Shown here: one piece after another, positions 1 to 64,000 of the stretch | How positions within the stretch are numbered: position 1 is the first letter of the stretch | How the letters are laid out: the number at the start of each line of letters is the position of its first letter | Virus record (IMG/VR): IMGVR_UViG_3300006789_000015 | Direction: 5' to 3' (one strand) | DNA: 64,000 nt | DNA from: an uncultured virus (IMG/VR IMGVR_UViG_3300006789_000015) | Lineage: Duplodnaviria > Heunggongvirae > Uroviricota > Caudoviricetes | Notes under the pieces: generated by a model | Databases searched by the model: none | Seen by the model: only the letters and a program-made list of their open reading frames with translations | Told to the model about the DNA's origin: nothing | Program-made: the position numbers and the translations under genes

Positions 1-783
1 ACCTTCTATTAACTTCGTCTCTTTACAGATAGCGGGATATTCAAGAGTCTTATAATCAAGCTTGGCTTTCTCTATACAGTTTTGATTGTGAAGGTAAACT
101 CCTTGATTTATCATATAAACGAAAACTTCATCGTCACGATGACTCTCATGACCATTGTCTTCACACCATTTAATGAATGTTGGAGTAAGAGAGTATTTTA
201 TTTGATTAGATTCTTCTAAAGGAATCATTTCGCTGTGCCCCCACCTTTTACTCGTTTCCATTTCACGAAACGTAGCGTTTCCACAATCATTTAACACGCG
301 AGAATGTCGCCCCCAAAGTCCATACCCACTTACGGGATTACCTTTGTTTCCACAGGCAGCTTTTATCCCCATCCTGTTACTAAGCCACCACACCGCGTCT
401 CGAACGGAGTTAATGACTAACTGCTCCCTGAACTTTTCAAGGTCTTTTGGGTTATAGCGTTTACGATCATCTTTACCCCAACGCCCAACTGGCTCTGCAT
501 GTTTAACTTCAATTTCAGCTTTTCTTATCGTAGGCTTACATCCTCTAGTGACGGGCATCGGCGTCTTAGTTACGGAACAACGCCCTTGAAAAAGATAACC
601 ACCACTGAGCCTTTCTGATACTCTTCTCTTGGTTATCCCTCCGTAAAGGAGAAAGAAGTCTCTTGGTACATATTCTGTATTGTACCGATGACTTCGATAA
701 TTTCCGTGGAATTTTTGCGTCCCATCTTCTCGGCCATAACATCCAGAGTTGGGTAAGCCTATCCAAGCATAAGTTTGTTTCAT
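1..783 (-). CDS. hypothetical protein, 3' end outside window (missing from ORF track)
   Basis: Hand translation: ATG at 783 (TAATG overlap with 783..965), open to base 1 (MKQTYAWIGLPN...KETKLIEG). Confidence 0.75.
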   Translation of the reverse strand, partial: MKQTYAWIGLPNSGCYGREDGTQKFHGNYRSHRYNTEYVPRDFFLLYGGITKRRVSERLSGGYLFQGRCSVTKTPMPVTRGCKPTIRKAEIEVKHAEPVGRWGKDDRKRYNPKDLEKFREQLVINSVRDAVWWLSNRMGIKAACGNKGNPVSGYGLWGRHSRVLNDCGNATFREMETSKRWGHSEMIPLEESNQIKYSLTPTFIKWCEDNGHESHRDDEVFVYMINQGVYLHNQNCIEKAKLDYKTLEYPAICKETKLIEG

Positions 784-965
784 TAGAAACCTCCTTTAAG
801 ATCAAGTGGATACTGTAAGTCTATGCGCTGTGGCACATCCATCTGAGCCTCCTCTACTGTCTCGTAAGGCCCGTTCAATACAGAGAAGGCATCTTTGATG
901 AAGTATTTAGTTTCTCCTTTGTGGAGTTGCTCTATGATTTCAAACAATGGTGGTTGGTCACTCAT
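783..965 (-). CDS. hypothetical protein
   Basis: 60 aa ORF tightly packed in operon. Confidence 0.6.
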   Translation of the reverse strand: MSDQPPLFEIIEQLHKGETKYFIKDAFSVLNGPYETVEEAQMDVPQRIDLQYPLDLKGGF

Positions 966-966
966 T

Positions 967-1251
967 TTACATTCCTCCTAATTTTACATTTTTTACATCT
1001 TCAAGACGTAGGTTTTTTAAGTTGGTGGTTCCTATAGCAAACTGCTCCCAGTATCCACTGACAAACAGATGCTCTAAAGCGTAGTAAAGATAAGCAGGAA
1101 GGATGTCCTTGCTTGTAATCTTAATACCGATGTTGTCCCGACTGTAATCCCGTGTGGGTTTACCGATGGATTTTGTTGAGCCTCTACGTTGTAACCAGAA
1201 GTCTGCATCTTCTAGCCCCGTCCTAATCTCACAAGCGAACTTTAGTCTCAT
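967..1251 (-). CDS. small protein resembling part of a type I R-M specificity subunit (HsdS TRD C-terminal part)
   Basis: ILPAYLYYAL...GTT.KNLRLEDVKNVKL pattern; SD AGGAGG upstream. Confidence 0.55.
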   Translation of the reverse strand: MRLKFACEIRTGLEDADFWLQRRGSTKSIGKPTRDYSRDNIGIKITSKDILPAYLYYALEHLFVSGYWEQFAIGTTNLKNLRLEDVKNVKLGGM

Positions 1252-1286
1252 TTTTCCTCCTTGGTTGATGTTTAAGCACTGGAGTC

Positions 1287-1314
1287 AGTATGAACTACTG
1301 AGCGTTGGTGTCAA
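1287..1314 (-). promoter_or_regulatory. sigma70-type promoter
   Basis: TTGACA-N16-CATACT with A-tract upstream. Confidence 0.5.
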
Positions 1315-1336
1315 CTTTTTTTTTAATTTTTTTTAA

Positions 1337-1798
1337 TTATGGATTTGTGTGCAGGGTTGCGGTTGCTTTGGGTAAATTGGTGACGTAGTTGTGGCAGCGT
1401 TGAGCTTCCAGATCAAACGACCACATAACCTCTTTCCATTCTATTCCGTGGTCTTTCGTTTTACCTAATCCATGAAGCTTATCTGTAAGGAGGTGTGCGT
1501 ATTCGTGTCCGATGGTGTTTTTAAGATAATCTTCTTCGTTATTGACCAATAAGGGCAAGTTAACCCGAATGATGTTCGGCCAAATCGCTTGGCCTCCGCA
1601 CTTTCCTTTAAGATCGTATTTAACGTGAGGTTTGAGTTGTTTGCCCCATTGCCTTTGGCCTAGCCGCATTAAGAACTCCAGCCTCTCTTGTATCTTTCCG
1701 TCGATTGATAAGTTCATTCTCTGTCTCTGTCTATGTATAAAAGCCAACAGCCTATTAAGACGATTAGGATACAAGTCATACAGCCTCTCCGATTTCAA
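1337..1798 (-). CDS. SprT-like zinc metalloprotease
   Basis: NTIGHEYAH, HGIEWKEVM and RCH motifs. Confidence 0.85.
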   Translation of the reverse strand: MKSERLYDLYPNRLNRLLAFIHRQRQRMNLSIDGKIQERLEFLMRLGQRQWGKQLKPHVKYDLKGKCGGQAIWPNIIRVNLPLLVNNEEDYLKNTIGHEYAHLLTDKLHGLGKTKDHGIEWKEVMWSFDLEAQRCHNYVTNLPKATATLHTNP

Positions 1799-2186
1799 CG
1801 GCGACTGTATATTCGTGATAGTTCCCGCTCAAGGAAAAACATCCCTTTATCCTCGCTATCTTCTCCACTTGCTCCAACGCCCATTCCGCAGCAAGGGTAC
1901 GTCCAGCACCACTCTGCCCCTTAAAGACCATCTTCTTACGCTCGTAAGACCAATCATCTATCCTCGCTAAATAGACATTTGTGTAAGCGCGGATAAGACC
2001 ATCTTTATCCGTCCAGAAATACGCTTTGTTGGCGTGAATCCAGTTGAGGGAACCATTGGTGGCTCCAGTGTTATAGAATAGATAGTACCATTCCTGTATC
2101 GTCTCCTTGGAGTCATGCTCCAAGAAAAACGCCATCCTGTACCCATTGTGTTGGTACGACATTGTTGGTGTTCGTCCCGCATCCAT
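1776..2186 (-). CDS. hypothetical protein
   Basis: 136 aa ORF directly behind a promoter. Confidence 0.7.
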   Translation of the reverse strand: MDAGRTPTMSYQHNGYRMAFFLEHDSKETIQEWYYLFYNTGATNGSLNWIHANKAYFWTDKDGLIRAYTNVYLARIDDWSYERKKMVFKGQSGAGRTLAAEWALEQVEKIARIKGCFSLSGNYHEYTVAVEIGEAV

Positions 2187-2192
2187 GTAGAG

Positions 2193-2221
2193 ACACTAAA
2201 GTATAATTAGTATTAAGTCAA
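2193..2221 (-). promoter_or_regulatory. sigma70-type promoter, leaderless
   Basis: TTGACT-N17-TAGTGT, 6 nt, ATG 2186. Confidence 0.6.
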
Positions 2222-2229
2222 CCCCCAAC

Positions 2230-2249
2230 TTATCCACATTTTATCCCCA
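2230..2249 (+). promoter_or_regulatory. tandem DnaA-box-like sites
   Basis: TTATCCACA 2230-2238 (consensus) and TTATCCCCA 2241-2249 (1 mismatch) beside AT-rich tract. Confidence 0.45.
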
Positions 2250-2411
2250 CATCCAAACTCTTTTACAATCCCGCGCCCGGTGCTCATTTAGTAAAACAGT
2301 TTATAATTTTAATTAATCTTTTATATATATATCTTATTCTTTTCTATACTCTATTATTTATTTGGTACTTATTTATTTGCTATTTATTTATTCCTTATTT
2401 GTTCCTTATTT

Positions 2412-2452
2412 AAAAAAAGAAAAAGACCCGAAAGACTTTCGCCCTCCGGGTC
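2412..2452 (-). terminator. intrinsic terminator
   Basis: GACCCGGAGGGC-GAAA-GUCUUUCGGGUC 12-bp stem (3 G-U) then U-tract. Confidence 0.85.
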
Positions 2453-2492
2453 GATGGGATGGATATGGATGTATGCTTACCTCCGTAGAGGT
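2412..2492 (-). ncRNA. candidate ~80-nt small RNA
   Basis: Promoter TTGACA(2525-2520)-N16-TAATTT; 5' hairpin ACCUC-UACG-GAGGU; CAUCC-repeat linker; terminator. Confidence 0.6.
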
Positions 2493-2514
2493 ATGTTAAA
2501 TTAAGGTTATATAT

Positions 2515-2634
2515 TTAGATGTCAACTGTACCAGAGGATTTTTTTTGCCACCAAGTAAAAGCGGGATATGACAATGCGTATAGTATAAAACCAGCAATGC
2601 AAAGAATAAAAAATAATAAAGCCAAGACAAACAT
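2515..2634 (-). CDS. 39-aa hydrophobic membrane peptide (below ORF-track cutoff)
   Basis: MFVLALLFFILCIAGFILYALSYPAFTWWQKKSSGTVDI*; GGGGG upstream. Confidence 0.45.
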   Translation of the reverse strand: MFVLALLFFILCIAGFILYALSYPAFTWWQKKSSGTVDI

Positions 2635-2662
2635 ATAAGCCCCAATTATAATCTTTATTATA

Positions 2663-3064
2663 TTAATAAATATTTTCTTCACAATATTTCCACTCTAGTA
2701 TTTTTAATAGCTTTTTAATATTTATTTCATTTGAAAGAACCGTATCACTAAATGGTACTTCTGCAATATTAATAGGTTTAAAACTGCTTAATCCATACTC
2801 CGTATCTGCTATAGATATGCTTATTATATTTAAAGTCCTTTTTATTACATAGAAATATTCCCCATTATTTAATGTACCCCTTATCTCCCTGTCACTAAAA
2901 AGAAAGGCTGAATCAAGGATATATTTACCCTTAATCAGCCGTAGTCTAGGACTGTTTTTTAGCTTATATTTGCTTGAGGTACTCTTTCCCACTAGGAGTA
3001 AGATACCGTCCTTGAGGATCAATTCCAATGAGTCCGAGCTTCTGCAAGTAAACCTCGTAATCAT
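2663..3064 (-). CDS. hypothetical protein (start uncertain, overlaps ruvB)
   Basis: Fills gap below ruvB. Confidence 0.4.
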   Translation of the reverse strand: MITRFTCRSSDSLELILKDGILLLVGKSTSSKYKLKNSPRLRLIKGKYILDSAFLFSDREIRGTLNNGEYFYVIKRTLNIISISIADTEYGLSSFKPINIAEVPFSDTVLSNEINIKKLLKILEWKYCEENIY

Positions 3065-3905
3065 ACTGGACTGCCTGACGACTCATTCCGAGCTTTGAAG
3101 CTAATTGGGTGAGACGCATAGCCTTCACATGAGCCAACTCCCGCAACAACCGTATCTCTGCTTGTAAAAGGCCAAGCGGCTGAATAGCGAGGTGGTCAGT
3201 GAATTTCTTCCAATCAATCATCTTGAACTTTTTCTTACGTTCAGCGTGACAGTATTGGTTGACTTTCATAGCCATCTTTTGAGCAGAACGAGCATTACCC
3301 CGCAGCACTTTGGAAATCTCATCCATTGCGTTTGCGTCAACAGTAACACCTCTATCAAGACCAAGTTTAACGATCTTGCCAAGTTCCCCAAAGGTGTATT
3401 CCTCCAAGTCAACACGCTCAAGGCGATCTACAAGGGCATGGAATAAGGATTGACCTTCAGTAGTGCAGAATATGAATGTCTGCTGTCTAAAGTTAAAATC
3501 AACCGTATATTCCTCAATCGCAAAAGTATTACGATAATCCTTATTAGGGTTAAGGATGGTTAGCATAGCCATTGTAATATCCTTCGGCAATTCGCTGCAC
3601 TCGTCAAACAACAAGGTTACATCAGCATTATTAGCATAAGGAATAATAACTTGATTAAATAACTGGCGAACATTTTTAAGACTCGCGCAGTTAATCTCAA
3701 GCAATGGTTTGCATTTCTTCTCCCCCTTCTTGACTAGGTTTCTAGCAACTGCTTTAGCCATGTGGGTTTTGCCACACCCTTTAGGAGCAGTAAAGAGCAA
3801 GTGAGGCATAATATCAGTAGCCTTAAAGCCTTTAATGAAAAAGGCTAACTGCTTTTTAATCTGCTCCTGACCTATGGTATCAGGAAATAACTTGCTCGAA
3901 CTCAT
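2964..3905 (-). CDS. ruvB: RuvB-like Holliday junction branch-migration AAA+ ATPase
   Basis: IGQEQIK, Walker A APKGCGKT, Walker B LLFDE, GNAR sensor, C-terminal YEVYL..GLI...PQGR.LT. Confidence 0.85.
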   Translation of the reverse strand: MSSSKLFPDTIGQEQIKKQLAFFIKGFKATDIMPHLLFTAPKGCGKTHMAKAVARNLVKKGEKKCKPLLEINCASLKNVRQLFNQVIIPYANNADVTLLFDECSELPKDITMAMLTILNPNKDYRNTFAIEEYTVDFNFRQQTFIFCTTEGQSLFHALVDRLERVDLEEYTFGELGKIVKLGLDRGVTVDANAMDEISKVLRGNARSAQKMAMKVNQYCHAERKKKFKMIDWKKFTDHLAIQPLGLLQAEIRLLRELAHVKAMRLTQLASKLGMSRQAVQYDYEVYLQKLGLIGIDPQGRYLTPSGKEYLKQI

Positions 3906-3933
3906 GGTAGGTTTTTTTTAATTTATTATTAAT

Positions 3934-4308
3934 TTAGAAGTCAGTCTTTAATGCAACTTGCGCTGATTCTTCTGACACATTCTCGATACAAATGTCAACA
4001 GGCTTTTTCATCGAGTTATGTGCGTTAGTCGTAGCCTTAATAGGCGCACCTGTTAATGTAATCCCCAAGGCAGCCAATCCTTCAGCCCACTTGCGGCTAA
4101 TCATAACAACAGAACCTTCGGGGAGATTCTTGTTAAGGTCTACCAGTTTCACGTTAATGAAGCTGTATGACCCCTTGGTGCGTCCAGAACCGACCTTGCG
4201 TACCTTTTTAGTGGTTCCACTCTTTGGGGCCGCTTTAGGCGTTGCTTTGCGAGTAACCCGCTTTGGTTTGGGACTCGCCTTCTTCTTACTGCTTTTAGTA
4301 GCACTCAT
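3934..4308 (-). CDS. basic protein with Lys/Ala/Pro-rich histone-H1-like N-terminus
   Basis: MSATKSSKKKASPKPKR...; ATG 4308 follows TTGACC-N17-TATAAA (4347-4319). Confidence 0.7.
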   Translation of the reverse strand: MSATKSSKKKASPKPKRVTRKATPKAAPKSGTTKKVRKVGSGRTKGSYSFINVKLVDLNKNLPEGSVVMISRKWAEGLAALGITLTGAPIKATTNAHNSMKKPVDICIENVSEESAQVALKTDF

Positions 4309-4358
4309 GTCTGCCCCTTTTATATAAAACATAAAAAAAGAGGTCAATACTTTTTTTC

Positions 4359-4399
4359 AAAAAAAAATAACCCCCTATAAAGGTGATCTCCATAGGGGG
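4359..4399 (-). terminator. intrinsic terminator
   Basis: CCCCCUAUG...UAUAGGGGG stem then U-tract. Confidence 0.7.
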
Positions 4400-4415
4400 A
4401 AGGCGTATATATGAA

Positions 4416-4604
4416 TTATTCGCCTTTTTCGGCTTCATCAGCCACCATTTTAGCCAACTCGGAAGCGTGTCGGCCAAAAGGTTCTTCTACAATGGCTTGT
4501 TGCTGCCATCTAGGAAGTTGATAGTACAGTTTATGCCATATTTTCTCATATTGCAGAGCTAATTTGGTTCTTTTAATCTTATTGGTGTTCTTCTTTGCAG
4601 CCAT
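4416..4604 (-). CDS. hypothetical protein
   Basis: SD AGGAG upstream, terminator downstream. Confidence 0.65.
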   Translation of the reverse strand: MAAKKNTNKIKRTKLALQYEKIWHKLYYQLPRWQQQAIVEEPFGRHASELAKMVADEAEKGE

Positions 4605-4826
4605 CTTTATATCTCCTTCTATATTAGCGTTATATTTAGTTAATTCAAACTCACAATTATCATCATAATCTTATTAATGCTGTTAACATCTATTTTAATC
4701 TTTAATCTTTTAAAAAAATTTAAAACGCGGGGAAAAAATTCATTAATAGGTATTATTATGTGCTATTTATATAACATATTAATATAATATTTGGCATTAT
4801 TTCGTTCACAAATATTTCGCATTTTA

Positions 4827-5042
4827 TCATTCACAATTAGAAACCCCTTTACTACAAGAGCAATTAGGACAAGCCCCATTATTTGATCTCTTTTGTTTCA
4901 CAATTTTCTTAAAACATTTTTTACAAGCTGTTTTCTTATTACCAATAATATAACTGTCTTGTATCTTTATCTTGGCCTCGCATACCGAGCAATAAGCAAC
5001 AGACTTTTTCCTCCCTCTCTTTTTACCTCCGTTTTCTGGCAT
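4827..5042 (-). CDS. small basic Cys-rich (Zn-binding) protein
   Basis: Three CxxC pairs; GTGTA-N9-ATG upstream. Confidence 0.6.
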   Translation of the reverse strand: MPENGGKKRGRKKSVAYCSVCEAKIKIQDSYIIGNKKTACKKCFKKIVKQKRSNNGACPNCSCSKGVSNCE

Positions 5043-5225
5043 ACAACATATTACACCACAATAATTAGCCCCGATTGTATATATGTTCTATGTCTTTTTT
5101 AAATAATTATTCTAAAAATATAAAAGTGCGGCATAACCCACTTCAAAACACATTAACCCATTATACTCCACTTTATATATATTCCTTTTTATATTCTCTC
5201 TATACTAATCCCTATATACGACCAT

Positions 5226-5252
5226 AAAAAAAGAGGATACTTTCGTACCCTC
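5226..5252 (-). terminator. intrinsic terminator
   Basis: GAGGGUAC-GAAA-GUAUCCUC then U7. Confidence 0.8.
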
Positions 5253-5257
5253 AATTT

Positions 5258-5281
5258 CCTACTAATAGCCTACTAATAGCC
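5258..5281. repeat. tandem 11-bp direct repeat CCTACTAATAG x2
   Basis: Copies 5258-5268 and 5269-5279 plus CC. Confidence 0.7.
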
Positions 5282-5493
5282 TTGTTTTTTAATGTTTTTT
5301 ATTAATTATGTCAGTAATAGAAATCACCATCAGCTTCTATATCATTATCATCCTCCGATAACTTTTCCTTACCTGTGATTATCCAATACAGCATTATATA
5401 TACTCCAATAAAGAAGAACATACATAACCATCCTTTCTACCTCGTTGTATGTTTGAAAGCCCCGAATGTGCGCTCTTATATATGTAAAGCGAA

Positions 5494-5676
5494 TTATACA
5501 TCAGATTGCTCCATTTCTTCGACTCCGTGTTCGTAAAGTAAGCCTAATGTGTCCTCAATGAAGTCTGTGGCTTCTTTGTATGTAGAGAAAGCTCCATACA
5601 TTTTATCCGTGCCACCTTCGGTACTGTGTACCCAATAGATTCCTTCAACAACAGATTTTTCAATTTTAATAGACAT
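5494..5676 (-). CDS. hypothetical protein
   Basis: Small ORF in co-directional array. Confidence 0.6.
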   Translation of the reverse strand: MSIKIEKSVVEGIYWVHSTEGGTDKMYGAFSTYKEATDFIEDTLGLLYEHGVEEMEQSDV

Positions 5677-5741
5677 ACTTTTATTCGTTTATTCCACCGT
5701 GTACCCAAGAAGTATCCGGTTCTACCTCCTTATCCTTTTTA

Positions 5742-5939
5742 TCATCCTTTTTCATCCGTATTCCCATCTTCTTCTTCCTTTCTTTTTACTGGTTTATCTT
5801 TGGGGAAATGATTCTTTGCCCCATGCTTTTTACATAATTCAGCCCACCAATCGGACTCCTTTTTCTTTTCGGGGTTCGCTTCCTTTAGTGAGGTTGCGTA
5901 ACCCTGTTTATGTAATCCCGTTAAATTATGTTCACTCAT
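5742..5939 (-). CDS. hypothetical protein
   Basis: ATGA overlap with upstream ORF. Confidence 0.6.
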   Translation of the reverse strand: MSEHNLTGLHKQGYATSLKEANPEKKKESDWWAELCKKHGAKNHFPKDKPVKRKEEEDGNTDEKG

Positions 5940-6139
5940 CTCAAATCGTTAGCTTGATAATGCCCACATTGTATTAAATTCATTAAGTGGAACTTGCCCG
6001 TTCCTAAATCGTCAGGATTTGAATAGCTTGAGCCAAGGCTTCCAACTTCGGCAGGATCATCGTTCATAGGATCAAACATAGAAGTCCTATGAGAAGCCAT
6101 AATGTAATGTGATCCCATGTATGAAAATGTTTTCATCAT
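5936..6139 (-). CDS. hypothetical protein
   Basis: Abutting ORF. Confidence 0.6.
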   Translation of the reverse strand: MMKTFSYMGSHYIMASHRTSMFDPMNDDPAEVGSLGSSYSNPDDLGTGKFHLMNLIQCGHYQANDLR

Positions 6140-6430
6140 TTAATTGTCCTCTACTGTGCCGTTTTTGTCCAGTTTAAGGCCATTATCATAAGCAAAGTTG
6201 TCTTTTTCATCCACTTTTTTTACTAACTCGTCAAACGTCATGTTATACATCTGTCCTTCGTCCCATTTGGTGAGTGGATGATCGTCGTAATAATTAAATA
6301 TATTAAATAAGCCTTGATTTGTCCTATCAATATCCATAGGGGTTCTACCATCATTCTTGTCATTCATGTGGTCTAGGTAGACTTTCCACTCTTTCCACAC
6401 GTTATTAAATAATTTTTTTTCGTATGTCAT
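6140..6430 (-). CDS. hypothetical protein
   Basis: Abutting ORF. Confidence 0.65.
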   Translation of the reverse strand: MTYEKKLFNNVWKEWKVYLDHMNDKNDGRTPMDIDRTNQGLFNIFNYYDDHPLTKWDEGQMYNMTFDELVKKVDEKDNFAYDNGLKLDKNGTVEDN

Positions 6431-6597
6431 TAGTATGCCTCTACATAATCTTCGTTAGGGTCATACTGCATTGAGCCTTCTAGGTCGCCAATTTTTTCTC
6501 TGACAATGGCTTCGGCTTCATCTCCATCTTCGGCTTCTACAATTTCTGTGCCGCTATTGTAATAGGTCTTTGACCAACTAACTTCGTATTTTCTCAT
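6430..6597 (-). CDS. hypothetical protein, 55 aa (below cutoff)
   Basis: MRKYEVSWSKTYYNSGTEIVEAED...; TAATG overlap. Confidence 0.6.
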   Translation of the reverse strand: MRKYEVSWSKTYYNSGTEIVEAEDGDEAEAIVREKIGDLEGSMQYDPNEDYVEAY

Positions 6598-6599
6598 AA

Positions 6600-6764
6600 T
6601 TAACCCTTCTCCACTGTTACTTCTACAATCTCAAAATGTAATGACTTACCCCGTGCTTCATAAGCTCTACGAACCGCTAACTCATTGTCGTATTTACCCG
6701 CCGTAAGCTCCCAACGCTCATGTCCATCTCCATACCTTAATTTCATCCAGTATCGGTTTTTCAT
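6600..6764 (-). CDS. hypothetical protein, 54 aa (below cutoff)
   Basis: MKNRYWMKLRYGDGH...; GGAGG upstream. Confidence 0.6.
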   Translation of the reverse strand: MKNRYWMKLRYGDGHERWELTAGKYDNELAVRRAYEARGKSLHFEIVEVTVEKG

Positions 6765-6968
6765 TTAGTCCTCCAATACATCAAACCCAACAACCTCACC
6801 ATAATGATTGATAATATCTTCGTCAGGAATGTTTACCCAACCAACGCATCCGTCCCAAAGTACCTGTTTCAAGTCCCTGTCTTTCAATCCTTCAAATTCG
6901 GATTCAGCAAGTAACTCCCTCATCTCGTCAATTTGTTCTTTAGTATATTCTTTCGTTTTAGCTGTCAT
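6765..6968 (-). CDS. hypothetical protein
   Basis: Abutting ORF. Confidence 0.6.
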   Translation of the reverse strand: MTAKTKEYTKEQIDEMRELLAESEFEGLKDRDLKQVLWDGCVGWVNIPDEDIINHYGEVVGFDVLED

Positions 6969-7158
6969 AGTTATGGTTCTCCAATCCGTACATACGTTTT
7001 ACTTTTTTGCGAGTTTTCGCAATTTTAGGACGCTCTCTCTCAATTAAATCTATAATGTCTTGGCAACGATCAACGTATTGGTCTGTGGTCAAATGGATGC
7101 CATCACGCATATCGGGGCATCTATCGTAAATTACTTTTAAGATTTCGTGATTTCTCAT
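6958..7158 (-). CDS. hypothetical protein
   Basis: Overlapping array ORF. Confidence 0.55.
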   Translation of the reverse strand: MRNHEILKVIYDRCPDMRDGIHLTTDQYVDRCQDIIDLIERERPKIAKTRKKVKRMYGLENHNYDS

Positions 7159-7286
7159 TTTCTTCGATTTCTTTTAAATGCTCTATGGTTTCAGCCAACT
7201 GATTTCTTTGACCCCCATCAAAATCATCCATACAAATCATCCCATTAAGTTGACTTTCGTACTTCTCTATCAACTCCCTAATTCTT

Positions 7287-7505
7287 TTACTTTTCGTTTC
7301 TGATTTCATTTCTAATTTTAATAAATTCTGCAATATCATCATGTGTGTTTGACCAATCCATTTTACTGTCAACGATGGCGGCAATGTGAGGCCAAGATTC
7401 ACCTTCTTCTAAATCAAACGAATCTTTTTCCCAATAAGCTACGATCACATGATCTTCGGGGTCATGGTATTTTTTTAAATTTTGAATTAAATCTTTGACT
7501 TGCAT
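7287..7505 (-). CDS. hypothetical protein
   Basis: Array ORF, GGAG upstream. Confidence 0.6.
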   Translation of the reverse strand: MQVKDLIQNLKKYHDPEDHVIVAYWEKDSFDLEEGESWPHIAAIVDSKMDWSNTHDDIAEFIKIRNEIRNEK

Positions 7506-7507
7506 AT

Positions 7508-7756
7508 CTAATACTCCAATCCTTCTTCATACTTTTTAAAATCTTCTCGTTGAGCTTCGTCAGACAACTCTTTCAAATTTAACTTCGACATAAAAGCCAG
7601 AGCATCTTCCTTCGTCTCAAAATTTTGGGGATACATATATTCCACTACGTTATCCCCCCACACCCATCGACCTACAACCCATCTAGGTTTACCGTTGGGC
7701 CATGTGCCAAATTTAAATGCCCGTACATACTTTTCATCAATTTCGACTCCATCCAT
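7508..7756 (-). CDS. hypothetical protein
   Basis: Array ORF. Confidence 0.6.
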   Translation of the reverse strand: MDGVEIDEKYVRAFKFGTWPNGKPRWVVGRWVWGDNVVEYMYPQNFETKEDALAFMSKLNLKELSDEAQREDFKKYEEGLEY

Positions 7757-7761
7757 ATTAA

Positions 7762-8433
7762 TTATATTCCTTTCCCGTAGGGGATTGCTTCTATTCTTTC
7801 GATTTCTTTTTGTAGCTTATCAATGTGGTATTCTTTAATAGCCTCATTGCATTGCTCTTTAGAATCAAACTCTTTGTAGAGATAGATTGTTTCCAGATGC
7901 AGGTCATCTTGAGTAAGGTCTTGAGCCTTGATAATATCTAGCGGGGTTGTACGTCCACTCCACTTATCGGCTAAATTGTTGTATGGATTCGTGAGTTGTT
8001 TCCACACGCTTTCCTCCATGATTGCCTTGGCTGTCCAAAAGTTATCATAACAACGCTGCTTCCATGCGTTAGCTTCCCAAAGCATATACTTACCAGCGCG
8101 TCTCCAGTAGGAATTAGATACTGGGTCAAAAGGGTAGTCGCCCATGCTATCGTCAAAGTAAAGGCCATACCCATCAAAGTCATAACGTGGACTGAACCAA
8201 TTATTAGAACAGAAATCACACTGTTCTGTAATGCCAAGGTTGGCTCCAGAAAATTGTCGCTTCTTTCGTGCTGGGCCGAGAGTTCTCTCATTGTCCCATT
8301 GGTATGTGTACCCCTCGAAAGATACAACCCACTCACCGAGCCTCATGTAGAGTAATTCAGATTCATCTATACGAAAGGCGGGGATGCCTGTCTCAACTAC
8401 CTTTAGCGGGTCTGGTTCTTTTACTGCCACCAT
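7762..8433 (-). CDS. hypothetical protein
   Basis: 223 aa ORF, no motif recognised. Confidence 0.75.
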   Translation of the reverse strand: MVAVKEPDPLKVVETGIPAFRIDESELLYMRLGEWVVSFEGYTYQWDNERTLGPARKKRQFSGANLGITEQCDFCSNNWFSPRYDFDGYGLYFDDSMGDYPFDPVSNSYWRRAGKYMLWEANAWKQRCYDNFWTAKAIMEESVWKQLTNPYNNLADKWSGRTTPLDIIKAQDLTQDDLHLETIYLYKEFDSKEQCNEAIKEYHIDKLQKEIERIEAIPYGKGI

Positions 8434-8526
8434 AATTCATCACTTTCTTCATCGTCATAGTCTAATGTCCAAGTTAATATAACTAAAGCTGCGAAAATCG
8501 CTGTCGTATAAATTAATAGCTCCATT

Positions 8527-8799
8527 CTATAAATCCCATTCTCCTAATGCCGCTTCCAGCACTTGCTCCATAGTAAGTCCATGCTCGTTAGCTTCTGCTG
8601 CCATTGTAAGCGCACTCCACATAACCTCTGCTTCTAATCCCCAAGGTCGAGCCAATTTAAGAGCCTCGTTAACTAACTGAATGTTCTCTGGCCTTGGGCT
8701 TTTCTTGTTTACAGAAAGTTTCTTTTTTTCCCCAATCAACTCTTTAAGTTCTTCGGGGGTGTCCCAATTTTGGAGTGGGGATTTTTCTCCTTTAGCCAT
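8527..8799 (-). CDS. hypothetical protein
   Basis: Array ORF. Confidence 0.65.
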   Translation of the reverse strand: MAKGEKSPLQNWDTPEELKELIGEKKKLSVNKKSPRPENIQLVNEALKLARPWGLEAEVMWSALTMAAEANEHGLTMEQVLEAALGEWDL

Positions 8800-9085
8800 T
8801 TACAATTTCCTTTTCAAAAACAGAGTGGGAAAGCGATGAAGGTTTTAACTTTTTCATAATCGCATCCAACGACTCTTTTACTTGTATGCTTTTACCATCC
8901 ATCATGTGAATCGTAGTGAACTTATTCCAATCTTCATTCTTTACGCTATGAAATGGAGGCTTCGCTTTTTTATATTCGCTCTCATATCCAGCGTGACAAA
9001 CATTGTTCCAGTTTACAAGAGTTGGAGTATAAGCATTTCTCTGTCCCTTGCCGTAGGTTCGTTTTAACAATTTAATAGTTTTCAT
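8792..9085 (-). CDS. hypothetical protein (weak FlbD-like TTIHMMDGKSIQVKES)
   Basis: Array ORF; motif similarity by eye. Confidence 0.55.
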   Translation of the reverse strand: MKTIKLLKRTYGKGQRNAYTPTLVNWNNVCHAGYESEYKKAKPPFHSVKNEDWNKFTTIHMMDGKSIQVKESLDAIMKKLKPSSLSHSVFEKEIVNG

Positions 9086-9087
9086 AA

Positions 9088-9342
9088 TTATTCTGCTAAT
9101 AGTTGATCTAATAAAATTTGTAACTGTTCCTCTCCACCTTCAGCATTTATTCCGAGATGTAACATTTTATATACTTCATACTCCGCGAGTGATTGAGGTT
9201 CAGATTTTCTAACTTCTGATTCATTACTTCTCTGAACGTAAACAACTGACTGTTTCGTATTCTCGTTTGTATAAAATGCAATCCTCATATTAAATTTTAA
9301 ATTAAATTTTGAGGTACTGATGTTGCAATGTTGCTGTTGCAA
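9088..9342 (-). CDS. hypothetical protein (start may be downstream, MRIAFY)
   Basis: Array ORF. Confidence 0.5.
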   Translation of the reverse strand: MQQQHCNISTSKFNLKFNMRIAFYTNENTKQSVVYVQRSNESEVRKSEPQSLAEYEVYKMLHLGINAEGGEEQLQILLDQLLAE

Positions 9343-9737
9343 TGGTTTTGATTCGTATTACAAGCATCTCCAATACTCAATGCCTCTTTAACCTCTGCTA
9401 TAATTTTCGGTATCGCTTTCATGGGTGCTGAATCTTGCAAGTATCCATTAAAATTAAAAACATCCGTTCCCCATCCTCCACCAAAAGTAACTCTTGTGGT
9501 TTGAGAATGATGGCAGTTCCAATACATCCATCCCTGTTGAGTTAAAGTAGGATTATGCTGACTTTTAATATGAACAGTAACCCAAGGTCTTTTAGACCGA
9601 ACATCTTTTAACCTAACGGTAGCTTTACCTTCTGGAAACTGATCCGTAGTAGTTCTATTAATAACATCCTCTTGGCTTATCTTACCAGTACCAACGAGTT
9701 CATCTACTCGACTATTCTTTTCCCAAACAACTTTCAT
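9297..9737 (-). CDS. hypothetical protein
   Basis: AGGAG upstream. Confidence 0.7.
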   Translation of the reverse strand: MKVVWEKNSRVDELVGTGKISQEDVINRTTTDQFPEGKATVRLKDVRSKRPWVTVHIKSQHNPTLTQQGWMYWNCHHSQTTRVTFGGGWGTDVFNFNGYLQDSAPMKAIPKIIAEVKEALSIGDACNTNQNHCNSNIATSVPQNLI

Positions 9738-9740
9738 TTT

Positions 9741-10034
9741 TTATTCTCCTTTTTGTATTGTTTTTTGTTTGTAGTTTTTTAACAACCCTAATTCTTTCTC
9801 TACCCCTTCCTCACTCAACCATCCTTTAACATCGTCGCCCCATCCGAGAGGGTCACACATTCCACCATGCGACCCAAATACGCCCATCTCATATAAACCC
9901 TTTTCATTGCCGTATGAAGCTCCATGCCTAACTATCGAAACGTCATAACCATTCTCTAACTCTACATAGGCTTGGATCGCATCCTTCCCATGTGTTTCAG
10001 ATATGTCGTGAAACTCTAAATCTTTAAACTTCAT
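9741..10034 (-). CDS. conserved phage hypothetical protein
   Basis: SYG..GLYE...DDVKGWL pattern common in phages; start MKFKDL with ATGA overlap. Confidence 0.7.
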   Translation of the reverse strand: MKFKDLEFHDISETHGKDAIQAYVELENGYDVSIVRHGASYGNEKGLYEMGVFGSHGGMCDPLGWGDDVKGWLSEEGVEKELGLLKNYKQKTIQKGE

Positions 10035-10164
10035 TTTTCTGCCTTGGCTTGTTTCTTCTTCCATTCTGACTTCGGGCAGTAATTCCAACCCTCTTTAACT
10101 TGAGTCTCTGCCTGTTTATCAGAAACCCTCTTAACCTTCTTTCCCTTCTTAATTGTTTTCATAA

Positions 10165-10452
10165 TTAATTCTTTTTCGGAGGTCTACCTCTCTTTTTTGG
10201 AATATAAACGTAATCCACAACATGATCTAAAAACCACTTGTAATCGTCCGTAATCCTCTCTAAAACCTTTTTCCCTCTCATTGGGTACTTCGCATAGTAA
10301 AACGTGCCTGTAACCCCCCTCAACGTCTCTATTGACCCTGCTAGAACCGTAGCACCTTTCCCTGTCGGGTTCCATTCCGAATCAGTTTCAGTAAATACTG
10401 CATGAGTAGCCCCTCTGGGTGCTGGTGGATACTTTTGGTCTGCTAATCCCAT
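10165..10452 (-). CDS. hypothetical protein with C-terminal AT-hook-like motif
   Basis: KKRGRPPK. Confidence 0.65.
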   Translation of the reverse strand: MGLADQKYPPAPRGATHAVFTETDSEWNPTGKGATVLAGSIETLRGVTGTFYYAKYPMRGKKVLERITDDYKWFLDHVVDYVYIPKKRGRPPKKN

Positions 10453-10491
10453 AATAAATTTAAAATTAAATTTTCAATAAATCTTTTTAGT

Positions 10492-10560
10492 GGGGGGAGC
10501 GGAGGAACCTACCACGGAAACCTTCCGCCCCCCCCTCCTTCATCGAGGCATGATGAGAGG
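10492..10560 (-). ncRNA. candidate structured antisense RNA (two hairpins)
   Basis: G/C-rich stem around CCGUGGUAGGUU; G-U pair favours minus strand; no U-tract. Confidence 0.55.
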
Positions 10561-10568
10561 AAATTGTC

Positions 10569-10823
10569 TCACTTGTAAGATGCCTCCAAGTTTTTAAAGT
10601 GATCGTCCAACTCGTCAAAGTCAGGCCCACCTGTTCCCATGTCATTAGCGTGTTGTAATGCGCGGAACAAACTTTGAGCTTCTTCAAGGGACTCGCAGCA
10701 TTTAGCCGCCGCCATGTTCTGCTCTCTGTTCGTTGAGATAACATTTTGCTTCTTGCCAGATTTAACGATGCCGACAAAGGTATCTGATTTAAATAATCTT
10801 TTCATAGGTTTAAAGCGTTTCAA
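10569..10823 (-). CDS. hypothetical protein
   Basis: 84 aa ORF downstream of rIIB. Confidence 0.6.
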   Translation of the reverse strand: MKRFKPMKRLFKSDTFVGIVKSGKKQNVISTNREQNMAAAKCCESLEEAQSLFRALQHANDMGTGGPDFDELDDHFKNLEASYK

Positions 10824-10912
10824 TATAAATGCCAGTAATTAACGTAACGACAATCGAGAGAATCAAATACAAAATTAATCTTTCGATTTCTGCTACTCCT
10901 TCGTCCTTCATT

Positions 10913-11818
10913 TTAATTATTCTCTGGGTTGCCGCCTTGTTGCTTCTTCAACTGCTCTATGCTTTTTTTCAAGCCCATCAAAACCGAGTAGACATCTCCA
11001 GCACTACCCATATTTACGTCCTGCTCATTCAGCAAGTCTAAATCTTCCTCTGGAATGTAATCTTCATCCTCCATGTATTCTTCCTCATCGTCATACCAAA
11101 CTGGAGCTTTAACAACCGTCTCACAATGCTGAATAACTTTATATTCACTGGTACGCAACTTTTGACACTCGCAATCGTGAGGCACACTTACAACGTGCGC
11201 TGGATTAATTTCAACCAGCATTAAATGTCCTCCGTTACCAGTGTAACCTTGTGCGTACTCGTAAGTTCCAGCGTGTAGACCAGCACTACAACCATGATTA
11301 GCGTTATCGCTAACTTGATTCCGAGGCATCTTACAAACCTTTCCAACCGAGTTGTCAATCTGACCAGAATAACGATCCGTATAGTCAGAGTTGATTCCCT
11401 TGTAAGCGAGGAAGTTTCCGTCCTCCGTCAAGGGCATTTGCCTATGCTCAAGAAAATTATATAATTCTTCAACGGAACGGTGAGAAGGATTGTCTTGCAG
11501 TTTAGCAATAAACCTTGCAAGGGGTTTGAAATCTAAACCTTTTTCCATGAGGTCAAACAGCCGATCAATAACATGACCATGAAGTTCAGCACCTTCATAA
11601 AAACATTTGTTGTCTTTAATTTCAATCTGTCCTTCGCTGAAATTCGTGATGGCAGATTTTGTATCAAACAACTCCACTAGAGTTTCTCTATCTTGGTTTT
11701 TTAAAGCCTCAATAGCCTTGAGCCAGTTGGGACTTGTGGTAGGCATCGTATAAGGTTTGCCGTCGATTGTGACTGTTAGAAATTTGTCAGTCGCATTGAA
11801 TGGGATATAGTCGCTCAT
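10913..11818 (-). CDS. rIIB: rIIB-like protein
   Basis: DGNFLAYKG, DNSVG, MPRNQV, CSAGLHAG; adjacent to rIIA. Confidence 0.85.
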   Translation of the reverse strand: MSDYIPFNATDKFLTVTIDGKPYTMPTTSPNWLKAIEALKNQDRETLVELFDTKSAITNFSEGQIEIKDNKCFYEGAELHGHVIDRLFDLMEKGLDFKPLARFIAKLQDNPSHRSVEELYNFLEHRQMPLTEDGNFLAYKGINSDYTDRYSGQIDNSVGKVCKMPRNQVSDNANHGCSAGLHAGTYEYAQGYTGNGGHLMLVEINPAHVVSVPHDCECQKLRTSEYKVIQHCETVVKAPVWYDDEEEYMEDEDYIPEEDLDLLNEQDVNMGSAGDVYSVLMGLKKSIEQLKKQQGGNPENN

Positions 11819-11848
11819 AATTTTTTCTCCGATTTTTTATTAATTTTG

Positions 11849-14092
11849 TTAGCCGTTTATATTCATTGAGTCTACAAGATTCATATAATGAGCCAGTTCG
11901 TCAATGAGTTTCTGTTCACTACCTCTGCGATAATGATTGTGTTCAATATATTGAATCAAAGGATAAGTCGATTCAATTTTCTTTAAATGTTTTCCAAAAT
12001 TGTACCCAATAGCTTCCGACTCCGCTTTAATTTCGTCTACCAGATGCAACGTCCTTGTTAATTTCATGTAGTCATTAACTTTCGCATCATCATCGTGTAT
12101 CTGACGAGTTTTTTCGGCAAAAGATAATACTATATTCTCTTGATTAACCAACTTGTGCTTCAGACGATTTATTAATTTTCTCTCCAAATTATATAAAGGT
12201 GAGTATCCCCATCCTTTAGTATCCTCTTGATAAATGTTATAGTCAGCCCAAATTTGTTCGATACCATTTTCTTCAATCAAACGCTTCACTTCATCTTTCG
12301 CCCAAGGGAAAAATGGTTTCCAATTTTTAGCCTTCTCAACTTTACTTTTTAAAGCCTTTTTAAAGCCATAAACTCTTGGCATATCCAAACCTAAATCTTC
12401 AAAACCAGATTGAAAATTTCCAAAACAATTAGCTTTGCTATTACCATAGTAATTATCATCATCAATCAAGAATCTATCTATCATCACATAGACTCCGCTA
12501 TCAGCTTCAAGATCAACTTCGGTTTCTTTCCAATAAGCCGATGCCGTACTCTGCCATCCACCTTTAACTTTATCCCAATCCAGTTCAAAAATCTTGGTAG
12601 TATGTTTGCTGGATTTTGCGTAACTACTTGAATTGCTATTAGTGTTAACGCGAGGTAAGCATGATGCGTCTTTGTAGTCGCTATTCATGTACCTCTCTGC
12701 CAATTCTGACATTTTGTATCTGGTTAAAGAAGAAAGATTGACTACTTCCTCTGGATCAAAGTTGTTCTCTTTACAAAAATCTTTTTCAATTTGATCGTCG
12801 TGAAACGAAATCACGAAAGGCTTTTTATTCTCCTCAATGACCATCGGTAGCAATCGACCAAGAAGCATCCTGTTATTGCCAACATCATTTTTAATAATGA
12901 CGCTATCACTAGAAGCGACGATCCTGTTAATTGCTGCCGCTTTAAACTTTGAGCTTCTCCAAGTTTTGTCTACCGTATAGACAGTACCTTTACTTTCTTC
13001 AAGATAGTAATTGCTGTTATCAATTTTTTTATTGTTAAAAATTAAATCTTTGGCAACGATCTGCTTAACATGATAAAGGTCATTTGTCATATCAAAGAGA
13101 TCATTAAACAAACACTTCGCTTGGAAGTGGGTGGTGCATCCATTAAATCTTTCCAGCACCTTTTTAATAATATCTTTTTTAAGAGTTTTTAATTTGTTGA
13201 GTATGTTCCGCTTGGTATGGGTTGTGTATTGCAAACCTTCGCGGGATGCTGCCATCTCCAAGTCTCCAATATCAAAGTAAATTTCAAGACCGCTTGTGTT
13301 ACAAACTTCATACAGCCCATCTGTATCTCTACTGGAGTAGCCGAACCCTAAAGCATCGTTATCAAGTTCGTAACCAATGTTACCCATAACAGCAACAGCA
13401 TTACCAGATTCACCTGTACGAATTTTCCAGTTTTCACCTTCAAGGATTACTTTCCCTCTTTCCTCGAAATTTATAGTTTGTCCTTTGATAATAGGCTTAA
13501 TATCATAATACTTATAGACTCGTTCTGCCTTTTCTTTAAAAAGATCAACGTCATAGGAGTCATGTACGGGAACCCCAATTTCGATTCCATCGACTTCTTT
13601 TGTGGGGGTTTCCTCCAGAAGAACAATCTTCCCTAAATCAGACTCATCAATATAAGCGTTATAGACATACTTGACTCCATTAGAGTAACTCGTAATCGTA
13701 AACGAATCAGAATAAGAAAACGCAGACTTACTTCCTAGTCCAAGTTGTCCAATATAATCATTGGATTGTCTTTTAGTTGACTCTCCGTAATTAGCGTAAA
13801 TCTCACGAACTTCTTCTTGGGTAAGACCATCACCAAAATCTCTAATCTTAAAGGACATCTCCATTCGGTTTGGGAGTGTTACTTCAAAAGGCGTGGACTC
13901 ATTACCGTTTGCTACATGAGCATCGTAAGCGTTAGCAGAATACTCACGAACAACAGCAAGAATTTTGTCAGAGTAGAGTTGGTTTCGCAGAACATTAAAT
14001 ATGTGAGCGAATCCTCCCTGTTTGATTCCAAAGAAAACGGAGTCTTTTAATTCCCCCGAAACGGACAATGTGTTTTTTTCAAGAACTTTCAT
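11849..14092 (-). CDS. rIIA: rIIA-like protein (GHKL ATPase N-domain)
   Basis: REYSANAYDAH, IRDFGDGL, YGESTK, IGQLGLGSKS. Confidence 0.9.
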   Translation of the reverse strand: MKVLEKNTLSVSGELKDSVFFGIKQGGFAHIFNVLRNQLYSDKILAVVREYSANAYDAHVANGNESTPFEVTLPNRMEMSFKIRDFGDGLTQEEVREIYANYGESTKRQSNDYIGQLGLGSKSAFSYSDSFTITSYSNGVKYVYNAYIDESDLGKIVLLEETPTKEVDGIEIGVPVHDSYDVDLFKEKAERVYKYYDIKPIIKGQTINFEERGKVILEGENWKIRTGESGNAVAVMGNIGYELDNDALGFGYSSRDTDGLYEVCNTSGLEIYFDIGDLEMAASREGLQYTTHTKRNILNKLKTLKKDIIKKVLERFNGCTTHFQAKCLFNDLFDMTNDLYHVKQIVAKDLIFNNKKIDNSNYYLEESKGTVYTVDKTWRSSKFKAAAINRIVASSDSVIIKNDVGNNRMLLGRLLPMVIEENKKPFVISFHDDQIEKDFCKENNFDPEEVVNLSSLTRYKMSELAERYMNSDYKDASCLPRVNTNSNSSSYAKSSKHTTKIFELDWDKVKGGWQSTASAYWKETEVDLEADSGVYVMIDRFLIDDDNYYGNSKANCFGNFQSGFEDLGLDMPRVYGFKKALKSKVEKAKNWKPFFPWAKDEVKRLIEENGIEQIWADYNIYQEDTKGWGYSPLYNLERKLINRLKHKLVNQENIVLSFAEKTRQIHDDDAKVNDYMKLTRTLHLVDEIKAESEAIGYNFGKHLKKIESTYPLIQYIEHNHYRRGSEQKLIDELAHYMNLVDSMNING

Positions 14093-14143
14093 AGTAGTAG
14101 GTTTTTCAGTTTTATCTCCGTAACCATATCGGCTACTTGAGAT

Positions 14144-14172
14144 AGACTAAAGCCTATCAAGATTCTATGCAA
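14144..14172 (-). promoter_or_regulatory. sigma70-type promoter of rIIA operon
   Basis: TTGCAT-N17-TAGTCT; leader opens with GUAGCC/GGUUAC hairpin. Confidence 0.6.
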
Positions 14173-14190
14173 GGACTTTTTGAAAAAAAG

Positions 14191-14376
14191 TCAGGAATTT
14201 AAAGAATGTAACTGAAAATCTTGCTTTTTTTGCCTCCAAAAATCTTTCATCTGGTCGATTGAAGGCACTTCTTTAGAGACAATTCTTAAAGAGTGTGTGT
14301 CAAAATCATCATCAGTAACATAAATTTCCCACTCATCTTCTTTTTGAGTAGGTTTACAGAAAATTTTAATATCCAT
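14191..14376 (-). CDS. hypothetical protein
   Basis: Small ORF. Confidence 0.6.
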   Translation of the reverse strand: MDIKIFCKPTQKEDEWEIYVTDDDFDTHSLRIVSKEVPSIDQMKDFWRQKKQDFQLHSLNS

Positions 14377-14557
14377 TCTTAATTTTAAGTTTTAAATTAA
14401 ACGTCAGGACTATCTTTTTCTTGCTCTATTAATTGATGCAAAATGCCAAAGACAACAGCATCTTCATAGGAAGTTAAAAGAATATCTGAAGGGGTTGAGT
14501 CCACCTTTCTCAAGACGGCTTCAATTTCATCTTCATCTAAATCTATTGTATAAGACT

Positions 14558-14779
14558 TCAAACCGAAACACGTTTATTACCCTCAAAATGTTTATTTAAA
14601 ATTTTTAAACAATCTTCAGCTTCGGACAAAGACCTTAATTGCTTTGTCATTTCCTCAACGACTTGGGGGTGTTCACCTATACCCGCTGGATTATTAAAAT
14701 AAACTTCTAAAGTAGCGATAGAAGATGACCTTTGAGCCTCGAAATGCTTTTCGAGAGCATCATATAACTGATGTTTCAT
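14558..14779 (-). CDS. conserved phage hypothetical protein
   Basis: NPAGIGEHP motif typical of a marine-phage family. Confidence 0.7.
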   Translation of the reverse strand: MKHQLYDALEKHFEAQRSSSIATLEVYFNNPAGIGEHPQVVEEMTKQLRSLSEAEDCLKILNKHFEGNKRVSV

Positions 14780-14786
14780 TTATTTA

Positions 14787-14990
14787 TTAAGGGGTTACGA
14801 TATTAGATTTCGCGGTATTGGCTTCCATTTGAGCCACTTCTGCCGCTTGTTGCTTTGCCATCATGTCTTTAACCATGCTGCATTTTTCTAAAAGAAACCT
14901 TCTATCTTCTTCGTCTGTTACTTCTTTAGCGTGATGCCAAGGGATATGCAGGAGAGTCATCATTTCCCAATTTTCTTCTTGAGGAGTCAT
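14787..14990 (-). CDS. hypothetical protein
   Basis: Small ORF. Confidence 0.6.
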   Translation of the reverse strand: MTPQEENWEMMTLLHIPWHHAKEVTDEEDRRFLLEKCSMVKDMMAKQQAAEVAQMEANTAKSNIVTP

Positions 14991-14992
14991 AA

Positions 14993-15139
14993 TTATTTCT
15001 TGGATTTATTTTTTTTCTTGGCTGCGTTTGCGGCTTTTCTTTTTCCAGCCTTCTCTTTTTTCTTCGCCGCTCTTTTATCTTTGGGGTTTACTTTAGGTGT
15101 TTTTTTATTCTCTTTTCTAGCACTTGTTCCTTTAGCCAT
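14993..15139 (-). CDS. 48-aa Lys-rich protein (below cutoff)
   Basis: MAKGTSARKENKKTPK...; AAGGA upstream. Confidence 0.55.
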   Translation of the reverse strand: MAKGTSARKENKKTPKVNPKDKRAAKKKEKAGKRKAANAAKKKNKSKK

Positions 15140-15170
15140 AATAATATCCTTTACTGCTGTCTATTGTAGC

Positions 15171-15383
15171 TTATTTCTTCATAGCTTCAACCATTTTTTT
15201 ATACTCTACGTCTCTATCTATCACCATCTTTGTGTCGTTTAAATAAATTTTAATACGCTCTAAATTATATTTAAAATCATTTTTATTTTCTTCGCTTAAA
15301 AGAGTTGCGTTTTTATTTTCCAAAACGGACACATTATTTAAAAGAGAATTTAATTCTTTTTTTATTTTAATTTCATTTTTCAT
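15171..15383 (-). CDS. hypothetical protein
   Basis: ATGA overlap. Confidence 0.55.
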   Translation of the reverse strand: MKNEIKIKKELNSLLNNVSVLENKNATLLSEENKNDFKYNLERIKIYLNDTKMVIDRDVEYKKMVEAMKK

Positions 15384-15601
15384 CCGTCCTTTATCTTTCT
15401 TTTTTGTTTCTTTAAGAACTCTTTCGAGGGCTTAAAGTCTGATTCACATTTACTGCATCTCATTATCTCTTTACACTCGTAATTTTCTTCTCTGCATTTT
15501 TTATCCCCTTCAAAAAAGCCTTTGTCGTGACCACACTTCACCTCGTCTGATTTTACTTTAATCAGCTTTGACGCACAATATGGACAAGCGTAATGATGCA
15601 C
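15380..15601 (-). CDS. Zn-ribbon protein
   Basis: CPYC...CSKC; GTG start at 15601 behind GTGTA-N9. Confidence 0.55.
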   Translation of the reverse strand: MHHYACPYCASKLIKVKSDEVKCGHDKGFFEGDKKCREENYECKEIMRCSKCESDFKPSKEFLKKQKRKIKDG

Positions 15602-15623
15602 ATATATAATTACACTATTTCTA

Positions 15624-15887
15624 CTACCATTTAAGGTAGCCATAGATATTCATAATGACCAAAACAAAAGACATTAAAGCGGTAGGATATGCTTTTTTCT
15701 CAACGCAATATATACCAACCATTATATTTCCTGCTATCCAAACAGACCAACAAAGATCACTCTTATTAGCGTTAAGGTAATAGCCATATAGAACTAAAAC
15801 CGCCCCCAACCATCCCAAGGCGTGATGCTCTACTATTTGTCTCATACAGTTGCCACCCCCTTTTTTCCAACTACTATTGAAGCGCAT
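15624..15887 (-). CDS. small multi-TM protein, PnuC-like
   Basis: CWSVWIAGN...NIYGYLKW; three hydrophobic segments. Confidence 0.55.
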   Translation of the reverse strand: MRFNSSWKKGGGNCMRQIVEHHALGWLGAVLVLYGYYLNANKSDLCWSVWIAGNIMVGIYCVEKKAYPTALMSFVLVIMNIYGYLKW

Positions 15888-16594
15888 TTTTGTGCAAAAT
15901 TTATTGCCATTTCTATATTGTTGTCCCGCATCATCGAAACTGAAAAGGCTGCTAGAAAAGTATCTCCCGCTCCAGATAAATCCCTAACATCTCTCTTTCT
16001 TGGGGAACGATATATTTTATTTTTATATAAGCATCCCTTACTACCCAAAGTAACTATAACTTTATCTTTAACGTAATGATCCTCTTTGCCCTGCACGTTT
16101 AAACCAAGACACCTATTATTATTTAACTCATGCTCATTCATTTGCACGAATCTTATATTTCTGGGTATATCGTAAGACATAACTCTTTTAGTATTAAGAA
16201 ATACATTATCATGCTCAAGGCATATTTTATTTATATCTCTATCACTTAAAAAGCCTTTATCATAATCTGAAACTAAAACGGCATCGTACTTGCCCCACTC
16301 CACCTTGTTGCGATTAAAAAAATCGGTAGCTTTATCCTCTACGTCAACCCTTAATAACATTTGATTAGAAGCTAGATCAACGTATCTCTTTTTTTCTATA
16401 TCATTTTTATTTGTTTCAATGTCACATTCAACCCCCAAAGCAATTACATTAGACTGCACGTTTTTAGCCATTCCCCCATTAGTGGTTCCACCCATAGGTG
16501 TAAACACTGGCACTGGAGCTTCTGGGCAAATCCTTTCAGACTTACCGTAAATAAACTTGTCCGTACAGCTATCCCCTATTACTAGAAATTTCAT
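15842..16594 (-). CDS. PfkB-family heptose-7-phosphate kinase (HldE/RfaE domain I)
   Basis: VIGD..D, RICPEAPVPV, SDYDKG, DLSGAGDTF. Confidence 0.85.
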   Translation of the reverse strand: MKFLVIGDSCTDKFIYGKSERICPEAPVPVFTPMGGTTNGGMAKNVQSNVIALGVECDIETNKNDIEKKRYVDLASNQMLLRVDVEDKATDFFNRNKVEWGKYDAVLVSDYDKGFLSDRDINKICLEHDNVFLNTKRVMSYDIPRNIRFVQMNEHELNNNRCLGLNVQGKEDHYVKDKVIVTLGSKGCLYKNKIYRSPRKRDVRDLSGAGDTFLAAFSVSMMRDNNIEMAINFAQKCASIVVGKKGVATV

Positions 16595-16979
16595 TTATCG
16601 TTTTAGTTGTTGAGTAGCCGTCCAAAAAATTAAAAATTCTGACCTCGCAAATATCATTACCCACTACATCTTCTGGTTTATAGTCTCCACCCTTAACAAT
16701 TACATTAGGTCTAATTTCTTCTATTAGTCTTTGTGGAGTATCTTCATTAAAAATTATTACTTCATCCACGAAAGTCAAACTCTCTAGTAAAAATTTTCTA
16801 TCTTCTTGATTATTTATTGGTCGCCCTTCCCCCTTCAGGCGTTTCACGCTTTCGTCAGAGTTAAGGCCAACTGTTAACCACCCCCCCATAGCTGGGCAAG
16901 ATAGAGAATTACAGTATTTTAATAATTCTAAATGTCCTCTGTGCAATATATCAAAGCACCCATTAGTAAAGACTTTCAT
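16569..16979 (-). CDS. heptose-1-phosphate adenylyltransferase (HldE/RfaE domain II)
   Basis: FTNGCFDILHRGH, VGLNSDESVKRLKG..RP, VKGGDY, GYSTT. Confidence 0.9.
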   Translation of the reverse strand: MKVFTNGCFDILHRGHLELLKYCNSLSCPAMGGWLTVGLNSDESVKRLKGEGRPINNQEDRKFLLESLTFVDEVIIFNEDTPQRLIEEIRPNVIVKGGDYKPEDVVGNDICEVRIFNFLDGYSTTKTINEISSNRG

Positions 16980-17581
16980 ATTAACCTTTGGCTTTCTGGA
17001 CTATTTGGAAAAATGTTTTTTTCTACGGAGTAACAATTAATTAATAATTTTTTATTTATTCCCAGCTTTTTTCTAATCTGGTAAATCGGGGTTTCAGATA
17101 AATCACTAAATTTTATTTGAGCTAGGTTGGCTCCACATCTACTTCCCGCCATAAGCCCCATATTAAAAACAAACCTTTCTTCCTCACCAAACTTGTAACC
17201 TTTCGGGTATAAATATTTTGTAATAAATAAAAATAAATTTTTTCTCCAACGAGAAATGTTTTTTGTGCTTCCCATAGTATAACCAATTACAAATGCTTCG
17301 TCTTTTACTAAAAGTCCACGACCAAGGATCACATGAATGCAATCATGAGTAAACAAATCAACGGCTCCATCAAAAAATTTAGACGTACTGTATCTTGGGT
17401 TTTCAAATAGCTTAATTGTTAATGGCACATCTTTTGGGTTGAGTGAAAATGGCTCCATTTCTTCCAAAACTGAATAAAGTTTTCTTGATTTTGATGAAAG
17501 AGGATGTATCCACTCATCAGCCATTCTTTGAAGTCTGACGGCTTCATCCTCCTCAAATAACTTGTGTTCATGGGGGGTCAT
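16976..17581 (-). CDS. Coq4-like metal-binding protein
   Basis: HDCIH-x11-E motif. Confidence 0.5.
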   Translation of the reverse strand: MTPHEHKLFEEDEAVRLQRMADEWIHPLSSKSRKLYSVLEEMEPFSLNPKDVPLTIKLFENPRYSTSKFFDGAVDLFTHDCIHVILGRGLLVKDEAFVIGYTMGSTKNISRWRKNLFLFITKYLYPKGYKFGEEERFVFNMGLMAGSRCGANLAQIKFSDLSETPIYQIRKKLGINKKLLINCYSVEKNIFPNSPESQRLI

Positions 17582-17707
17582 CTTCTAAACAATTTACGCA
17601 GTTGTTCTACCACCAGCAACCCAACACACCACAAGAAAAAGAAAAATCCCCCAAGAATATTTAATAAAAAGAAAAATATTCTTACGAATATATTGTCTGA
17701 CTTTTCA

Positions 17708-18211
17708 TCAGCAACGGACATTAGCCTTCCTTAAAATTTTAAACTTCATCCTCTTAATACCCATACCCCTTCTTTTCCTATCAATTTGCTTGGCATTTTT
17801 ACCCTTTAAGAATCTAACGCTAATTTCTTTCGCTGTATAGTACCTACCTTTATTTTTAAGAACGCCCTCCTCCTCTTTCGACCAAGTTGAAACCTTTCCC
17901 CTTCTTACCCCTAAATGTTTTCTCATTGAGGAAATTTGTCCAAGCGACTTATTTGGAAAAAATTTTATTTGTAAATCTTTATGTGTATAATTGGCTCCAT
18001 TTTTAATTAAAAGCTCTCTTTCCTCATTTGTCCAGACCGGCGGCTTGTAAAGCATCATGTCCATTTTCTTACTCTTAACCTGCAATGGAGTAAATCTAGT
18101 TAAGAATTTTTCAGATAGCTCTTTCTGGTTATATTTTAAATAATTATTTTTTAAAATTTCTTCCTCTTCTTTAGTCCAAATTCTATCAAATGGATAGCGC
18201 GGTTTAATCAT
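17708..18211 (-). CDS. DNA-binding protein with three Myb/SANT-like repeats
   Basis: WTKEEEEIL, WTNEERELL, WSKEEEGVL. Confidence 0.7.
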   Translation of the reverse strand: MIKPRYPFDRIWTKEEEEILKNNYLKYNQKELSEKFLTRFTPLQVKSKKMDMMLYKPPVWTNEERELLIKNGANYTHKDLQIKFFPNKSLGQISSMRKHLGVRRGKVSTWSKEEEGVLKNKGRYYTAKEISVRFLKGKNAKQIDRKRRGMGIKRMKFKILRKANVRC

Positions 18212-18212
18212 C

Positions 18213-18482
18213 TTAATTATTTACGATTCTTTTTTTTGTATTAAACTTATTTAGGAGTCTTGATACCCCTACTATTTCTATGCCGACTTGAGTATTTACC
18301 TCATCAGTATCTATGGCAACCATATTTCTCTGCTTATCTGAATAAACCATTACTGATCCTACTTGACCTTGAGGTGGAGCTACATAAATATACATAGAAT
18401 CAGAGTCCTCATCGTAAGAGATGCGATTATTAAAATCGTACTCAAGGTATTTACCGTATCCTTTAGGGCTGTCTAGTTTCAT
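18213..18482 (-). CDS. DUF2283-like protein
   Basis: YDEDSDSMYI...D.D....VGIEI. Confidence 0.65.
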   Translation of the reverse strand: MKLDSPKGYGKYLEYDFNNRISYDEDSDSMYIYVAPPQGQVGSVMVYSDKQRNMVAIDTDEVNTQVGIEIVGVSRLLNKFNTKKRIVNN

Positions 18483-19401
18483 GGTATAATCTATAAATTA
18501 AAATTGCTATAGCAATATCTTCAATAGCTACTCCGGTAGAATCAAAAACAGATACTCCTCTATTTAACTGCATAGTTTCATGATTTTTAATTAAATGCTC
18601 TAAAGAATTAATGTCTAAACAAGGCCATTCATTATACTGTAATTCTCCAGAATGCAATGCTTGTCGTGGGTCATCGCAAATAATATTTGCCGAACCGTCA
18701 ATTACGTTTGTCATTAACTCTCTCTTACCGACTGCATCAGCACCGATAGCGTTGATATGACAATCAGTTTTGACATCATGAATATCCAAATAAGGTGATG
18801 TAGATGGTGTAAGAGTAGTAATAACATCTGCATATTTAACCGCTTCCTTTACTGATTCGTGTCTACCCCAAGCGTAACAAAGATTTTCTCTACCAAGCCA
18901 ATTAAACATTTGATACATGGGGCTTTCATTCGTATCGTAAAGCTGTATGTCCAACTTCATGTGGCTTTGGCAAATCGCTTCATAAGCTTCGATGTGATAC
19001 CTTCCCTGTAATCCGCAGCCAATTATTGCAAACTGTTCTGCGTCTGGAGCGCAATATTTCGCGGCAATGGCTGAAGTCACGGCAGTTCTATAGGCCGTAA
19101 GCGTGGCGCAATCCATGCCGAGTAGGGGTACGCCCGTTTCTCTGTCACTTAGAATAAGCGAACCATTTATAGTACGCTCTGGAATTTGCCGATTATCTGG
19201 AAACACTCCAATCCATTTTACCGCAGCATATTTTTTATACGCCACTGGCATAATTCTAAAATCTCCACCCTCACCTTGAAGATATGTCTTCTCAGGCATC
19301 AATACAGATTCATCAAGAAAAGCCTCCTCGATGGCCTCTGCGATCTGAAGCCACTTATCTTGCAGTAAGTCTTTAACCTGTAAATCTTCTAGGTATATCA
19401 T
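18463..19401 (-). CDS. ornithine cyclodeaminase/mu-crystallin/AlaDH family
   Basis: LTAYRTA, IIGCGLQG, HINAIGAD, FDSTGVAIEDIA. Confidence 0.9.
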   Translation of the reverse strand: MIYLEDLQVKDLLQDKWLQIAEAIEEAFLDESVLMPEKTYLQGEGGDFRIMPVAYKKYAAVKWIGVFPDNRQIPERTINGSLILSDRETGVPLLGMDCATLTAYRTAVTSAIAAKYCAPDAEQFAIIGCGLQGRYHIEAYEAICQSHMKLDIQLYDTNESPMYQMFNWLGRENLCYAWGRHESVKEAVKYADVITTLTPSTSPYLDIHDVKTDCHINAIGADAVGKRELMTNVIDGSANIICDDPRQALHSGELQYNEWPCLDINSLEHLIKNHETMQLNRGVSVFDSTGVAIEDIAIAILIYRLYHETRQP

Positions 19402-19970
19402 TCCGGTTTATTTTGAAAATCAGAAGGAAGCAGTTCATGAAAATACCATTCTTGTTTTTGAGATTCACTTCCTTCACCTTTGTTCTTGGATTTCTCCCCC
19501 TCATTCCCTTTACCCTTTTTGCCACCTCTTGTTATTTTCCCCATCACTGGTTGGCCTTGTTTTAACCTCCCTTTAACACCCTTTTCTAACTGTTCGTGAA
19601 GGCCGCGACTATACTTTAGCCCATACAAACGAGGCTCAATTCTCTCATAGCGATACCCGAAAAATCGACCTAAGAAATTGGATTTAGGTTTATCTGCTGA
19701 CTCTGCTAAAATATAAATCCTGCCTTTATGGTTGAGAGCCTTATTTGGTTCTTTAATTATAACCCAATGTATAACCAATTTTTCAGGCATATCATCTTCT
19801 AAAGAAGGCCAACCTAAAAAGGTGTGTATAGATGACCAAAAAATAACCGTGAACAAACAAAAGGTCGCTATACAGGCTGTTTTAAAATACCACTTCAATT
19901 TGGACTCGTTTAAAATCCAAAAACTTAAACCTCCGAAAATTAATAATAAAATTGGTAATGCTATATTCAT
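19398..19970 (-). CDS. two-TM membrane protein, possible partner of ExbBD-like pair
   Basis: Two N-terminal TMs, GWP, EPRLYGLKY..LHE, Gly/Lys tail. Confidence 0.65.
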   Translation of the reverse strand: MNIALPILLLIFGGLSFWILNESKLKWYFKTACIATFCLFTVIFWSSIHTFLGWPSLEDDMPEKLVIHWVIIKEPNKALNHKGRIYILAESADKPKSNFLGRFFGYRYERIEPRLYGLKYSRGLHEQLEKGVKGRLKQGQPVMGKITRGGKKGKGNEGEKSKNKGEGSESQKQEWYFHELLPSDFQNKPE

Positions 19971-19985
19971 TTCACATTTGTCCGT

Positions 19986-20270
19986 CTATTTGTAAAGTTC
20001 ACTTGCCTTTTTTAAATCGTACCCATCTTCTTTAGCTAGACCCTTTTCGAGTAGCTCTATAAAAAACTCTTGCACCCCCTTTTTGCTAACTCGCTTACGG
20101 TTTTTTTCTTTCTTAAAGAGTTCGTCAAAAGCTTTGTTGGTAGAAATTTCCATAGAGCAGGTTTCATCTGGGTTATCTTTAACGTCATGTATATAAACCC
20201 TCGGAAAATCACTGGCCATGACTTCATCAAAAGATTCGTCGTTAAGCGGTATTCCTTTATGCTTCTTCAT
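19986..20270 (-). CDS. hypothetical protein (MKKHKG start; in frame with truncated upstream gene)
   Basis: ATGTA-N8-ATG before 20270. Confidence 0.55.
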   Translation of the reverse strand: MKKHKGIPLNDESFDEVMASDFPRVYIHDVKDNPDETCSMEISTNKAFDELFKKEKNRKRVSKKGVQEFFIELLEKGLAKEDGYDLKKASELYK

Positions 20271-20389
20271 AACGTGTATACATCTAAGTAATATGCTACC
20301 GTCCTCATTATAAAAGACTTCGTGGACGCTGTACCAAGTGTTTCCATTCTTTTCGTGCTTTATGATTCTATTGTTCCACATCTATTTTC

Positions 20390-20677
20390 TCAAAATGTTC
20401 CTGAGCTTGGTAAATTATTGAACCTGTGTTGTAATTCTTTTTTTTTATTTTCAATGATCCAATTATGAAGAGTGCTGCTACCATGCCCGTACCCATAAGG
20501 CAATCGACGATGATCTTTAGTTTGTATTTCTGGAGGCTCACCCCAATTAGTGGGGAATGGCAAACCGCTAGGACTGTAATAAATGGTCGGTTCACATACT
20601 GGACAACAACATCCAGCCAAAAAGAAAGTTAACCAGACTAGCACTAGACTCAATATTAATAATAATATTTTTTTCAT
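20390..20677 (-). CDS. putative lipoprotein
   Basis: Signal peptide with lipobox LAGC. Confidence 0.65.
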   Translation of the reverse strand: MKKILLLILSLVLVWLTFFLAGCCCPVCEPTIYYSPSGLPFPTNWGEPPEIQTKDHRRLPYGYGHGSSTLHNWIIENKKKELQHRFNNLPSSGTF

Positions 20678-21180
20678 AACTTCAACATCTCTTGCAGTTT
20701 ATCCCAAGTTTCTTCTACATCGTTATCCGTATTTAATACGTGATCTGGGCCTCCATCCTCAAAATCATCAACATGATATTCCCTTCTTAAATCTCTCGTT
20801 GATTCTAGTAAAATCTCTACCACTTCATCTTTATTATTATTTTTTAATTCTTTTCGTAAATGCTCGTAAGGGTTAACTAGGCACATAACTACGTCGGTTT
20901 CATTATTTACTGTGACGCCATCAATATGATTCTCATCCTTCTCATCACGAACATAAATGCACATCCAGTCATTATTTTGCCCTTTTTTATTTAGGTAAGT
21001 GACTACCGCGTTTGCATTTCTAATATTTTCTTCACGACCATCTCTACCGTAATTCTTATTTGTAAACATCTCCCTAAATTCATCACCATCTATAAGAAAA
21101 GGGGTTTCGAGAGATTTTGCTAACAATTTACCAAGAGTAGTCTTGCCTGAAGCGGGTTGTCCATATAATATATAAATCAT
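20674..21180 (-). CDS. adenylylsulfate-kinase (CysC)-like P-loop kinase
   Basis: GQPASGKTT, IDGDEFR, YGRDGREENIR. Confidence 0.75.
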   Translation of the reverse strand: MIYILYGQPASGKTTLGKLLAKSLETPFLIDGDEFREMFTNKNYGRDGREENIRNANAVVTYLNKKGQNNDWMCIYVRDEKDENHIDGVTVNNETDVVMCLVNPYEHLRKELKNNNKDEVVEILLESTRDLRREYHVDDFEDGGPDHVLNTDNDVEETWDKLQEMLKL

Positions 21181-21186
21181 AATTTT

Positions 21187-21390
21187 TTATTTTGCAGAGT
21201 ATCTTTTGTACCCCCACCACACGTTTCTCAAATAGTAACTTAATTGACTAGCTTCTGTCCATTCATTATTATCTTTTAATTTTTGAATTTCCCCTTCCGT
21301 CAATTTGACCTTTCTGCAAAAGTCTTTACGCCTAGAGTAAGGGGGGATATAAGAAGGTCTTAATCCATTTGCTGAAGCTTTCATTTCCAA
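21187..21390 (-). CDS. hypothetical protein
   Basis: Small ORF. Confidence 0.5.
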   Translation of the reverse strand: MEMKASANGLRPSYIPPYSRRKDFCRKVKLTEGEIQKLKDNNEWTEASQLSYYLRNVWWGYKRYSAK

Positions 21391-21791
21391 TGATCTTTGA
21401 TGACACTTACACTAGATTGCCCTAAATACCAAATTTGACAGCTATATTTACCTAATTGCGGCCAATCCATGACATTTTGAATCATAAATAGTTCGTTTTT
21501 GGCATATTCATTATCGTTAAGGAATGTGAATATACACTGTAGTCTTAGGTGTCCATCTTCAACTAGGCTTACTATTACTTCAGGCTTTACTTTCGTCAAG
21601 CCCCCGACAACTCTCTGGCAATATTTTTTGCCGACGTCTGGATTTTTAGTCATCTTAATAGACTCTAAATCCACACCCTTCTCTGCTAAACCATTAAGTA
21701 GTAAATGATATACGTATTTATCATGAAAATTTTCTAATTTTTCGTAGAATATACTTTCGGTTTGCGCTTCGTATATATATTGTTCCGCCAA
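21381..21791 (-). CDS. hypothetical protein
   Basis: 136 aa ORF. Confidence 0.6.
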   Translation of the reverse strand: MAEQYIYEAQTESIFYEKLENFHDKYVYHLLLNGLAEKGVDLESIKMTKNPDVGKKYCQRVVGGLTKVKPEVIVSLVEDGHLRLQCIFTFLNDNEYAKNELFMIQNVMDWPQLGKYSCQIWYLGQSSVSVIKDHWK

Positions 21792-21893
21792 CTATATCGT
21801 TTTCTTTTAAGCCTTGCGTTCTCCATCTCCAAATCATTAATTTTGGATTCTAGCTTTGAAATTTTCCACTTTAGCATATGTGATCTATCCATT

Positions 21894-22481
21894 TTATTCT
21901 TCTAGTGGGTTAACCAGATTAGCTGGTAATTCGTTTATTTCTGTGATTTCCCCCTCTTTAGTTGTTCTAAAACGAAATGCCGTTTTTTCTTGCCCTGTAG
22001 ATTCGAAAATAATTTCCTTTTTTCTTATCTCTTTGTAAGGTTTTATTTTTAATAGTTGGATGGTCGCCTTAATTGGCTTCTCATCTTTTTTCAAATAAAC
22101 GTGTACCGTAACAATATTTTCTCCTTCCGTAACCCCCCTGAAGGAAACAATCTCTTCGTGAAATTTTACTATCTGCCCACCTTCTTCGGGTAAGCTATTA
22201 TTTCTTTTACCTAGTGCGTCATGATCTAAACTAATTAAACTTCCTTCACCGCCCTCCCTTCTATTAAAACTGACTTTATGACCTGAAGCAGATTGAACAT
22301 AAATATCTAAATCATCAGCACTCTCCGCATCCCAAGTCAGTATAACTTCGTAAAGAACATTTGGTGGACGCATTTTAGTTTTTTCTTCTTCCGTTTTCAG
22401 AAGGAAAAGAATTGCAACCAACATTAGTAAGCAGCAAAACAAGACATCAATGAACGGTCTAAATGAAAAAAATCTACGCAT
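21894..22481 (-). CDS. ExbD/TolR-like single-TM protein with YfaP/DUF2135-like soluble domain
   Basis: PFIDVLF TM with Asp; LTWD...DLDIYV...LDHD. Confidence 0.7.
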   Translation of the reverse strand: MRRFFSFRPFIDVLFCCLLMLVAILFLLKTEEEKTKMRPPNVLYEVILTWDAESADDLDIYVQSASGHKVSFNRREGGEGSLISLDHDALGKRNNSLPEEGGQIVKFHEEIVSFRGVTEGENIVTVHVYLKKDEKPIKATIQLLKIKPYKEIRKKEIIFESTGQEKTAFRFRTTKEGEITEINELPANLVNPLEE

Positions 22482-22968
22482 CTTCCTCTAATTTAAATTT
22501 TAAAATCATAAGCTGAACCTGCAAAGGTAAACTAAATACAATGCCGCAAACGGTTGTGTAAAAGGCAGTGTTTAACCCCTCTTTCAATCCAGCTACAATC
22601 TCGCTAGTAGGCAAAGAGCTATCAAGACCTCCTTCAGTAGCTATCACAAGACCAATAATTGTACCAAGTAAACCTAAAGAAAAAAAATGTTCTGCCGCAA
22701 ACCAGCCAATGTCAGCCCGTTTTAATAATTTATTTTTTTTAGCTTCAAAATCTTCTTTTATTTGGTCTGCCTGATAACACAATTTACCTACAAAAGCTGA
22801 AACACAAACATAAAGACCCATGATAAAGAGAGCGATATGAGATAAATCATTTTTAATTATCGTAGATATGATTCCCTTTTCCTCAACAAGAAGGACGGCG
22901 GTTAAAATAACGGCGTTAACGAGAAACCACTTAACAAATGTGGTCATCTTCTTTATAGATATATTCAT
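22474..22968 (-). CDS. MotA/TolQ/ExbB proton-channel family protein
   Basis: LGLLGTIIGL and GLNTAFYTTVCG. Confidence 0.85.
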   Translation of the reverse strand: MNISIKKMTTFVKWFLVNAVILTAVLLVEEKGIISTIIKNDLSHIALFIMGLYVCVSAFVGKLCYQADQIKEDFEAKKNKLLKRADIGWFAAEHFFSLGLLGTIIGLVIATEGGLDSSLPTSEIVAGLKEGLNTAFYTTVCGIVFSLPLQVQLMILKFKLEEDA

Positions 22969-22989
22969 TTTATAAAAATTTTAAATTAA

Positions 22990-23277
22990 TTAAACCCCAC
23001 CAGCATCACTAGTCTTATCGTTCTTATCCCAAAACTTTCGATCTCTTCGATCTCTTTCGTAAAAATCTGTATAGTGACAATTCCCGCCTTCAAATTTTGG
23101 ATAGGTTCGAGGACGGGAGGCTGCCTCTAACTCTTTATCTCTTTGGCGACAAATATTCCACTGTTCTTCTTCGTGCCTTGTCCTATAAAGAGGTAAGTCT
23201 ATAGTCGTTCCTTTGGACAGGATAAACCAACACAATTTCAATCTACTACTCCAAGCTAATTTGTTTTTGTCTCCCAT
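22990..23277 (-). CDS. hypothetical protein
   Basis: Small ORF. Confidence 0.55.
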   Translation of the reverse strand: MGDKNKLAWSSRLKLCWFILSKGTTIDLPLYRTRHEEEQWNICRQRDKELEAASRPRTYPKFEGGNCHYTDFYERDRRDRKFWDKNDKTSDAGGV

Positions 23278-24113
23278 CGTATCATTTCCTTAAAAATATT
23301 TTTTATAACAAATTTTAAATTTCTCCACTCTTTCAATCTCCTTATTACATAAGGTAGCCAACTTTCTCCAAATGGCACGTAAATTCTTACCCTATGACCT
23401 TTATTTTTAAAATCTCTTTGCAGATCACGCCTTACTCCGTAAAGAAATTCATAATCAAAATAATCTGGATTAGGTATTAAATCCCTTATATCTTCTAATA
23501 ACTCTTCGTCATGAGTAGCTATCGCAGGTTCATTCGCTTTACGCGAATACAAGGTAGCAGCTAAATGGTAAAATTGCGCTTCAATTTTATGATCTTCTTG
23601 ATAGGCTATTTCTTTGCTTTCTTTATAAGCACCCTTTACTAGACGCACTGAAACCCTTTTTTTAATTAAATAAAATAAGTCTTTTTCGGTTCTATGAAGA
23701 TTAGCTTGAACCGCCACGCCTACGTTTTCATATTTTTTATTTAAAGATAAAGCTAGATTCCTAGTTAGCTCGGTAAGAGTTGAGTCTTCCATATCTAACC
23801 TAATAGTATGACCAAAACTTTTTGCCTTCTTTGCTATCCCACCTATAAATAGAAGAGAAAGGTGAGGATGAATTTTCATTCCTAATTGAGAAGGTTTTAT
23901 AGAAATGTTAATTTTTTTATTTTTAAAATACTCTATAATCTTTAAATACTGAGAAAAAGCTTTCCTACAATCTTCTTGAGTTTTACTTTCTTCCCCGACG
24001 TAATCTATTGAAACTTCATAACCACTATCTAGCAAATTTTCTATCGTTGACTTTGCAGAATCGAAACTATACCCAGCTATAAAACGTTTCGCCAATGGGT
24101 ACAAAATCTTCAC
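23256..24113 (-). CDS. monofunctional proline dehydrogenase
   Basis: RFIAG, SIKPSQLG, LDMED, RLVKGAY, ATHD, YVPFG..W..Y..RRL.E; GTG 24113 behind TTGTCA-N17-TATTTT. Confidence 0.9.
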   Translation of the reverse strand: MKILYPLAKRFIAGYSFDSAKSTIENLLDSGYEVSIDYVGEESKTQEDCRKAFSQYLKIIEYFKNKKINISIKPSQLGMKIHPHLSLLFIGGIAKKAKSFGHTIRLDMEDSTLTELTRNLALSLNKKYENVGVAVQANLHRTEKDLFYLIKKRVSVRLVKGAYKESKEIAYQEDHKIEAQFYHLAATLYSRKANEPAIATHDEELLEDIRDLIPNPDYFDYEFLYGVRRDLQRDFKNKGHRVRIYVPFGESWLPYVIRRLKEWRNLKFVIKNIFKEMIRWETKTN

Positions 24114-24189
24114 CCATAAAAATACCGCTGTTAAGCATTTTTGACAAATATTTAAAATTTTGTTATTTTTATTGGTAAATGCCCCACTG

Positions 24190-25350
24190 TCACTTATTTT
24201 TACCAAACACTTCGTTTGATTGTTGAGATACTCTTACAAAGGTAGCGCATTTTGGCATATCTTTTAACTCTCTGGCTCCAATATAAGTGCAAGTGCTACG
24301 AATCCCACCAAGAATATTTTCGATAGTATTTTTAATAAGGCCGCGATGCTTTACTCTTACAGTTTTCCCTTCTGAGGAGCGATAACTAGCAACTCCACCA
24401 TGATACTTATTCATAGCCGTATCAGAACTCATTCCATAGAATGTTTTATATTTTTCTCCATCGACTACTTCTTCTTGCCCTGCTGACTCTGTATGACCAG
24501 CAAACATACCCCCCAACATAACAAAATCAGCACCAGCACAAAAGGCTTTTGCGACGTCCCCAGCGCAACAACAACCGCCATCAGACATAATATGCCCACC
24601 AATCCCATGAGCAGCATCGGCGCATTCAATGATCGCGCTGAGTTGAGGATATCCAACACCAGTCTGAATGCGAGTAGTACAAACAGACCCACCACCAATG
24701 CCCACTTTAACAATATCGGCTCCACTTAATAGTATCTCCTCTGTCATTTCGCCAGTAACAACATTACCCGCAATGATAATAAGGGCGGGATGTTCTTCTC
24801 TGACTCGTTTAATAAAATCACAAAACCTTGATGTATATCCATTAGCTGCGTCAATACATACGAATCGTGTGTGGTAAAAATTCCATGTAATATTATTAAG
24901 ATAATCTATATCATCTGTTTTTCGTGGGTCATATTTGATCCCAATAGAAGGAGATATATGCTCATAAATTCTATCCTGCCAACAATCGGAGTCACGGTTA
25001 TACTTCCAATTCTTTTCGTTAGCTTCTCGCTGTTCTTTATTTTTCCAAACCCCATAGCCGTTTAGTTTATGAGCCCAGACGTCTCCATCGTAATGTTTAC
25101 TAATGCAAGTGAGCATACGATACTTGGCAAGAGCTTTAGCGGTTTCAAACGTGCCAGTAGTATCCATATTTGCAGCTACAATAGGAATACCTGTCCAGCC
25201 ATAGCTCGGATTACCAGCACCATCTGCACCAGCATTCTTAAACTTAAAAGTCCGCACCAAATCTACATCGTTACGAGAAGTAAGCTCTGAACGCTTTGGG
25301 CGTAAAAGAACGTCCTTAAAGTCCAACTTTATATCTGGCTCAATTCTCAT
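24190..25350 (-). CDS. guaC: GMP reductase
   Basis: [45 protein letters not shown]. Confidence 0.92.
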
Positions 25351-25624
25351 GAAAGTTTTGATCCATATCTGGGTCTTCTAAGATGTCACCCTTAATTTTC
25401 ACGAAAGTTTCAAAGTAAGGATTATTGGTATCAATCCAGTCTATTAGCTTTTTAGTGTCTTCTTTTGTCGGATGACCGCCCTGTTCACGCCTAATCTTTG
25501 CTATTAATTCCCCATACTCTTTTGGGAAACTAAACTGAATCCCTTTGGGGGTAAAAGCGATAAGAGCGTCTTTAGGTTCTAAAAGAATTTTCGACCCTTC
25601 TTCGTTAGAATTTAAAACCTTCAT
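25340..25624 (-). CDS. hypothetical protein
   Basis: Coupled ORF. Confidence 0.6.
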
Positions 25625-25983
25625 TATTTAGGGACGTCCACCACAATCTTATTTGAAGTTTTCTTCTTAAATCTTTTAAGATGACCATCTATTAAATTTT
25701 CTAACCCCTTCATCATTTCCATCATTTCCCCCTCAGTTAGGTCATCGCCTCTAAGCTCCGCTTCTTTTTCCATCGTGACCAGCATTGAACCAATTTGTAA
25801 CGATAAATGGTCTGCGTCTTCACGAGGCATCTCAAGGCTTTGTAATTCGTAAAGCAAGGGAGCTAATCGGACAAAAATTTCACTCATTTTTTCAGCCTCA
25901 TAGTCATCGTAACCTTTTTCTTTTATTCCAGAAAATAGCTCTTTGGAAAGTTCTTCTAAAAATTTATTCTTATCTTTTTCCAT
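25624..25983 (-). CDS. hypothetical protein
   Basis: Coupled ORF. Confidence 0.6.
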   Translation of the reverse strand: MEKDKNKFLEELSKELFSGIKEKGYDDYEAEKMSEIFVRLAPLLYELQSLEMPREDADHLSLQIGSMLVTMEKEAELRGDDLTEGEMMEMMKGLENLIDGHLKRFKKKTSNKIVVDVPK

Positions 25984-25984
25984 T

Positions 25985-26539
25985 TTACATATATTCCACT
26001 TTGCTTAAATCTGTATAAGGTTTCTCTGCAACCCAATGAATCTGTCTACCCGTATCACCATTAAACCAATAGTGGGCTACTTTTATTTCTGTTTCTTTTA
26101 GCACTTCTTCAGTGCCATTTGGCCCCTCTGCAATATCGGGCTTTCTACTAACATAATAAATATCATAAATAGAATCTATAAGATTAGTATCGTCTTTAGC
26201 TCTAACGTGGCAATCAACAAAATCTTGAGCTTCTTCGAGTGTCACAAAATGCAACTTACCTCCGTCCATCCAACCAGCGTAAGGCCATCCTTGATCTTCT
26301 TCAGGGGTCATGTATTCCCTCTGATAAGCAAAGCTACCTCTAGTATTTTCTTTAAATACCCATTCACCCTGACCTCTCTCATAGCAGTAAACTCTATAAT
26401 CCCAACGATACCCACACTCAGGCTGCGGTGTGGTTTCTGTAGGTGTAGGCTCCTTTGGCTCCTCGTATTTGCAAGTAACCGTCCAAGTGGCTAGTGCTGC
26501 TGAAGGTACTGCCGCTTTAATAAAATCTCTTCTGTTCAT
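25985..26539 (-). CDS. hypothetical protein with twin-arginine (Tat) signal
   Basis: MNRRDFIK then hydrophobic stretch. Confidence 0.65.
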   Translation of the reverse strand: MNRRDFIKAAVPSAALATWTVTCKYEEPKEPTPTETTPQPECGYRWDYRVYCYERGQGEWVFKENTRGSFAYQREYMTPEEDQGWPYAGWMDGGKLHFVTLEEAQDFVDCHVRAKDDTNLIDSIYDIYYVSRKPDIAEGPNGTEEVLKETEIKVAHYWFNGDTGRQIHWVAEKPYTDLSKVEYM

Positions 26540-26877
26540 TGGAAAATGGTTTTAAATTCGTGCATGTATTTGGAATTTTCCGGTACTGGGTTAGCGTCAA
26601 ATTTAACCCTGCCCTTTCTCGGTCTTCGACCTCTTCTTTTCTCTTCTGGCTTTTTTTCAAAGTCCCGTTTTATCACCGTATGCATTTCGCAGTCTCTAAC
26701 AGGTCTCGGCTTAGAAAACATAAACTCTAGGATATCGTAATCTCTCTCTATTAACTGAGTATCTTTGACTTTATCTGAGCAATACCAATCTCCTTCATGA
26801 TATTCTACGAATGAAATTTGTTTAGTCTTCTTGTTCGAAAGCGAATAATAACCATTTTTACCAGCAAAACTCTGCAT
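26536..26877 (-). CDS. hypothetical protein
   Basis: ATG 26877 lies 7 nt behind TTGACT-N17-TAGATT (26913-26885). Confidence 0.65.
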   Translation of the reverse strand: MQSFAGKNGYYSLSNKKTKQISFVEYHEGDWYCSDKVKDTQLIERDYDILEFMFSKPRPVRDCEMHTVIKRDFEKKPEEKRRGRRPRKGRVKFDANPVPENSKYMHEFKTIFQ

Positions 26878-26919
26878 GGAGATAAATCTAAAAAGAATAA
26901 AAAAAGAAGTCAAGAATAG

Positions 26920-27031
26920 AAAAAATAGTTGCGTCTTCTTCGGCTATCGCCATACATACTAGCGCAGTTTACGGTATGTAAACTAAGTTCAACGCTGGGC
27001 AATATTTAGGCGTCCAGAAGACGCAACTATT
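26920..27031 (-). ncRNA. candidate rod-shaped ~105-nt ncRNA
   Basis: Perfect 16-bp inverted repeat 26924-26939/27016-27031; own promoter TTGACG-N17-TATTTT (27062-27034); U-run after. Confidence 0.6.
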
Positions 27032-27064
27032 ATAAAATATTATTTATTTTTAGATTCGTCAAGT

Positions 27065-27397
27065 CTAGTTTTCATCCATTTCATCCAGAAAAGACATGTT
27101 GCGGTTTGGGTAAAATTTACAGTTGTATTTCTTGTCTCCATCAATCATTGTGACTCTAATAAACTTTTTTTTACGATTTTCTTTATAGCTGAACAGTGAG
27201 ACTACGTAATTATAAAAGCATTCGTGGCATATCATAATCGTTTTTTCGGACTTCTTTTTGGTGGGAATTTCAAAATATATTATTTTTCTCGCATCATACA
27301 GGATTTTATAGTCACTTTTTGAATAAGTAACGCCACAGGAGGCGCATTTAAATTTGCGCCGCCTTGTCGTATGCGGATTTATAATATTAATTTCCAC
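27065..27397 (-). CDS. Zn-binding hypothetical protein
   Basis: CASC...CHEC. Confidence 0.6.
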   Translation of the reverse strand: MEINIINPHTTRRRKFKCASCGVTYSKSDYKILYDARKIIYFEIPTKKKSEKTIMICHECFYNYVVSLFSYKENRKKKFIRVTMIDGDKKYNCKFYPNRNMSFLDEMDEN

Positions 27398-27465
27398 TAT
27401 ATCTATTTACATCCTATTAACTCAAATAAATAAAAAAACAATTTAATTATAGTGTAATATAATGT

Positions 27466-27750
27466 ATGGATTACCAAATACTAGTCAATATTGCTGTTGG
27501 TATCGTCACTCTCATGGGCGGTTGGGTATTTAAAATGCTTCTTGGTCATATAAACGAAATTAAAGAAGAGCATAATGGTCTCATGAAAAAGCACCATGAA
27601 GACATTGAAAAAATTAGCTCAAAATATACAGACCTCGCACTATCTTTGCCTGAAAAATATGTCAGCAAAGAAGATTTTAAGATGTTTTCTGAGAGGATGA
27701 ATGATAGATTTGACAGGCTAGAAGCAAAAATCGACGATTTAAAAAAATGA
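27466..27750 (+). CDS. small TM + coiled-coil phage protein
   Basis: N-terminal TM, LP..YVSKEDF, RLEAKID; GTGTA-N9-ATG. Confidence 0.7.
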   Translation: MDYQILVNIAVGIVTLMGGWVFKMLLGHINEIKEEHNGLMKKHHEDIEKISSKYTDLALSLPEKYVSKEDFKMFSERMNDRFDRLEAKIDDLKK

Positions 27751-28382
27751 ACGACGGTTCAGTAATTTATGACCTTTGGAAAAAATCCAAAAATGAAAGT
27801 ATTAAATGGTATACCTATTTCCCTAAATACGAACAACACTTTTCTCATTTAAAAAATAAAGAAATTAACTTTCTAGAAATAGGAGTAAGGGGCGGGGGGT
27901 CTCTTGAGGTTTGGCGTAAATTTTTCCCAAATGCTAAAAATATAATTGGCTTAGATATTGATAGCTCATGTAAACAATACGAAAGTCAAAAAGATAACAT
28001 CTTTGTAGAGATAGGAAGTCAAGATAATGAAGAAGTCCTTGATAATTTAATAAATAAATATAAAAATTTTGATATAATTCTTGACGATGGTGGACACAGA
28101 CCCGAACTGCATGAAAAAACCTTCAATCATTTATTTAAGCACTTAAATGAAAATGGGGTTTATTGTATAGAAGACTTGCATACTATATTTTTAGAAGATT
28201 TTAACAAAGATAATAAACAGAGCATTCTGGAAGAGTTACTTCCGAAAATTTTGAAGGGAAACTTTGAATGGCAAACTTCGATGCACCTTTATAGATCAAT
28301 CGCCTTTATAAACAAAATAAAGCCAGAGCCGCCTCATTGGTTTGGAATGCAGGTTAATGTACAAAATCCAGCCAAATTTTGA
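27747..28382 (+). CDS. class I SAM methyltransferase (sugar O-MTase type)
   Basis: LEIGVRGGGSL, GLDID, DIILDDGGH, YCIEDL. Confidence 0.85.
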   Translation: MNDGSVIYDLWKKSKNESIKWYTYFPKYEQHFSHLKNKEINFLEIGVRGGGSLEVWRKFFPNAKNIIGLDIDSSCKQYESQKDNIFVEIGSQDNEEVLDNLINKYKNFDIILDDGGHRPELHEKTFNHLFKHLNENGVYCIEDLHTIFLEDFNKDNKQSILEELLPKILKGNFEWQTSMHLYRSIAFINKIKPEPPHWFGMQVNVQNPAKF

Positions 28383-29173
28383 AAATAAATTTTCTTAATT
28401 CTTACGGTAATACTATAGATCATATAATCTTTCACTCGATAGCTTACGCAACTGTAGATAAACGAGAAGAAGATTACGCCTTGGATAATGGGTGGATGAA
28501 AATGCCCTACTTCCCAAATAAAAACATAACAAATAAAGAAAATATTTGGCTGCAAATTAGGCTTTCCAGAATTAACTTAAAGAAGTTTAAATGGAAGGCT
28601 GACGATAGAAGAATATTTAAAAAATTTAAAAAAGACTACTCTTACGAAGTAAAAAATGTAAATGAAATAACCCCAAAAGAAAGAAGGCGGCTTAAGGATA
28701 TATATTTTAAATACATAAAAAAGAAGAGCTTTTTAAAAACCCCAAGTCTCGAAGATACAAAAGCTTACGAATATGAATTTAAATACTTCTTCCTAGATAG
28801 CGATAATAAAAAAATAGTCCTCCATTACTTCAAGTCAAAACTAATAGCTTTCGCTATAATAGAAGAGTTTGAAAAATCAATTATGGGGATACAATTTGCT
28901 TGGGACTATGAACGTCCTCATTTGCGTATAGGTATAATGCAAAATAATATTATAGCAGACCTTTATAAAAGTAAAAATATAGATTACTATTACCTTGGGA
29001 TGTCTTACGGGAAAGAGTGCGTATATAAAAATAGATATTACGGATTTGAATTTTGGACAGGAAAAGAATGGAAAACAAATAAGCTAGAGTATAGAAAAAT
29101 GTGCATAAAAGATAGTATGATTAAGAACTTTGAAGATTTAGAGCTTTTAAATGATTATTATATTTATGAATAA
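28379..29173 (+). CDS. aminoacyl-tRNA-protein transferase-like (ATE/Bpt family)
   Basis: RINLKKF, IYFKY, KLIAF, FAWDY...RIG, YYYLG...YK. Confidence 0.65.
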   Translation: MKINFLNSYGNTIDHIIFHSIAYATVDKREEDYALDNGWMKMPYFPNKNITNKENIWLQIRLSRINLKKFKWKADDRRIFKKFKKDYSYEVKNVNEITPKERRRLKDIYFKYIKKKSFLKTPSLEDTKAYEYEFKYFFLDSDNKKIVLHYFKSKLIAFAIIEEFEKSIMGIQFAWDYERPHLRIGIMQNNIIADLYKSKNIDYYYLGMSYGKECVYKNRYYGFEFWTGKEWKTNKLEYRKMCIKDSMIKNFEDLELLNDYYIYE

Positions 29174-29582
29174 ATATGATAAAATGCAAGAAAGCTTATT
29201 GAAAGCTATACGACACCAAACGTATTGCAAAATAGCCCCGTCAAAAATCCACGGAGTAGGAGTATTCGCTATAAAACATATACCTATTAATATAGACCCA
29301 TTTAAAGAGTACCCTCAAGGCTCAGAAACCATATTTAAAGTAGAGCATGATTTACTAAAAGATATTGACCCAACTTTAAAAAAATACATCTACCAAATGT
29401 ATGTTAATGATCCTGAATATATTTATCTAGAAAATATATCTCCAAATAATTTACCAATATATTATCGCATGAACCACTCTAATGACCCAAACATCGCTTG
29501 GGATCATAAGAAGAGAAGCTTTAAATCTGTTAAAGGTATAAACGTGGAAGAAGAATTGCTATTGGATTATGACAAGTATTAA
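29151..29582 (+). CDS. SET-domain protein methyltransferase
   Basis: SKIHGVGVFA, NHSNDPN, EELLLDY. Confidence 0.85.
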   Translation: MIIIFMNKYDKMQESLLKAIRHQTYCKIAPSKIHGVGVFAIKHIPINIDPFKEYPQGSETIFKVEHDLLKDIDPTLKKYIYQMYVNDPEYIYLENISPNNLPIYYRMNHSNDPNIAWDHKKRSFKSVKGINVEEELLLDYDKY

Positions 29583-30430
29583 AGTTTAATATTAAATTCT
29601 TCAAGATATTTATTTCTATCCACTTGGTTATTTCTGTCAACACAAGCTTTTAGGATATAACTCTTCATGTAACAGTCCCGCATTTGAAAAAGTAAAGATT
29701 CTGAATCTTTAGGAAAACATTTTCCCCCAAAACCTCTTTTCCCGTCTGGACCGGGAACTTCGGTATGATCGTGACCTATTCTTTCATCTAAGCCTATGCA
29801 GTGAGCTATTGTTTCAAAGTTTAAATCTTTCTTTTTGCAAAATTCATTTAGCTCATTAAAATAACTAACCTTTAAAGCTAAGAAGCTGTTCCTAGCTAAT
29901 TTTACAGCTTCTGCCGACTCGGTAGAGACAACGTGAATAATATTACTCTTTATTTTATTATTTTCGTAAGCTAAGTCCATTAAAGCTTTAAAAATATCAA
30001 GTGATCCTGCGGTAGAAAACGGCCCTTTATTAATACCCAAAATCCAATCTTTATTATTTACAAAGTCCTCTCTCCAATTCGCTTCAGTAAGAAACTCTGG
30101 CATAAAATTAACACCAAGACGTTTACAAGTCCCTACGGGAACCGTTGATCTTACGATTATATTTTCCAAAGGTACAAGATACCCTTTCAATTCTTCCACC
30201 ACGGATTCTACTATACTAGTATCACAAGAGCCGTCTTCATTAGCGGGGGTAGGAACGCAAACAAAAATTAGAGAGCAACAAGCCAACTCTTTCATGTTAA
30301 GTCCCAAAGGGATACTTTTATCGGGGTCTTTATCATACGTAAAGACTTTAACCCCTTCGCACTCTAATAAAGAGGTAGCTGAACCGACAAAGCCCCCACC
30401 AATAACGCCAACCTGTATTAAGTTACTCAT
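29579..30430 (-). CDS. UDP-glucose/GDP-mannose dehydrogenase family (short form)
   Basis: GGGFVG, CVPTP, RSTVPVG, PEFL.E, GFGGKCFPKD. Confidence 0.88.
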   Translation of the reverse strand: MSNLIQVGVIGGGFVGSATSLLECEGVKVFTYDKDPDKSIPLGLNMKELACCSLIFVCVPTPANEDGSCDTSIVESVVEELKGYLVPLENIIVRSTVPVGTCKRLGVNFMPEFLTEANWREDFVNNKDWILGINKGPFSTAGSLDIFKALMDLAYENNKIKSNIIHVVSTESAEAVKLARNSFLALKVSYFNELNEFCKKKDLNFETIAHCIGLDERIGHDHTEVPGPDGKRGFGGKCFPKDSESLLFQMRDCYMKSYILKACVDRNNQVDRNKYLEEFNIKL

Positions 30431-31136
30431 TAAATTTTAAATTAATATCCAAAGGAGTTTGGCAGTAATAATTATGTTCGGGTCTTTGTTCAAGACGCTC
30501 TTCTCCGTACCTGTCTCCAACCATATCTTTATTAATGTGAGTGAACGGAAGAATTTTTTCAGCATGAAAAGAATCTTGAAACCCGAAAGACTTTCTTTTT
30601 TCTCTCTCTAATAAAGTCTCTAAATTATCTTTTTCAAAGAATTTTTCTTTCGTGATTACTTGAATATTAGTTTCTGGAAAAAGATACTTATCAGTCCAAT
30701 AAGTCAACCAGCCACTCTCAAAATTATTTATATCATCAATGATTTTTTTCGTTAGCAAATAACAATCAGACTCAACATGAATTATTTTTTCAAAATCATA
30801 TTTTCTAGCAATATCGAAAGAGAATAAGAAGCTTCTCCACCAGCCAAAATAAGCTAAATGAGATAATCTACCCAAATTATTCGGAAATCTAATTAGATTA
30901 ACTCTGTCTAATCCATCCCACGGTCCACCACCATAATCTTTAATATGTAAATTATTCGCATCAATAATTTTTACGCCTTCGCAGAAAGATATGTCTGGAG
31001 AGCCGTCATCTATGATTACGAGAGGGGTTTCTTTAAAGGCTTCAAGACTTTTATAATAGTCAATCCATTTTAAGTACCTTCCCCTGTACTCCGATTCGTT
31101 TTTAAAAAACCCCGTGCAAAATATGAAACTTTTCAT
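30423..31136 (-). CDS. glycosyltransferase-like protein
   Basis: IIDDGS, IIHVESD. Confidence 0.55.
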   Translation of the reverse strand: MKSFIFCTGFFKNESEYRGRYLKWIDYYKSLEAFKETPLVIIDDGSPDISFCEGVKIIDANNLHIKDYGGGPWDGLDRVNLIRFPNNLGRLSHLAYFGWWRSFLFSFDIARKYDFEKIIHVESDCYLLTKKIIDDINNFESGWLTYWTDKYLFPETNIQVITKEKFFEKDNLETLLEREKRKSFGFQDSFHAEKILPFTHINKDMVGDRYGEERLEQRPEHNYYCQTPLDINLKFNE

Positions 31137-32185
31137 TTTATATATAACTTTTCAACATACTCTACGTTTAATCCGTGACGTGGTTTAAACGCTTTTACCC
31201 ATCTTTTTACCAAAGAGCCGTCATCTACCTTAAGCCACTCCCCTAACTCCGTCAGGCTTTTCTTAACGTTACCTCGGTCAGAAATAATCGAGTCTGGTTG
31301 ACGTGGATGAAGATAATTTATCGGAGTAACTCTGTCCATAGTTAATTTAAAGTCTGTTAATAATTCAAAATGTTGCTCTATCCATTTTTCATAGTACCCA
31401 TCAATATAAAACATTTTTGTTATTTTATTTATATGAGTTAAATAATAGCGAACAAATTCAGGAGTCATTTCAATAAAACTCGCGGTGTTAATTACTAAAT
31501 CTATAGAATTTTCTGAAAGTTTTTCAATATAATGTGGGGGCAATATAATAACATCATATTCATTCATTAACTCTTCGTTTAACTCGTCAAACTCGCCACA
31601 CAAACAAACTTTTAGACCCATGTTCATTAAAAAGTAAGCACTTAAAATCGATGTAGATTCTATATCGATCATAATATAGCAACTATTTTTCATGTTTCTT
31701 TTAAATATAAGAGAAGTCAGCCCAAATCCTCCACCTATTTCCAATACTACGTTTCTTTTGCCTTGGTCTGATGCATTTAACATTTCTAATGCATTTAACA
31801 TTTGATGAACGTAATACCCTAGTCTATATGCGGTTACAGGAATGACTGAATTTTCGTCAATGTCTCTCCCTATTATATTAAAGCTTTTAGGTATTATTAA
31901 AGATTCTAGAGTCGGGCTACCTGAAGTTAACTCTTTAAATTTTTGCTCTTGCCAATCTAAATGAATTTGTAAGTCGGCTTCAGATATGCCAGAGTAATCT
32001 CGAATATTTACGCCCTCAGTTATTGTAGAGTCACCAAATTTACGCAACTCTTCTATTAAGGAATTATTATCATGGACATCACGCACACCACTATACATTT
32101 TGTGCCAGTGACCTCTTGTAAATTCGCCCCAAAGCGAAGATTCTCTGAAAAAACACTTCAGCAATCTATTTTCAATGCTTTTCAT
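31133..32185 (-). CDS. putative sugar O-methyltransferase
   Basis: VLEIGGGFG, DLVINTASFIEM. Confidence 0.7.
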   Translation of the reverse strand: MKSIENRLLKCFFRESSLWGEFTRGHWHKMYSGVRDVHDNNSLIEELRKFGDSTITEGVNIRDYSGISEADLQIHLDWQEQKFKELTSGSPTLESLIIPKSFNIIGRDIDENSVIPVTAYRLGYYVHQMLNALEMLNASDQGKRNVVLEIGGGFGLTSLIFKRNMKNSCYIMIDIESTSILSAYFLMNMGLKVCLCGEFDELNEELMNEYDVIILPPHYIEKLSENSIDLVINTASFIEMTPEFVRYYLTHINKITKMFYIDGYYEKWIEQHFELLTDFKLTMDRVTPINYLHPRQPDSIISDRGNVKKSLTELGEWLKVDDGSLVKRWVKAFKPRHGLNVEYVEKLYIK

Positions 32186-32352
32186 TTAACCCTTCTTAAT
32201 CCCAAAGTTTTCTTGAAAAAAAAGTGAAGCCTTTTCTGAGCCTTCTTCCTTAATAAGTCTAATACCCTCACTGACCACCTCTTTAATCAGTAAAGAGTTA
32301 TCATCCTTCTTATCCTCGTAACTTAAACTAATTCCATTATCGTTTTTATATT

Positions 32353-32490
32353 TCATTTTGGTAATTTTACTCTTTTTCTAGAGCCGCCTTGACCTCTATA
32401 CTTTTTCATACCTTTGCTATTTGTTCCACATCCTTGACGAGTTTTTTTTCCTCTAGGCTTCTGGTATCCTAATGTATCTTTTTTTGACAT
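32353..32490 (-). CDS. 45-aa basic protein (below cutoff)
   Basis: KKTRQG...KKYRGQG pattern frequent in phages. Confidence 0.6.
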   Translation of the reverse strand: MSKKDTLGYQKPRGKKTRQGCGTNSKGMKKYRGQGGSRKRVKLPK

Positions 32491-32510
32491 AATGTTCTAG
32501 TTTATTTTAA

Positions 32511-32587
32511 TGGTACTCCCAGTAGGATTCGAACCTACGACCCTCTGTTTAGAAGACAGATGCTCTATCCAACTGAGCTATGGGAGC
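32511..32587 (-). tRNA. tRNA-Arg(UCU) with encoded CCA
   Basis: GCTCCCA/TGGGAGT acceptor, anticodon loop CTTCTAA, GGTTCGAATCC. Confidence 0.95.
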
Positions 32588-32590
32588 TAA

Positions 32591-32677
32591 TGGTGCTAAA
32601 GGCGGGACTCGAACCCGCATAGCGATCCCGCCGACAGATTTTAAGTCTGTTGTGTATACCAATTCCACCACTTTAGC
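32591..32677 (-). tRNA. tRNA-Leu(UAA) with encoded CCA
   Basis: GCTAAAG/CTTTAGC acceptor, loop CTTAAAA, long variable arm, GGTTCGAGTCC. Confidence 0.95.
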
Positions 32678-32687
32678 TCACGAACGT

Positions 32688-32716
32688 AGGCTAAAAAATA
32701 TAAAAGATTGAGTCAA
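32688..32716 (-). promoter_or_regulatory. sigma70-type promoter of tRNA pair
   Basis: TTGACT-N17-TAGCCT. Confidence 0.65.
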
Positions 32717-33355
32717 CTAGAAATATGCCTTAGCATTTTTAAAATTCTTTTTAAAAGTTTCTTTCCCGTGAAATCCAAACTGGCCAGAGTATGACTTATT
32801 TTCAACTGAAAACGAACTTGCCAAATCTAATGGTGCATATTTAATTCCAAAGCTTTCCATTTGTTCTCTATAAAAATTACAAATCACTACATCTTCAGGA
32901 GCAAAGTCGAATATCTGTCCATTTGAATTATGTTTTTTAAGAGCTTCATCATAGTTAACGTTTTCCGCAACTAACCCCATTAACCTTTTGCTTCGTATAG
33001 AAAACCCACCATTACCAACTAGCCCGTTAGACCAAGGAGCCCCAATATAGTCATAATTTAAAAATTCATTTCGCCAAGCTTCCAGATTAATAGGATAACC
33101 ATCAGTCTGAACTATCATGCAAAATTCTGTTTTTATATATTTATGCAAATCGAAAAGTATGAACTTATTATACTCCTCAAGATTTCTTATTTTAACCATA
33201 TTTCTCGTCTGAGAAAATTGGGGTTTTGACGAAATTAAAACTAAGTCTCCAAACGATATTAACTCTGAAATATCGGACAAAAGCTCAAATGAAGACTCCG
33301 TATTTACGTCATCAATACAAGCAATTGTTACGTTTTTTATAGACAAGTTAATCAT
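32717..33355 (-). CDS. DUF5672-family GT-like protein
   Basis: QTDG, YDYIGAPW, VGNGGFSIRS, FGFHG. Confidence 0.75.
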   Translation of the reverse strand: MINLSIKNVTIACIDDVNTESSFELLSDISELISFGDLVLISSKPQFSQTRNMVKIRNLEEYNKFILFDLHKYIKTEFCMIVQTDGYPINLEAWRNEFLNYDYIGAPWSNGLVGNGGFSIRSKRLMGLVAENVNYDEALKKHNSNGQIFDFAPEDVVICNFYREQMESFGIKYAPLDLASSFSVENKSYSGQFGFHGKETFKKNFKNAKAYF

Positions 33356-33381
33356 GCAAAATATCAGGTGTAGTATTATAT

Positions 33382-33816
33382 ATGTCTATGCAGTTAATTA
33401 CAATGATAGGGGGTAGCGTTACTGGATTTATCTTTCGTTATCTTGCTGAGAGAGCAAAAGAAAGAGCGGAATTAATGCAAATGGCTTTAAATTTAAAAAA
33501 AGCTACAGATGACTCAGCAGATGCAGCAGCTAAAAGGGTTCCAATAGATGTTGGTAAATGGGTAAGAAGGCTTATCGTAGTGGCTATATTATTTGGGGTA
33601 GTTTTAGCTCCATTTATTCTTGCTTTACTGGGGCAAAGTACAATCGTAGAAGTCCAAACTGAAGAGCCAACGTACTTTTTTGGTTTATTTGGAGGAGGTA
33701 AAGGTATAGAATTTGTAGAATTACCAAGCTATTTAATGGTTCCAGAACTAATTAATGCTTTAAGTGCTATTGTTGGGTTTTATTTTGGTAATGCTGCAGC
33801 AGCACGAAAAACTTAA
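33382..33816 (+). CDS. membrane protein (holin-like topology)
   Basis: Hydrophobic segments, AIVGFYFG end; GTGTA-N9-ATG. Confidence 0.65.
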   Translation: MSMQLITMIGGSVTGFIFRYLAERAKERAELMQMALNLKKATDDSADAAAKRVPIDVGKWVRRLIVVAILFGVVLAPFILALLGQSTIVEVQTEEPTYFFGLFGGGKGIEFVELPSYLMVPELINALSAIVGFYFGNAAAARKT

Positions 33817-33834
33817 AGAAGTGTATTAAAAAGT

Positions 33835-33960
33835 ATGGGAACTTGGAGTACAGCAATAGGAAAATTTAAGAAAAAAGACCCCGATCACGGTTGGCTTTGG
33901 AAAAAGATTAAAAACTTTTTTTCAATTAAATTTATAAATATTTGCAATTACAAAAGGTAA
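33835..33960 (+). CDS. 41-aa basic peptide (below cutoff)
   Basis: MGTWSTAIG...WLWKKIKNFF...; GTGTA-N9-ATG. Confidence 0.55.
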   Translation: MGTWSTAIGKFKKKDPDHGWLWKKIKNFFSIKFINICNYKR

Positions 33961-33967
33961 ATAAATC

Positions 33968-35170
33968 ATGAATGAAGAACTAAATAACGATTTGCCAGTA
34001 GAAAACAACTCTACTGAAGAAGTGTATAACGCCTATGGAACTGGGTCGGAGGGAACGGATATTGTAATGCCCGACATATTAATGCCGGAGCCAGAACCAG
34101 AACAAAAAGTAGAGGAAGTTAAAGATACTATAGATGTAGCTTTTAATTTTGCGTTTATTGGTGCTGGTCAAGGGGGATGTAGAATCGCAGAAACTTTTCA
34201 CAAGTTAGGTTATAGAAAAACCGCAGCGTTAAACACTGCGATTCAAGATTTAAACACCATCAAAGAAATTAATAATAAATTATGTATTGGTGATGGTGGT
34301 GCAGGAAAAAACCCCGCAGTTGCCGAAAAGCTTTACTCCCAAAGAAAAGAAGACGTTCTTGACTTCATGAAAGCTTCTTTTGGGGATGGTCTCGATAGAA
34401 TTTTCGTTTGTGCTGGAGCAGGAGGAGGAACAGGGGCAGGAACAGTAGTCCCGCTTGTCCATGCTGCAAAAGAACTGCAAGAAACTGTAAAAGCTGACTC
34501 AAAAAAAGTAGGCGTCATTCTCGCGTTACCAAAAGCTTCAGAAGGAAGAAGAGTAAATGCAAACGCTCACGGAACTTTAAAGAAGGTATACGAGTTGGTA
34601 GATGAAGGGATAGTCTCTCCTTTGATCATCTTAGATAATGAAAAAATAACTAAACTCTACCCAAATCTTGTTGTTTCTAATTTCTGGCAAACAGCTAACA
34701 TGAGTACCGCTGGTTTATTTAACTTATTTAACTTAACAGCGTCAAAAGATAGCAGCTATTCTGCTTTTGATAAAAGAGATTATGAGACTATTCTTAATTC
34801 TGGATGTATCGTATTCGGAGCTTCTCCAGTTACTAAGTGGGAAGACCCAATAAGTATTTCTAGAGCAGTAAGAGAAAATCTATCCAACAATCTTCTTTCT
34901 GGAGGATTAGATTTATCAACTGGCAAAAGCGCGGCAGCTATAGTTATCGGCGGAAAAGAACAGTTAGATAATATTCCTCAAATTAATCTAGACCAAGCTT
35001 TTGACCAGCTATCAAGAATGTTAAAACCCGGAAATGTCGTACATAGAGGAATCTATGTTGGGGATAAACCAAATCTAACTATTTTCACTGCCGTAGGTGG
35101 TATAAGTGAACCAGTAGAAAAACTGGAGGAATTAAAAAAGTTAGGTGACATAAAAGATACAGAAGATTAA
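33968..35170 (+). CDS. tubulin/FtsZ-family GTPase
   Basis: IGAGQGGCRIA, GAGKNP, signature GAGGGTGAG, LDNE. Confidence 0.9.
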   Translation: MNEELNNDLPVENNSTEEVYNAYGTGSEGTDIVMPDILMPEPEPEQKVEEVKDTIDVAFNFAFIGAGQGGCRIAETFHKLGYRKTAALNTAIQDLNTIKEINNKLCIGDGGAGKNPAVAEKLYSQRKEDVLDFMKASFGDGLDRIFVCAGAGGGTGAGTVVPLVHAAKELQETVKADSKKVGVILALPKASEGRRVNANAHGTLKKVYELVDEGIVSPLIILDNEKITKLYPNLVVSNFWQTANMSTAGLFNLFNLTASKDSSYSAFDKRDYETILNSGCIVFGASPVTKWEDPISISRAVRENLSNNLLSGGLDLSTGKSAAAIVIGGKEQLDNIPQINLDQAFDQLSRMLKPGNVVHRGIYVGDKPNLTIFTAVGGISEPVEKLEELKKLGDIKDTED

Positions 35171-35176
35171 AATCGA

Positions 35177-35842
35177 ATGGCGTTTTTGAACGTAAACATT
35201 CCACCTCAAGAATGTTTCGTGAGAGGGGAGTTCTTGAGGAACATGGAAGATTCTCATGGGGCTCATTTTCCATGTTTACTCTTTGGTGCTGCTAGTATCC
35301 CATCCAATGTCCCCCTATTTCATTCTTTGATGGAAGATGGGGGAATTTTTTGGAAACTTCCGATTCATGCTTTTTGCTGGAAGGAAGATGCTCCATCAAT
35401 GGAGCTAGATGAATTAATGCTATGGGACTCCTTCAGCTATCATATGAGCGTAACTATTTTTGACGCTTTTAAATACTCTAAAGTGAAATATACGAGTAGA
35501 AGAAAAAAAGAATATGAAGGGACATATTTATTTACTTTAGATTGGGCTCATGAAGACCCAAACGTCATTAATACAGGATTTTCTGAAGTAGCAGGGCAAC
35601 ATAAGTGTGGTCATTTTATAAAACTGGATAATGGTAATTACGCCATACAACCAAATAATAGGTTAAGGGTCCATGACCCATCATTTTGTGTAAAACCAAA
35701 TCAGAGTATAATAGAGAGAAAAATTCATGACCAACAATGGAGCGTGGAAACTAACTGGAAATGGGTAACTAGTGATGATGACAGATACGATTACGGAATA
35801 GAATCCACCGACCCAGAAGACTATGGCCCAGTTGGGGGTTAA
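35177..35842 (+). CDS. conserved phage hypothetical protein
   Basis: YLFTLDW, HKC.H, LDNGN.A.QPNNR. Confidence 0.75.
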   Translation: MAFLNVNIPPQECFVRGEFLRNMEDSHGAHFPCLLFGAASIPSNVPLFHSLMEDGGIFWKLPIHAFCWKEDAPSMELDELMLWDSFSYHMSVTIFDAFKYSKVKYTSRRKKEYEGTYLFTLDWAHEDPNVINTGFSEVAGQHKCGHFIKLDNGNYAIQPNNRLRVHDPSFCVKPNQSIIERKIHDQQWSVETNWKWVTSDDDRYDYGIESTDPEDYGPVGG

Positions 35843-35863
35843 TAAAGTGTAACTTTATTTAAG

Positions 35864-36475
35864 GTGAAAAGGATATTCGGATTATTATTAATAATAAGTC
35901 TTATTAGCGGATGCAGAACGGGAGGCTCTACTCTTTCTTCGGGTAACCTCGTAAAGGGCTCAGACGGCATCTGGAGGCTAAAAAAGCCCATTCGTGAGAC
36001 ACCTCAGAAGCCCCCGATAATCAAAAATGAGCCTAAAATTATTGATATAAAGTCTCCCGAAGTAAAAGTCACAAAGGGGCCAGTAATAACTAAACCAACT
36101 GCTCCAGTTTTGCCAGAAGTAAAGCCTGAAGAACTGCCTCCCGCAGACATAAAAGCTGCTGGAAGCTTAAAGCCTTTAACTCCAACTGTATCATCAAATT
36201 TAATACCAGTTTTACCCACGCGAGAAAAAGAATTACCCAAAAAAGAATCCAAAGTAAACGTAATCACAAAAGTCGAAGGAGTAACGAATGTCCCCGCAAA
36301 AGAAAAAAGTAGCCTTAAAATTCATTGGCTTGTCTTATTAGGTGCAATAATAATGGCTATTTGGATGTTATACGACTTGTATAAAGAGTTTAAAAATAAA
36401 ACAATTACCCCTACCAAAAAAACTAAACCCAGAAAAAAAAGAGGAAGGCCGCGTAAAAATGTGGAAAAAAATTAA
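35864..36475 (+). CDS. lipoprotein with Pro-rich linker and C-terminal TM
   Basis: Lipobox ISGC; TM HWLVLLGAIIMAIWMLY; basic tail. Confidence 0.65.
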   Translation: MKRIFGLLLIISLISGCRTGGSTLSSGNLVKGSDGIWRLKKPIRETPQKPPIIKNEPKIIDIKSPEVKVTKGPVITKPTAPVLPEVKPEELPPADIKAAGSLKPLTPTVSSNLIPVLPTREKELPKKESKVNVITKVEGVTNVPAKEKSSLKIHWLVLLGAIIMAIWMLYDLYKEFKNKTITPTKKTKPRKKRGRPRKNVEKN

Positions 36476-36530
36476 AAAATTTTTCAAGGACTACTGGGAC
36501 GCTTGGTTATGGTGTAAGCGTAGAAAATAA
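36459..36530 (+). CDS. 23-aa amphipathic peptide candidate
   Basis: MWKKIKKFFKDYWDAWLWCKRRK*; GAGGAAGG upstream. Confidence 0.4.
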   Translation: MWKKIKKFFKDYWDAWLWCKRRK

Positions 36531-36545
36531 ACGTCTCAAATTACC

Positions 36546-36740
36546 TTATAATACTCTATACTTAATTATTTTACCTGACGATTTAGCCTTGTATACAAGA
36601 ACTATTTTAGTTGCACCGAAGGCTTCTGTTTTAATGTATTCCAAATCGAAAGGGCTCTTTCCACTTTTATAAAGGTCGCTTGTGTCCCAAAATCCATCTT
36701 TATTTTTCGTAATTTTTTTCTTAACCTTTTTGTCTTTCAT
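36546..36740 (-). CDS. hypothetical protein
   Basis: ATGA overlap. Confidence 0.55.
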   Translation of the reverse strand: MKDKKVKKKITKNKDGFWDTSDLYKSGKSPFDLEYIKTEAFGATKIVLVYKAKSSGKIIKYRVL

Positions 36741-37282
36741 TTCAACCTCATTAAGAGCTTTAATAAAAAAAGCCCTATATAATGTATTACAGTAAATAAA
36801 AGATAAAGGGGAAAAGAAACTATAATTTTTAACGGCCTAATTAAATAAACATTGTACCACTCTAAACTATCCGAACCACTTTTAGAAAGATTAAATTCTT
36901 CCGATTCTGCCTTAAACTTTTCGTAGTCTTCTACTTCTTCTGAGGTTAACCTTTTTATTTCTGTTAAACTCAATTCTTTTAATTCTCCCTTAAAGAATAA
37001 ACTGGAGAATTCTAAAGAGTAGTCACATTTTTCACCACTCCTTATTCCGAAAAATTTTATCTCACAAGTAAGCTCTTGTTGAGAAATTCCATTCTCTTCT
37101 TTTTTATAAATAAAGCCATTGTCAGCTATTTGATATTCGTACATGTCATCAGTACAAGAACCTATTTTATCGCAAACAAAGTGAAAATCTTCCCAGTCCA
37201 TAGACTTCAACTCTTCTTCTTTTTCAGGAAGAGGTAGGGGATGTTCACACACTACATGATCATGAAAAAAATTTACTTCCAC
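36737..37282 (-). CDS. hypothetical protein with C-terminal TM
   Basis: 181 aa ORF. Confidence 0.65.
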   Translation of the reverse strand: MEVNFFHDHVVCEHPLPLPEKEEELKSMDWEDFHFVCDKIGSCTDDMYEYQIADNGFIYKKEENGISQQELTCEIKFFGIRSGEKCDYSLEFSSLFFKGELKELSLTEIKRLTSEEVEDYEKFKAESEEFNLSKSGSDSLEWYNVYLIRPLKIIVSFPLYLLFTVIHYIGLFLLKLLMRLK

Positions 37283-37911
37283 TCTAAAGCCTCACTTACG
37301 TTTGGGAATTGCTGAATAAAAATCTTTTTTATTTCTTCCGCAACCTCCCTGTGTTCTTTTTGTGTATTTTCTTCAGTTCTTAAATCTATATAATGAACCC
37401 AACTTCGGACTGTTCCATTCATATACATGGTAGTTTGAGTTCCTAATGGAAGGATCATACGAGCACATTCTTTAGCCACTCCAGCTTTTATCATATCCTC
37501 GTACAATTGTTTATTAGCATCCATCATCATTTGAGCCATTTTATTTTGAGTCTCATCAATTATAACTTCTGAACTACTTTGCCTATTTTTCTCTGCTGGT
37601 GAACGTAATTCCAAAGGCTCCATCTCTGTAGCTTCACTATATCGTTGGCTAAATTCTTGAAAAGAAAAACTCCTATGCCTTAATATTTGCGCTGCAATTG
37701 CTCGACTTGTTTTTATTTCGACGCACATGTTTGCGAGTTCGAATGGCGACCAATGCTTATGTTTAATTAAAAATTTTAATAACTTTGGGGCTGTCGCAGT
37801 ATTAGTTTGATTACTGGGATTTGAAACTCTAGCGCAGTAAGCAATTATGTCTTCAGCGTTATGAACTCCTTCAACTTCTGGTTTTGTGATTGAAACTAAT
37901 TTAACGTTCAT
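37273..37911 (-). CDS. thyX: flavin-dependent thymidylate synthase
   Basis: ARVSNP, HWSPFE, QILRHRSFSFQEFSQRY. Confidence 0.95.
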   Translation of the reverse strand: MNVKLVSITKPEVEGVHNAEDIIAYCARVSNPSNQTNTATAPKLLKFLIKHKHWSPFELANMCVEIKTSRAIAAQILRHRSFSFQEFSQRYSEATEMEPLELRSPAEKNRQSSSEVIIDETQNKMAQMMMDANKQLYEDMIKAGVAKECARMILPLGTQTTMYMNGTVRSWVHYIDLRTEENTQKEHREVAEEIKKIFIQQFPNVSEALEWK

Positions 37912-38501
37912 AGTCTTTCAATAATTATTCTAAATTCATTAGTTCTAGACTGGGCATCATAATGATCACGATTATCTAGCTCTTTGGAATGAAAATATAT
38001 TACTTCATCTGCACACTGTTCGTACTCTTCATCGGTATATTCATACATTCCCATTTTATAAGCCTCTGGAACATTTAAAAGGTCTCTGGTGGACCAACCT
38101 CCATAATAAGCAAAAACCCCCTTTGCTCCTAATTCTATTAAGCCCTCCCTAATACTTACCCTTTGCTTTTTATTATCTAACCAAACGTAATAAAAATCTG
38201 CCTCTGGTATATCTTTGGCTAACACAAGCTTTCTTTCTAAAGAAACATTATCTAGCCCTCTTAAGTCCTGTCGGTCAGTTAATAATTTATACCTTTCAAA
38301 ATCATATTCATACCCAATCACTCGTTTTGCATATTTGGACCAAGTGGGAATAAAGTCTCCCGCAGCGCAGCCAACTTCGATTACACGTTTACCTTTGTAG
38401 TAAGGCGCAAGTAATTCGGGAATTTCTATGGGTGACCTCCAAGGACGTTGAAGGGTAGTCTTCGGATTGACTTTAATTAAATCTTCTTTTTCCATTCCCA
38501 C
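37908..38501 (-). CDS. SAM methyltransferase-like protein
   Basis: VIEVGCAAGD; paralog of C-half of 45604..46980. Confidence 0.6.
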   Translation of the reverse strand: MGMEKEDLIKVNPKTTLQRPWRSPIEIPELLAPYYKGKRVIEVGCAAGDFIPTWSKYAKRVIGYEYDFERYKLLTDRQDLRGLDNVSLERKLVLAKDIPEADFYYVWLDNKKQRVSIREGLIELGAKGVFAYYGGWSTRDLLNVPEAYKMGMYEYTDEEYEQCADEVIYFHSKELDNRDHYDAQSRTNEFRIIIERL

Positions 38502-38504
38502 GCT

Positions 38505-38756
38505 TCAGTCATGAAGCATGTCACTACCATCCCATCCATCAATAGAAGTTTCAATAAAAAAATCATCTATAGTAGAATTTTTAAGAATTTCGGAAGAAGG
38601 GGTATCCATAAATTTATTATAAGCTTTTTTATGAGCTAAATTTCTATCTTCAGCTTTTATTTTATAAGAAATGGTAGCTTTAAAATTTAATTTAACTTTA
38701 AAGTCTTTTTCATTATCTAAGTTCATGTCGTAATAATCTCCATCTATCACTATCAA
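38505..38756 (-). CDS. hypothetical protein
   Basis: Small ORF. Confidence 0.5.
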   Translation of the reverse strand: MIVIDGDYYDMNLDNEKDFKVKLNFKATISYKIKAEDRNLAHKKAYNKFMDTPSSEILKNSTIDDFFIETSIDGWDGSDMLHD

Positions 38757-39249
38757 TAGCTTTATAACCGCTATCTATCTGTTTAATCATGTCTAAGGCT
38801 TCATCTATGCTATTGTAAATGTAATGATGTGGAAGCATACCCATAATCCATAAGGGCGTTTTTTCTTTTCCCCCCTCCATAGAAATGAAAATGGGCTTCT
38901 TCATTCTAACTGCTGTAACAAGCTCTTCTGCGCTTCCCCAACTCGCAACTTCAGGAAGTAAGTGAGCTATAATAAAATCACTTCTATCAACAAGATTTAA
39001 ATCATAACTACGTACCACACTCATTCTTTCAGCCACGTCATTATAATAGCCATTAACCATATCGTCAGCCATCTTTGTTCTAGCAGATTCATCTTCATTA
39101 ACATCTTTAACAAATGGCTTTTTATAAGGATTAAAAACGGTAATATTTAAAGGCTCTAATTCTTTCTCAACATCGTCCCTCCAGTTGCGACCATCAGCGT
39201 ATTGCATATGCCCCACTAAATAAGTTCTAGTTTTATCTAACACGTTCAT
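38713..39249 (-). CDS. nucleoside 2-deoxyribosyltransferase-like protein
   Basis: YLVGHM, WR, FNP, DL..VDRSD, SWGSAEE. Confidence 0.65.
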   Translation of the reverse strand: MNVLDKTRTYLVGHMQYADGRNWRDDVEKELEPLNITVFNPYKKPFVKDVNEDESARTKMADDMVNGYYNDVAERMSVVRSYDLNLVDRSDFIIAHLLPEVASWGSAEELVTAVRMKKPIFISMEGGKEKTPLWIMGMLPHHYIYNSIDEALDMIKQIDSGYKAIDSDRWRLLRHELR

Positions 39250-40112
39250 ACATTATCCTTATATTTTTTCTCAAACATCGCTTTTAGTTTTTTTAAAGCT
39301 ATTCCCTCAATCTGCCTAATTCTTTCTCTTGTTACGTTATGCCTTCTCCCTATAACTTCAAGAGTTTCTTGATCGTGGTTTTCTAAGCCGAAACGGTACA
39401 TTAAAATGTCATATTCTCTTTCCGTCAAATCCTTTAAAAGTGACTTTAAATTTCTAACATCCTCCTGTTTAGAAATAAACTCTTCTACACTCGGAACTTT
39501 ATCATCCTCGACAACTTCGGCATAGCTTTTTTCCGTTTTGCCATTGCCCGAATCTTGAAAAAAATCATCTAAAGACTTTGGGGTAGAAACTGTATCTAAA
39601 ATTGTAGAAATACGAATCTCACTAAGATTTAACTTTTCACTTATCTCTTGAGTAGATGGCTCTCTATCAAAATTTTTTTTATAAAAATTAATCAATCTCG
39701 TTATTTTATTATAATCATCAAAAGCTCCGCAGGGCAATCTTATAAGTCGAGACTTATTAGTTAAAGCTCTGTAAATTGACTGCTTGATCCAGAAAGAGGA
39801 ATAGTAAGAAAGCTTGGTCTTCTTTCCCAGTTTATATTTTTCCACGGCCTTCATTAAGCCCAGATTTCCCTCGTTAACTAAATCTTCTAGAGGTAACCCG
39901 CATCCTTGAAAATTTTTAGCTATTTTTACCACCAGCCTCAAATTAGAATTAATTAACTTCTCCCTTATTATATTTTTAGACCTACCTCTGGCCGTTTGAA
40001 AATTTTTTAATAGCCTCGCCTCTTCGTCTGGAGAAAGAAGCGGGTATTTACTAATATTTTGATAGTATGAGTCTAAGATAGATTGGCTGCAGTCCAAATG
40101 CTTTTCATCCAT
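39246..40112 (-). CDS. RNA polymerase sigma-70 family factor (RpoD/RpoS-like)
   Basis: NLRLVVKIAK, DLVNEGNLGLMKAVEKY, WIKQ, TRERIRQIE; promoter TTGACT-N17-TATTTT 8 nt before ATG. Confidence 0.93.
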   Translation of the reverse strand: MDEKHLDCSQSILDSYYQNISKYPLLSPDEEARLLKNFQTARGRSKNIIREKLINSNLRLVVKIAKNFQGCGLPLEDLVNEGNLGLMKAVEKYKLGKKTKLSYYSSFWIKQSIYRALTNKSRLIRLPCGAFDDYNKITRLINFYKKNFDREPSTQEISEKLNLSEIRISTILDTVSTPKSLDDFFQDSGNGKTEKSYAEVVEDDKVPSVEEFISKQEDVRNLKSLLKDLTEREYDILMYRFGLENHDQETLEVIGRRHNVTRERIRQIEGIALKKLKAMFEKKYKDNV

Positions 40113-40172
40113 AGAGATGAAAAATAAAATATAAATATTATTAAGTCAATATATATATTTATATTCTTTTTA

Positions 40173-40472
40173 TTAAAAATAGGAGCCTTTATTAGTACAC
40201 TCTGGGCAAGTTTCAACAAGCTCTTTTACTTCTTTAGCGTAATTATCTAAATTTTTATTTTCGTACTCGATCTTAGTTTTAAATTTGTCAGCCTCAAGTA
40301 ACCAAAACATTTTTTCTTCCTCACACTCTAAAGTCTCGCAACCCTCTATCTTTTCATACTCATCAAAACAATCATTAGCTTGTTTAGCGGCCCAATTTAT
40401 AGAGTCATTTATAGCTAACGCTTTTCTCTTAATTTCTTCAGCCATATATTGGCATTTGTCTTTCGGGGTCAT
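40173..40472 (-). CDS. hypothetical protein
   Basis: 99 aa ORF. Confidence 0.6.
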   Translation of the reverse strand: MTPKDKCQYMAEEIKRKALAINDSINWAAKQANDCFDEYEKIEGCETLECEEEKMFWLLEADKFKTKIEYENKNLDNYAKEVKELVETCPECTNKGSYF

Positions 40473-40630
40473 GCTATCTTAATTTTAAATTCTTCTTTTC
40501 CTCTTTGATTAATTTTCTTTAGGTGATCTTCCGCCATTATTTTCCCCTCTTCTGTTAAAGGAAACGCGCCTTGAACGTAACCCTTTTGCTTAGAGACTAC
40601 TACGTAACATTTATCCTTTTTTACTCTCAT
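40469..40630 (-). CDS. 53-aa hypothetical protein (below cutoff)
   Basis: MRVKKDKCYVVVSK...; ATGA overlap. Confidence 0.55.
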   Translation of the reverse strand: MRVKKDKCYVVVSKQKGYVQGAFPLTEEGKIMAEDHLKKINQRGKEEFKIKIA

Positions 40631-40695
40631 AAATAAAAATACCAAAAAAAAGAATTATTTCAAGAATTTGTTTTTTTTATAAAGTGTAACACTTA

Positions 40696-40926
40696 ATGGA
40701 TATGCTTACCTATAGGGAAATTTTGTCTGTTATCGCAAAGATGGAGGAGGAATATCTAAATGTAAAAAAAGACGAAAATTCAAGTCATCATCAAAAGAAA
40801 CACGCTCATCAAGCAATATTTGTTTTAGCTAGAGTGGATAAAAAAATGAGAGAAGCAATCCAATCAAAATTTAAAAAGGGAGAAAAAAATGGAGAAAATA
40901 AAAAAAATTTTTGGAGCTTTTGGTAA
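40696..40926 (+). CDS. hypothetical protein
   Basis: GTGTA motif upstream. Confidence 0.6.
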   Translation: MDMLTYREILSVIAKMEEEYLNVKKDENSSHHQKKHAHQAIFVLARVDKKMREAIQSKFKKGEKNGENKKNFWSFW

Positions 40927-41302
40927 ACTTCTTAATGGTAATGCAGTAACGATATGCTTAACCTCTATGCCTTTCCTTGCTATTATGACGTGGATGTCAT
41001 ATGAAGACTCTAAACATACCTTAAGGCTTCTCGAACAAAGACAGCTTCTGCATATTGAAAACATTCAACTCGAAAATACTACAAAAAATCAATCTCGTTA
41101 CATGAATGAAGTTACTGACATTTTACAGCAGCAGGGAATAAAGCTTAGAGAAGCGGACGATATAATCCAACAACAGAATAATATTATTAGGAGCTTAATT
41201 ATGAAGCTGAAAGAGTTGGACGAATGGCCAATAAAACCAATTGATCCAGATAAATTAGCTCGTGGTCGATCTGAGGCTAATTTTATTCAAGAAGGTCATT
41301 AA
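40889..41302 (+). CDS. TM + coiled-coil protein
   Basis: GGGAG upstream; Gln-rich heptads. Confidence 0.6.
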   Translation: MEKIKKIFGAFGKLLNGNAVTICLTSMPFLAIMTWMSYEDSKHTLRLLEQRQLLHIENIQLENTTKNQSRYMNEVTDILQQQGIKLREADDIIQQQNNIIRSLIMKLKELDEWPIKPIDPDKLARGRSEANFIQEGH

Positions 41303-42218
41303 ACAATTTTATAAAATCTTTGACCGTACTATTTAAATGAAGCTCGTTTCTGTGCTGTAAACAAGTATCCCTCATACCTTTTCTAACATATTGATTTTCT
41401 ATTAAAGTTTTTAAACTTGAACAGGCTTCGTTAAAATTATTAACAAAAAAACAACATCCGGGCTTATCCTTTACCAACTCTACATACGAATTGTAAGGGA
41501 CAACTACAGAAGGAATTCCAAAAGCGATAAAATTAGATATTTTTGTATTAGAGCGATACTTCATTCTGTCTCCCCAAGTTTTTTCAAAACCAGCTAACCC
41601 CTCATCCTTATCTTTGTCTAAAAAAATCAATCCTAAATCTAAAGTTCTTAAAGTAGAAAATAAATCAATCTTAAAAGCTGCCGCGCTTTGATTAGTTATC
41701 AATTTACAATTATAAGTATTTAAAAAAGTTCTAAAATCTTCTTTACGATGAAGCTGATCATCCATGCCTATAAAACCAACATTTTTTACTTCACTATTAA
41801 AGTCAGGAGTTTCGTTTAAAAAATTACAATGATGGTGGTATACAGTTTGAAATTTCTGAGATACAAACCCTAAACTTTTACATTTATCTGTATAAGGCTC
41901 ACACGTAGAAATTATTGAATGTAAATAATGTTTATTATTTAGCATCGTTTCGTACTCAGACATTAAAGATTCATCCGCGTACCAAACAGTTTTTATGTTT
42001 TGATTGTAGGCTTTTTTTAATAATTGAACGTTACAGGCTTTAACAAATACGACTATATCTAAATCTTGAAACGCAGAGTCTTCATTTCCTGAAACCTCTT
42101 TCTCCTCTAGAAATGAAGCATTTATACCATTTCTACTCAAATATTCTATTGGCTCTAAGGCCATACAAATAGTAGAAGGATATTCTCTAACGTGATCAGA
42201 GATAAATAACACTCTCAT
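41283..42218 (-). CDS. GT-B glycosyltransferase-like protein
   Basis: NVGFIG, NTKISNFIAFGIP; paralog of 42441..43394. Confidence 0.6.
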   Translation of the reverse strand: MRVLFISDHVREYPSTICMALEPIEYLSRNGINASFLEEKEVSGNEDSAFQDLDIVVFVKACNVQLLKKAYNQNIKTVWYADESLMSEYETMLNNKHYLHSIISTCEPYTDKCKSLGFVSQKFQTVYHHHCNFLNETPDFNSEVKNVGFIGMDDQLHRKEDFRTFLNTYNCKLITNQSAAAFKIDLFSTLRTLDLGLIFLDKDKDEGLAGFEKTWGDRMKYRSNTKISNFIAFGIPSVVVPYNSYVELVKDKPGCCFFVNNFNEACSSLKTLIENQYVRKGMRDTCLQHRNELHLNSTVKDFIKLFNDLLE

Positions 42219-42241
42219 AAGATTAATATATCATTTTAAAA

Positions 42242-42424
42242 CTATGAGTCACCTCTTATTATTTTGTAATCTGCATAATTCCCTGAAAGAAAGCCCTCCT
42301 CATATAAATAACTAACGACAATCATAGCTTCTTCATTAGATACGTCATCTAGGTAATCGTAAATTTCAACCGTATGACCGCTAACTATTATGGGCAAACC
42401 GTTAACAATAATGTCATTATACAC
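42242..42424 (-). CDS. hypothetical protein
   Basis: GTGTA motif 10 nt upstream. Confidence 0.55.
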   Translation of the reverse strand: MYNDIIVNGLPIIVSGHTVEIYDYLDDVSNEEAMIVVSYLYEEGFLSGNYADYKIIRGDS

Positions 42425-42440
42425 ATAGTATAATTACACT

Positions 42441-43394
42441 TTACTTGCTCAAGACTTCCTCAAATAAAGAAATATAATCTTTAGCTATTGTCGTGGGGTG
42501 AAAACGGTCCCTAGCTTGTAAGGCAGCTTCTCTCATTTCGTATCTCTTTGAAGGGTCTTTTATTAATTCATCTAACGCTTGAATAGCTTCGTAAAAATTC
42601 CTTACAACAGTAATGGCCCCCGTATCTCCAAGAGCCTCTATGTAAGAACTATAAGGGGAGGTTACGGTAGGGATACCGTACGCCGCGTTATTTGTAGATT
42701 TCGTATTAGCTCTACAAATTAACCTGTCTTCGTGACCCTTTTCGTCCCCAACAGCCCACCAATCCTCTTCATAAAAAACTATACCAATATCAAATTTGTG
42801 ATACCAATCTTTAAAAATTCTTAACGTCTTTTCAGTATCTGTAAGTCCGATCCCCCCTCTATCAAATAATTTGCAATCTCTACTTTCAGCAAATCTCATA
42901 AACTCCCACTTGCGATGAAGTTGATTTTTGCAACCTAAATAACCTATATTTTCAACTTTTTCTCTAAAAGGGGCGACAGAATTATCAAAATTACAATGAT
43001 GATGGTGAATAGTCCTAATAATTTGAGATTTAAAAGGTGCATCATTTCGAGTCCTAAGTAGGTGGGTATAATCGTCACAAGTAGATATTAATGCGTCAAG
43101 TTCATCATTGTGATTTCTAGGCAAGTCATGCGTTTCCCTATTCATAACTAAAGCTCCACCAGCAGAATTCCATATAGTTTTTATTCCCATTTCGGAAGCT
43201 TGTTTAAGTAACCCTCTATGACAATATTTTATAAAAACTATAACATCATACTTTTTTTTATTTAAATCAACATCGTCACTGAATTGATACTCTGCATTAA
43301 CTCCAGCATTTCTTATGAATTCTACAGGTTGTTTTGCCAACATGCTAACCGATGGGTAAGAGGGGTTTTCGTTACTAGTAAACAACACCTTCAT
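42441..43394 (-). CDS. GT-B glycosyltransferase-like protein
   Basis: HHHCNF, NTKSTN..AYGIP. Confidence 0.6.
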   Translation of the reverse strand: MKVLFTSNENPSYPSVSMLAKQPVEFIRNAGVNAEYQFSDDVDLNKKKYDVIVFIKYCHRGLLKQASEMGIKTIWNSAGGALVMNRETHDLPRNHNDELDALISTCDDYTHLLRTRNDAPFKSQIIRTIHHHHCNFDNSVAPFREKVENIGYLGCKNQLHRKWEFMRFAESRDCKLFDRGGIGLTDTEKTLRIFKDWYHKFDIGIVFYEEDWWAVGDEKGHEDRLICRANTKSTNNAAYGIPTVTSPYSSYIEALGDTGAITVVRNFYEAIQALDELIKDPSKRYEMREAALQARDRFHPTTIAKDYISLFEEVLSK

Positions 43395-43403
43395 ATTATT
43401 GAA

Positions 43404-43421
43404 TACACTAATATAAGTGTA
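43404..43421. promoter_or_regulatory. back-to-back GTGTA promoter pair
   Basis: TACAC-N8-GTGTA, each 9 nt from divergent starts 43394 and 43431. Confidence 0.7.
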
Positions 43422-43430
43422 TATTATTAA

Positions 43431-43769
43431 GTGGGAAATTTAAATTTAATTATTGCTGCAGAATTAAGTTCTGATCCACCCTCTGAAGGTTTATACTTCA
43501 GATTTATCACAATGGTCGCTAAAACAGACCTAAATTATGAAGTCGTAATAGAGTCAGAAAAGGAAATGGTTGATAATTATTATAATTTTTTAAAAAAGAA
43601 AGGGTGGTACGATTTCGTAGACGATATCATCTTACCAGAGTGGAGGGTAGAGGGGGTAAGGATTGATACAGAAAATAATTACCCTTTAACTATTAAAACT
43701 CCATATATTAGGTGTGAGAATACCCCAAATCTCTTAGGACAAATTAACTCTATTAGAGATTTTGTTTAG
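43431..43769 (+). CDS. hypothetical protein
   Basis: GTGTA-N9-GTG. Confidence 0.65.
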   Translation: MGNLNLIIAAELSSDPPSEGLYFRFITMVAKTDLNYEVVIESEKEMVDNYYNFLKKKGWYDFVDDIILPEWRVEGVRIDTENNYPLTIKTPYIRCENTPNLLGQINSIRDFV

Positions 43770-44552
43770 TAATATTTGGAAGTTCGGGCTATTGTATTTA
43801 TTATCAATAACTTCTTTTACTTCGTCGGGTAAATGATCCATATATCGACGATTAAGATAAAAATTTTTATCAAAAGGGGTCTTGGTTTTTATTAACCCCA
43901 TGTCAGTAGATGCTTGAATCACTTTATCTTCATCTACATAACCTTTATGTTTTTTAGTTAATTTAAATTTAGATTCAAGCTGAGATAAAATTTTATTTTT
44001 ATCTCGTATTAAGTCTTCGTATTGAATGAAAATCGAATTATCCTTATTACCCTCAAAAAGCTCCACCCACCTTCTGTAATTGAGCTCGTAACGATTGCAC
44101 CATCGTCTAACCCATCCATTTTTCAAAACGTCTTCCCAATCCAATCTTCTATGCCTAAACCTTTTAAAGCTATAAACGAACCCATAGATATCTTTTATCA
44201 TAAAAATATAATTAAGGTTGTCACAAGCATAATTAAGTTCATCCGCGCTAAAAGGTAATACGTAATTGTCCACACAAAGCACTTGTCCTTCTAGTAAAGG
44301 TTTAGCGGTTTTAGGATCAATACCTTTAGACATTTTTCTAACCCAATCCTTATGGCTTTCAGCTTCAAATTCGGGAAAGGTTTTAAGGTTATTCATGTAC
44401 CACCTCTCCTTATAATTTGAAACTTCATACATCCCGTGCTTCCACCCTAGAACACTTGCAAAAACAGTCGCCTCTTCAAAGTTTAGCTCAAGTAAACTTT
44501 TTAAATAATTAGTTCCTGTTCTTTGTTCTCCGTACTGTTTAAAATATTTCAT
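43734..44552 (-). CDS. sulfotransferase-like protein
   Basis: GEQRTGTNYL PAPS loop, GWKHG, IQYEDL. Confidence 0.7.
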   Translation of the reverse strand: MKYFKQYGEQRTGTNYLKSLLELNFEEATVFASVLGWKHGMYEVSNYKERWYMNNLKTFPEFEAESHKDWVRKMSKGIDPKTAKPLLEGQVLCVDNYVLPFSADELNYACDNLNYIFMIKDIYGFVYSFKRFRHRRLDWEDVLKNGWVRRWCNRYELNYRRWVELFEGNKDNSIFIQYEDLIRDKNKILSQLESKFKLTKKHKGYVDEDKVIQASTDMGLIKTKTPFDKNFYLNRRYMDHLPDEVKEVIDNKYNSPNFQILLNKISNRVNLS

Positions 44553-45607
44553 AAGGGAAATGGAAGCTTCTTTCTAGTTTCGTCATAATTACCTATTATA
44601 TCTCCGTCACTATTAACATAAATATATCTATCTTCATCAACCATTAAATCATGACCGACGTCTTTCCATTGAGATTTTTGATTTGGCCCATAAGACCAAG
44701 GGCCATCTCTTGTAATTGGAAAATATATTTCTGTCGCTTCAGATAAATAAGCGGCCATCCAACTCCAAGAACTTTGAGTAATAGCGACTTTATTAAATAG
44801 CCTTATAAAATTAAAAGTCTTAATCTCTGGCGGTTCTGAATGGGATAAAAAAATAGGATTATATTTATAGAGCGGTTGTAAAATTTCGTGAAAGGGCCAC
44901 TCAGAACAAATAAATAAACTTTTAAAATGAATTTTATCTAAGAGGGGTAAAAAATAATCAGACAAAACTCTTCTATTCCTAAACTGCCCATAGGTATAAT
45001 CTGGCCCAAGCCTTATGTTAAGAAGTAAGTCATCCTCATGTATTTTAGGGGTATGAATTTCCGTAAATCTATCATCGCCCACCCTAAAGGGGGTGGATGA
45101 AGTAGGTCTATGGCCATTTTTATCTACAATATGCCATCCATCAGGATAACGTGGGTACTCTTGAGAGACGTCTGTGTAGTATTTGTCATCATACCTCTTT
45201 CCTTTTTTTATTTCCTCATGATCCCAATTAATAATTTTAAAAGTTAAACCTTTTAAGTTGTCTCTCGAAAAAGGTTGATCCATGTACATCCAGTCATTCT
45301 TAATTTCGTTAGAATAATTTTTATAAAAAGGATAATACTCTAGGAAAGACCTTACGATAAATTTACAATCTGTTTGCCTTCTTAAATCTTCTACTTCTAC
45401 TCTATGCTTATGATTTTTTTCTGAAATTTCATAAACAGGATCATGAAATCTTTTACCTTCTAAATTCCAATCTCCAGAATTGTCTAAATATCTTATCTTG
45501 GGGCATTTTACATAATAATCTAGTTCTGCAGCCAAGCATCTACCAAAACAATATTGAATTACTTCATTGCCCCACCCGCAATTCCAATCTAAATCACAAT
45601 GAATCAT
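44549..45607 (-). CDS. GT11 alpha-1,2-fucosyltransferase-like
   Basis: GWGN..QY, IRLG.DY, SSWSWMAAYLS. Confidence 0.65.
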   Translation of the reverse strand: MIHCDLDWNCGWGNEVIQYCFGRCLAAELDYYVKCPKIRYLDNSGDWNLEGKRFHDPVYEISEKNHKHRVEVEDLRRQTDCKFIVRSFLEYYPFYKNYSNEIKNDWMYMDQPFSRDNLKGLTFKIINWDHEEIKKGKRYDDKYYTDVSQEYPRYPDGWHIVDKNGHRPTSSTPFRVGDDRFTEIHTPKIHEDDLLLNIRLGPDYTYGQFRNRRVLSDYFLPLLDKIHFKSLFICSEWPFHEILQPLYKYNPIFLSHSEPPEIKTFNFIRLFNKVAITQSSWSWMAAYLSEATEIYFPITRDGPWSYGPNQKSQWKDVGHDLMVDEDRYIYVNSDGDIIGNYDETRKKLPFPL

Positions 45608-46980
45608 TTTAAGCCATTTAAAACTAAAGAATTCAGAGCAGGTCCAGATTTAATTACAGCTAAAATAAATTCACCACTTTCCCTGTACCCGTCACCCTCA
45701 TTGAAAGGAACTGTTATTATCTCTCCACCCCAATAGTCAGCGCATTGTCTAACGACCATAGATTCTGCTCTATGTGGGCCTCCAAGTCTAATTCCAGTAT
45801 GACCACTATCAGCAGCGACTACGATAACCCCTTTAAAATCTTTATTTGAAATTAATTTTCTTATTAAATAATCATTATCTTTATAGCCTTCGTCTGGCCA
45901 AAAGTAATAAACTTCAGCCAAAGGAACATCTTCGTTTCTGTAATCTAAAGCTCTGATATCTAGACCTCTTTTTTTAGCGACTTCATATCTCTCCTCTTTG
46001 TTATCAAACCCAAACACTTTCTTAGCGTAACGTGACAAAAACACCATATTGTCTCCTTCAGCACACCCCAACTCACAAACCGTCTTATCCCGAATAATAT
46101 CTTTGATAGCGTGAGAAACTGCTTCTGGAGAACGAAAGGGACATTTCGAAAAAATATTATGTGGAGTTGGGGAAGGCTTTTTGCCTTCTCCAGCTTTTTC
46201 GTCAACGTATTTACTTTTATATATATCCAATAGCTCCTTGTGGCTCATAATATAGTGCCGAAAAATAACGGATAACAGTTCACGGTTAAGTCCCTGTTTG
46301 ATTTCAGATAATTCAGCAGCAATGGAAATTTCGTGACATACATTTTCCATTTGAAGACCCAATTTTCTGGTGTTTTCTGAAACAAGAGCCCAATTATTTA
46401 TAAAATTTTGTATTTTCTCCTTGGTAGAGGTTAAAACAAGCGCGGCTTCAAATGGCATTTTAAAATCTACCCAACTAAAACTTAAATCCATTTCATCTTT
46501 TAAAGCTTCAAGCTTGGGGGTAAATGTCACATCTTCCTCTTTCTTAGGAATCTCACCCCCAAAACCTGAAGCTGGATACCAACTGCCGCACCATAAACCT
46601 TCATGCTCACATTTATTTATAACGTCCCAATCCCAGACTCTAATTATCATGTCCATATCAATAAAACAGATATTTTCATGACCACGATCTAGACAAGCTT
46701 GAAAACAGAATCTTTTTAAAGAATAGTCAAACTTATAAACGGTTCCAGTTCCTACAGTTTTATTAGAATCTATATGACCATACGTTTCTTTAGTTAAGGG
46801 TACTGCTGTAAAGTCTGGATGATCAAAGTCTTTATAATAATCCAAGTCATCGACCACAAGAATAAGCTTAGGTCGATCTACTTCACACTTTTCAACCCAA
46901 GAGTCATAAAAAAGTTTAGAAAATTTTCTATACTTTTCTCCTACAACTAAAGAGGTAATACAAAAGTTTTCTCTCATCAC
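45604..46980 (-). CDS. glycosyltransferase-like + methyltransferase fusion
   Basis: FIDMD DxD in N-half; ELGCAEGD in C-half. Confidence 0.6.
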   Translation of the reverse strand: MMRENFCITSLVVGEKYRKFSKLFYDSWVEKCEVDRPKLILVVDDLDYYKDFDHPDFTAVPLTKETYGHIDSNKTVGTGTVYKFDYSLKRFCFQACLDRGHENICFIDMDMIIRVWDWDVINKCEHEGLWCGSWYPASGFGGEIPKKEEDVTFTPKLEALKDEMDLSFSWVDFKMPFEAALVLTSTKEKIQNFINNWALVSENTRKLGLQMENVCHEISIAAELSEIKQGLNRELLSVIFRHYIMSHKELLDIYKSKYVDEKAGEGKKPSPTPHNIFSKCPFRSPEAVSHAIKDIIRDKTVCELGCAEGDNMVFLSRYAKKVFGFDNKEERYEVAKKRGLDIRALDYRNEDVPLAEVYYFWPDEGYKDNDYLIRKLISNKDFKGVIVVAADSGHTGIRLGGPHRAESMVVRQCADYWGGEIITVPFNEGDGYRESGEFILAVIKSGPALNSLVLNGLK

Positions 46981-48305
46981 GAAACTACAGCAGTGTTCCT
47001 AAGAGTTCCTTTGATTTGCTCTTGCCACCCCTTTGACTTACTATGTGGCCAGACTATGTAACTTACGGGCGGATTTTTTTCATCTGCCAAGAATTTTCTC
47101 CACACTTTGCAGTATCCGTCAGGATCATTTTTCATTCTTTCTATTTCTCTTGGTCCAGCGTCCTGCCTGTGTAAATCTTTTCCGTCCTTATCTTTATAAA
47201 CGACACACCAAAAGTCGTAATCGTCTAGAGGAACTCTCTTGTACCCAACGTCGATACAATGTTTAAAAATCCTCAAGAAAGAACCTTCCCACTCTTCTTC
47301 AGTATCGTAAACTTCTGGATTGGGCGGCTCTTTGTGTTCTTCGGTCCACTGTTGAATGGCTCTTTTCTTAAAGTGAAGACCGGCATATTTTTCATAATCT
47401 CTTAATGTTCTAACTGTACCGAATCCATACTTACCATCTTTTCTGGGAGCCTCTCCATCCATCCCAAATAAAGCTCTATTTCTTTGATGACATTCTTTAT
47501 TTAATTTTCCCCAACCTTTGGAGTCATCCCAATGCTTAGAGCGACCTTTCCTTGTGTACTCATGCCAAGCTATAATTTTATGAGGATAAAATAAATCGTA
47601 CCCATGAGTATAAGCTCTAACAGCTATGCTAATTTCTTCTCCATGAAAGTAATAATCAGGGTCATGTTGAACTTCTACAGAAAATTGACCTAAAGTAAAA
47701 GCAAAGTGGGCAGAGTAAAATCTAGCTCTAACAGGCTTTTTTCTAGTCTTCCAATCTTTAATAGATTGAGGTAAAAAGAAAACGGCCCCTTCAGGAATAA
47801 ATCTATCGAAGGTCATTTCCCAAGGCTCTTTAGCTCTACCTTCGGGGTCATTATCTGGGTCAAATGAAGGTATGTACCCCGTAAGTAAAGGCTTCTCGTA
47901 ACCATCTTTTTGAAGGTCTTTCAACATATCAATAGAAATTGTATCCCAGCCTTTGACAAATCTATGGTGAGAGTCTATTTGTAGGGTGTATTCCTCATCT
48001 TGATACTGTTGTTGAACAGACCACCTCGCCCAACAAACGCCTTTAGCTTTATCCCAATCAACATCAAGGATTCTAAATCTGGAGTCTCCCCTCCATTTAT
48101 CTAAAGTGTCGAACTTATCGTCAGGATGAAACTGTCTACAAATACTAAAGACTAAATTTTCTGGTTTATCCGCTTGATCAATAGCGTCTTGGATAGTGCT
48201 CTCTAAGAGAGGGTCTCTATAACTAGCTATCTGAATAAAAATTTTACCGTTGCCAGAGGGCTTAATTTTTCTCGATTGTCTTCTTCTTTGTCTAGCGTTG
48301 CTCAT
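46977..48305 (-). CDS. GT60 (Skp1-hydroxyproline GlcNAc-transferase-like)
   Basis: IASYRD, GVCWAR, LQIDSH.RF..GWD, FHGEE. Confidence 0.8.
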   Translation of the reverse strand: MSNARQRRRQSRKIKPSGNGKIFIQIASYRDPLLESTIQDAIDQADKPENLVFSICRQFHPDDKFDTLDKWRGDSRFRILDVDWDKAKGVCWARWSVQQQYQDEEYTLQIDSHHRFVKGWDTISIDMLKDLQKDGYEKPLLTGYIPSFDPDNDPEGRAKEPWEMTFDRFIPEGAVFFLPQSIKDWKTRKKPVRARFYSAHFAFTLGQFSVEVQHDPDYYFHGEEISIAVRAYTHGYDLFYPHKIIAWHEYTRKGRSKHWDDSKGWGKLNKECHQRNRALFGMDGEAPRKDGKYGFGTVRTLRDYEKYAGLHFKKRAIQQWTEEHKEPPNPEVYDTEEEWEGSFLRIFKHCIDVGYKRVPLDDYDFWCVVYKDKDGKDLHRQDAGPREIERMKNDPDGYCKVWRKFLADEKNPPVSYIVWPHSKSKGWQEQIKGTLRNTAVVS

Positions 48306-48335
48306 TTTTTAAAAAGTGTTTTTAAATAGCGATTA

Positions 48336-49280
48336 TTATTTATAATTATAAAACTTTACAGTTTCTTCCAGTCCAGATATTAAATCAGTTTTTGGCTCCC
48401 AGTTCAACTCTTTTTTTATTTTTGTATTATCTATTGCGTATCTGAAATCGTGACCCTTTCTGTCTTCGACAAAGGATATATAATCGTCAGGATTAACTTC
48501 CATTACTTCACATATTTTATGAACCATTTCAAGATTAGTTTTTTCGCAATCAGAACCAATCAAATACGTCTCTGAATCTTTCCCTCTGGTAAGTATTTCC
48601 CAAATTGCCTCACAATGATCATCTACGTAAATCCAATCTCTAATATTAGCCCCTTTTCCATAAATAGGAATCATTTCTCCATTTCTTATAGAATTTATCA
48701 CTACTGGAATAAATTTTTCTTTATGCTGCCTTGGGCCGTAATTATTACTACAATTTGATAACGTGAAAGGTAAGCCAAACGTATTTCCATAAGCTCTTAC
48801 GAGCATATCACTTCCTGCTTTTGTCGCAGAGTAGGGATTTTGAGGGTCGTAAGGTGTTTGCTCTGTAAATTTTCCAGAATCTCCTAGAGCTCCGTAAACT
48901 TCATCAGTAGAGATGTGATGATACCTTTCAACTCCGCTATCTCTACACACCTCTAAAAGATTAAAGGTTCCTATTAAATTAGTTTTAATAAAAGCCTCTG
49001 GACCTTTTATCGAATTGTCTACGTGTGACTCGGCAGCAAAATGAACTACGTGAGTTATATTATATTTTTCAAAAACAAATTTAACATCTTGTCCCCTACT
49101 TAAGTCTAATTTTGCCAAACTATACTTAGGAGAATAGCTTACGTCTTTTAAGTTGTCTAAATCGGCGGCGTAAGTTAAGGAATCAAGATTAATAATTTGA
49201 CTAACTTCTGGCTTATTTATAATTAAATTTATAAAATTAGAACCAATAAAGCCACAGCCACCTGTTACTAGTATATTCAT
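48336..49280 (-). CDS. rmlB: dTDP-glucose 4,6-dehydratase
   Basis: TGGCGFIGS, HFAAESHVD, STDEVYG, YSATK, DRKGHDFRY. Confidence 0.95.
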   Translation of the reverse strand: MNILVTGGCGFIGSNFINLIINKPEVSQIINLDSLTYAADLDNLKDVSYSPKYSLAKLDLSRGQDVKFVFEKYNITHVVHFAAESHVDNSIKGPEAFIKTNLIGTFNLLEVCRDSGVERYHHISTDEVYGALGDSGKFTEQTPYDPQNPYSATKAGSDMLVRAYGNTFGLPFTLSNCSNNYGPRQHKEKFIPVVINSIRNGEMIPIYGKGANIRDWIYVDDHCEAIWEILTRGKDSETYLIGSDCEKTNLEMVHKICEVMEVNPDDYISFVEDRKGHDFRYAIDNTKIKKELNWEPKTDLISGLEETVKFYNYK

Positions 49281-49281
49281 A

Positions 49282-50067
49282 TTATGATACCTTTATGTTA
49301 AATGCTTCTTCACTATGCCACCCTTTTAATCTTTTTCCTAATTGATCGTCGAACCAGCCTTTATATTGTCCAGTTAAGCCGTTCCAGCAACAATTTCCCC
49401 ACGCCTTAAACATCGCGTCATAAATTGAAGCGTCCAAATCTCTAGTTTGTGGATATGGAAATTTTCCGATTTTCACGAACTCCTCTCTTCTCCAAGAAAC
49501 TTGAGTGCTATCAATATTGCAATATGGATTTATACACTCGCTCCTATTTAAAGGAAAGTCAGGATATCTGTCCCCAACATCAATCCTCCTTATCTCTTTA
49601 AGTTTAGCAACTTTTTCTGGATCATACTCTATAAGGTGACAGTAAGAATATTTAATAGCTAGATTTTTAATGTAAAAATTTTTTAAATTCATTAAGTAGT
49701 CCTGCAATAAGGCGTCATCATCACACAGCATAATGCTAATGTCTGAGTCAGATTCTATCATTGCTTGATTAGCGAATTTTCCAAATATCGAATGCCCATT
49801 TTCTCGAATGTTACCCGTTTTATAAACTTTTATTTTATCTAAAAAATTAATTTTTTCTCCATAATAATTCGGAGCGTTAACGTAGTCAGAGTTTTCGCTT
49901 AAAAGTTCTTCTATAATTTTGTTACCATTTTGCTTTGTGCTATCATCAATAAAGCTTAATTCCCAGTTAGGGTAACTAGACTGTAAAACGCTTTTTAAAG
50001 CAAACGTCTTAGCCATTTCGGGCCTATCGTAATAAAAAAATAAAATTTGGATTTTTAAATCTTTCAC
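49282..50067 (-). CDS. GT2-like glycosyltransferase
   Basis: SVL.SSY.NWEL..IDD, LCDDD. Confidence 0.7.
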   Translation of the reverse strand: MKDLKIQILFFYYDRPEMAKTFALKSVLQSSYPNWELSFIDDSTKQNGNKIIEELLSENSDYVNAPNYYGEKINFLDKIKVYKTGNIRENGHSIFGKFANQAMIESDSDISIMLCDDDALLQDYLMNLKNFYIKNLAIKYSYCHLIEYDPEKVAKLKEIRRIDVGDRYPDFPLNRSECINPYCNIDSTQVSWRREEFVKIGKFPYPQTRDLDASIYDAMFKAWGNCCWNGLTGQYKGWFDDQLGKRLKGWHSEEAFNIKVS

Positions 50068-50549
50068 AGGTCTCTTCTCATCACTATGCTAACTAAACCG
50101 TTTTCCAGAACGTACTTTTTCGTTTCAATAAATCCCAACTTTAAATATAAAGAGTGAGCTATTTTGTTTTTTTCCAAGACTTCTAAGTCCACCTCTTTAT
50201 AATTATTATTTTTTAAAAAGTCAAACAATTTAAGATAAGAAGGTCTTGCTAAACCCTGCCCCCTAAAATCAGGGTGTATATCCATTCCAATTCTAATTTT
50301 ATCTTTAGAATCTGTGCGACACGTTCTAAAGTAGCCAAAATCTAATTTTCTGTAAGAAGCAATAAGCCAATAAGGAGAATCGTTTTCGTACCAAGAGTTA
50401 AATTGGTCTAAAGTGTATTGATCTGAATTATGTAGTACAAATCTAGTGGAGTCATCATTCCTAATCTCTAAAATGAATTTACCGTCAGATTTTTTTATCT
50501 CACGAATTTCGATATCTTCTTTATCTTTCATTCTGAGTATGGAGGCCAA
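50064..50549 (-). CDS. GNAT acetyltransferase
   Basis: IHPDFRGQGLA, N..A..LY.KLGF. Confidence 0.85.
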   Translation of the reverse strand: MASILRMKDKEDIEIREIKKSDGKFILEIRNDDSTRFVLHNSDQYTLDQFNSWYENDSPYWLIASYRKLDFGYFRTCRTDSKDKIRIGMDIHPDFRGQGLARPSYLKLFDFLKNNNYKEVDLEVLEKNKIAHSLYLKLGFIETKKYVLENGLVSIVMRRDL

Positions 50550-51256
50550 ATTGGGGCTAATAAAATTTCATTTTCCGAGCTCCCGTATCCCACTATCGAA
50601 GACCTATAATTTAAAAACGGAACATAATATTTTTCAGTAATATCTTTTATCTTATACCCCTTTTCAACATACCTGTCTAAAAAGCGAGACTGATTCCACT
50701 CTGCTTTACCATAATCTCCACCTGCTCCGCATAAATTAAATCCCTCTTTATACTCTTTAAAATGATCTTCAAAAATCTTATTTTTAATCATCCCGTTAGC
50801 AATCGCACAATGCCACTTTCCTATAATTTGATTCGTGTAAAACTGACAAATATAAAAAATATCGTCCTCGTCAAAAAGTTCTAAAAATTTTTTATCATAA
50901 TTCTCAGAAACAGGAATATAATCATCCTCCATAAGGATAGAATAATCGTACTCACCAACGAATTCTTTAAGTGCAAAATCCCAAGCCCCATAAGAATAAT
51001 CAAGGTTTTCTCTGACCATTGTCGTAATATTACAGTTTGTATTTTCTGTATGAATACTTATTAACTCAATAGCTTCGTCAAGCAGGGCGTCCCGTCCATG
51101 AGTATTGAAAACAAATATAAAATCCTTAACAGAATTAGGCACACTTTTTGTGGCCTCCAAATGTTTTTTTAAAAAGAAAAGTCGGTCGCTTTTATATAAA
51201 GGATTTTCAACTCTTCTAGCCCCAAGGTAAAAATTAACTATTTGTGCTATTCTCAT
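50528..51256 (-). CDS. GT-like hypothetical protein
   Basis: N.DYSYGAW, LMEDDY. Confidence 0.5.
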   Translation of the reverse strand: MRIAQIVNFYLGARRVENPLYKSDRLFFLKKHLEATKSVPNSVKDFIFVFNTHGRDALLDEAIELISIHTENTNCNITTMVRENLDYSYGAWDFALKEFVGEYDYSILMEDDYIPVSENYDKKFLELFDEDDIFYICQFYTNQIIGKWHCAIANGMIKNKIFEDHFKEYKEGFNLCGAGGDYGKAEWNQSRFLDRYVEKGYKIKDITEKYYVPFLNYRSSIVGYGSSENEILLAPIWPPYSE

Positions 51257-51975
51257 GCAGGAAGATCGGAAAAATGGACCGTTTTAATGTCATTATCTTT
51301 AATAAATTTACATATTTTCTCTAATTTTTCAATCTCATAATCACGAGCAAAAACGTGACCATTAGTAATACAAAAAGAATCTTCTGGGGCATTTTCTACC
51401 GCGCTTTTAAAAAGATCGAAAGATAAGTTGTCGCAAAACATAGCGCAGCATTTAACAAAAAAAGGGTCGGTTTCTTTAGGTTTATAGTAATGGCCCTCAT
51501 CCCTCTCCCAAGTCTGGGGGTTATTATCAAGATGATGATCATAGCCGGGAGCTTTTTCAAAATATCCAATCCTTCCCAGCTTATACCCTAGCTCCGTTAA
51601 TGCTCCCCTAATTTCTTCCCTAGACTTATTTATAACGTAGCCCGGATAAGAAAAAACGGGAGCTACCTCTACCCCTAATGAAGATAATTTATCTTCAGTC
51701 TTTAAAAAGTTGTCACGTATCTCAGGAAGGGTAGACTCGGCAATGTGGATGTGATTAAAAGTATGATTGCCTATTTCGAAACCCCTTTTATAAAGGTCTA
51801 CGATTTGTTCATCAGTCATGTCAGAGACTTGATACCCATGAATTCCCCTCCATAAATTTAAATTACTACCATTAATAAAAAAAGTGCAACTGATACCATA
51901 CTTTTCAAACATGGGAGCAATTATTTCATGATGAGTGGATACATCATCATCAAATGTAAAAGCTATACCCTTCAA
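51253..51975 (-). CDS. polysaccharide deacetylase
   Basis: FTFDD, TFFING, EIGNHT..H, FSYPG. Confidence 0.85.
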   Translation of the reverse strand: MKGIAFTFDDDVSTHHEIIAPMFEKYGISCTFFINGSNLNLWRGIHGYQVSDMTDEQIVDLYKRGFEIGNHTFNHIHIAESTLPEIRDNFLKTEDKLSSLGVEVAPVFSYPGYVINKSREEIRGALTELGYKLGRIGYFEKAPGYDHHLDNNPQTWERDEGHYYKPKETDPFFVKCCAMFCDNLSFDLFKSAVENAPEDSFCITNGHVFARDYEIEKLEKICKFIKDNDIKTVHFSDLPA

Positions 51976-52157
51976 AGTCTTTCTTTTTCCTCCATCTCCT
52001 TTTGTCTCTTTCTCCTCATGTAATCCCTTTTTTGCTTCCTCCTTCTTTCTGGGTCTCTTTTGTCATATGCGCTTCTAGCTTTTTTTAAAGCTTTTTTTCC
52101 CTTTTCGGTCTCAAAATATTTTTCGTGTTTTTCTGCCATCTTTAGTATATCGTCCAC
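51972..52157 (-). CDS. small basic protein
   Basis: Arg/Lys-rich ORF. Confidence 0.5.
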   Translation of the reverse strand: MDDILKMAEKHEKYFETEKGKKALKKARSAYDKRDPERRRKQKRDYMRRKRQKEMEEKERL

Positions 52158-52199
52158 TTATGCGAGAGCTTTTTCTGGGGGGTAAAATTTCGTTTTTTT

Positions 52200-52898
52200 T
52201 TATTCTTTATATATTTCTGAAGCGAAAACTCCTTTTAACCCTTTCGGATTTACGGACACAATTTCTACGTCAGGATACTCTTTATCTTTAAACTCTTTAA
52301 ACTCTATCCAGTTCCAGTAAATATCGTCTCTCCAAGGGACGTTAGATACCAAATAAGAATTACCCCCTCCGCAATCACAACCGACCAAATATATTTTTTT
52401 AATGCCAGAGTATAACAAAACCTGCAAAGGAGGAAAAACTATACTATGATTATATAAAGGAGACTCCATATCTTTGCTAAAGTTATGGCTACCTTTAGCG
52501 GTAGAAAGTTCGTAAGGAATACCATTCATTTCTTTACGTTCATCTTCTGTAAAAAATTCTATATTATATCTTCCATCTAACTTTGAGCAACAGAACACTT
52601 GCATGTCGTTACAGCGTTCTTTTATTTTCTCGAAAAGAGGAACAGTTAATAACATGCTAGAACCATTTACCGCCTTGTGAGGATGATCGATTGGTTCTTT
52701 AGCTACATCGTGAGCGCAAAAATAATAGTCTAAATCTATATCATTCTTATAAATAAAAGAATTAACTCCGACCTTTACTAATTCTTCAAGGCTCTCTGGA
52801 ATTAAAGAGGGGGTAAATTCGTTAAGTGAAGGTCCAGTTGCAAATAAAATTGCAAACTTACCCTCATTAACATTTTTGAAATCTTTAAGATGCTCCAC
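52200..52898 (-). CDS. MptE/Maf (DUF115)-like transferase
   Basis: ATGPSL, GVN, IYLVGCD. Confidence 0.65.
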   Translation of the reverse strand: MEHLKDFKNVNEGKFAILFATGPSLNEFTPSLIPESLEELVKVGVNSFIYKNDIDLDYYFCAHDVAKEPIDHPHKAVNGSSMLLTVPLFEKIKERCNDMQVFCCSKLDGRYNIEFFTEDERKEMNGIPYELSTAKGSHNFSKDMESPLYNHSIVFPPLQVLLYSGIKKIYLVGCDCGGGNSYLVSNVPWRDDIYWNWIEFKEFKDKEYPDVEIVSVNPKGLKGVFASEIYKE

Positions 52899-53235
52899 CG
52901 CAATTTTCCCTTTTAATATCTTTTTCTAAAAGCTCTACCCAATAAATTTCATAGGCAACCGTATCTTCTAACGCTTCAAAAGTGTGATATTCTTTAGGGG
53001 GAACTGTAGTAGCTTCACCTGTAGAGATTATGGTTTCGTCTACTAAATCATAATCGTTTTTCCATGCGGTAATTTTTAACTTGCCGGACTCTACATAAAA
53101 TAAATTGTGTTTATATTCGTGACAGTGCTTAGAGCAGTATCCGCCTTTAGCTGTCTCTATTCTATGAATCTCTACATTATTCTTAAAAAATAATGGTCGA
53201 GTATTGCCCCAGACTTTTCCTTGTATTGAATTCAT
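52885..53235 (-). CDS. cupin-domain protein
   Basis: KVWG, CSKH.H, FYVESG, H.FEALED. Confidence 0.75.
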   Translation of the reverse strand: MNSIQGKVWGNTRPLFFKNNVEIHRIETAKGGYCSKHCHEYKHNLFYVESGKLKITAWKNDYDLVDETIISTGEATTVPPKEYHTFEALEDTVAYEIYWVELLEKDIKRENCGGAS

Positions 53236-53750
53236 TTTTTACAAACTTTAAAGTGTCCTACATCGGTACAATGGTAAGCAATTTCGTATCCTGAAAAACT
53301 TTCTCTCATTCTATTTGCCCACCACTCTGGAGCTTGTACTGTCTTATGAGCATTACTTCCGTCAGGTAGGATAGCGTGTGCTAGTCTGTGACTTACTATA
53401 TGGTACATGCTTACGGGCTTAAGTTTTAACATGTCAGAAAAAATAAAATCTATTTCATCTTCGTATAGGTGCTCTAACACATCAGTAGTAATAATCATGT
53501 CATAATTATCTAAAGGAATTGTTTCTTTCCCTTTAATTGCAGGATCATAACTGTGGACTTTTGCTTGTAGCTGTGACCTGACTATTAAATCGGACAAAGC
53601 TCCCTTACCGCATCCGTAATCCAATACTACTTTAGGGTTTTTGTCTAGAATAAAATCTGCTATCTCCTTAAAATAGACTCCTCCACTAGCTCCATAGTCT
53701 TGATTTTGCAAGTGTAGCTGTTTATATAATTCAATATCTTTGGTATCCAT
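53232..53750 (-). CDS. class I SAM methyltransferase
   Basis: VLDYGCGKG, YDP, DVLEH, NAH. Confidence 0.8.
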   Translation of the reverse strand: MDTKDIELYKQLHLQNQDYGASGGVYFKEIADFILDKNPKVVLDYGCGKGALSDLIVRSQLQAKVHSYDPAIKGKETIPLDNYDMIITTDVLEHLYEDEIDFIFSDMLKLKPVSMYHIVSHRLAHAILPDGSNAHKTVQAPEWWANRMRESFSGYEIAYHCTDVGHFKVCKK

Positions 53751-53751
53751 T

Positions 53752-54480
53752 TTAACTATATACTTCTCTACTGTTCTTATCGCGGAACATGCCCTTTAAG
53801 CCTATCGGATTTACGGAAACTAATTCAACTTCAGGATATTCTTCTTCACGAAAGTCTCTAAAGTCACGCCACTGACCAATCTTATATCCATTTAACGCCA
53901 ACCTCCAAGCGGGAGCTTCTGGCATCAAGTAAGATTTTCCGCCGCTAGAATCGCACCCAACCAAATATATTTTAGTCACGCCAACGTATAATAGAAACTG
54001 TAAAGCTGGAAAAGAAATACTGTGGTTGAATAAAGGGCCAGAAGAAATGTCTTTTCTAAAACGTTTTGCCCCAAGGCGCGAGTCAAGCTCGTAAGTCTCA
54101 GCATTCATTCGCTCTATTTCTTCGTCATTAAAAAGTTCATGGTGACGTTTTCCATCCACAGAATAAGCACAAAAAACCTTCACCTTGTCACATTTCTCAA
54201 GGATTTTATCAAAAAGGGGCGTTTTAAGTAAAATCTCGGGAGCATCATCAGATTTATGAGGGTGGTCGCTAGGCTCTTTTGCTACATCTTGAGCACAAAA
54301 ATAATAGTCCAAATCAACATCGTCTTTGTAAATGAATGAATTTACTCCAACCTTTACTACATCTTCTAAAGGCTCATCTAATAAATTTGGGGTAAATTGA
54401 TTTAAGGAAGGGCCAGTTGCAAACAAGACTCCTGATTTCCCTTTGTGAATGTTTTTATATTTGCCACTAATCATTACCAC
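53752..54480 (-). CDS. MptE/Maf (DUF115)-like transferase
   Basis: Close paralog of 52200..52898. Confidence 0.65.
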   Translation of the reverse strand: MVMISGKYKNIHKGKSGVLFATGPSLNQFTPNLLDEPLEDVVKVGVNSFIYKDDVDLDYYFCAQDVAKEPSDHPHKSDDAPEILLKTPLFDKILEKCDKVKVFCAYSVDGKRHHELFNDEEIERMNAETYELDSRLGAKRFRKDISSGPLFNHSISFPALQFLLYVGVTKIYLVGCDSSGGKSYLMPEAPAWRLALNGYKIGQWRDFRDFREEEYPEVELVSVNPIGLKGMFRDKNSREVYS

Positions 54481-55637
54481 CCCTTCTTAATACAATCCAC
54501 AATATACTGCCTTTGCTCCTCTGTCACCCACCAACCCACAGGAATAGAAATAAGCTTAGGAACAATTTTATCTAATGAAGGTAAGCAACTCTTAAATTCA
54601 CTAACGCAAGTATGGCCATCGTTTCTTTCGTGAACTTGGCTTACCATAATATTACACTCCCTCATCCAATCCATAAAATCGCTTTTATTTTCTACAAGTA
54701 GACTGTATATCCAAAAAGAAGACTGTCTATCTTCTTTCCTTTCTAACAATGTCACGCCATTTACATTAGATAACTCTCTATCATAAAATGCCGCATTACT
54801 CCTATGTTTAGAAATTATTTCATCAGCGTAATTTAAATTTTCTAAACCAATAGACGCCGCTATATCATTCATATGAAACTTGTAACCCCATTCTTCAATG
54901 TCGGCTTCGCATCTAAAATCTTTTTTATTATTTTCTCTGTCTATACCGTACCAGCGAATTACTTTTGCTCTATCGTGATAATATTTTTCGGGAGAAATAA
55001 GTATTCCTCCGTCCCCAGTGGTTATATGTTTAATCGCTTGGAAGCTGAATGTGCAAAAATTACCATGATTGCCTATCTTTTTCCCCTTATAGGTAGAGCC
55101 AAGAGAATGGGCGCAGTCTTCGATAACCATAGGCTTAAACCCGTACATCTCTTGAGCTTTTTCCTGTATCCTCTTAACTCTATCCAAATCTATAGGATAA
55201 CCACCCCAATGAACGAGCATCATAGCTTTAGTTTTCGGGGATATTTTTCTTTCTAAATCGTCAAGGTCTACGTTTAAATTATTACTATCTATATCAACCC
55301 ACTTAATTTTTAAATTGTTTGCTAGAGTGGGCCAATTAGAAGCAGTACAAGTCAAAGGGGAAGAAAGTACTTCGTCGCCATCTTTTAAACCGCCCCATTC
55401 TCCATGAGGCTTTTTTAATAAATGTAATGCCAAATGTTCTGCGGAAGTGGCAGCATTCGTGGTTGCCACATACTCACTCTTAAACCAATTTTTTAATTTA
55501 GATTCAAATAGGTCTACCTTCGGCCCTTGACCAATGAAGCCGCTACTTAATACTTCAGAAACTTTCTCTGCCGCCGACTCAGCCATGAAAACTTTAAACA
55601 GCGGGATACAATCTTTAGAAAAAAAAGACTTTTTCAT
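54474..55637 (-). CDS. DegT/DnrJ/EryC1/StrS sugar aminotransferase
   Basis: VHWGG, IEDCAH, FSFQAIKHITTGDGG. Confidence 0.92.
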   Translation of the reverse strand: MKKSFFSKDCIPLFKVFMAESAAEKVSEVLSSGFIGQGPKVDLFESKLKNWFKSEYVATTNAATSAEHLALHLLKKPHGEWGGLKDGDEVLSSPLTCTASNWPTLANNLKIKWVDIDSNNLNVDLDDLERKISPKTKAMMLVHWGGYPIDLDRVKRIQEKAQEMYGFKPMVIEDCAHSLGSTYKGKKIGNHGNFCTFSFQAIKHITTGDGGILISPEKYYHDRAKVIRWYGIDRENNKKDFRCEADIEEWGYKFHMNDIAASIGLENLNYADEIISKHRSNAAFYDRELSNVNGVTLLERKEDRQSSFWIYSLLVENKSDFMDWMRECNIMVSQVHERNDGHTCVSEFKSCLPSLDKIVPKLISIPVGWWVTEEQRQYIVDCIKKGW

Positions 55638-55639
55638 AA

Positions 55640-56311
55640 TTACATTTCCTTATAATAACCACCAATTGAAAATGGAATTTTCATGTTAATTGAGCCGTGT
55701 TCACTTGGTACATAATTTTTTTTATCAATAACTCTAAAGTCCACGCTTACCCTAGTCTTATCTGAACTATTAACTTTATTACCATGCATTAAATTTACGC
55801 CATCCCACTTCATACATTCTCCATATTTTAAAATCATCGGAGAAAAATCGCCCTTATCTTCTTCACTTTCCACCCAAATAGTATTTTCATCATTCGTATC
55901 GGTGAATGGCAAATAATAATTTATTTCCTTCACTAAATCTGACCAACCATCTTCTCTATAAGCTTTGTCTTTATGCCATTCGCCAACCGCGATGTTCCCA
56001 GAAAGGTGAACTCTAAAAGTCGGAATTTTTTGATAGACTATCCCTTCCTCATGAGTAGGTTTAATTACGTCGGCCAAAAACCTTTCGTAAAGATCAAAAA
56101 ACGAAGAGTCATTTCTAATTTTATTATAAAAAGTTTGATGCCACTCGCTACTTTGATCTTTTTCCCTAGAAAAAATTTCTTTATAGTCGGACAACTTATG
56201 GAGGGTAGTTAAGTCGTCTACCTGAAGCCATTCTTTTATTAAAGAATTAAAATCATAATCCTTTGTTGAGTAAGTTATCTTTTTCATACCATTGTGTGTT
56301 ATCTTTTTCAT
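55640..56311 (-). CDS. StrG-like 2OG-Fe(II) oxygenase
   Basis: YQKIPTFRVH, HKD, HGN, TRVSVDFR. Confidence 0.7.
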   Translation of the reverse strand: MKKITHNGMKKITYSTKDYDFNSLIKEWLQVDDLTTLHKLSDYKEIFSREKDQSSEWHQTFYNKIRNDSSFFDLYERFLADVIKPTHEEGIVYQKIPTFRVHLSGNIAVGEWHKDKAYREDGWSDLVKEINYYLPFTDTNDENTIWVESEEDKGDFSPMILKYGECMKWDGVNLMHGNKVNSSDKTRVSVDFRVIDKKNYVPSEHGSINMKIPFSIGGYYKEM

Positions 56312-57186
56312 ACCATTGTGTAGTTGTCTATCGCAGAAGACATAGCTTCATGGACGTGTCTTATTTTTATTCCTGAGTCTAATAACTTTTTATTACTCAG
56401 TACACAATTAGATCGTGGCGTAACCGTTTTTACTACCTGATAAAACTCTTCGACACTTTGTATTAGCCTCCAATTTTTATCTTCTAAGCCGTTTGTGTAT
56501 TTCTCAAAAAATAAAGCTAAAACATCTGAAGCGGTAAAATGACCAGTATTAACGACATTGTAAATACCGCTATCGCACTTCTTATTTACAAGCTGTAAAG
56601 TGGCTTTTACAAAATCCTCTTTATGACTTACGGAATTTTTAATATTTAAAAGAGTATCGTAATTTAAAACTTTAGTAAGATAATTCCTTTTGTTTGGGTT
56701 TTCGTCAAAAGGTATTCTTAGTCTCCAAATAAAAACTTTATCAAAAGCTTCCATTATTTTACTTTCAGCTTCAGCTTTTGTTCCGCTGTAATAACTACAT
56801 GGCGGATTATCAAAAGAAAAATTTGGCTCGTCAGTTTCTTCGTAGTCTTTATCGTAACCGTTGTAAATGCAACCAGAAGATACATGCCCCCAAGGAATAC
56901 TTAAGGTTTCGCACGTTTCTCCAACAATCATTGGTAAGGTTACATTCCCCGCATAAGTGGCCTCTTTATCTAATTCACACGCATCAACATTTGGTTTGCC
57001 GGTATATCCAGCAGCATTAACTAAAAAAGTCGGCTTATTACTTTTTAAAAAATTAAAAAGGTTATCTTTACCTAAAAGGTCTCCATCCTTACTTCTAGAA
57101 TAAGGTATGTAAGGAATCCTATTCTCAGTGAAATAAGTAACGTAAGCGGAACCAAGGTATCCATTTGCTCCTAATATAGCTATCAT
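56308..57186 (-). CDS. dTDP-4-keto-6-deoxyglucose reductase (RmlD or NRS/ER epimerase-reductase type)
   Basis: GANGYLG, NAAGYTGKPNVDACE, YSGTK. Confidence 0.8.
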   Translation of the reverse strand: MIAILGANGYLGSAYVTYFTENRIPYIPYSRSKDGDLLGKDNLFNFLKSNKPTFLVNAAGYTGKPNVDACELDKEATYAGNVTLPMIVGETCETLSIPWGHVSSGCIYNGYDKDYEETDEPNFSFDNPPCSYYSGTKAEAESKIMEAFDKVFIWRLRIPFDENPNKRNYLTKVLNYDTLLNIKNSVSHKEDFVKATLQLVNKKCDSGIYNVVNTGHFTASDVLALFFEKYTNGLEDKNWRLIQSVEEFYQVVKTVTPRSNCVLSNKKLLDSGIKIRHVHEAMSSAIDNYTMV

Positions 57187-57965
57187 AAATTACTCCAACT
57201 TATTAAATTATTTATTAACTTCCCTTGAAATTTTCTATTGTTCTTAAAAAATATAGTTTCAAAAGGGTGAATATTGCAAGAAAAATATGCGTTTTCGTTC
57301 CAAGGGTCTCCCCCTTTCTTTTTCGGCTCCTCGTTTCTAAAATCAACCCCTTTATAGCAAGGCATCAAACAGGAAATATTATAATTGTTAGATAAAATAG
57401 CACGAGAATACCCTATTTCTTTTTCGTAAATAACATCGAATTTTAAATCTGAAATATCATTCGAAAATATCCCTTCGTCAAAGCCAACTTTTACCCCAGT
57501 CTGATCAGTGGCAAAAAGAAAAGTCTGCACATGAGGCATATAAGCGTCAGGAATCATACAGTTACAATTAATTGTGCATCCAACTAACTTGTCTCTCTCA
57601 TTAATTAAACTCGTAAAAGCTGTAGTCCAATTTTGATTGTCGGCCCAAAGAGGAAAAAAAGGACCGATAACAGTCTCGTTTAAAAAAACGAAATAATCAT
57701 AATTATTAATTTCTTCACTATCTTTTAAGTGCTGAAGAGCGTGGCTATAAGCACCCCAATCTCGACCACTATTATCTCTATTTAATACTGTAACATTTTT
57801 ATAATTTAAAATTTCTTGAGGTAAAGAAATGGGCTCATCAATATTCGGTTGGTTAATTACAACCATATAATCAACAGAGGGAATCTCTTCCACTCCATGC
57901 TTAAAGAAGTATCTTGTAGCTTCTGTCTCCCTGAAGTAACAATAAATAACTAAAGTTTTACTCAT
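57183..57965 (-). CDS. GT-like hypothetical protein
   Basis: N.G.DWGAY, FVFLN.TV.GP, PHVQ. Confidence 0.55.
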   Translation of the reverse strand: MSKTLVIYCYFRETEATRYFFKHGVEEIPSVDYMVVINQPNIDEPISLPQEILNYKNVTVLNRDNSGRDWGAYSHALQHLKDSEEINNYDYFVFLNETVIGPFFPLWADNQNWTTAFTSLINERDKLVGCTINCNCMIPDAYMPHVQTFLFATDQTGVKVGFDEGIFSNDISDLKFDVIYEKEIGYSRAILSNNYNISCLMPCYKGVDFRNEEPKKKGGDPWNENAYFSCNIHPFETIFFKNNRKFQGKLINNLISWSNL

Positions 57966-58818
57966 TATTTAAAACGCCTTTTAAATATACTTTGTAATCA
58001 CTTTCTGGATAATACTCCATCGCTTTGACAAGTTGATCTTTATCTATAAAGCCGGATTCAAAAGCCGCTTCTTCTACGCAGCCTATTGACACCCCCTGTC
58101 TTTCTTGCAGGGTTTGAACGTAACAGGCAGCTTGATGAAGGGTGGCTGGAGTTCCTGCATCTAGCCAAACAAATCCGCGATTCAATTTAATTACATTTAA
58201 TGATTTATTCTTTAAATAAATTTCTATCAAACTCGTAATCTCAAGTTCTCCTCTAGCCGAAGGCTTAAGCGTCTTTGCATATTCGACTACGTTTTTATCA
58301 AAACAATAATAACCGGGAACGGCATATTTACTTTTTGGTTTCTTAGGCTTCTCTTCTATGGAAAGAGCCTTACCTTTGTCGTCAAAATCAATAACCCCAT
58401 ATTCTTGAGGGTTTTTTACTCCATAGGCGAAAACTGTTCCGCCCTTATCTGGTATCTCAAATTTTTGAGCACCCTGAAAAATGTTATCACCTAAAATTAA
58501 AGAAACATTAGAGTTGCCGATAAAACTTTCCGCTATCAAAAAAGCTTCTGAAATTCCTTTGGGGGCTTCTTGTAAACGATACTCTATATTTAAACCCAAG
58601 CTTTCCCCGTTTCCAAATAGTTGAATATAGAAACTTAAATACTGTGGTGAAGATATAATGCAGACATCTTTTATCCCATTTTTTATAAGCGTGGATAACG
58701 GATAGTAAATCATTGGCTTATCGTAAACTGGTAATAACTGTTTGTTGATAATCCCAGTTAACGGATAAAGTCTAGTTCCAAGCCCCCCAGTAAGAATTAT
58801 ACCTTTGCGATTTGACAT
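57958..58818 (-). CDS. rmlA: glucose-1-phosphate thymidylyltransferase
   Basis: GIILTGGLGTRLYP, KQLLPVYDKPMIYYP, EKP, SARGELEIT, WLDAGT. Confidence 0.95.
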   Translation of the reverse strand: MSNRKGIILTGGLGTRLYPLTGIINKQLLPVYDKPMIYYPLSTLIKNGIKDVCIISSPQYLSFYIQLFGNGESLGLNIEYRLQEAPKGISEAFLIAESFIGNSNVSLILGDNIFQGAQKFEIPDKGGTVFAYGVKNPQEYGVIDFDDKGKALSIEEKPKKPKSKYAVPGYYCFDKNVVEYAKTLKPSARGELEITSLIEIYLKNKSLNVIKLNRGFVWLDAGTPATLHQAACYVQTLQERQGVSIGCVEEAAFESGFIDKDQLVKAMEYYPESDYKVYLKGVLNNE

Positions 58819-58819
58819 T

Positions 58820-59182
58820 TTAACTCAATCTTTTTCCCTTTTTTCTTTTTAATTTTTTGCCATTAATTTCTACTAAACCTGCATGTATTTCAGCATGGCA
58901 ATTCCTGCAAACTAAAGCGCATAATTTTGTCTCTTTCAATGCTTCTTCGTAATTATCTAAAGAAGTTCGACTATTTATAAAATCAGTTATCGGAAAATTT
59001 TTTTTCTTAGGGTCAATGTGATGAAATTCTAATGCTCTAAGGCATCTATTATATCCGCAGACCTTACATTTTCCACCGCTATCGTCAACGAGCTTCCTCT
59101 TAAATAAAGTTCTTCTTGCTTGATAATTCTTGTTCTGCGCTTTACGCCGTGCCTTTTTTTTCCCTTTGTCATCCTGCCCCAT
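58820..59182 (-). CDS. HNH endonuclease
   Basis: CKVCGY, LEFHH, CRNCHAEIH. Confidence 0.85.
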   Translation of the reverse strand: MGQDDKGKKKARRKAQNKNYQARRTLFKRKLVDDSGGKCKVCGYNRCLRALEFHHIDPKKKNFPITDFINSRTSLDNYEEALKETKLCALVCRNCHAEIHAGLVEINGKKLKRKKGKRLS

Positions 59183-59184
59183 AA

Positions 59185-59778
59185 TTAGAAATCAAAACTA
59201 TCATCAAGCGCAGTCGAAAGAGCTTTAGCTTTTGATTCGGAAAATTTAATTAAATCTTTTTCGGGTACAAAATATGCCTCCCCTTGACCGTTAGGATTTT
59301 TCAAATACTTATCTTTAATGGCGTCTCCTCCAAGCATCCATCCCGCAATTCTAAAGTCTGGAGTAAGTTCATATCTATCTACAGTCACCGATTTCTTTTT
59401 TGCTCTTATATAGGTGGAAGTCTTTGTAATTTTAGTCCCTTTAACTAAAACGTACCTGTCATTAAATTTAGAGTTTTCTTTTGGCCTAACGATTAAGCAT
59501 CCATTAGGGTTATCGGTGTACCTAACTTGCCAATTAGGGGCAACGTCAGGTTTATGAAAAGTATTTACTCCCCCTATCCAATCTTCTCCAATAAATTTAG
59601 CGAACGCTACTTCTGCTATTGCAGAAGCTATATCACAAGCCCACTTGTTCCCGCCAATAGAAGGAAAATCCTCTTTTTGTTTCACTTGGCCAAATGCATT
59701 TGTGACCGTCCTATCTACACCAGCCTTGGCCCCTTCGGTAAACTCCTTCATGGTCACGGAAATGATGCTAGAGTTCAT
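59185..59778 (-). CDS. hypothetical protein
   Basis: ATG 59778 lies 7 nt behind TTGCGT-N17-TAGATT (59814-59786). Confidence 0.65.
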   Translation of the reverse strand: MNSSIISVTMKEFTEGAKAGVDRTVTNAFGQVKQKEDFPSIGGNKWACDIASAIAEVAFAKFIGEDWIGGVNTFHKPDVAPNWQVRYTDNPNGCLIVRPKENSKFNDRYVLVKGTKITKTSTYIRAKKKSVTVDRYELTPDFRIAGWMLGGDAIKDKYLKNPNGQGEAYFVPEKDLIKFSESKAKALSTALDDSFDF

Positions 59779-59871
59779 GATTAATAATCTACAAAGAAAC
59801 ACCCCTTAACGCAAGTTAATACGAAAAGGGGTATCTAAAAAGAAAAATTATAATAATTATTTTATAATAAT

Positions 59872-60165
59872 TTACTTCTCCCTTGTCTGAACTGGGGTTT
59901 GAGGGGATTCAACTTCTTGACTACTAGTAACTGCATCTGTAGGCATAGAAACCGTTTTAATTGTTGGTTCTTCCATCGGTTGCCTATCAGAAAGACCATC
60001 AATTTGTAGTTGGGTAGTTTCGTTCATGTTCATGACGATGTAGCCCGTGAGGCAGAAGTTAAAAGCTAAAAGTACAATCGCCGCCCTAGCGTAAACTGTC
60101 CTAACCGTAGTGAATCTGCTGTCCGTATTGGTACTTTGAGTTTGCTCTGTATTTGAATCTGTCAT
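59872..60165 (-). CDS. single-TM protein
   Basis: TTGACT-N17-TATTCT (60202-60174) 8 nt before ATG. Confidence 0.65.
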   Translation of the reverse strand: MTDSNTEQTQSTNTDSRFTTVRTVYARAAIVLLAFNFCLTGYIVMNMNETTQLQIDGLSDRQPMEEPTIKTVSMPTDAVTSSQEVESPQTPVQTREK

Positions 60166-60234
60166 ACGCGCAAAGAATACTGTTTATATTTTTCAAAGTC
60201 AAGCTCTTTTGTTTTGGGAAAAGTGTAATATATA

Positions 60235-60765
60235 ATGATGGGAAAATTAAAAAAATATTATGTAATATTTATTTTTACTTTAATTGCTATATTTTTATCT
60301 CAAGGATGTATAGGCTTTCATCCAGATTATGCTCAAAGAGATAAAGACAGAAATTATATAATGCATTATACATCATGCGGCCCTAAAGCTCTATCAAAAG
60401 CGTTAAAAAGCCTTGGGCATAACGTAACTAGTAAAGACGTTAGCATACAAATACAATCAACAGGAAATTTAAAAAGACATACTTTATCCATAATACATTA
60501 CGAAGCCGTATTAATTACTTGGCCTCAAGAAGTAAAAAATATAATAAAAAAATATGGATATGAAATTAAAAATTTAAATAGCTTGTCAGAATTAAATAAA
60601 GAAGACGTAGCTGTTGTTTTAGTTAGTGGAAGCTTACTGGAACGTCAATGGCATTGGATGTCTTATCCAACTGATAAAAACATAAAAAATTACTTTCCAG
60701 AGGGTACTAAAATCGTAGCTATCTATAAAATAAAAAAGCCCCGCAACGCGGGGCTTAAAAAATAA
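60235..60765 (+). CDS. secreted C39-like cysteine peptidase
   Basis: Signal ending QGC; SCGPKAL; WHW. Confidence 0.6.
   Translation: MMGKLKKYYVIFIFTLIAIFLSQGCIGFHPDYAQRDKDRNYIMHYTSCGPKALSKALKSLGHNVTSKDVSIQIQSTGNLKRHTLSIIHYEAVLITWPQEVKNIIKKYGYEIKNLNSLSELNKEDVAVVLVSGSLLERQWHWMSYPTDKNIKNYFPEGTKIVAIYKIKKPRNAGLKK
60732..60756 (-). terminator. intrinsic terminator
   Basis: AAGCCCCGC-GUU-GCGGGGCUUUUUU. Confidence 0.75.
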
Positions 60766-60770
60766 GAAAT

Positions 60771-61079
60771 TTAACGCCTCATTAATAAGCGCATAACCCC
60801 TAATAATATAGCTAAAATTCCAACCAATTTCCAAGGTTCAATAATTGGGCATATTAATAATAAACCAAAACCTAAAATTAGTACCGAGTGAATTTTCCAT
60901 TCGTTATAGTCAACCCAATCAATCACGGAATCAAGCCAACTTTTTACAGAAGACAAAAGGCTTTTGGCCTTTTTCATTACGTTTCCATTTTTTACTTTAG
61001 AGATAATATTAGAAAGCCAACCTTCTTTTTTGGCCGGTTTCTTTCTTCTCCTATTTGTTGTTTTTTTGTTTGTTTTCAT
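60771..61079 (-). CDS. membrane protein
   Basis: Two C-terminal TMs. Confidence 0.6.
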   Translation of the reverse strand: MKTNKKTTNRRRKKPAKKEGWLSNIISKVKNGNVMKKAKSLLSSVKSWLDSVIDWVDYNEWKIHSVLILGFGLLLICPIIEPWKLVGILAILLGVMRLLMRR

Positions 61080-61081
61080 AA

Positions 61082-61279
61082 TTAATATATAATAAAAGGA
61101 TCGTCTGACACGTCACCCCAATCAACTGACCCTTTAGACTTCTTTGCTTTTCTATACATAGAGTGGCAAACAGCTACCCTTTGTTTGTTGTTGGGAAATT
61201 CTTTAGACATTTTATTATCTGACATGCATCTAGATACAAATTCGCTCTCTTTTTCATCTGAAGGTTTAGGTAAAGGCAT
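61082..61279 (-). CDS. conserved phage hypothetical protein
   Basis: MPLPKP..FVSRCM..KQR.AVC. Confidence 0.7.
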   Translation of the reverse strand: MPLPKPSDEKESEFVSRCMSDNKMSKEFPNNKQRVAVCHSMYRKAKKSKGSVDWGDVSDDPFIIY

Positions 61280-61297
61280 AATAAAATGCTTAAAAAA

Positions 61298-61816
61298 TTA
61301 ATCTAAATCAAAATAAGAACTAGAAGAAAGAGGATTATCCAAGTAAAGATCGTCAACGGTATCATAAGAAAAGTTTAAATCGTATTTTTGCACATCTTCG
61401 TCTGCCAATTCAAACATCTCATCTGAAGGAATCCAATCTAACGATATGTCTAAATCTTTGAAATCGGCAAAGCACTCTTTTTCTAAAACGGCTTCTTTTA
61501 GCTCTTCTTCTTTTTCAATTTTCTCAATGGGTTTTTCGGCAAAAATAAACATGTTTACTCTAGCTAATCCCCATTGATTATTGGTCTTACCGGGATGGCA
61601 ATCTTCACAAATAACCCTAGCCCCGTTTCTATAAACGTTTTTTAACTGACTTAAGGTTAATCCTCTTTCTGGATTGCTATCGTTATGTTCACTTAGCTTT
61701 GCGTCAAGAGCCGAAACAATTTTATTGGAAATATCAATTGAATCTTGCTGATCTTGTTGGGGATCATTAGCTTCAACCTCTTGTTGCTTTATCCAATCTG
61801 AATAATCAATTTCCAT
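61298..61816 (-). CDS. DUF5824-like protein
   Basis: LKNVYRNG...QWGLARVN; GTGTA upstream. Confidence 0.55.
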   Translation of the reverse strand: MEIDYSDWIKQQEVEANDPQQDQQDSIDISNKIVSALDAKLSEHNDSNPERGLTLSQLKNVYRNGARVICEDCHPGKTNNQWGLARVNMFIFAEKPIEKIEKEEELKEAVLEKECFADFKDLDISLDWIPSDEMFELADEDVQKYDLNFSYDTVDDLYLDNPLSSSSYFDLD

Positions 61817-61930
61817 TCTTAATATAATACACGAAATTAAAGAAAAATCTAAAATTTAATATTTACTTTTTAAAAAAAAGCCCCCTGATTATAAAATAAA
61901 CAAGGAGCCTATAGTTTATAAATGATGATT

Positions 61931-62896
61931 TTATTTCTCTCTAGTAAAAATTATCTGAGGGTGTAAACATTCAGGTCCACATTTATGCCCCGGACTGCGA
62001 GTAATCCTGAGTCTAAATGGAAACATCTTTTTAGCTTCAGCTTCGTCGGCAGTGTCCTCTTCCTTTTCTTTAGGTTCATGCTCAACAGGCATCTTTTTTA
62101 ATTCGTCTTCTGTTGGCATAGCAACGCTTTTGTCTAAGGCCCACATAATTTTATGCTTCTCGCAATAATCGACCATCCTACGCACAGGAACAATAAGATT
62201 AAACCCTTCTCCTGCCCCTCTTACGAGCATTCCTACGTATTTAGCGTCTTTCTTTAGATATACTCCACCCCCACTGCTTCCGGGAAAAGCCGTCACGGTT
62301 GTCTGATCGAACACATATTTGTTTAAACTTTTAATTAATCTGCCATGTTGAGAGTAGATTCCATCCGTCATGCTGTTTGCTCCCATTTGACCTAACAAGG
62401 AGCCGACATGAAGAAGGTCTGTTCCAAGCTCCGGTATTTCTTTACTTAAATAAAAGGTTACCGTGTCTGTAACAAAGTTAAGCTTACGCACTCTTAACAA
62501 AGCTAAATCGTGCCCATCATCTGCGTCAGAATATTTTAAAACTTCAGCATCCATCTGCAAACGACCAACAGTTCTCCCGTTTTGTCTAATCTCTTTTATT
62601 ACCATCGGGTCTTTAAACTCTACTAAAGTTTTCTTTGAGCCGTTAACTAAAACTTCTCTAGTGGACCTTAAGTTATCTATAACGTGGGCAGCAGTCCAAA
62701 CTAAGTTTACTTGGTTTCCGTCTTTATCTTTTCGAGTAAAAATAACCCCAGAACCTTCTCCGTTAGAGAATTGACCTTCCGATCTAATTGTAACAGAAAC
62801 ATTTTGTAAATGTTCTGCGGTTGTGTTCTTTTTTTCGGCTGAGTTTCCGTTAAAGGGAATCGAAAAACCTAAGATTAAAAAGGGCAGAATTTTCAT
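61931..62896 (-). CDS. secreted trypsin-like serine protease
   Basis: GSG, TAAHV, DLALL, PGSSGGG; TTGATT-N17-TAATTT upstream. Confidence 0.88.
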   Translation of the reverse strand: MKILPFLILGFSIPFNGNSAEKKNTTAEHLQNVSVTIRSEGQFSNGEGSGVIFTRKDKDGNQVNLVWTAAHVIDNLRSTREVLVNGSKKTLVEFKDPMVIKEIRQNGRTVGRLQMDAEVLKYSDADDGHDLALLRVRKLNFVTDTVTFYLSKEIPELGTDLLHVGSLLGQMGANSMTDGIYSQHGRLIKSLNKYVFDQTTVTAFPGSSGGGVYLKKDAKYVGMLVRGAGEGFNLIVPVRRMVDYCEKHKIMWALDKSVAMPTEDELKKMPVEHEPKEKEEDTADEAEAKKMFPFRLRITRSPGHKCGPECLHPQIIFTREK

Positions 62897-62957
62897 GTCA
62901 AAATTAAATTACTATAAAAAAGTAAATTAATCAATCTAAAATATTTTTTAAAAAAAA

Positions 62958-63236
62958 CTAGAATTGGAAAAATAAAGCTCCGTTATGATACAATTTTACT
63001 ATATCAGACTCAGCCTTTTCCTTAATAGAATCTTGAGTTACTAAGTCCATAGACATGGACAAGCTAAGGTAAAACTCTTCTGCTTTCTTGGTTCTAGCTT
63101 TTTTACCACAACCACAGCCTTTATTAATAGTTTCTACCTTATTCTTAAAAGAAGAAATTACGGGCGTTTCCTCGACACCTTTCTCTGTGATAAAATTGTA
63201 TAATTCTGTAAAATTATTAAATTGTACCTCAAGCAT
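62958..63236 (-). CDS. hypothetical protein
   Basis: GCGCGK motif. Confidence 0.6.
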   Translation of the reverse strand: MLEVQFNNFTELYNFITEKGVEETPVISSFKNKVETINKGCGCGKKARTKKAEEFYLSLSMSMDLVTQDSIKEKAESDIVKLYHNGALFFQF

Positions 63237-63253
63237 TTCATTACATAATCACA

Positions 63254-64000
63254 CTAAAATGATTTTAAATCAAACATAATTTTATCTTCACCATTATGAG
63301 TATAATTAGCGTGTCTTTGAGCCGTCATATGCGATAAAAAAAGTATATCAAAAAAGCCCTTATGGTTGCCTTGACCCTCCATTAAAAAGTGATCTTCGCA
63401 CTCTTTAAAGTAAGGAATATGTTTATGAATATAAGGGTTACCATCTAGTATACTCCTGTATTCAGGTTTGCAGGAAACGTATAAGTCGTAATCTGGATAA
63501 GTCTTTTTTAAATTTTTAAACAAGCTCGTGGCCATATAAACATCCCCTGCGCTTTCTGGTATTACGTATAAGATTTTTTTACGCTCATCATCTTCATCTA
63601 CATAATCTTTTAAAGAACTGGCTTTTTCTAATTCTCCTAGAGCGACTTTACGAAAATACTTGTCTATATTTTTTCTTTTTTGCTCGTTTAATATAGGCCC
63701 ATTTTCATCACTTTGGTCTTGAGCTAACTGCTCTTTCCAATACTTAAATCCGTCATCGTTCTCGTCAACATTCATTGCGAGAATATCCCTGTAAAGGGAT
63801 GTAAGCCATTCGTTTTCTGGAAGGCTTATGTCAACTTCAGCGTCGGGGTTTTGCTTTTGCTTTATCTCAAGCTCTCCCTCGAAAAAAGGAGCAGAGTCTA
63901 TTAACTTTTCAACTCTTTGTCCTATTTTTTCTACAGAAAAATTATCAATTACCCACTGTCTACCCTTCTTTCCTATCTCAGTCCTCTCCTCTTCAGTTAA
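63254..64000 (-). CDS. glycosyltransferase fusion (GT4-like end + GT9-like segment), start outside window
   Basis: Frame open to 64000: GKKGRQWVIDNFSVEKIG then GDVYMATSL, LDGNPYI. Confidence 0.7.
   Translation of the reverse strand, partial: LTEEERTEIGKKGRQWVIDNFSVEKIGQRVEKLIDSAPFFEGELEIKQKQNPDAEVDISLPENEWLTSLYRDILAMNVDENDDGFKYWKEQLAQDQSDENGPILNEQKRKNIDKYFRKVALGELEKASSLKDYVDEDDERKKILYVIPESAGDVYMATSLFKNLKKTYPDYDLYVSCKPEYRSILDGNPYIHKHIPYFKECEDHFLMEGQGNHKGFFDILFLSHMTAQRHANYTHNGEDKIMFDLKSF

Follow-up and report, generated by a model that had tools for sequence, protein, structure and literature searches.

In a large phage found only in marine metagenomes, we have identified what is probably a new phage small RNA. 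The window, by which we mean the whole stretch of 64,000 nucleotides that was analysed, carries on its minus strand, at 2525-2412, a promoter followed by a hairpin, an unpaired linker and an intrinsic terminator, an arrangement that likely specifies a discrete functional RNA. The fuller reading, in which the locus would be a phage sRNA gene of about 80 nt whose linker represses the starts of leaderless genes, is in our estimation evenly balanced. The evidence lies in the anatomy and strand of the unit, in the conservation of its core, and in a covarying counterpart in a sister clade whose linker is the exact antisense of predicted leaderless starts; from these features of the sequence we infer transcription from the element's own promoter, targets in the phage of the window and a repressive outcome.

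Among 20 sequencing runs listed for the phage, no RNA run carries the locus. The genes of the window include rIIA, rIIB, a sigma-70-family sigma factor, thymidylate synthase and a sugar-nucleotide block. On the minus strand, a RuvB-like AAA+ ATPase gene (3905-2964), a 133-aa ORF and a 39-aa ORF precede the element in that order, and about 190 nt of A+T-rich repeats separate its 3' side from a 136-aa gene (Table 1). No near relative was found among deposited phages, and a DNA search of the phage collection was without a match. An exact 22-mer search of viral contigs gave 0 matches, and single-protein scans of viral contigs with two neighbouring genes recovered no relatives. A further genome, G001, is the same phage and covers 41530-64000 only. 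No second copy of the module occurs in the 64-kb window. The exact 19-mer of the linker was met at 4 viral and 10 genome loci, all of them within unrelated sequence and antisense to a coding stretch for D-G-M-D-M-D, and these were set aside as chance matches.

Table 1. Features of the predicted small RNA gene, its surroundings and its candidate targets in the window
Feature	Position	Strand	Remarks
-35 element TTGACA	2525-2520	minus	Falls within the final codons (GTT GAC ATC) of the 39-aa ORF ahead of it; no change in the X8 variant
-10 element TAATTT	2503-2498	minus	16-nt spacer from the -35 element; unchanged in the X8 variant
Predicted +1	~2494-2491	minus	At the base of the 5' hairpin, 7-9 bases past the -10 element
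5' hairpin ACCUC-UACG-GAGGU, C(UACG)G tetraloop	2492-2479	minus	Folding adds a U-A pair, extending it to 2493-2478 (UACCUC-UACG-GAGGUA); unchanged in X8
Unpaired stretch AAGCAUACAUCCAUAUCCAUCCCAUC	2478-2453	minus	25-26 nt, G-poor
Linker, candidate seed AGCAUACAUCCAUAUCCAUCCCAUC	2477-2453	minus	Five CAU triplets; unpaired in MFE and centroid structures; no change in X8
Intrinsic terminator GACCCGGAGGGC-GAAA-GUCUUUCGGGUC	2452-2425	minus	12 bp, 3 G-U pairs, GAAA loop
U-tract UUUUUCUUUUUUU	2424-2412	minus	From sequence and terminator scan
AAATAA-type A+T-rich repeats	2340..2411	minus	Directly 3' of the terminator; same kind of repeat behind the sister-clade sRNA gene
39-aa hydrophobic ORF (MFVLALLFFILCIAGFILY...)	2515..2637	minus	Own promoter-like site at 2684-2657; terminator in common with the element
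TTGACT-N17-TAGTGT promoter fused to AUGGAUG of 136-aa gene (2186..1776)	2180..2221	minus	7-nt candidate target
TTGACT-N17-TATTTT promoter and AUGGAUG of sigma-70-family gene (40112..39246)	40106..40149	minus	7-8-nt candidate target
76-aa ORF start AUGGAUAUGCUUACCU	40696..40711	plus	Candidate target, 16 nt with a 2-nt bulge (11+5), or 9 nt in a second register

The earlier note on this DNA had described the succession of promoter, hairpin, linker and terminator, and this anatomy was borne out by sequence and folding alike. Folded alone, the 83-nt RNA has a minimum free energy of -30 kcal/mol, and exactly the described structure makes up 0.79 of the ensemble; the fold z-score is -4.92, with none of 200 shuffles equally good. 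The terminator is the best match of the terminator scan and the strongest within the first 8 kb, and the C(UNCG)G hairpin, counted with a stem of at least 5 bp, is the single instance on the minus strand of the window. As the note had stated, the unit holds no ORF inside: with ATG, GTG and TTG starts considered, no minus-strand ORF of at least 20 aa lies within it. On the opposite strand, a 45-aa frame (2362-2499) is disrupted by a 5-nt insertion in a natural variant. The Rfam search that the note had proposed was run against Rfam 15, where the gathering threshold was passed in the window by two tRNAs only and the element belonged to no family. Two families, sbrA (RF01489, 23.9 bits against a threshold of 45) and SdsR/RyeB (RF00111, 18.4 bits against 38), aligned weakly with the terminator and a stretch resembling AUCCAU, far below the gathering thresholds.

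Based on its sequence, the site at 2525 fits a promoter class of this phage, TTGAC[AT]-N16-18-TAnnnT, with the predicted +1 falling at the foot of the hairpin. The class is enriched on the minus (coding) strand, where 10 sites were counted against 3.3 ± 1.9 in 200 shuffles (largest 9), and the plus strand has 2 sites against 2.6 in shuffles. Six of the intergenic sites of the class precede tRNAs or promoter-fused genes: some lie ahead of the two tRNAs, and at others a start codon follows the -10 element by 6-8 nt, so that the fused promoters would give rise to leaderless messages at 2186, 26877, 40112 and 60165. The -10 element of the unit, TAATTT, agrees with TATAAT at only 3 of 6 positions, which is why the promoter filter of the terminator scan passed over it. 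Since the upstream 39-aa ORF has a promoter-like site of its own, the terminator of the element would also end that message, and the small RNA could be initiated at the promoter of the element, be processed from the longer message, or come about in both ways.

A contig of the marine run X8, spanning 1803-2657 with 25 substitutions and three indels relative to the window, provided a natural variant of the locus. Throughout 2449-2517, which takes in the spacer, the -10 element, the hairpin and the linker, X8 is without change, and its differences crowd on either side: 8 substitutions and one 5-nt insertion in 2390-2448, and 16 substitutions, one insertion and one deletion in 2518-2626. At a flank divergence of about 15%, the chance of 69 unchanged bases is by our own arithmetic about 2 in 100,000, a figure to be read with the mosaic nature of the genome in mind, since X8 is likewise identical to the window across 1803-2249 and recombination may have produced the invariant stretch. 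In the terminator stem, three substitutions (at 2435, 2446 and 2448) turn G-U into G-C, G-U into A-U and C-G into U-G, and all three leave the pair intact in the minus-strand RNA; the change from C-G to U-G would break the pair on the opposite strand. In the U-tract a C has become U, and the tail has diverged with the 5-nt insertion. The 39-aa ORF carries six amino-acid changes together with a compensating insertion and deletion in X8, and its frame and length are kept nonetheless, which marks it as a real gene.

Relatives of the RuvB-like protein comprise six at 73-83% identity, seen as proteins (P0002-P0007), and then hundreds at 52-58%. The contigs compared at the locus were those of the same phage (L003 and L004) and relatives at 58% or below. 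The element is unchanged in L003 and L004. L005 and L006, at 58% the closest relatives among the contigs compared, have at the equivalent place a GAAA-loop terminator after a short G-poor stretch (UUCCAU...), and the 5' hairpin is absent there. Aligning the unit of the window with L005 and L006 yielded only A+T-rich, unconvincing matches, and no look-alike emerged from a scan for terminators that follow G-poor sequence.

A covariance model of the window RNA (R1) gave a weak match, with an E-value of 0.7, in L086 and L125, and the match is exactly syntenic. In L086 the promoter TTGAAT-N17-TAATAT places the predicted +1 at the foot of a 5' hairpin; the linker reads (A/G)GUUCGUUCAUCAUCAUCGA, and behind it stand a long GAAA-capped terminator stem and AAATAA repeats like those of the window. 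Four distinct sequences, L083-L086, in which the neighbouring RuvB-like gene is 53-56% identical to that of the window, were taken as the sister-clade set. All four have a unit of promoter, hairpin, linker and terminator at the same place and on the same strand as the element of the window, with the promoter conserved. In both helices together, 76 of 76 cells are paired and 5 pairs are altered on both sides; five measures of this pairing were attained by 0-11 of 500 shuffles (0 for four of the measures), and controls slid along the alignment had 49-65% of cells paired. Seventeen linker bases, GUUCGUUCAUCAUCAUC, are invariant among the four. In the more distant L114, GUUCGUUCAU is displayed in a hairpin loop behind TTGACA-N17-TAATAT. 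The full unit with covariation in L083-L086 indicates that the group has conserved a small RNA gene at this position.

The locus of the window shares both the position and the build of the sister RNA. It lies 3' of the RuvB-like AAA+ gene and a small gene and is followed by AAATAA repeats, with an additional 39-aa ORF in between, and by sequence and folding it has a sigma-70-type promoter, a predicted +1 at the hairpin base, an unpaired linker and a terminator. The two RNAs are also alike in length (about 75-83 nt in L083-L086 and L125 and in the window), in a G-poor linker with CAU or CAUC repeats that ends in CAUCGA, and in a long stem with a GAAA or A-rich loop; complementarity of the linker to the AUG-proximal bases of predicted leaderless genes may be a further common trait. 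They differ in the sequences of the linker (GUUCGUUCAUCAUCAUCGA in the sister RNA) and of the hairpins, and the candidate target matches of the window RNA are 7-9 nt long against 11-14 nt in the sister. A covariance model of the sister clade (R2) had no match at 2412-2494 in the window with E-values up to 10; since neither model links both RNAs significantly, their homology is argued from place and build. As to covariation in related phages, which the earlier note had named as a check, the stems covary in the sister clade and the changes in X8 keep the pairs; L005 and L006 are without the 5' hairpin. Its claim of a self-contained sRNA gene gains support from the enrichment of the promoter class, the core invariant in X8 and the syntenic, covarying sister gene.

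Several predicted leaderless genes of the sister phages have 5' ends to which the linker of the sister RNA is exactly antisense. In the complete genome G005, its reverse complement stands at the very start of promoter-fused genes, over 12 nt at 122242 and 11 nt at 126499 and 126305, with further start matches of 9 nt at 118284 and 8 nt at 127837. At 123315, the start of the orthologue of the 136-aa gene of the window (2186), 14 bp including one G-U pair could form at -20 kcal/mol. Five of 25 promoter-fused starts in G005 match the linker over at least 8 nt from the AUG, a result reached by none of 5000 linker shuffles. Each of the four genomes has the 11-mer ATGATGAACGA in 3-4 copies, of which the RNA gene accounts for one, and the reversed control in 0-1. 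Duplexes between linker and orthologous starts were predicted at -20.0, -19.9 and -17.8 kcal/mol in three genomes and at -4.0 kcal/mol in the fourth. Counted over the whole of G005, 10-mers tolerant of G-U pairs show no overall excess (109 against 180 ± 129 in shuffles).

For the window itself, the earlier note had proposed that the linker is antisense to AUGGAU starts. The complementarities that it listed are present: CAUCCAU can pair with AUGGAUG at 2186 and 40112, 9 nt match at 7758, and 11+5 nt match at 40696. The gene at 7756 has an ordinary leader, which weakens the proposal. Nine leaderless or near-leaderless starts were recognised in the window, seven by promoter pattern and two as plus-strand genes with a TAGTGT-like element near the AUG. 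Three of the nine (2186, 40112 and 40696) are complementary to the linker over at least 7 nt from the A of the AUG, a number reached by 0-2 of 5000 linker shuffles, although the three matches are not independent since all of these starts share ATGGAT; among the other ATG starts in the window, 4 of 73 match over at least 7 nt. Cofolding the whole RNA with 224 initiation regions placed 11 at or below a net energy of -14, against 3.7 ± 2.0 (largest 8) in 36 linker shuffles. The best target in this comparison reached -18.0, which was equalled or beaten in 12 of the 36 shuffles, so no single target is outstanding.

Other measures of target choice in the window were less telling for individual genes. 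The start at 40696 ranks 6th of 224 in a duplex scan of initiation regions, and a sliding duplex scan across the whole window returned loopy, uninformative matches. On its own 2186 start, the linker of the window reaches a duplex energy of -10.8, no better than non-cognate linkers, and the G005 linker reaches -16.5 there. The 40696 pairing is absent in the G005 homologue, and the start of the sigma-factor homologue in G005 is without matching sequence. GGAUG is common in the messages of this phage, as CATCC occurs 126 times against 83 expected. The G005-type seed has 14 matches in the window at 2 mismatches against 14.0 expected, and the sequence beyond the ends of the window added a single ATGGATG start, whose status is uncertain. 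The proposed antisense relation is supported as a pattern, in three of nine starts here and strongly in the sister clade; the individual pairings are short and of modest energy, and cofolding singles out no target.

These observations would be accommodated by the following sequence of events. A host-type RNA polymerase would start at the predicted +1, from a promoter that overlaps the end of the 39-aa membrane-peptide gene, and would stop at the GAAA-capped terminator to leave an RNA of about 80 nt; the same RNA could equally be cut from the 3' UTR of the upstream operon, the terminator being common to both. The very stable 5' hairpin and the terminator hairpin would make the RNA long-lived. 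Its open, CAU-rich linker could then pair with the 5'-terminal AUG region of leaderless or near-leaderless phage mRNAs, for which the candidates are the genes starting at 2186 (136 aa), 40112 (sigma factor) and 40696 (76 aa), and the pairing would block the entry of 70S ribosomes on those mRNAs. As the stable RNA accumulates, these early genes may be shut down.

A leaderless mRNA offers the ribosome little beyond its terminal AUG. An RNA covering exactly this AUG would, if the reading is true, be a minimal and easily retargeted switch, and it would give a testable mechanism of early-gene shut-off in an abundant group of uncultured marine phages. It would also provide a compact and reusable design, composed of a stable 5' hairpin, an open seed and a terminator, and a case in which seed and targets change together. 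As a tentative and on balance doubtful extension, a large marine phage lineage may keep an sRNA at a fixed place while the seed and the leaderless early starts drift together (CAUCAUCAU/GUUCGUUC with AUGAUGAACGA; here CAUCCAU with AUGGAUG), the RNA acting as a timer that shuts off leaderless early genes, including the phage's own sigma factor, by hiding their only ribosome signal.

If a real RNA accumulates separately, it might still serve other targets, for example host mRNAs, or it might titrate an RNA-binding protein of host or phage or a host sRNA. The fold, the conservation in X8, the promoter class and the covariation in the sister clade apply to such an RNA just as well, and the frequency with which shuffles match the best phage target, together with a cognate pairing at 2186 that is no better than non-cognate ones, would agree with it. 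We nevertheless regard this explanation as unlikely, given that the sister linker is the exact antisense of leaderless phage starts in its own clade and that the three window starts match from the AUG beyond what shuffles attain. In the protein-sponge form that the earlier note had offered as an alternative, CsrA-type sponges show GGA motifs in hairpin loops, and neither loop of the window RNA (UACG, GAAA) displays one.

Alternatively, there may be no separate RNA, and the locus could be the terminator of the operon of the RuvB-like, 133-aa and 39-aa genes, with the C(UACG)G hairpin as a stabiliser of the 3' UTR, like those frequent between T4 genes, and an incidental TTGACA. The unit does lie directly 3' of an ORF, its -10 element is weak, and in L005 and L006 the corresponding position has a GAAA-loop terminator but lacks the 5' hairpin. 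A plain terminator would fit poorly, however, with 69 nt of spacer, -10 element, hairpin and linker that stay invariant between flanks diverged by about 15%, with an enrichment of the promoter class on this very strand, or with a predicted +1 that falls exactly at the hairpin base in the window and equally in the sister clade, whose promoter is conserved. We consider this account quite unlikely.

An element acting at the DNA level or linked to an origin, in which the CATCC/ATCCAT repeats would be protein sites and the transcript would serve the adjoining A+T-rich spacer as a possible origin, appears highly improbable. Replication-type genes adjoin the element, AAATAA repeats lie 3' of the terminator in the window and in the sister clade, and L086 has three copies of AATGATCGACAAA about 300 nt downstream. 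At 2238-2230 the window has a perfect TGTGGATAA, which equals the DnaA-box consensus, although by our own estimate one such 9-mer is expected by chance about 0.5 times per window. A strong terminator stands between the promoter and the A+T-rich stretch, and the G-U pairs and pairing-preserving stem changes point instead to selection at the RNA level.

A gene cassette that has decayed, or a very small unit that encodes a protein or leader peptide, consisting of a promoter and a Shine-Dalgarno hairpin whose ORF is lost or has a rare start, is scarcely credible despite the GGAGGU in the 3' arm of the hairpin and a 28-codon frame in L086 that runs from a 5' AUG through the terminator, since no ATG, GTG or TTG follows the Shine-Dalgarno sequence and no ORF reaches 20 aa, the L086 AUG is missing in L083-L085, the next gene is served by a separate promoter 190 nt downstream, and the unit, unlike PeSL-type modules, is present in a single copy in the window. 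A leader-peptide or translation-coupled attenuator was discarded on similar grounds (no mini-ORF, a next gene with its own fused promoter at 2221, an L086 AUG that is not conserved), as was a PeSL-type cassette, there being no second copy and one C(UNCG)G hairpin on the strand. A type I toxin-antitoxin pair was also rejected: pairing to the start of the 39-aa ORF, aligned by hand, amounts to only about 5 bp, and the region ranks 15th with a loopy duplex.

To our knowledge, lytic or large environmental phages have so far yielded few small RNAs that act in trans. CI of phage P4 belongs among the antisense RNAs that phages encode. Lambda OOP, P22 sar and P1/P7 c4, listed in the review PMC12197685, are further antisense RNAs of phages, each transcribed from a promoter and ended by a terminator of its own. 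The RNA proposed here would resemble OOP, sar, c4 and CI in being a short phage RNA (about 70-80 nt) that pairs near phage translation starts and times expression. OOP and sar, however, are cis-antisense RNAs encoded opposite their target, whereas the window RNA would act in trans and be aimed at 5'-terminal start codons; c4 and CI are immunity RNAs that temperate phages produce by processing, while the phage of the window is large and probably lytic. No phage RNA aimed at leaderless 5' ends was found in a full-text literature search judged on abstract openings together with passages of PMC12197685.

The setting of the proposed sRNA gene, with an early-type promoter alongside and T4-like rII genes elsewhere in the phage, recalls other known arrangements. 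Extra-stable C(UUCG)G hairpins lie between genes of T4, and promoter-stem-loop cassettes (PeSL) occur in T4-type phages. The UNCG hairpin adjoining the promoter here is of this kind; unlike PeSL, the module is not repeated in 64 kb, and a terminator rather than a gene stands behind the hairpin. MicL and DapZ of enterobacteria are sRNAs from mRNA 3' ends, with a promoter inside the ORF, a terminator shared with the mRNA, dependence on Hfq and known targets. The element of the window is similar in that its promoter overlaps the end of the upstream ORF and that the terminator and U tail of the mRNA are shared, but MicL and DapZ are Hfq-dependent host RNAs, whereas the predicted RNA is borne by a phage. 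Should our reading of the RNA fail, the locus would still illustrate neatly how a promoter can be concealed in the final codons of a gene for a micro-protein.

In this genome, promoters of the form TTGACT-N17-TAnnnT are fused to the ATG, standing 6-8 nt in front of it, and the early messages that arise from them are therefore predicted to be leaderless. The message for the phage's sigma-70-family factor is among these, and in G005, the complete record of a related phage of the sister clade, 25 ATG-fused sites of the same class were found, nearly all on one strand. A module that combines a hairpin (GGTAGGAC...GTCCCACC) with an extended -10, TGnTATACT, about 6 nt upstream of ATGAT... starts is also present four times in G005, in locus L178 (127077-130165). 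A further motif resembling (T)AGTGTAA precedes three start codons in the window by 6-10 nt and is also kept before the G005 homologues of those genes (G005 68431 and 150449). It is possibly the signature of a distinct class of promoters, one for which the polymerase might use the sigma factor encoded by the phage itself.

Positions of the features in the window
Feature	Position	Strand	Remark
TTGACT-N17-TAnnnT promoters	2221, 26913, 40149, 60202	minus	fused to ATG
Weaker sites of this class	62896, 63236
Starts with (T)AGTGTAA-like motif	27466, 40696	plus
Start with (T)AGTGTAA-like motif	2186	minus
Second promoter-to-U-tract unit	27062-26918	minus	no ORF
Promoter TTGACG-N17-TATTTT	within 27062-26918	minus	directly 3' of stop codon
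Linker match GAUGGAUGGGAUGG	38540-38523	minus	in 210-nt spacer upstream of gene at 38501
39-aa gene	2637-2515	minus
A+T-rich spacer	2411-2222	minus	3' of the element's terminator
Perfect TGTGGATAA	2238-2230
Near copy of TGTGGATAA	2251-2241
Glycosyltransferase, two epimerase-like genes, aminotransferase	43700-58800	minus	in long series of sugar-nucleotide and glycosylation genes
UDP-glucose dehydrogenase-like gene	29579-30430		away from the 43700-58800 run

The second promoter-to-U-tract unit continues for about 105 nt after its promoter; the two ends of this stretch, AUAGUUGCGUCUUCU and AGAAGACGCAACUAU, fold into a 15-bp helix, followed by UUUUUU. Its fold z-score is -5.7, and a search of Rfam returned no match for it. 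As for the linker, the unpaired candidate seed of the probable sRNA, the best match to its 3' part (10 nt) is GAUGGAUGGGAUGG, which lies ahead of a four-codon frame and not of a gene start.

The long A+T-rich spacer (4850-5190 in L086, a sister-clade relative) contains AAATAA(G) repeats common to the relatives. On the minus strand of the window it holds TGTGGATAA, the DnaA-box consensus, and in L086 three copies of AATGATCGACAAA; the spacer may be a replication origin. Nearby, a gene for a hydrophobic micro-protein of 39 aa (MFVLALLFFILCIAGFILYALSYPAFTWWQKKSSGTVDI) has the same length and is still in frame in a natural variant that has diverged from the window. Because it is missing from the 58% relatives L005 and L006 and from the sister clade, this gene looks like an inserted cassette. 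The run of sugar-nucleotide and glycosylation genes is uncommon cargo in a phage.

Follow-up and report, generated by a model that had tools for sequence, protein, structure and literature searches.

A conserved hairpin 3' of rIIA and rIIB in a marine phage and its probable pairing with start sites lacking a Shine-Dalgarno sequence

The genome stretch of an uncultured marine phage analysed here, 64,000 nucleotides in length (the window), raises the question of whether a hairpin located 3' of the rIIA and rIIB genes can act on the translation of genes whose starts show no Shine-Dalgarno (SD) sequence. A previous sequence-only reading had proposed a trans-antisense circuit, in which the loop of this hairpin pairs with the start sites of ruvB and rIIA and constitutes an undescribed RNA module, giving feedback on its own operon and co-regulating ruvB. 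The hairpin is kept in this phage and in many distant relatives, 3' of rIIA/rIIB, and its loop probably controls translation of rIIA and of the RuvB-like gene by base pairing, as judged from complementarity and conservation. With a probability of roughly 0.55, the window hairpin would belong to a conserved phage RNA element, a 3'-end hairpin by which SD-less starts are masked. Of the earlier interpretation, the undescribed hairpin with a loop matching the rIIA and RuvB-like starts stands, and motif enrichment in the window and the significance given to the G-U pairs find no support. The features of the region are listed in Table 1.

Table 1. Location and characteristics of the hairpin, its candidate targets and the surrounding genes in the window.
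Feature	Position	Strand	Characteristics
RuvB-like AAA+ ATPase gene	2964..3905	minus	313 aa; ATG at 3905; without SD
Target 1, AACCUACCAUG	3903..3913	minus	RuvB-like start region including AUG; DNA letters AACCTACCATG at 3913-3903
AT-rich motif AAAAUUUAAUUUUAAAUUUAUU	10453..10482	minus	lies after the hairpin and ahead of the ATG of the next gene at 10452
G/C-rich hairpin	10492..10535	minus	12-bp lower stem and 2-bp upper stem, 15-nt apex
Hairpin arms	5' arm 10535-10521, 3' arm 10505-10492	minus	read from the sequence
Hairpin apex	10520-10506	minus	15 nt; contains 5'-CGUGGUAGGUU
Anti-start loop segment, 5'-CGUGGUAGGUU	10506..10516	minus	complementary to both start regions
Small hairpin	10537..10560	minus	shares the intergenic gap with the main hairpin and lies immediately 5' of it; from the minimum-free-energy structure
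Two small ORFs separating rIIB from the hairpin	10569..10911	minus	33 aa (10810-10911) and 84 aa (10569-10823)
rIIB	10913..11818	minus	301 aa; PHROGs match 2.9e-73; starts 30 nt after rIIA; GGAG upstream
rIIA	11849..14092	minus	747 aa; PHROGs match 1.9e-117; ATG at 14092; without SD
Target 2, AACCUACUAC	14094..14103	minus	ends one base before the rIIA AUG; DNA letters AACCTACTAC at 14103-14094

The names rIIA and rIIB agree with the PHROGs matches, and the gene previously called ruvB encodes a full-length but distant RuvB relative: its product aligns with RuvB of the PDB across residues 7-311 (E 3e-13), and both Pfam domains, RuvB_N and RuvB_C, exceed their cut-off, but the score against the NCBIfam equivalog, 96 bits, falls far short of the cut-off of 282. 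In agreement with the previous description, neither rIIA nor the RuvB-like gene has a properly spaced SD, and no AGGAG-like letters are found within the 20 bases upstream of the two ATGs.

The hairpin, its loop and both target sequences are all present as had been described. The 91-nt fold containing the hairpin has a free energy of -40 kcal/mol (z -3.64), equalled by none of 200 shuffles, and in a sliding 56-nt scan of both strands the segment 10492-10535 is the most stable local hairpin of the window (-33.2). The stem is followed directly by ACUAAAAAG, and the absence of a U-tract in this position had been correctly noted; of the two marks of an intrinsic terminator, the window hairpin shows the G/C-rich stem and lacks the U-tract. 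It is located in a 116-nt gap 3' of the two small ORFs, the shorter of which is hydrophobic, and protein family searches gave no family match for either of them. The AT-rich motif downstream of the hairpin is promoter-like and recurrent, and for this reason the hairpin is taken to close the upstream unit at its 3' end; the relative L081 shows the same layout, hairpin and then AT-rich motif. In contigs of four DNA runs, compared between 3800 and 14200, the loop and both targets are unchanged among the differences listed, and one contig (depth 2.56) shows a one-base length change in a G-run of the hairpin stem. These contigs carry no covariation information.

The previously reported numbers of base pairs were reproduced, including one G-U pair at each site. 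With the RuvB-like start the loop forms nine Watson-Crick pairs, one G-U pair and one pair more, 11 contiguous, and with the rIIA start it forms seven Watson-Crick pairs, one G-U pair and two more, 10 contiguous; AACCTACTAC is followed by a T and then by the rIIA ATG. Among 115 ORF starts of the window, the RuvB-like start ranks first in duplex energy with the loop (-17.8 kcal/mol) and rIIA ranks second (-15.0 kcal/mol). Composition-preserving leader shuffles reach the observed Watson-Crick run in 0 of 5000 cases for the RuvB-like gene and in 47 of 5000 for rIIA. On the assumption of a single transcript, the window thus contains a 3' segment complementary to the start region of its own mRNA (rIIA), and the RuvB-like start adds complementarity to the start of a gene on another transcript. 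Enrichment of the target motif, suggested as a check of the circuit, was not found in the window: AACCTAC occurs eight times versus 6.45 expected, and AACCTACYAY, with at most one mismatch, 13 times versus 12.9 expected. Minus-strand sites with at least 10 contiguous pairs, G-U allowed, number 114 versus a mean of 94 for 40 shuffled loops. Since the motif counts and the G-U-tolerant site counts are at chance, the pair counts alone are not above chance, and the window-only evidence for loop-start pairing is weak. Furthermore, an 11-bp helix within a 15-nt loop is strained, which counts against the proposed pairing, and co-folding of the leaders with the hairpin shows no loop-target helix, a type of helix that the method cannot represent. 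Support for the pairing comes from 160 related loci.

The covariance model R1 was built from 21 training rows, one of them the window hairpin, which scores 30.6 bits against it (E 0.0017, as a training row itself). At E <= 1, the searches gave 21 and 27 matches, all 48 on the gene-sense strand, and 28 of the 48 are rows outside model building. Two matches, L009:15571 and L095:15088, were discarded as generic hairpins, without the loop core and with no matching start. In alignments A3 and A4 all 13 stem pairs show compensatory changes, and the stem covariation scores are 0.704 and 0.851, respectively, versus 0.23 in shuffled alignments (the observed value was reached in 0 of 500) and 0.14-0.26 when the partner was slid by one to three columns. 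Alignment A2 shows no variation in the loop core UAGG, the family loop GUAGGUU is conserved, and the loop is kept while the stems turn over. The covariance-model check suggested earlier therefore gave a hairpin family with the marks of a conserved structured RNA: a strongly covarying stem, a conserved loop and strand-specific occurrence. An rIIA stop was mapped for 29 family hairpins: 25 of them start between -40 and +90 nt from it, and five of the 29 span the stop codon itself; in the window, L032, L145 and L081 the hairpin lies 19-381 nt 3' of rIIB. At least five U in the next 8 nt are found in only seven of 38 family hairpins. Some relatives show the hairpin as a tandem pair. Loci with an rIIA promoter 35 nt before the ATG, which look leaderless, show neither the hairpin nor the complementarity.

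The other partner is also conserved. In the related loci, AACCTA within 22 nt before a start is found in only 34 of 2453 ORF starts, mostly those of rIIA and of the RuvB-like gene. When the hairpin apices were compared with all sense-strand ORF starts of their own locus, the best match, of at least seven Watson-Crick pairs, was to the rIIA or the RuvB-like start for 26 of 40 hairpin rows (20 of 31 loci), and neither start was top-ranked in 11 of the 31 family-hairpin loci; among the 32 hairpin rows where the RuvB-like start is readable, it ranked first, again with at least seven pairs, in 13. The rIIA start was also compared with its own 3' region in 95 distinct loci, with shuffles and a parallel decoy as controls. 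Watson-Crick runs of at least eight are present in 21 of the 95 loci (4.9% in shuffles, 5/95 in the decoy) and runs of at least 10 in six (0.29% in shuffles, 0/95 in the decoy). Where the run is at least eight, the pairing stops at the AUG or 1 nt into it in 12 of the 21 loci. The long matches which other gene starts show 3' of rIIA fall in a separate feature, a partly palindromic AT-rich motif lying over 55 nt past the stop, and were set aside.

In three loci both loop and target are altered and the complementarity is kept. L029 shows 12 pairs between AAGAAAUCCUAC and GUAGGAUUUCUU (0/5000 shuffles); in L081, the closest relative, with the hairpin in the orthologous position, UAAUGGGU in the loop is complementary to ACCCAUUA at the RuvB-like start, which ranks first of 30 starts (124/5000 shuffles); and in L005, UCAUGGUAG pairs with CUACCAUGA across the AUG (13/5000 shuffles). 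L099 shows 11 pairs (0/5000 shuffles). Loop/target covariation, another of the checks suggested, therefore holds in L029, L081 and L005 and is marginal at fine scale: flank by flank, the main sequence class shows 135 paired cells versus a shuffle mean of 128.1, and 91 of 2000 shuffles reach the observed value. The claim that both G-U differences keep pairing found no support, the position 5' of GUAGG forming a pair in 13 of 31 cases versus 13.6 in shuffles. Loci of unrelated sequence, taken singly, give weak support for pairing: in the energy test L025, L032, L059 and L078 have p values of 0.07-0.11, and seven of 67 non-core loci are at p <= 0.05. Pooled p-values are inflated because the related loci are not independent.

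Two alternatives dispense with pairing between RNAs. The hairpin could terminate or stabilise the transcript in the ordinary way, and the AACCUAC leader could be a signal of its own, either a RegA-like operator or a non-SD ribosome-binding enhancer, their complementarity being an accident inherited from one ancestor. The chance-level statistics of the window alone and the marginal fine covariation would agree with this, and in T4 rIIA, rIIB and replication genes are under repression by RegA, a protein acting on their start sites. However, two conserved and complementary words stand inside otherwise unalignable sequence, the loop is retained through the turnover of its stems, both partners have changed in L029, L081 and L005, and no RegA-like family was found in the available 64 kb of the genome, among 104 proteins compared with PHROGs and 13 compared with Pfam. 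Separate signals are considered quite unlikely. The match could also belong to the DNA, as an inverted word of 7-12 bp at the start and the end of rIIA which serves as a protein-binding or recombination site and falls by chance in a terminator loop. On DNA both partners are indeed one word in opposite orientations, and the tests for an RNA-specific signal fail to separate the RNA from the DNA reading: G-U and A-C at the first flanking positions number 16 and 15, and sense and antisense duplex energies, compared in 27 strong loci, are favoured in 12 and 14. A DNA site is nevertheless very unlikely: the apex of a hairpin with covarying stems exposes the 3' copy, the 5' copy always abuts the AUG, the L036-L042 group needs two G-U pairs to reach 13 bp, and no candidate binding protein was identified.

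A further alternative accepts the pairing as real and gives it a non-repressive effect, either the protection of rIIA mRNA from 5'-end-dependent decay by the joining of its 5' and 3' ends, or stop-start re-initiation, that is, activation or coupling. The rIIA stop codons inside family hairpins point in this direction, as does the stop codon contained in the complementary segment of L013, L025 and the L016/L084/L092/L118 group, and SD-less targets may need some other aid to initiation. A precedent for a stability effect is the hbs mRNA, whose 5'/3' pairing reportedly affects stability (PMC5737220). Against this, the window, L032, L145 and L081 have the hairpin at a long distance from the rIIA stop, and the RuvB-like start cannot be joined in cis. 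Moreover, pairing over the AUG usually blocks initiation, as is general knowledge from the action of sRNAs. A non-repressive effect is thus unlikely, and repression by masking of the start is the preferred reading.

The element is described neither in Rfam nor in the literature searched. At the gathering score Rfam gives no match in the window, and between 10380 and 10660 the best match reaches 19.1 bits, against thresholds of 58 or more. No match was obtained by megablast of 6 kb against phage records, or by searches of viral contigs with the exact hairpin pattern and with single-protein scans (rIIB, rIIA, RuvB-like), and G001, the nearest available record, leaves bases 1-40000 of the window uncovered. 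Three cultured relatives, PA5oct, VH7D and Xoo-sp13, were considered as models of hairpin-leader pairing and none was suitable: in all three the rIIA start is preceded by SD-like, purine-rich letters, and a run of more than six Watson-Crick pairs occurs just once, over nine bases in VH7D, inside the rIIB coding sequence.

Several known systems share parts of the proposed arrangement. The c4 RNA of P1/P7 and the CI RNA of P4, which are cut from an operon transcript and act by loop-target pairing on genes of their own phage, control immunity in temperate phages; the window hairpin would likewise be phage-encoded and act on the phage's own genes through its loop, but it shows no sequence or structure match to Rfam families, and the parallel drawn in the sequence-only reading is one of analogy. 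CpxQ, SroC and DapZ are enterobacterial sRNAs derived from 3'-UTRs, which have their terminator in common with the upstream mRNA and act on other mRNAs; these sRNAs require Hfq, and their seeds are in single-stranded sequence ahead of the terminator. The phage RNA would similarly share the 3' end of the upstream mRNA and act on other mRNAs, but its pairing segment is in the hairpin loop and not upstream of the terminator. As in the T4 RegA regulon, post-transcriptional control would affect the starts of rII and DNA-metabolism genes of a large virulent phage, the proposed effector being an RNA loop instead of a protein.

The closest known cases are the 5'/3'-UTR pairing of icaR and the loop kissing of OxyS and fhlA. 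In Staphylococcus aureus, a 3'-UTR motif of the icaR mRNA pairs with its own 5'-UTR and interferes with initiation, the C-rich motif pairing with the SD and creating an RNase III substrate (PMC3868564). Both icaR and the phage rIIA show a short motif in the 3' untranslated region complementary to the translation start region of the same mRNA. The phage, as opposed to the staphylococcal carrier, has targets without SD, in which the A/C-rich leader is paired and the AUG abutted or covered, its 3' partner is in a hairpin apex, and a second gene 6.6 kb away shares the target. In the OxyS sRNA the terminator loop kisses the start region of fhlA (from the discussion in PMC11979758), and in both cases exposed bases of a terminal hairpin loop would pair with a translation initiation region. 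OxyS, as presented there, is a free-standing bacterial stress sRNA with two loops, whereas the phage hairpin ends a protein-coding unit and has a single loop or forms a tandem pair.

In the mechanism proposed for start masking, the G/C-rich stem-loop would close the transcription unit of rIIA, or of rIIA and rIIB, at its 3' end, taken as the transcript end, and expose a loop with the core GUAGGUU, complementary to the short SD-less leaders abutting the rIIA and RuvB-like AUGs. For rIIA, the loop would pair with the start region inside the same mRNA, and for the RuvB-like gene, 6.6 kb away, a stable 3'-end fragment would pair in trans. With the start-codon region hidden from the 30S subunit by pairing, a few early genes would be translated less, either through feedback or to shut them off at a set time. 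Three steps of this mechanism are inferred: pairing of the RNAs in vivo, accumulation of the hairpin RNA, and repression as the outcome. Going further, a tentative possibility is that large uncultured phages have a widespread, unrecognised control layer, in which the hairpin apex at the end of a gene or operon is antisense to the SD-less leaders of that gene and of a few others, the stop codon within the pairing segment of several lineages couples termination and initiation on one mRNA, and the work of a RegA-type repressor is done by RNA alone.

If the proposed pairing operates, virulent phages would set the level or timing of early proteins by a compact, RNA-only control; among these proteins would be the RuvB-like ATPase and the product of rIIA, which is a classic gene of anti-defence and lysis timing. 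The same pairing would explain the regulation of phage genes that lack an SD, and 5'/3'-end pairing, known from few bacterial mRNAs, would be a conserved and evolving feature of marine phages.

The window, from a large uncultured marine phage, shows a G+C content of 35-42% and carries nearly all of its genes on the minus strand. The main hairpin, located downstream of rIIA and rIIB, has a stem of 12 bp plus 2 bp and a 15-nt apex; when 56-nt segments are scanned, it ranks first in stability among the local hairpins of the window (-33.2 kcal/mol), and its z-score is -3.64. All the sequences named in the sequence-only reading are found where it placed them, the hairpin lacks a U-tract, and inspection of the start regions confirms that a Shine-Dalgarno sequence is absent before both rIIA and the RuvB-like gene. 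In this phage group AGGAG is 3.6-fold enriched upstream of starts, and rIIB shows GGAG. A textbook intrinsic terminator with a long U-tract lies downstream of the RuvB-like gene cluster, so this phage uses U-tract terminators elsewhere. A second strong intergenic hairpin (-24.9 kcal/mol) has the loop GGAGAUCACCUU. At 10527, one run X5 contig (depth 2.56) shows an extra base in the stem G-run of the main hairpin, which could reflect either misassembly or variation in length.

Features of the window around the hairpin and elsewhere
Feature	Coordinates	Strand	Remarks
rIIA	14092-11849	minus	
rIIB	11818-10913	minus	
33-aa hydrophobic ORF and 84-aa ORF		minus	after rIIB
116-nt gap with small hairpin and main hairpin		minus	after the 84-aa ORF
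Main hairpin	10492-10535	minus	loop segment 10516-10506
AT-rich promoter-like motif		minus	between main hairpin and 95-aa gene
Conserved 95-aa gene	start 10452	minus	
RuvB-like gene	start 3905	minus	6.6 kb beyond the hairpin region
Second strong intergenic hairpin	4369-4424	minus	directly before the gene starting at 4332
Intrinsic terminator	2401-2456	minus	
AT-rich motif copies	9289-9310, 10453-10482, 14378-14401, 22976-22990, 30430-30446	minus	also in many relatives
tRNA-Arg(TCT) and tRNA-Leu(TAA)	32511-32677	minus	adjacent
Thymidylate synthase gene	37273-37911		
Sigma-factor-like gene	39246-40112		
Sugar-modifying enzyme genes	43734-58818		long run, including glycosyltransferase, epimerases, aminotransferase, methyltransferases and acetyltransferase

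Within the window, the start motif is not enriched: AACCTAC is found at eight sites (expectation 6.45) and the degenerate 10-mer at 13 (expectation 12.9). One of the eight AACCTAC matches is the T-arm of tRNA-Arg. With G-U allowed, the loop can form 10 or more contiguous pairs at 114 minus-strand sites, where 40 shuffled loops average 94; such sites are many because the loop is G/U-rich. Since these counts are near expectation, the pair counts put forward in the sequence-only reading prove nothing by themselves. By duplex energy with the loop, the best two of 115 ORF starts are those of the RuvB-like gene (-17.8 kcal/mol) and rIIA (-15.0 kcal/mol); the Watson-Crick run of 9 at the former is reached by none of 5000 composition-preserving leader shuffles, and the run of 7 at the latter by 47 of 5000.

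Sequence searches found no near-identical genome. Relatives were collected through rIIB (42-60% identity) in two sets of 80 loci each, one drawn from viral and the other from metagenome contigs; the sets overlap, some loci being the same contig. The gene order rIIA, rIIB and then the RuvB-like gene is widely conserved among them, and AACCUAC(U/C) recurs immediately 5' of the ATG of rIIA and the RuvB-like gene in many loci; elsewhere AACCTA is rare, lying within 22 nt upstream of only 34 of 2453 ORF starts. At four places in locus L009 (6915, 12865, 14675 and 16454), AACCU(AC) abuts the ATG of a gene, the four genes encoding rIIA, the RuvB-like protein, a 295-aa product and a 241-aa product, and there may be more than two target genes. 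Locus L017 contains a manA RNA motif (17023-17201; Rfam RF01745, 69.5 bits).

The complement of the start word, GUAGGUU, recurs in the apices of G/C-rich hairpins just after the rIIA stop, often two in tandem. A covariance model, R1, was built from an alignment of 21 hairpins including that of the window (A2), in which UAGG, the loop core, never varies and GUAGGUU hardly does. R1 recovers the family among the relatives, with all 48 matches at E <= 1 on the gene-sense strand: 21 in the first locus set, of which 20 are training rows and the sole new one lacks the loop core, and 27 in the second. In the model-fitted alignments of the two sets, all 13 stem pairs show compensatory changes, paired cells reach 82.0% and 92.5%, and covariation is scored at 0.704 and 0.851, compared with 0.23 when shuffled (0/500 as high) and 0.14-0.26 when the partner is slid 1-3 columns; fitting to the structure biases these alignments in its favour, and the margin is nonetheless large. 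The rIIA stop could be mapped for 29 family hairpins: 25 of them start -40 to +90 nt from it, and in five the stop codon lies inside the hairpin. The hairpin is found instead 19-381 nt after rIIB in the window, L032, L145 and L081, and it likewise lies just after rIIB in L111 and L114, where rIIA is outside the locus. At least five U within the next 8 nt follow only 7 of 38 family hairpins.

For each distinct hairpin, the middle 20 nt were matched against positions -22 to +6 of all sense-strand ORFs in its locus that encode 45 aa or more. The start of rIIA or of the RuvB-like gene comes out best, at seven or more Watson-Crick pairs, in 26 of 40 rows (20 of 31 loci), divided between rIIA (16 of 31 rows) and the RuvB-like gene (13 of 32 rows); seven further rows have neither start in the locus. 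A hairpin-independent test covered 95 distinct loci and set each rIIA start against a 95-nt stretch that surrounds and follows the stop of that gene. Watson-Crick runs of at least 8 are found in 21 loci (shuffled leaders 4.9%; parallel decoy 5/95) and runs of at least 10 in six (0.29%; 0/95), and matched start/end pairs exceed mismatched ones in 5000 of 5000 permutations (62 loci), pooled figures that overstate independence because the loci are related. Of the 21 loci with runs of at least 8, 12 have pairing that stops at the A or AU of the AUG.

Covariation of loop and target, a check proposed in the sequence-only reading, is borne out in part: several loci have changed both. In L029 the rIIA AUG is preceded by AAGAAAUCCUAC and the loop carries GUAGGAUUUCUU, giving 12 pairs (0/5000 shuffles). 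In L081, the closest relative (rIIB 60% identical), the hairpin is orthologously placed before the same conserved gene; its loop UUUAAUGGGUAAU and RuvB-like leader AAAACCCAUUAUG are both altered and 8 bases still pair, this start ranking 1 of 30 (124/5000 shuffles). In L005, UCAUGGUAG pairs with CUACCAUGA across the RuvB-like AUG, like in the window (13/5000), L099 has 11 bases paired (0/5000), and the L036-L042 group shows ACCUACUACUACA with UGUAGUGGUGGGU, 13 pairs including two G-U, immediately 5' of a U-tract terminator. The flank test is marginal: the six flanking pairs of the main class, taken position by position, give 135 paired cells where shuffles average 128.1 (91/2000 as high), and the base 5' of GUAGG, on which the earlier claim laid stress, is paired in 13 of 31 against 13.6 in shuffles. 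Among loci with quite different words, L025, L032, L059 and L078 each give p 0.07-0.11 in the energy test, the 10 pairs of L025 being located at its stop codon, and the non-core loci together show 7 of 67 at p <= 0.05.

Loci with a TTGAC...TATAAT-type promoter about 35 nt before the rIIA ATG, which implies that the mRNA is leaderless, keep rIIA next to rIIB and show neither hairpin nor complementarity. The layout TTGAC(A/T), about 17 nt, TATAAT-like hexamer, 6-7 nt and ATG is seen at rIIA or RuvB-like starts of many relatives, including L043-L054, L007, L019, L029 and L032, and would imply leaderless mRNAs for the same genes that bear the AACCUAC leader elsewhere. Several ATGs are preceded at 0-10 nt by a partly palindromic, AT-rich motif (TTTAATTTAAAATTT and variants), with 61 matches in the window at up to three mismatches against 44 expected; as a candidate promoter of the phage it would leave very short leaders, and in relatives it produces long 'complementarity' between gene starts and the post-rIIA region.

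Two short complementary words are conserved amid otherwise unalignable sequence, several lineages having changed both; one word always lies at the AUG of genes without a Shine-Dalgarno sequence, and the other always in the apex of a covarying hairpin ending rIIA or the rIIA-rIIB unit. The most economical reading is RNA-RNA contact of the 3' hairpin loop with the start regions. The words may instead form a DNA-level inverted repeat, and neither G-U against A-C nor sense against antisense energy separated RNA from DNA; they may also be an inherited coincidence of a plain terminator and a protein operator. Both of these leave the loop display and the double changes unexplained. If RNA-RNA contact is taken, a stabilising or termination-reinitiation role of the pairing is a serious alternative to repression, and the rIIA stop codon does lie inside the pairing segment in several lineages.

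Membership in the c4/CI family, to which the element had been compared, is not sustained, as no Rfam family matches the hairpin, and full-text searches of open-access papers and preprints found no such element at rII genes or in phages. The proposed mechanism resembles the 5'/3'-UTR pairing of icaR (PMC3868564), the 5'/3' interaction of hbs (PMC5737220), the long-range anti-RBS folding measured in Bacillus subtilis (PMC12697547) and the OxyS terminator loop that kisses the fhlA start region, as described in PMC11979758. Unlike icaR, the phage element would act from a hairpin apex on leaders without a Shine-Dalgarno sequence, and a second target gene is present.

The sequence-only reading is partly supported: the hairpin is real, conserved and previously undescribed, with a loop matched to two gene starts, and its regulatory role, the direction of the effect and action in trans are putative. 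At rIIA the RNA-RNA contact could form within a single transcript; at the RuvB-like start, the better match in the window, L001, L005 and L081, it would require the hairpin-bearing RNA to act in trans. Occlusion of the start site is favoured because the duplex abuts or covers the AUG, and would repress early genes, either as feedback or by shutting them off at a set time.

Follow-up and report, generated by a model that had tools for sequence, protein, structure and literature searches.

A conserved three-gene set of phages and bacteria as a candidate family of ion-driven envelope motors

Three linked genes shared by phages and bacteria probably encode proteins that work together as a single module, a small motor of the MotA/ExbB/TolQ superfamily that sits in the inner membrane and is driven by ions. 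The trio is best read as a new family of envelope motors, ion-driven and akin to Ton and Tol. The genes, here A, B, and C, were analyzed in a 64,000-nucleotide stretch of DNA from an uncultured virus (IMG/VR record IMGVR_UViG_3300006789_000015), referred to below as the window. An earlier sequence-only reading had interpreted them as an unusual phage-encoded motor and had placed all three correctly (Table 1). We found no published description of the trio in the literature searched.

Table 1 Positions of the trio and of the genes inserted within it in the window.
Feature	Position	Strand	Length
Gene A, minimal channel subunit of the MotA/TolQ/ExbB family	22474..22968	(-)	164 aa
Gene B, ExbD/TolR/MotB-like "axle" subunit	21894..22481	(-)	195 aa
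Five inserted genes between B and C	19986..21791	(-)	136 aa, 67 aa, 168 aa, 95 aa, 131 aa
Gene C, third subunit, TM hairpin and OB-like domain	19398..19970	(-)	190 aa

Linkage and distribution of the trio

Linkage. The sequence-only reading had mentioned similar trios elsewhere, and these proved to be real: profiles built solely from distant loci each matched a single window ORF, namely gene A (E 1.8e-35), gene B (E 3.5e-47), and gene C (123 proteins, E 1.9e-49). Of 944 candidates for gene B, 821 were relatives at E ≤ 0.001, as were 571 of 613 for gene C, so these genes are not chance ORFs. That reading had also named linkage of the third gene in other genomes, in advance, as one point on which its proposal could fail; the check came out in favor of linkage. 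Of 160 sources, 145 had A, B, and C, and every one of the 15 incomplete cases lay at a contig end or had ≤4.8 kb of downstream DNA. Among distant loci, viral and bacterial, 122/126 carried the complete trio and the four misses had ≤119 nt upstream. The order there was always A-B-C on a single strand, mostly with overlapping genes, and gaps were ≤30 nt between A and B in 118 and between B and C in 113 of the 121 measured loci.

Displacement of gene C (0.27–5.5 kb downstream) was restricted to the phage clade of the window. In the window it lies 1923 nt downstream of gene B because five accessory genes, which are not module members, are inserted between the two; the 168-aa product is P-loop kinase-like and the 95-aa product is a lipoprotein. 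Across 31 close relatives the B-C gap ranged from 265 to 5526 nt with an inserted gene set and order that varied by locus, and none of the inserted genes recurred beside the trio in distant loci. Inserted genes have split gene C from A-B in this T4-like marine phage. Gene C was found in 21/32 sources of the clade, with ≤4.8 kb of downstream DNA in all 11 misses, and it never adjoined gene B, so the two need not be tightly co-translated. Signals that would separate or date the three genes (promoters, terminators, T4-type late promoters) were not found. Any other neighbor family was present in at most 27 of 159 loci, and no nuclease, helicase, or other effector was conserved beside the trio in these loci. 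Synteny is the one ground on which gene C is assigned to the module.

Distribution. The trio is a mobile unit common to bacteria (many Alphaproteobacteria and some CPR) and phages. Gene B formed 931 representative clusters at 50% identity (E ≤ 0.001) and occurred in many marine viral contigs. The motor had been proposed as a phage device, and this specificity does not hold: gene B was present in 43/301 sampled genomes of one alphaproteobacterial class, and bacterial trios sat among ordinary cellular genes (SufBD, ABC ATPase, aspartate dehydrogenase; elsewhere trehalose-phosphate synthase, or a histidine kinase with its response regulator). CPR bacteria are not known to have an outer membrane, and the presence of the trio in CPR-type MAGs (L071, L078) therefore means that a Ton/Tol-like outer-membrane target is not general. 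Cultured phages also carried it, including Rhizobium phage 16-3, P10VF, and relatives, where every gene is annotated as "hypothetical" or with a bare number (p038-p042). The window phage itself is marine and T4-like, with the trio in a variable accessory-gene region.

Architecture of the three proteins

Gene A. Gene A scored 28.0 bits against Pfam PF01618 (MotA_ExbB; cut-off 22.9), and relatives in other loci scored 26.8–38 bits, with L002 alone below the cut-off (20.1). We read four hydrophobic segments from its sequence (about 13–28, 43–62, 88–110, and 134–157), of which the second and third appear to be separated by only ~25 residues, and the family alignment suggests that the true start may be Met8. 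With hhalign, the family profile aligned to E. coli TolQ (probability 80%, E 1.4e-5, 88 columns) and ExbB (probability 45%, E 2.2e-4) over the last two TM helices. G99, G102, T103, G106, A135, T139, and G142 were invariant in 42 sequences, and Y137 and T138 were kept in at least 90% of them. T103 and T139 (42/42) aligned in register with ExbB T148 and T181; section 8 of PMC12204202 describes a functional role for threonines that line the pore in the two final TM helices.

Gene B. Genes A and B overlap by 8 nt, and the sequence-only reading was right in pairing a MotA/ExbB-type gene with an overlapping, Asp-bearing single-TM gene. Gene B has an N-terminal TM helix (8–29), a short linker, and a beta-sandwich (~44–183). 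The helix contains the motif PFIDVLF, in which Asp12 was invariant in 46/46 aligned family members and lay in register with E. coli ExbD Asp25 and TolR Asp23 in hhalign alignments of the TM region only (ExbD E 0.0014, probability 17%; TolR E 0.0045, probability 8%; 19–27 columns). The soluble head had been described as YfaP/DUF2135-like and as neither an ExbD/TolR nor an OmpA domain, and both statements stood. Pfam ExbD (PF02472) gave 13.7 bits in the TM region only, below its cut-off of 25.4, and just 1/46 family members reached E 0.005. OmpA-family Pfam models were absent from the window protein (E ≤ 0.1) and from the 46 family members (E ≤ 0.01), and a profile search of PDB sequences returned no ExbD, TolR, or MotB at E ≤ 1.

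The AF2 model of gene B (pLDDT 90.7) was an all-beta sandwich with no ExbD/TolR-type periplasmic domain, and its best structural matches were TerD-like. VIA-align matched the head to 2qz7_B (Z 9.7, rmsd 3.8, 134 aligned) and 2kxt (Z 8.8, rmsd 3.9, 141 aligned), the next match having a Z of 6.1, and Foldseek matched TerD-like chains at E 9e-5 to 3e-4. As modeled, the head has a TerD-like fold. The Pfam TerD model gave no match to gene B at E 0.1. The family profile (positions 40–143) aligned to E. coli YfaP 139–226 by hhalign (probability 90.3%, E 1.5e-6, 84 columns), which makes "YfaP/DUF2135-like" a fair wording for the head. Pfam DUF2135 (PF09906) had no match in gene B at E ≤ 0.1 or in any of the 46 family members at E ≤ 0.01, and none in one trio-bearing genome while the E. 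coli control matched. Invariant residues of the head were W50, D57, D59, L85, D88, G91, and E110. An ESM Atlas cluster neighboring gene B is automatically named "YfaP (DUF2135 family)" with a score of 0.97, which we treat as a lead only.

Gene C. The two-TM gene that the sequence-only reading had noted downstream of A-B indeed has two helices in its AF2 model (pLDDT 82.3), forming an N-terminal TM hairpin (4–22 and 27–51); the protein also has a conserved GWP motif. The hairpin is followed by a modeled OB-like barrel (strands 64–73, 84–91, and 114–119, helix 122–137, strand 142–147), a disordered Gly/Lys/Glu-rich loop of variable length (~148–172, pLDDT about 55), and a last strand (174–179) bearing a conserved aromatic-x-L-P-P motif. 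The flexible segment in the model is a loop within the OB-like domain, with no spacer ahead of a terminal domain. A second look at structural alignments returned OB folds only (Z 5.0–6.6). K30, G53, P75, R114, and Y120 were invariant in 51 sequences, and searches of Pfam, PHROG, NCBIfam, and PADLOC gave zero matches. Gene C does not look like a TonB/TolA transducer: its model contains a pair of TM helices, no His is invariant among the conserved columns, Pfam detects neither TonB_C nor TolA, and the soluble part looks OB-like. The TonB/TolA hallmark given in section 8 of PMC12204202 is a Ser-His-Leu-Ser motif in a single TM helix.

In one phage lineage, gene C was fused to Phage_lysozyme (PF00959). 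All four long C proteins scanned whole carried the fusion (E 5e-47 to 6e-50), as did a truncated fifth. The GH24 lysozyme begins directly after the conserved C-terminal motif of gene C and has its Glu/Asp/Thr motif in place, presumably the catalytic residues, as in T4 lysozyme. Lysozyme-length proteins were few (about 10); 123 of roughly 133 gene C proteins were 140–240 aa long.

Comparison with known ion-driven systems

The trio resembles ExbB-ExbD-TonB and TolQ-TolR-TolA in combining a channel gene, an Asp-bearing single-TM gene, and a third protein, also anchored in the membrane, whose flexible part is predicted to be periplasmic, and gene A aligned best to TolQ with both pore threonines in register. 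It differs from Ton/Tol in the four hydrophobic segments and nearly absent cytoplasmic domain of gene A, the TerD/DUF2135-like head in place of the ExbD/TolR domain, and the features given above that set gene C apart from TonB and TolA. Trio loci also had no linked Pal, TolB, or TonB-dependent receptor genes, and the trio extends to CPR-type genomes. MotA-MotB and PomA-PomB share with it a four-segment A, a TM Asp in B, and the A-B gene overlap; unlike them, gene A has no large cytoplasmic torque-generating loop and gene B no OmpA-like domain. Being almost without a cytoplasmic domain, gene A cannot work in the manner of a flagellar stator. A Pfam scan of 108 window ORFs (12 + 33 + 63) found no TonB, TolA, OmpA, flagellar, or Zorya-partner family, in agreement with the sequence-only reading.

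ZorA-ZorB likewise have a channel of the MotA/ExbB core outside motility and uptake. ZorA profiles matched gene A weakly and far below their cut-offs (PADLOC E 7e-7, NCBIfam E 1e-5), and these matches were confined to the shared core, the profiles being 413–780 positions long. Unlike Zorya, gene A has no long tail, there is no ZorC/D/E-type partner, and in PADLOC searches with all three proteins, neither B nor C matched a defense model. Another comparison is with the "transpore-helix vWA" proteins, partners of TolQ-like genes proposed from structure prediction only (Williams-Jones et al. 2025, PMC12204202), which also join a TolQ-like ring to an Asp-bearing single-TM partner with a head other than ExbD/TolR. 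Theirs is a vWA head and the proteins come as pairs of unlike members, whereas the trio has a TerD/DUF2135-like head, one B, and a conserved third gene; section 8 of that paper does not mention the trio. The gene B head is like TerD (tellurite-resistance, Ca2+-binding) in fold and, distantly in sequence, like E. coli YfaP. TerD proteins are soluble and cytoplasmic, and YfaP belongs to an operon with the alpha-2-macroglobulin gene yfaS, a gene order that was observed here. Unlike gene B, neither is coupled with a channel of the MotA/ExbB type.

Proposed motor and alternative explanations

By homology, gene A would form a ring with the TM helix of gene B inside, and the ion path would comprise the invariant Asp of gene B and the two invariant pore threonines of gene A, with the proton as the most likely driving ion. 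The predicted topology puts the head of gene B in the periplasm, where its TerD-fold, DUF2135-like beta-sandwich would replace the ExbD/TolR or OmpA-like domain; by analogy with TerD, its invariant acidic cluster is possibly a Ca2+ site. Gene C would be anchored by its hairpin, whose positively charged loop should face the cytoplasm under the positive-inside rule, so that the OB-like domain, flexible loop, and C-terminal end would be periplasmic. Because the C-terminal end of gene C carries an entire GH24 lysozyme in one phage lineage, this protein is likely an output or anchoring arm that reaches peptidoglycan. Our best guess for the role in infection is energy-dependent work on the wall or envelope (upkeep, remodeling, or timing of a breach).

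The same fusion, with its Glu/Asp/Thr motif in place, speaks for a lysis or lysis-timing device, in which a membrane complex would sense or use the pmf and restrain a wall-degrading arm C until de-energization, much as signal-anchor-release endolysins work with pinholins. A, B, and C are all small membrane proteins, and rIIA and rIIB lie 8–10 kb from the trio in the window. We nevertheless think this explanation improbable: most gene C proteins have no enzyme domain, the bacterial-chromosome trio is a stand-alone operon amid housekeeping genes, and the residues of the ion path show the conservation seen in motors that work. In the window, moreover, the trio is surrounded by early-type accessory and metabolic genes, with no recognizable holin, endolysin, or spanin adjoining it in the Pfam scan.

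A Zorya-like defense or superinfection-exclusion module, in which the motor would detect an incoming phage by the disturbance of the envelope and block it, could account for a patchy, mobile distribution, with the trio carried by phages and bacteria alike as mobile genes for immunity. A link between operons of the TerD family and inhibition of phages fits this explanation, as do the weak ZorA matches. Those matches reflect the shared core only, in a protein of 164 residues, and with B and C unmatched in PADLOC and no conserved effector neighbor we hold a defense role to be slightly more doubtful than a lysis device. Least likely is a simple ion leak, in which A and B would be a channel for tuning the membrane potential or the balance of ions as the phage takes over, and C an unrelated neighbor. 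Reduction of gene A to the channel core and a gene B with no recognizable plug or peptidoglycan-binding domain would suit a leak; the linkage of gene C to A-B in distant loci, with overlapping reading frames, argues against it, as does the retention of the same trio by free-living bacteria, and the large, highly conserved periplasmic head of gene B would be superfluous. Overall, the channel/Asp pair, the DUF2135-like head, and the third member of the sequence-only interpretation were upheld, and its phage specificity was not. Nothing points to Zorya or Ton interference in particular, and superinfection exclusion or pmf control as the role of the trio are guesses.

Flagella, nutrient import, envelope upkeep, gliding, and one anti-phage system all run on ion-driven 5:2 motors. 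Beyond the envelope motor favored here, we tentatively advance a more specific picture, which we rate as a minority possibility: the trio would stand on its own as a further class of ion motors directed at the periplasm, next to Ton, Tol, Mot, and the gliding motors. A ring of A would turn an axle of B whose TerD-like head binds Ca2+, and this would drive or position C as an arm on peptidoglycan. In phages it would couple the membrane energy state to wall cutting or holding, most plainly in the lysozyme-fused lineage. What is new in the trio is the head on the axle subunit and the third subunit, and the trio is common; each new output module of 5:2 motors is informative about how membrane energy is transferred through the periplasm. 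Its presence in cultured, tractable phages makes the function directly testable. If this more specific picture is true, abundant marine T4-like phages supply the cells that they infect with an envelope motor of their own, and a phage with its own envelope motor would represent a new kind of host takeover.

Linkage of the three genes and the phage that carries them

We gathered 31 close viral loci, 46 loci from species-representative bacterial genomes and 80 further viral loci, the latter two sets found with a 12-row alignment of the Asp-bearing single-TM gene (B), and added two Rhizobium phage loci, with ORFs called and profiles built by iteration. B occurred together with the MotA/TolQ/ExbB-family gene (A) and the two-TM third gene (C) in 145/160 sources. 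A was missing from 4/160, which have ≤119 nt upstream, and C from 11/160, all in the clade of the window phage with ≤4.8 kb downstream. Outside this clade (the distant loci), the trio was complete in 122/126, always in the order A-B-C on a single strand, with gaps of ≤30 nt between A and B in 118/121 and between B and C in 113/121 measured. Profiles made from distant loci only each picked out one ORF among the 258 of the window (A, E 1.8e-35; B, E 3.5e-47; C, E 1.9e-49), and no other neighbor family was found in more than 27/159 loci. The trio is the unit. A sequence-only reading had proposed a phage ion motor of ExbB-like, ExbD-like and third membrane proteins, a proposal that turned in part on the third gene being linked in other genomes, and the linkage held. 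Its coordinates for the three genes, all on the minus strand, are right.

Within the window clade, C follows B at a distance of 265–5526 nt (1923 nt for the window itself) with changing small genes between, and A and B are more than 30 nt apart in 8/32 sources (71–1106 nt). Three loci (L003, L008, and L011) have 0.5–1.1 kb inserted between A and B, which overlap elsewhere. Relatives of a likely lipoprotein encoded between B and C in the window stood near the trio in 16/31 close viral loci, sometimes directly before C. We rejected this protein as a fourth component: in a lipobox scan, lipobox proteins were near the trio only inside the window clade, with none adjoining it in distant loci. B was absent from the nearest record (G001), a fragment estimated to be 24% complete. 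Promoter (26 vs 23.2 expected) and terminator (5 vs 4.4 expected) scans were at chance level, and the regulatory signal TATAAATA had no occurrence on the minus strand at 19.4–25.4 kb of the window.

Features of the window and of related loci (positions in the window unless a locus is named)
Feature	Position	Strand	Details
rIIB	10913-11818		E 2.9e-73
rIIA	11849-14092		PHROG 612, E 1.9e-117
87-aa ORF	15624-15887	-	PF04973 nicotinamide mononucleotide transporter family, positions 115-173 of 175
Ornithine cyclodeaminase/mu-crystallin family protein	18463-19401	-	E 6e-54; module flank
C	19398-19970	-	190 aa
Likely lipoprotein ORF between B and C	20390-20677	-	95 aa; signal peptide + lipobox (cysteine after L-A-G)
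B	21894-22481	-	195 aa; 8-nt overlap with A
A	22474-22968	-	164 aa
Proline dehydrogenase	23256-24206	-	E 1e-30; module flank
GMP reductase/IMPDH-family protein	24190-25350	-	E 2e-70; module flank
Arginyl-tRNA-protein transferase-like protein	28379-29173	+	ATE_C, E 2.4e-6
SET-domain protein	29151-29582	+	E 2.4e-5; overlaps ATE_C gene
Tubulin/FtsZ-family GTPase	33968-35170	+	PF00091, 47.5 bits
Ferredoxin-annotated PHROG family protein	35177-35842		After the tubulin/FtsZ-family GTPase
Sugar-modifying gene run	43734-58818	-	
Rhizobium phage 16-3 trio	L163 3271-5132		p038 = A, E 1e-9; p040 = B, E 1e-25; p042 = C, E 7.5e-9
C genes of the lysozyme-fusion lineage	L116, L129, L132, L150, L144, L058		

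The window is part of a T4-like marine phage (G+C ~35%) that encodes rIIA, rIIB, a clamp-loader-like ATPase, ThyX, a sigma-70-family factor, two tRNAs, and many sugar-modifying enzymes. Its nearest relatives were IMG/VR viral contigs of ≤178 kb; among cultured phages, the rIIA proteins of T4-like phages shared only ~30% identity with its own. Sequencing runs containing its DNA were marine metagenomes, with no RNA run among them. The three metabolic genes flanking the module reappear in related contigs in shuffled order, and those of the ornithine cyclodeaminase family and for proline dehydrogenase suggest phage-driven changes in proline or ornithine metabolism. The long minus-strand run includes genes for a sulfotransferase, GlcNAc-type glycosyltransferase, dehydratase/epimerases, GNAT acetyltransferase, polysaccharide deacetylase, cupin, methyltransferase, DegT-type aminotransferase, RmlD-like reductase, and nucleotidyl transferase, and looks like a phage-carried surface-glycan or nucleotide-sugar pathway. 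The ATE_C-like and SET-domain proteins are both uncommon in phages. The 87-aa ORF, which covers only the last third of PF04973, is a remnant or else a very short family member.

Sequence and predicted structure of the three proteins

Gene A. A passed the Pfam MotA_ExbB model (28.0 bits, cut-off 22.9) and has four hydrophobic segments, the second and third separated by ~25 residues. Across 42 diverse relatives aligned with it, G99, G102, T103, and G106 were invariant in a first block and A135, T139, and G142 in a second, where Y137 and T138 were present in at least 90%. By hhalign, the conserved blocks map to the final two helices of both E. coli TolQ (probability 80%, E 1.4e-5) and ExbB (45%, E 2.2e-4), and T103 and T139 align with the ExbB pore threonines T148 and T181.

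Gene B. The only TM helix of B bears Asp12, which was invariant in 46/46 diverse relatives and falls in register with ExbD D25 and TolR D23 in hhalign, a TM-only likeness of low probability. The Pfam ExbD model stayed below its cut-off on B (13.7 bits vs 25.4). Outside the TM helix, B is a predicted beta-sandwich (pLDDT 90.7) whose closest solved structures are TerD proteins, with VIA-align Z scores of 9.7 (2qz7_B) and 8.8 (2kxt), a next match of 6.1, and Foldseek E values against TerD of 9e-5 to 3e-4. The B family profile aligned with E. coli YfaP 139–226 at 90% probability, and therefore the earlier account of this head as YfaP/DUF2135-like rather than ExbD- or OmpA-like was right in substance. 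The Pfam DUF2135 model itself (48 positions) did not match B, and a search of PDB sequences with the B profile gave no match at E < 0.16. The invariant residues W50, D57, D59, L85, D88, G91, and E110 make an acidic cluster, a possible cation-binding site in view of the TerD fold. Complex prediction of B 40–195 with C 52–190 gave a median score of 0.31 against a mark of 0.32, which counts neither for nor against an association of the two.

Gene C. No library family matched C. Its model (pLDDT 82.3) consists of a helical hairpin followed by a five-stranded barrel and one helix in OB-fold order, with a disordered Gly/Lys/Glu-rich loop preceding the last strand, which carries a conserved aromatic-x-L-P-P motif. 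Structural matches were OB folds only (Z 5.0–6.6), indicating a common arrangement and no more; Foldseek returned no match at E < 0.3, and the match list of a wide VIA search with C was filled by the helical hairpin. The loop between the helices is Lys/Arg-rich family-wide, and so the positive-inside rule predicts a periplasmic location for the soluble part of C.

In one phage lineage, C ends with a complete GH24 Phage_lysozyme domain, present in 4/4 of the scanned long forms that are full-length (E 5e-47 to 6e-50) and fused immediately behind the conserved C-terminal motif of C. A fifth C-lysozyme form is interrupted by a contig end, and another five C proteins match the fusion forms in length. 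The fusion is consistent with a periplasmic C whose end reaches peptidoglycan. A ClpP-like protease gene lies upstream of the trio in the fusion loci, directly adjacent except in L116, and the locus scanned in full (L129) has a ribosomal protein S21 gene downstream.

Distribution in phages and bacteria

Relatives of B numbered 821 at 90% clustering, and B reached 931 representative clusters (50% identity) at E ≤ 0.001, 413 of them at E ≤ 1e-10. Against cultured phages, neither blastn with the A-B region nor tblastn with A or C gave a match; B alone reached them. The window B as query gave 23 records and a distant B gave 29, every one annotated as a hypothetical protein and from a Rhizobium or Sinorhizobium phage. 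The trio of Rhizobium phage 16-3 is interrupted by small genes (p039 and p041) and has a gene for a trypsin-like protease (p036) upstream.

The trio was also found outside phages, on bacterial contigs with SufBD, an ABC ATPase, and aspartate dehydrogenase, with trehalose-phosphate synthase, or with a histidine kinase and response regulator. In a sample of genomes from the class to which one carrier (Alphaproteobacteria bacterium) belongs, 43/301 had B. A B tree of 138 unique sequences (FastTree, midpoint root; rows <170 or >260 aa and loci L075, L076, and L079 left out) resolved the window clade as monophyletic (support 1.0) and adjoining three sequences from CPR-type or unclassified MAGs (0.92). 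Thirty-seven bacterial sequences formed one separate clade (0.91). The tree mixes viral and cellular branches, and we draw no direction of transfer from it.

Proposed mechanism and relation to known motors

As a putative motor the trio most resembles Ton/Tol, but by standard criteria A alone belongs to the family. B falls short of the ExbD model and bears another kind of head, and C departs from TonB and TolA in having two TM helices, no invariant His, and no TonB_C domain. Unlike flagellar stators, the trio has neither a cytoplasmic torque loop nor an OmpA-like domain. We consider it probable that A assembles into a ring enclosing B helices, on the pattern of ExbB-ExbD, TolQ-TolR, and MotA-MotB, that ion flow via the Asp/Thr path, whose residues align with those of working motors, would drive movement, and that C would serve as an output or anchoring arm acting on the wall.

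Three other roles were considered. With lysozyme at the end of C in one lineage, the trio could be a lysis-timing device, which we regard as unlikely. A defense or exclusion module seems somewhat less likely still; the trio differs from Zorya in lacking both a ZorA tail and effector genes, and no defense model matched B or C. To a plain ion leak we give very little weight. An ion-driven A-B motor with C as a wall-directed arm is the reading we favor.

The closest published idea is a TolQ-like ring with Asp-bearing vWA-headed partners, proposed from structure prediction (PMC12204202), and the section there on such partners does not include the trio. Nor did we find a description of the trio in the main-text passages covered from non-subscription literature, including PMC7029224, PMC12505986, and PMC12204202. 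We rate the trio as a putative new family among 5:2-type motors, and its presence in phage 16-3, a classical temperate phage, makes it tractable for genetics.
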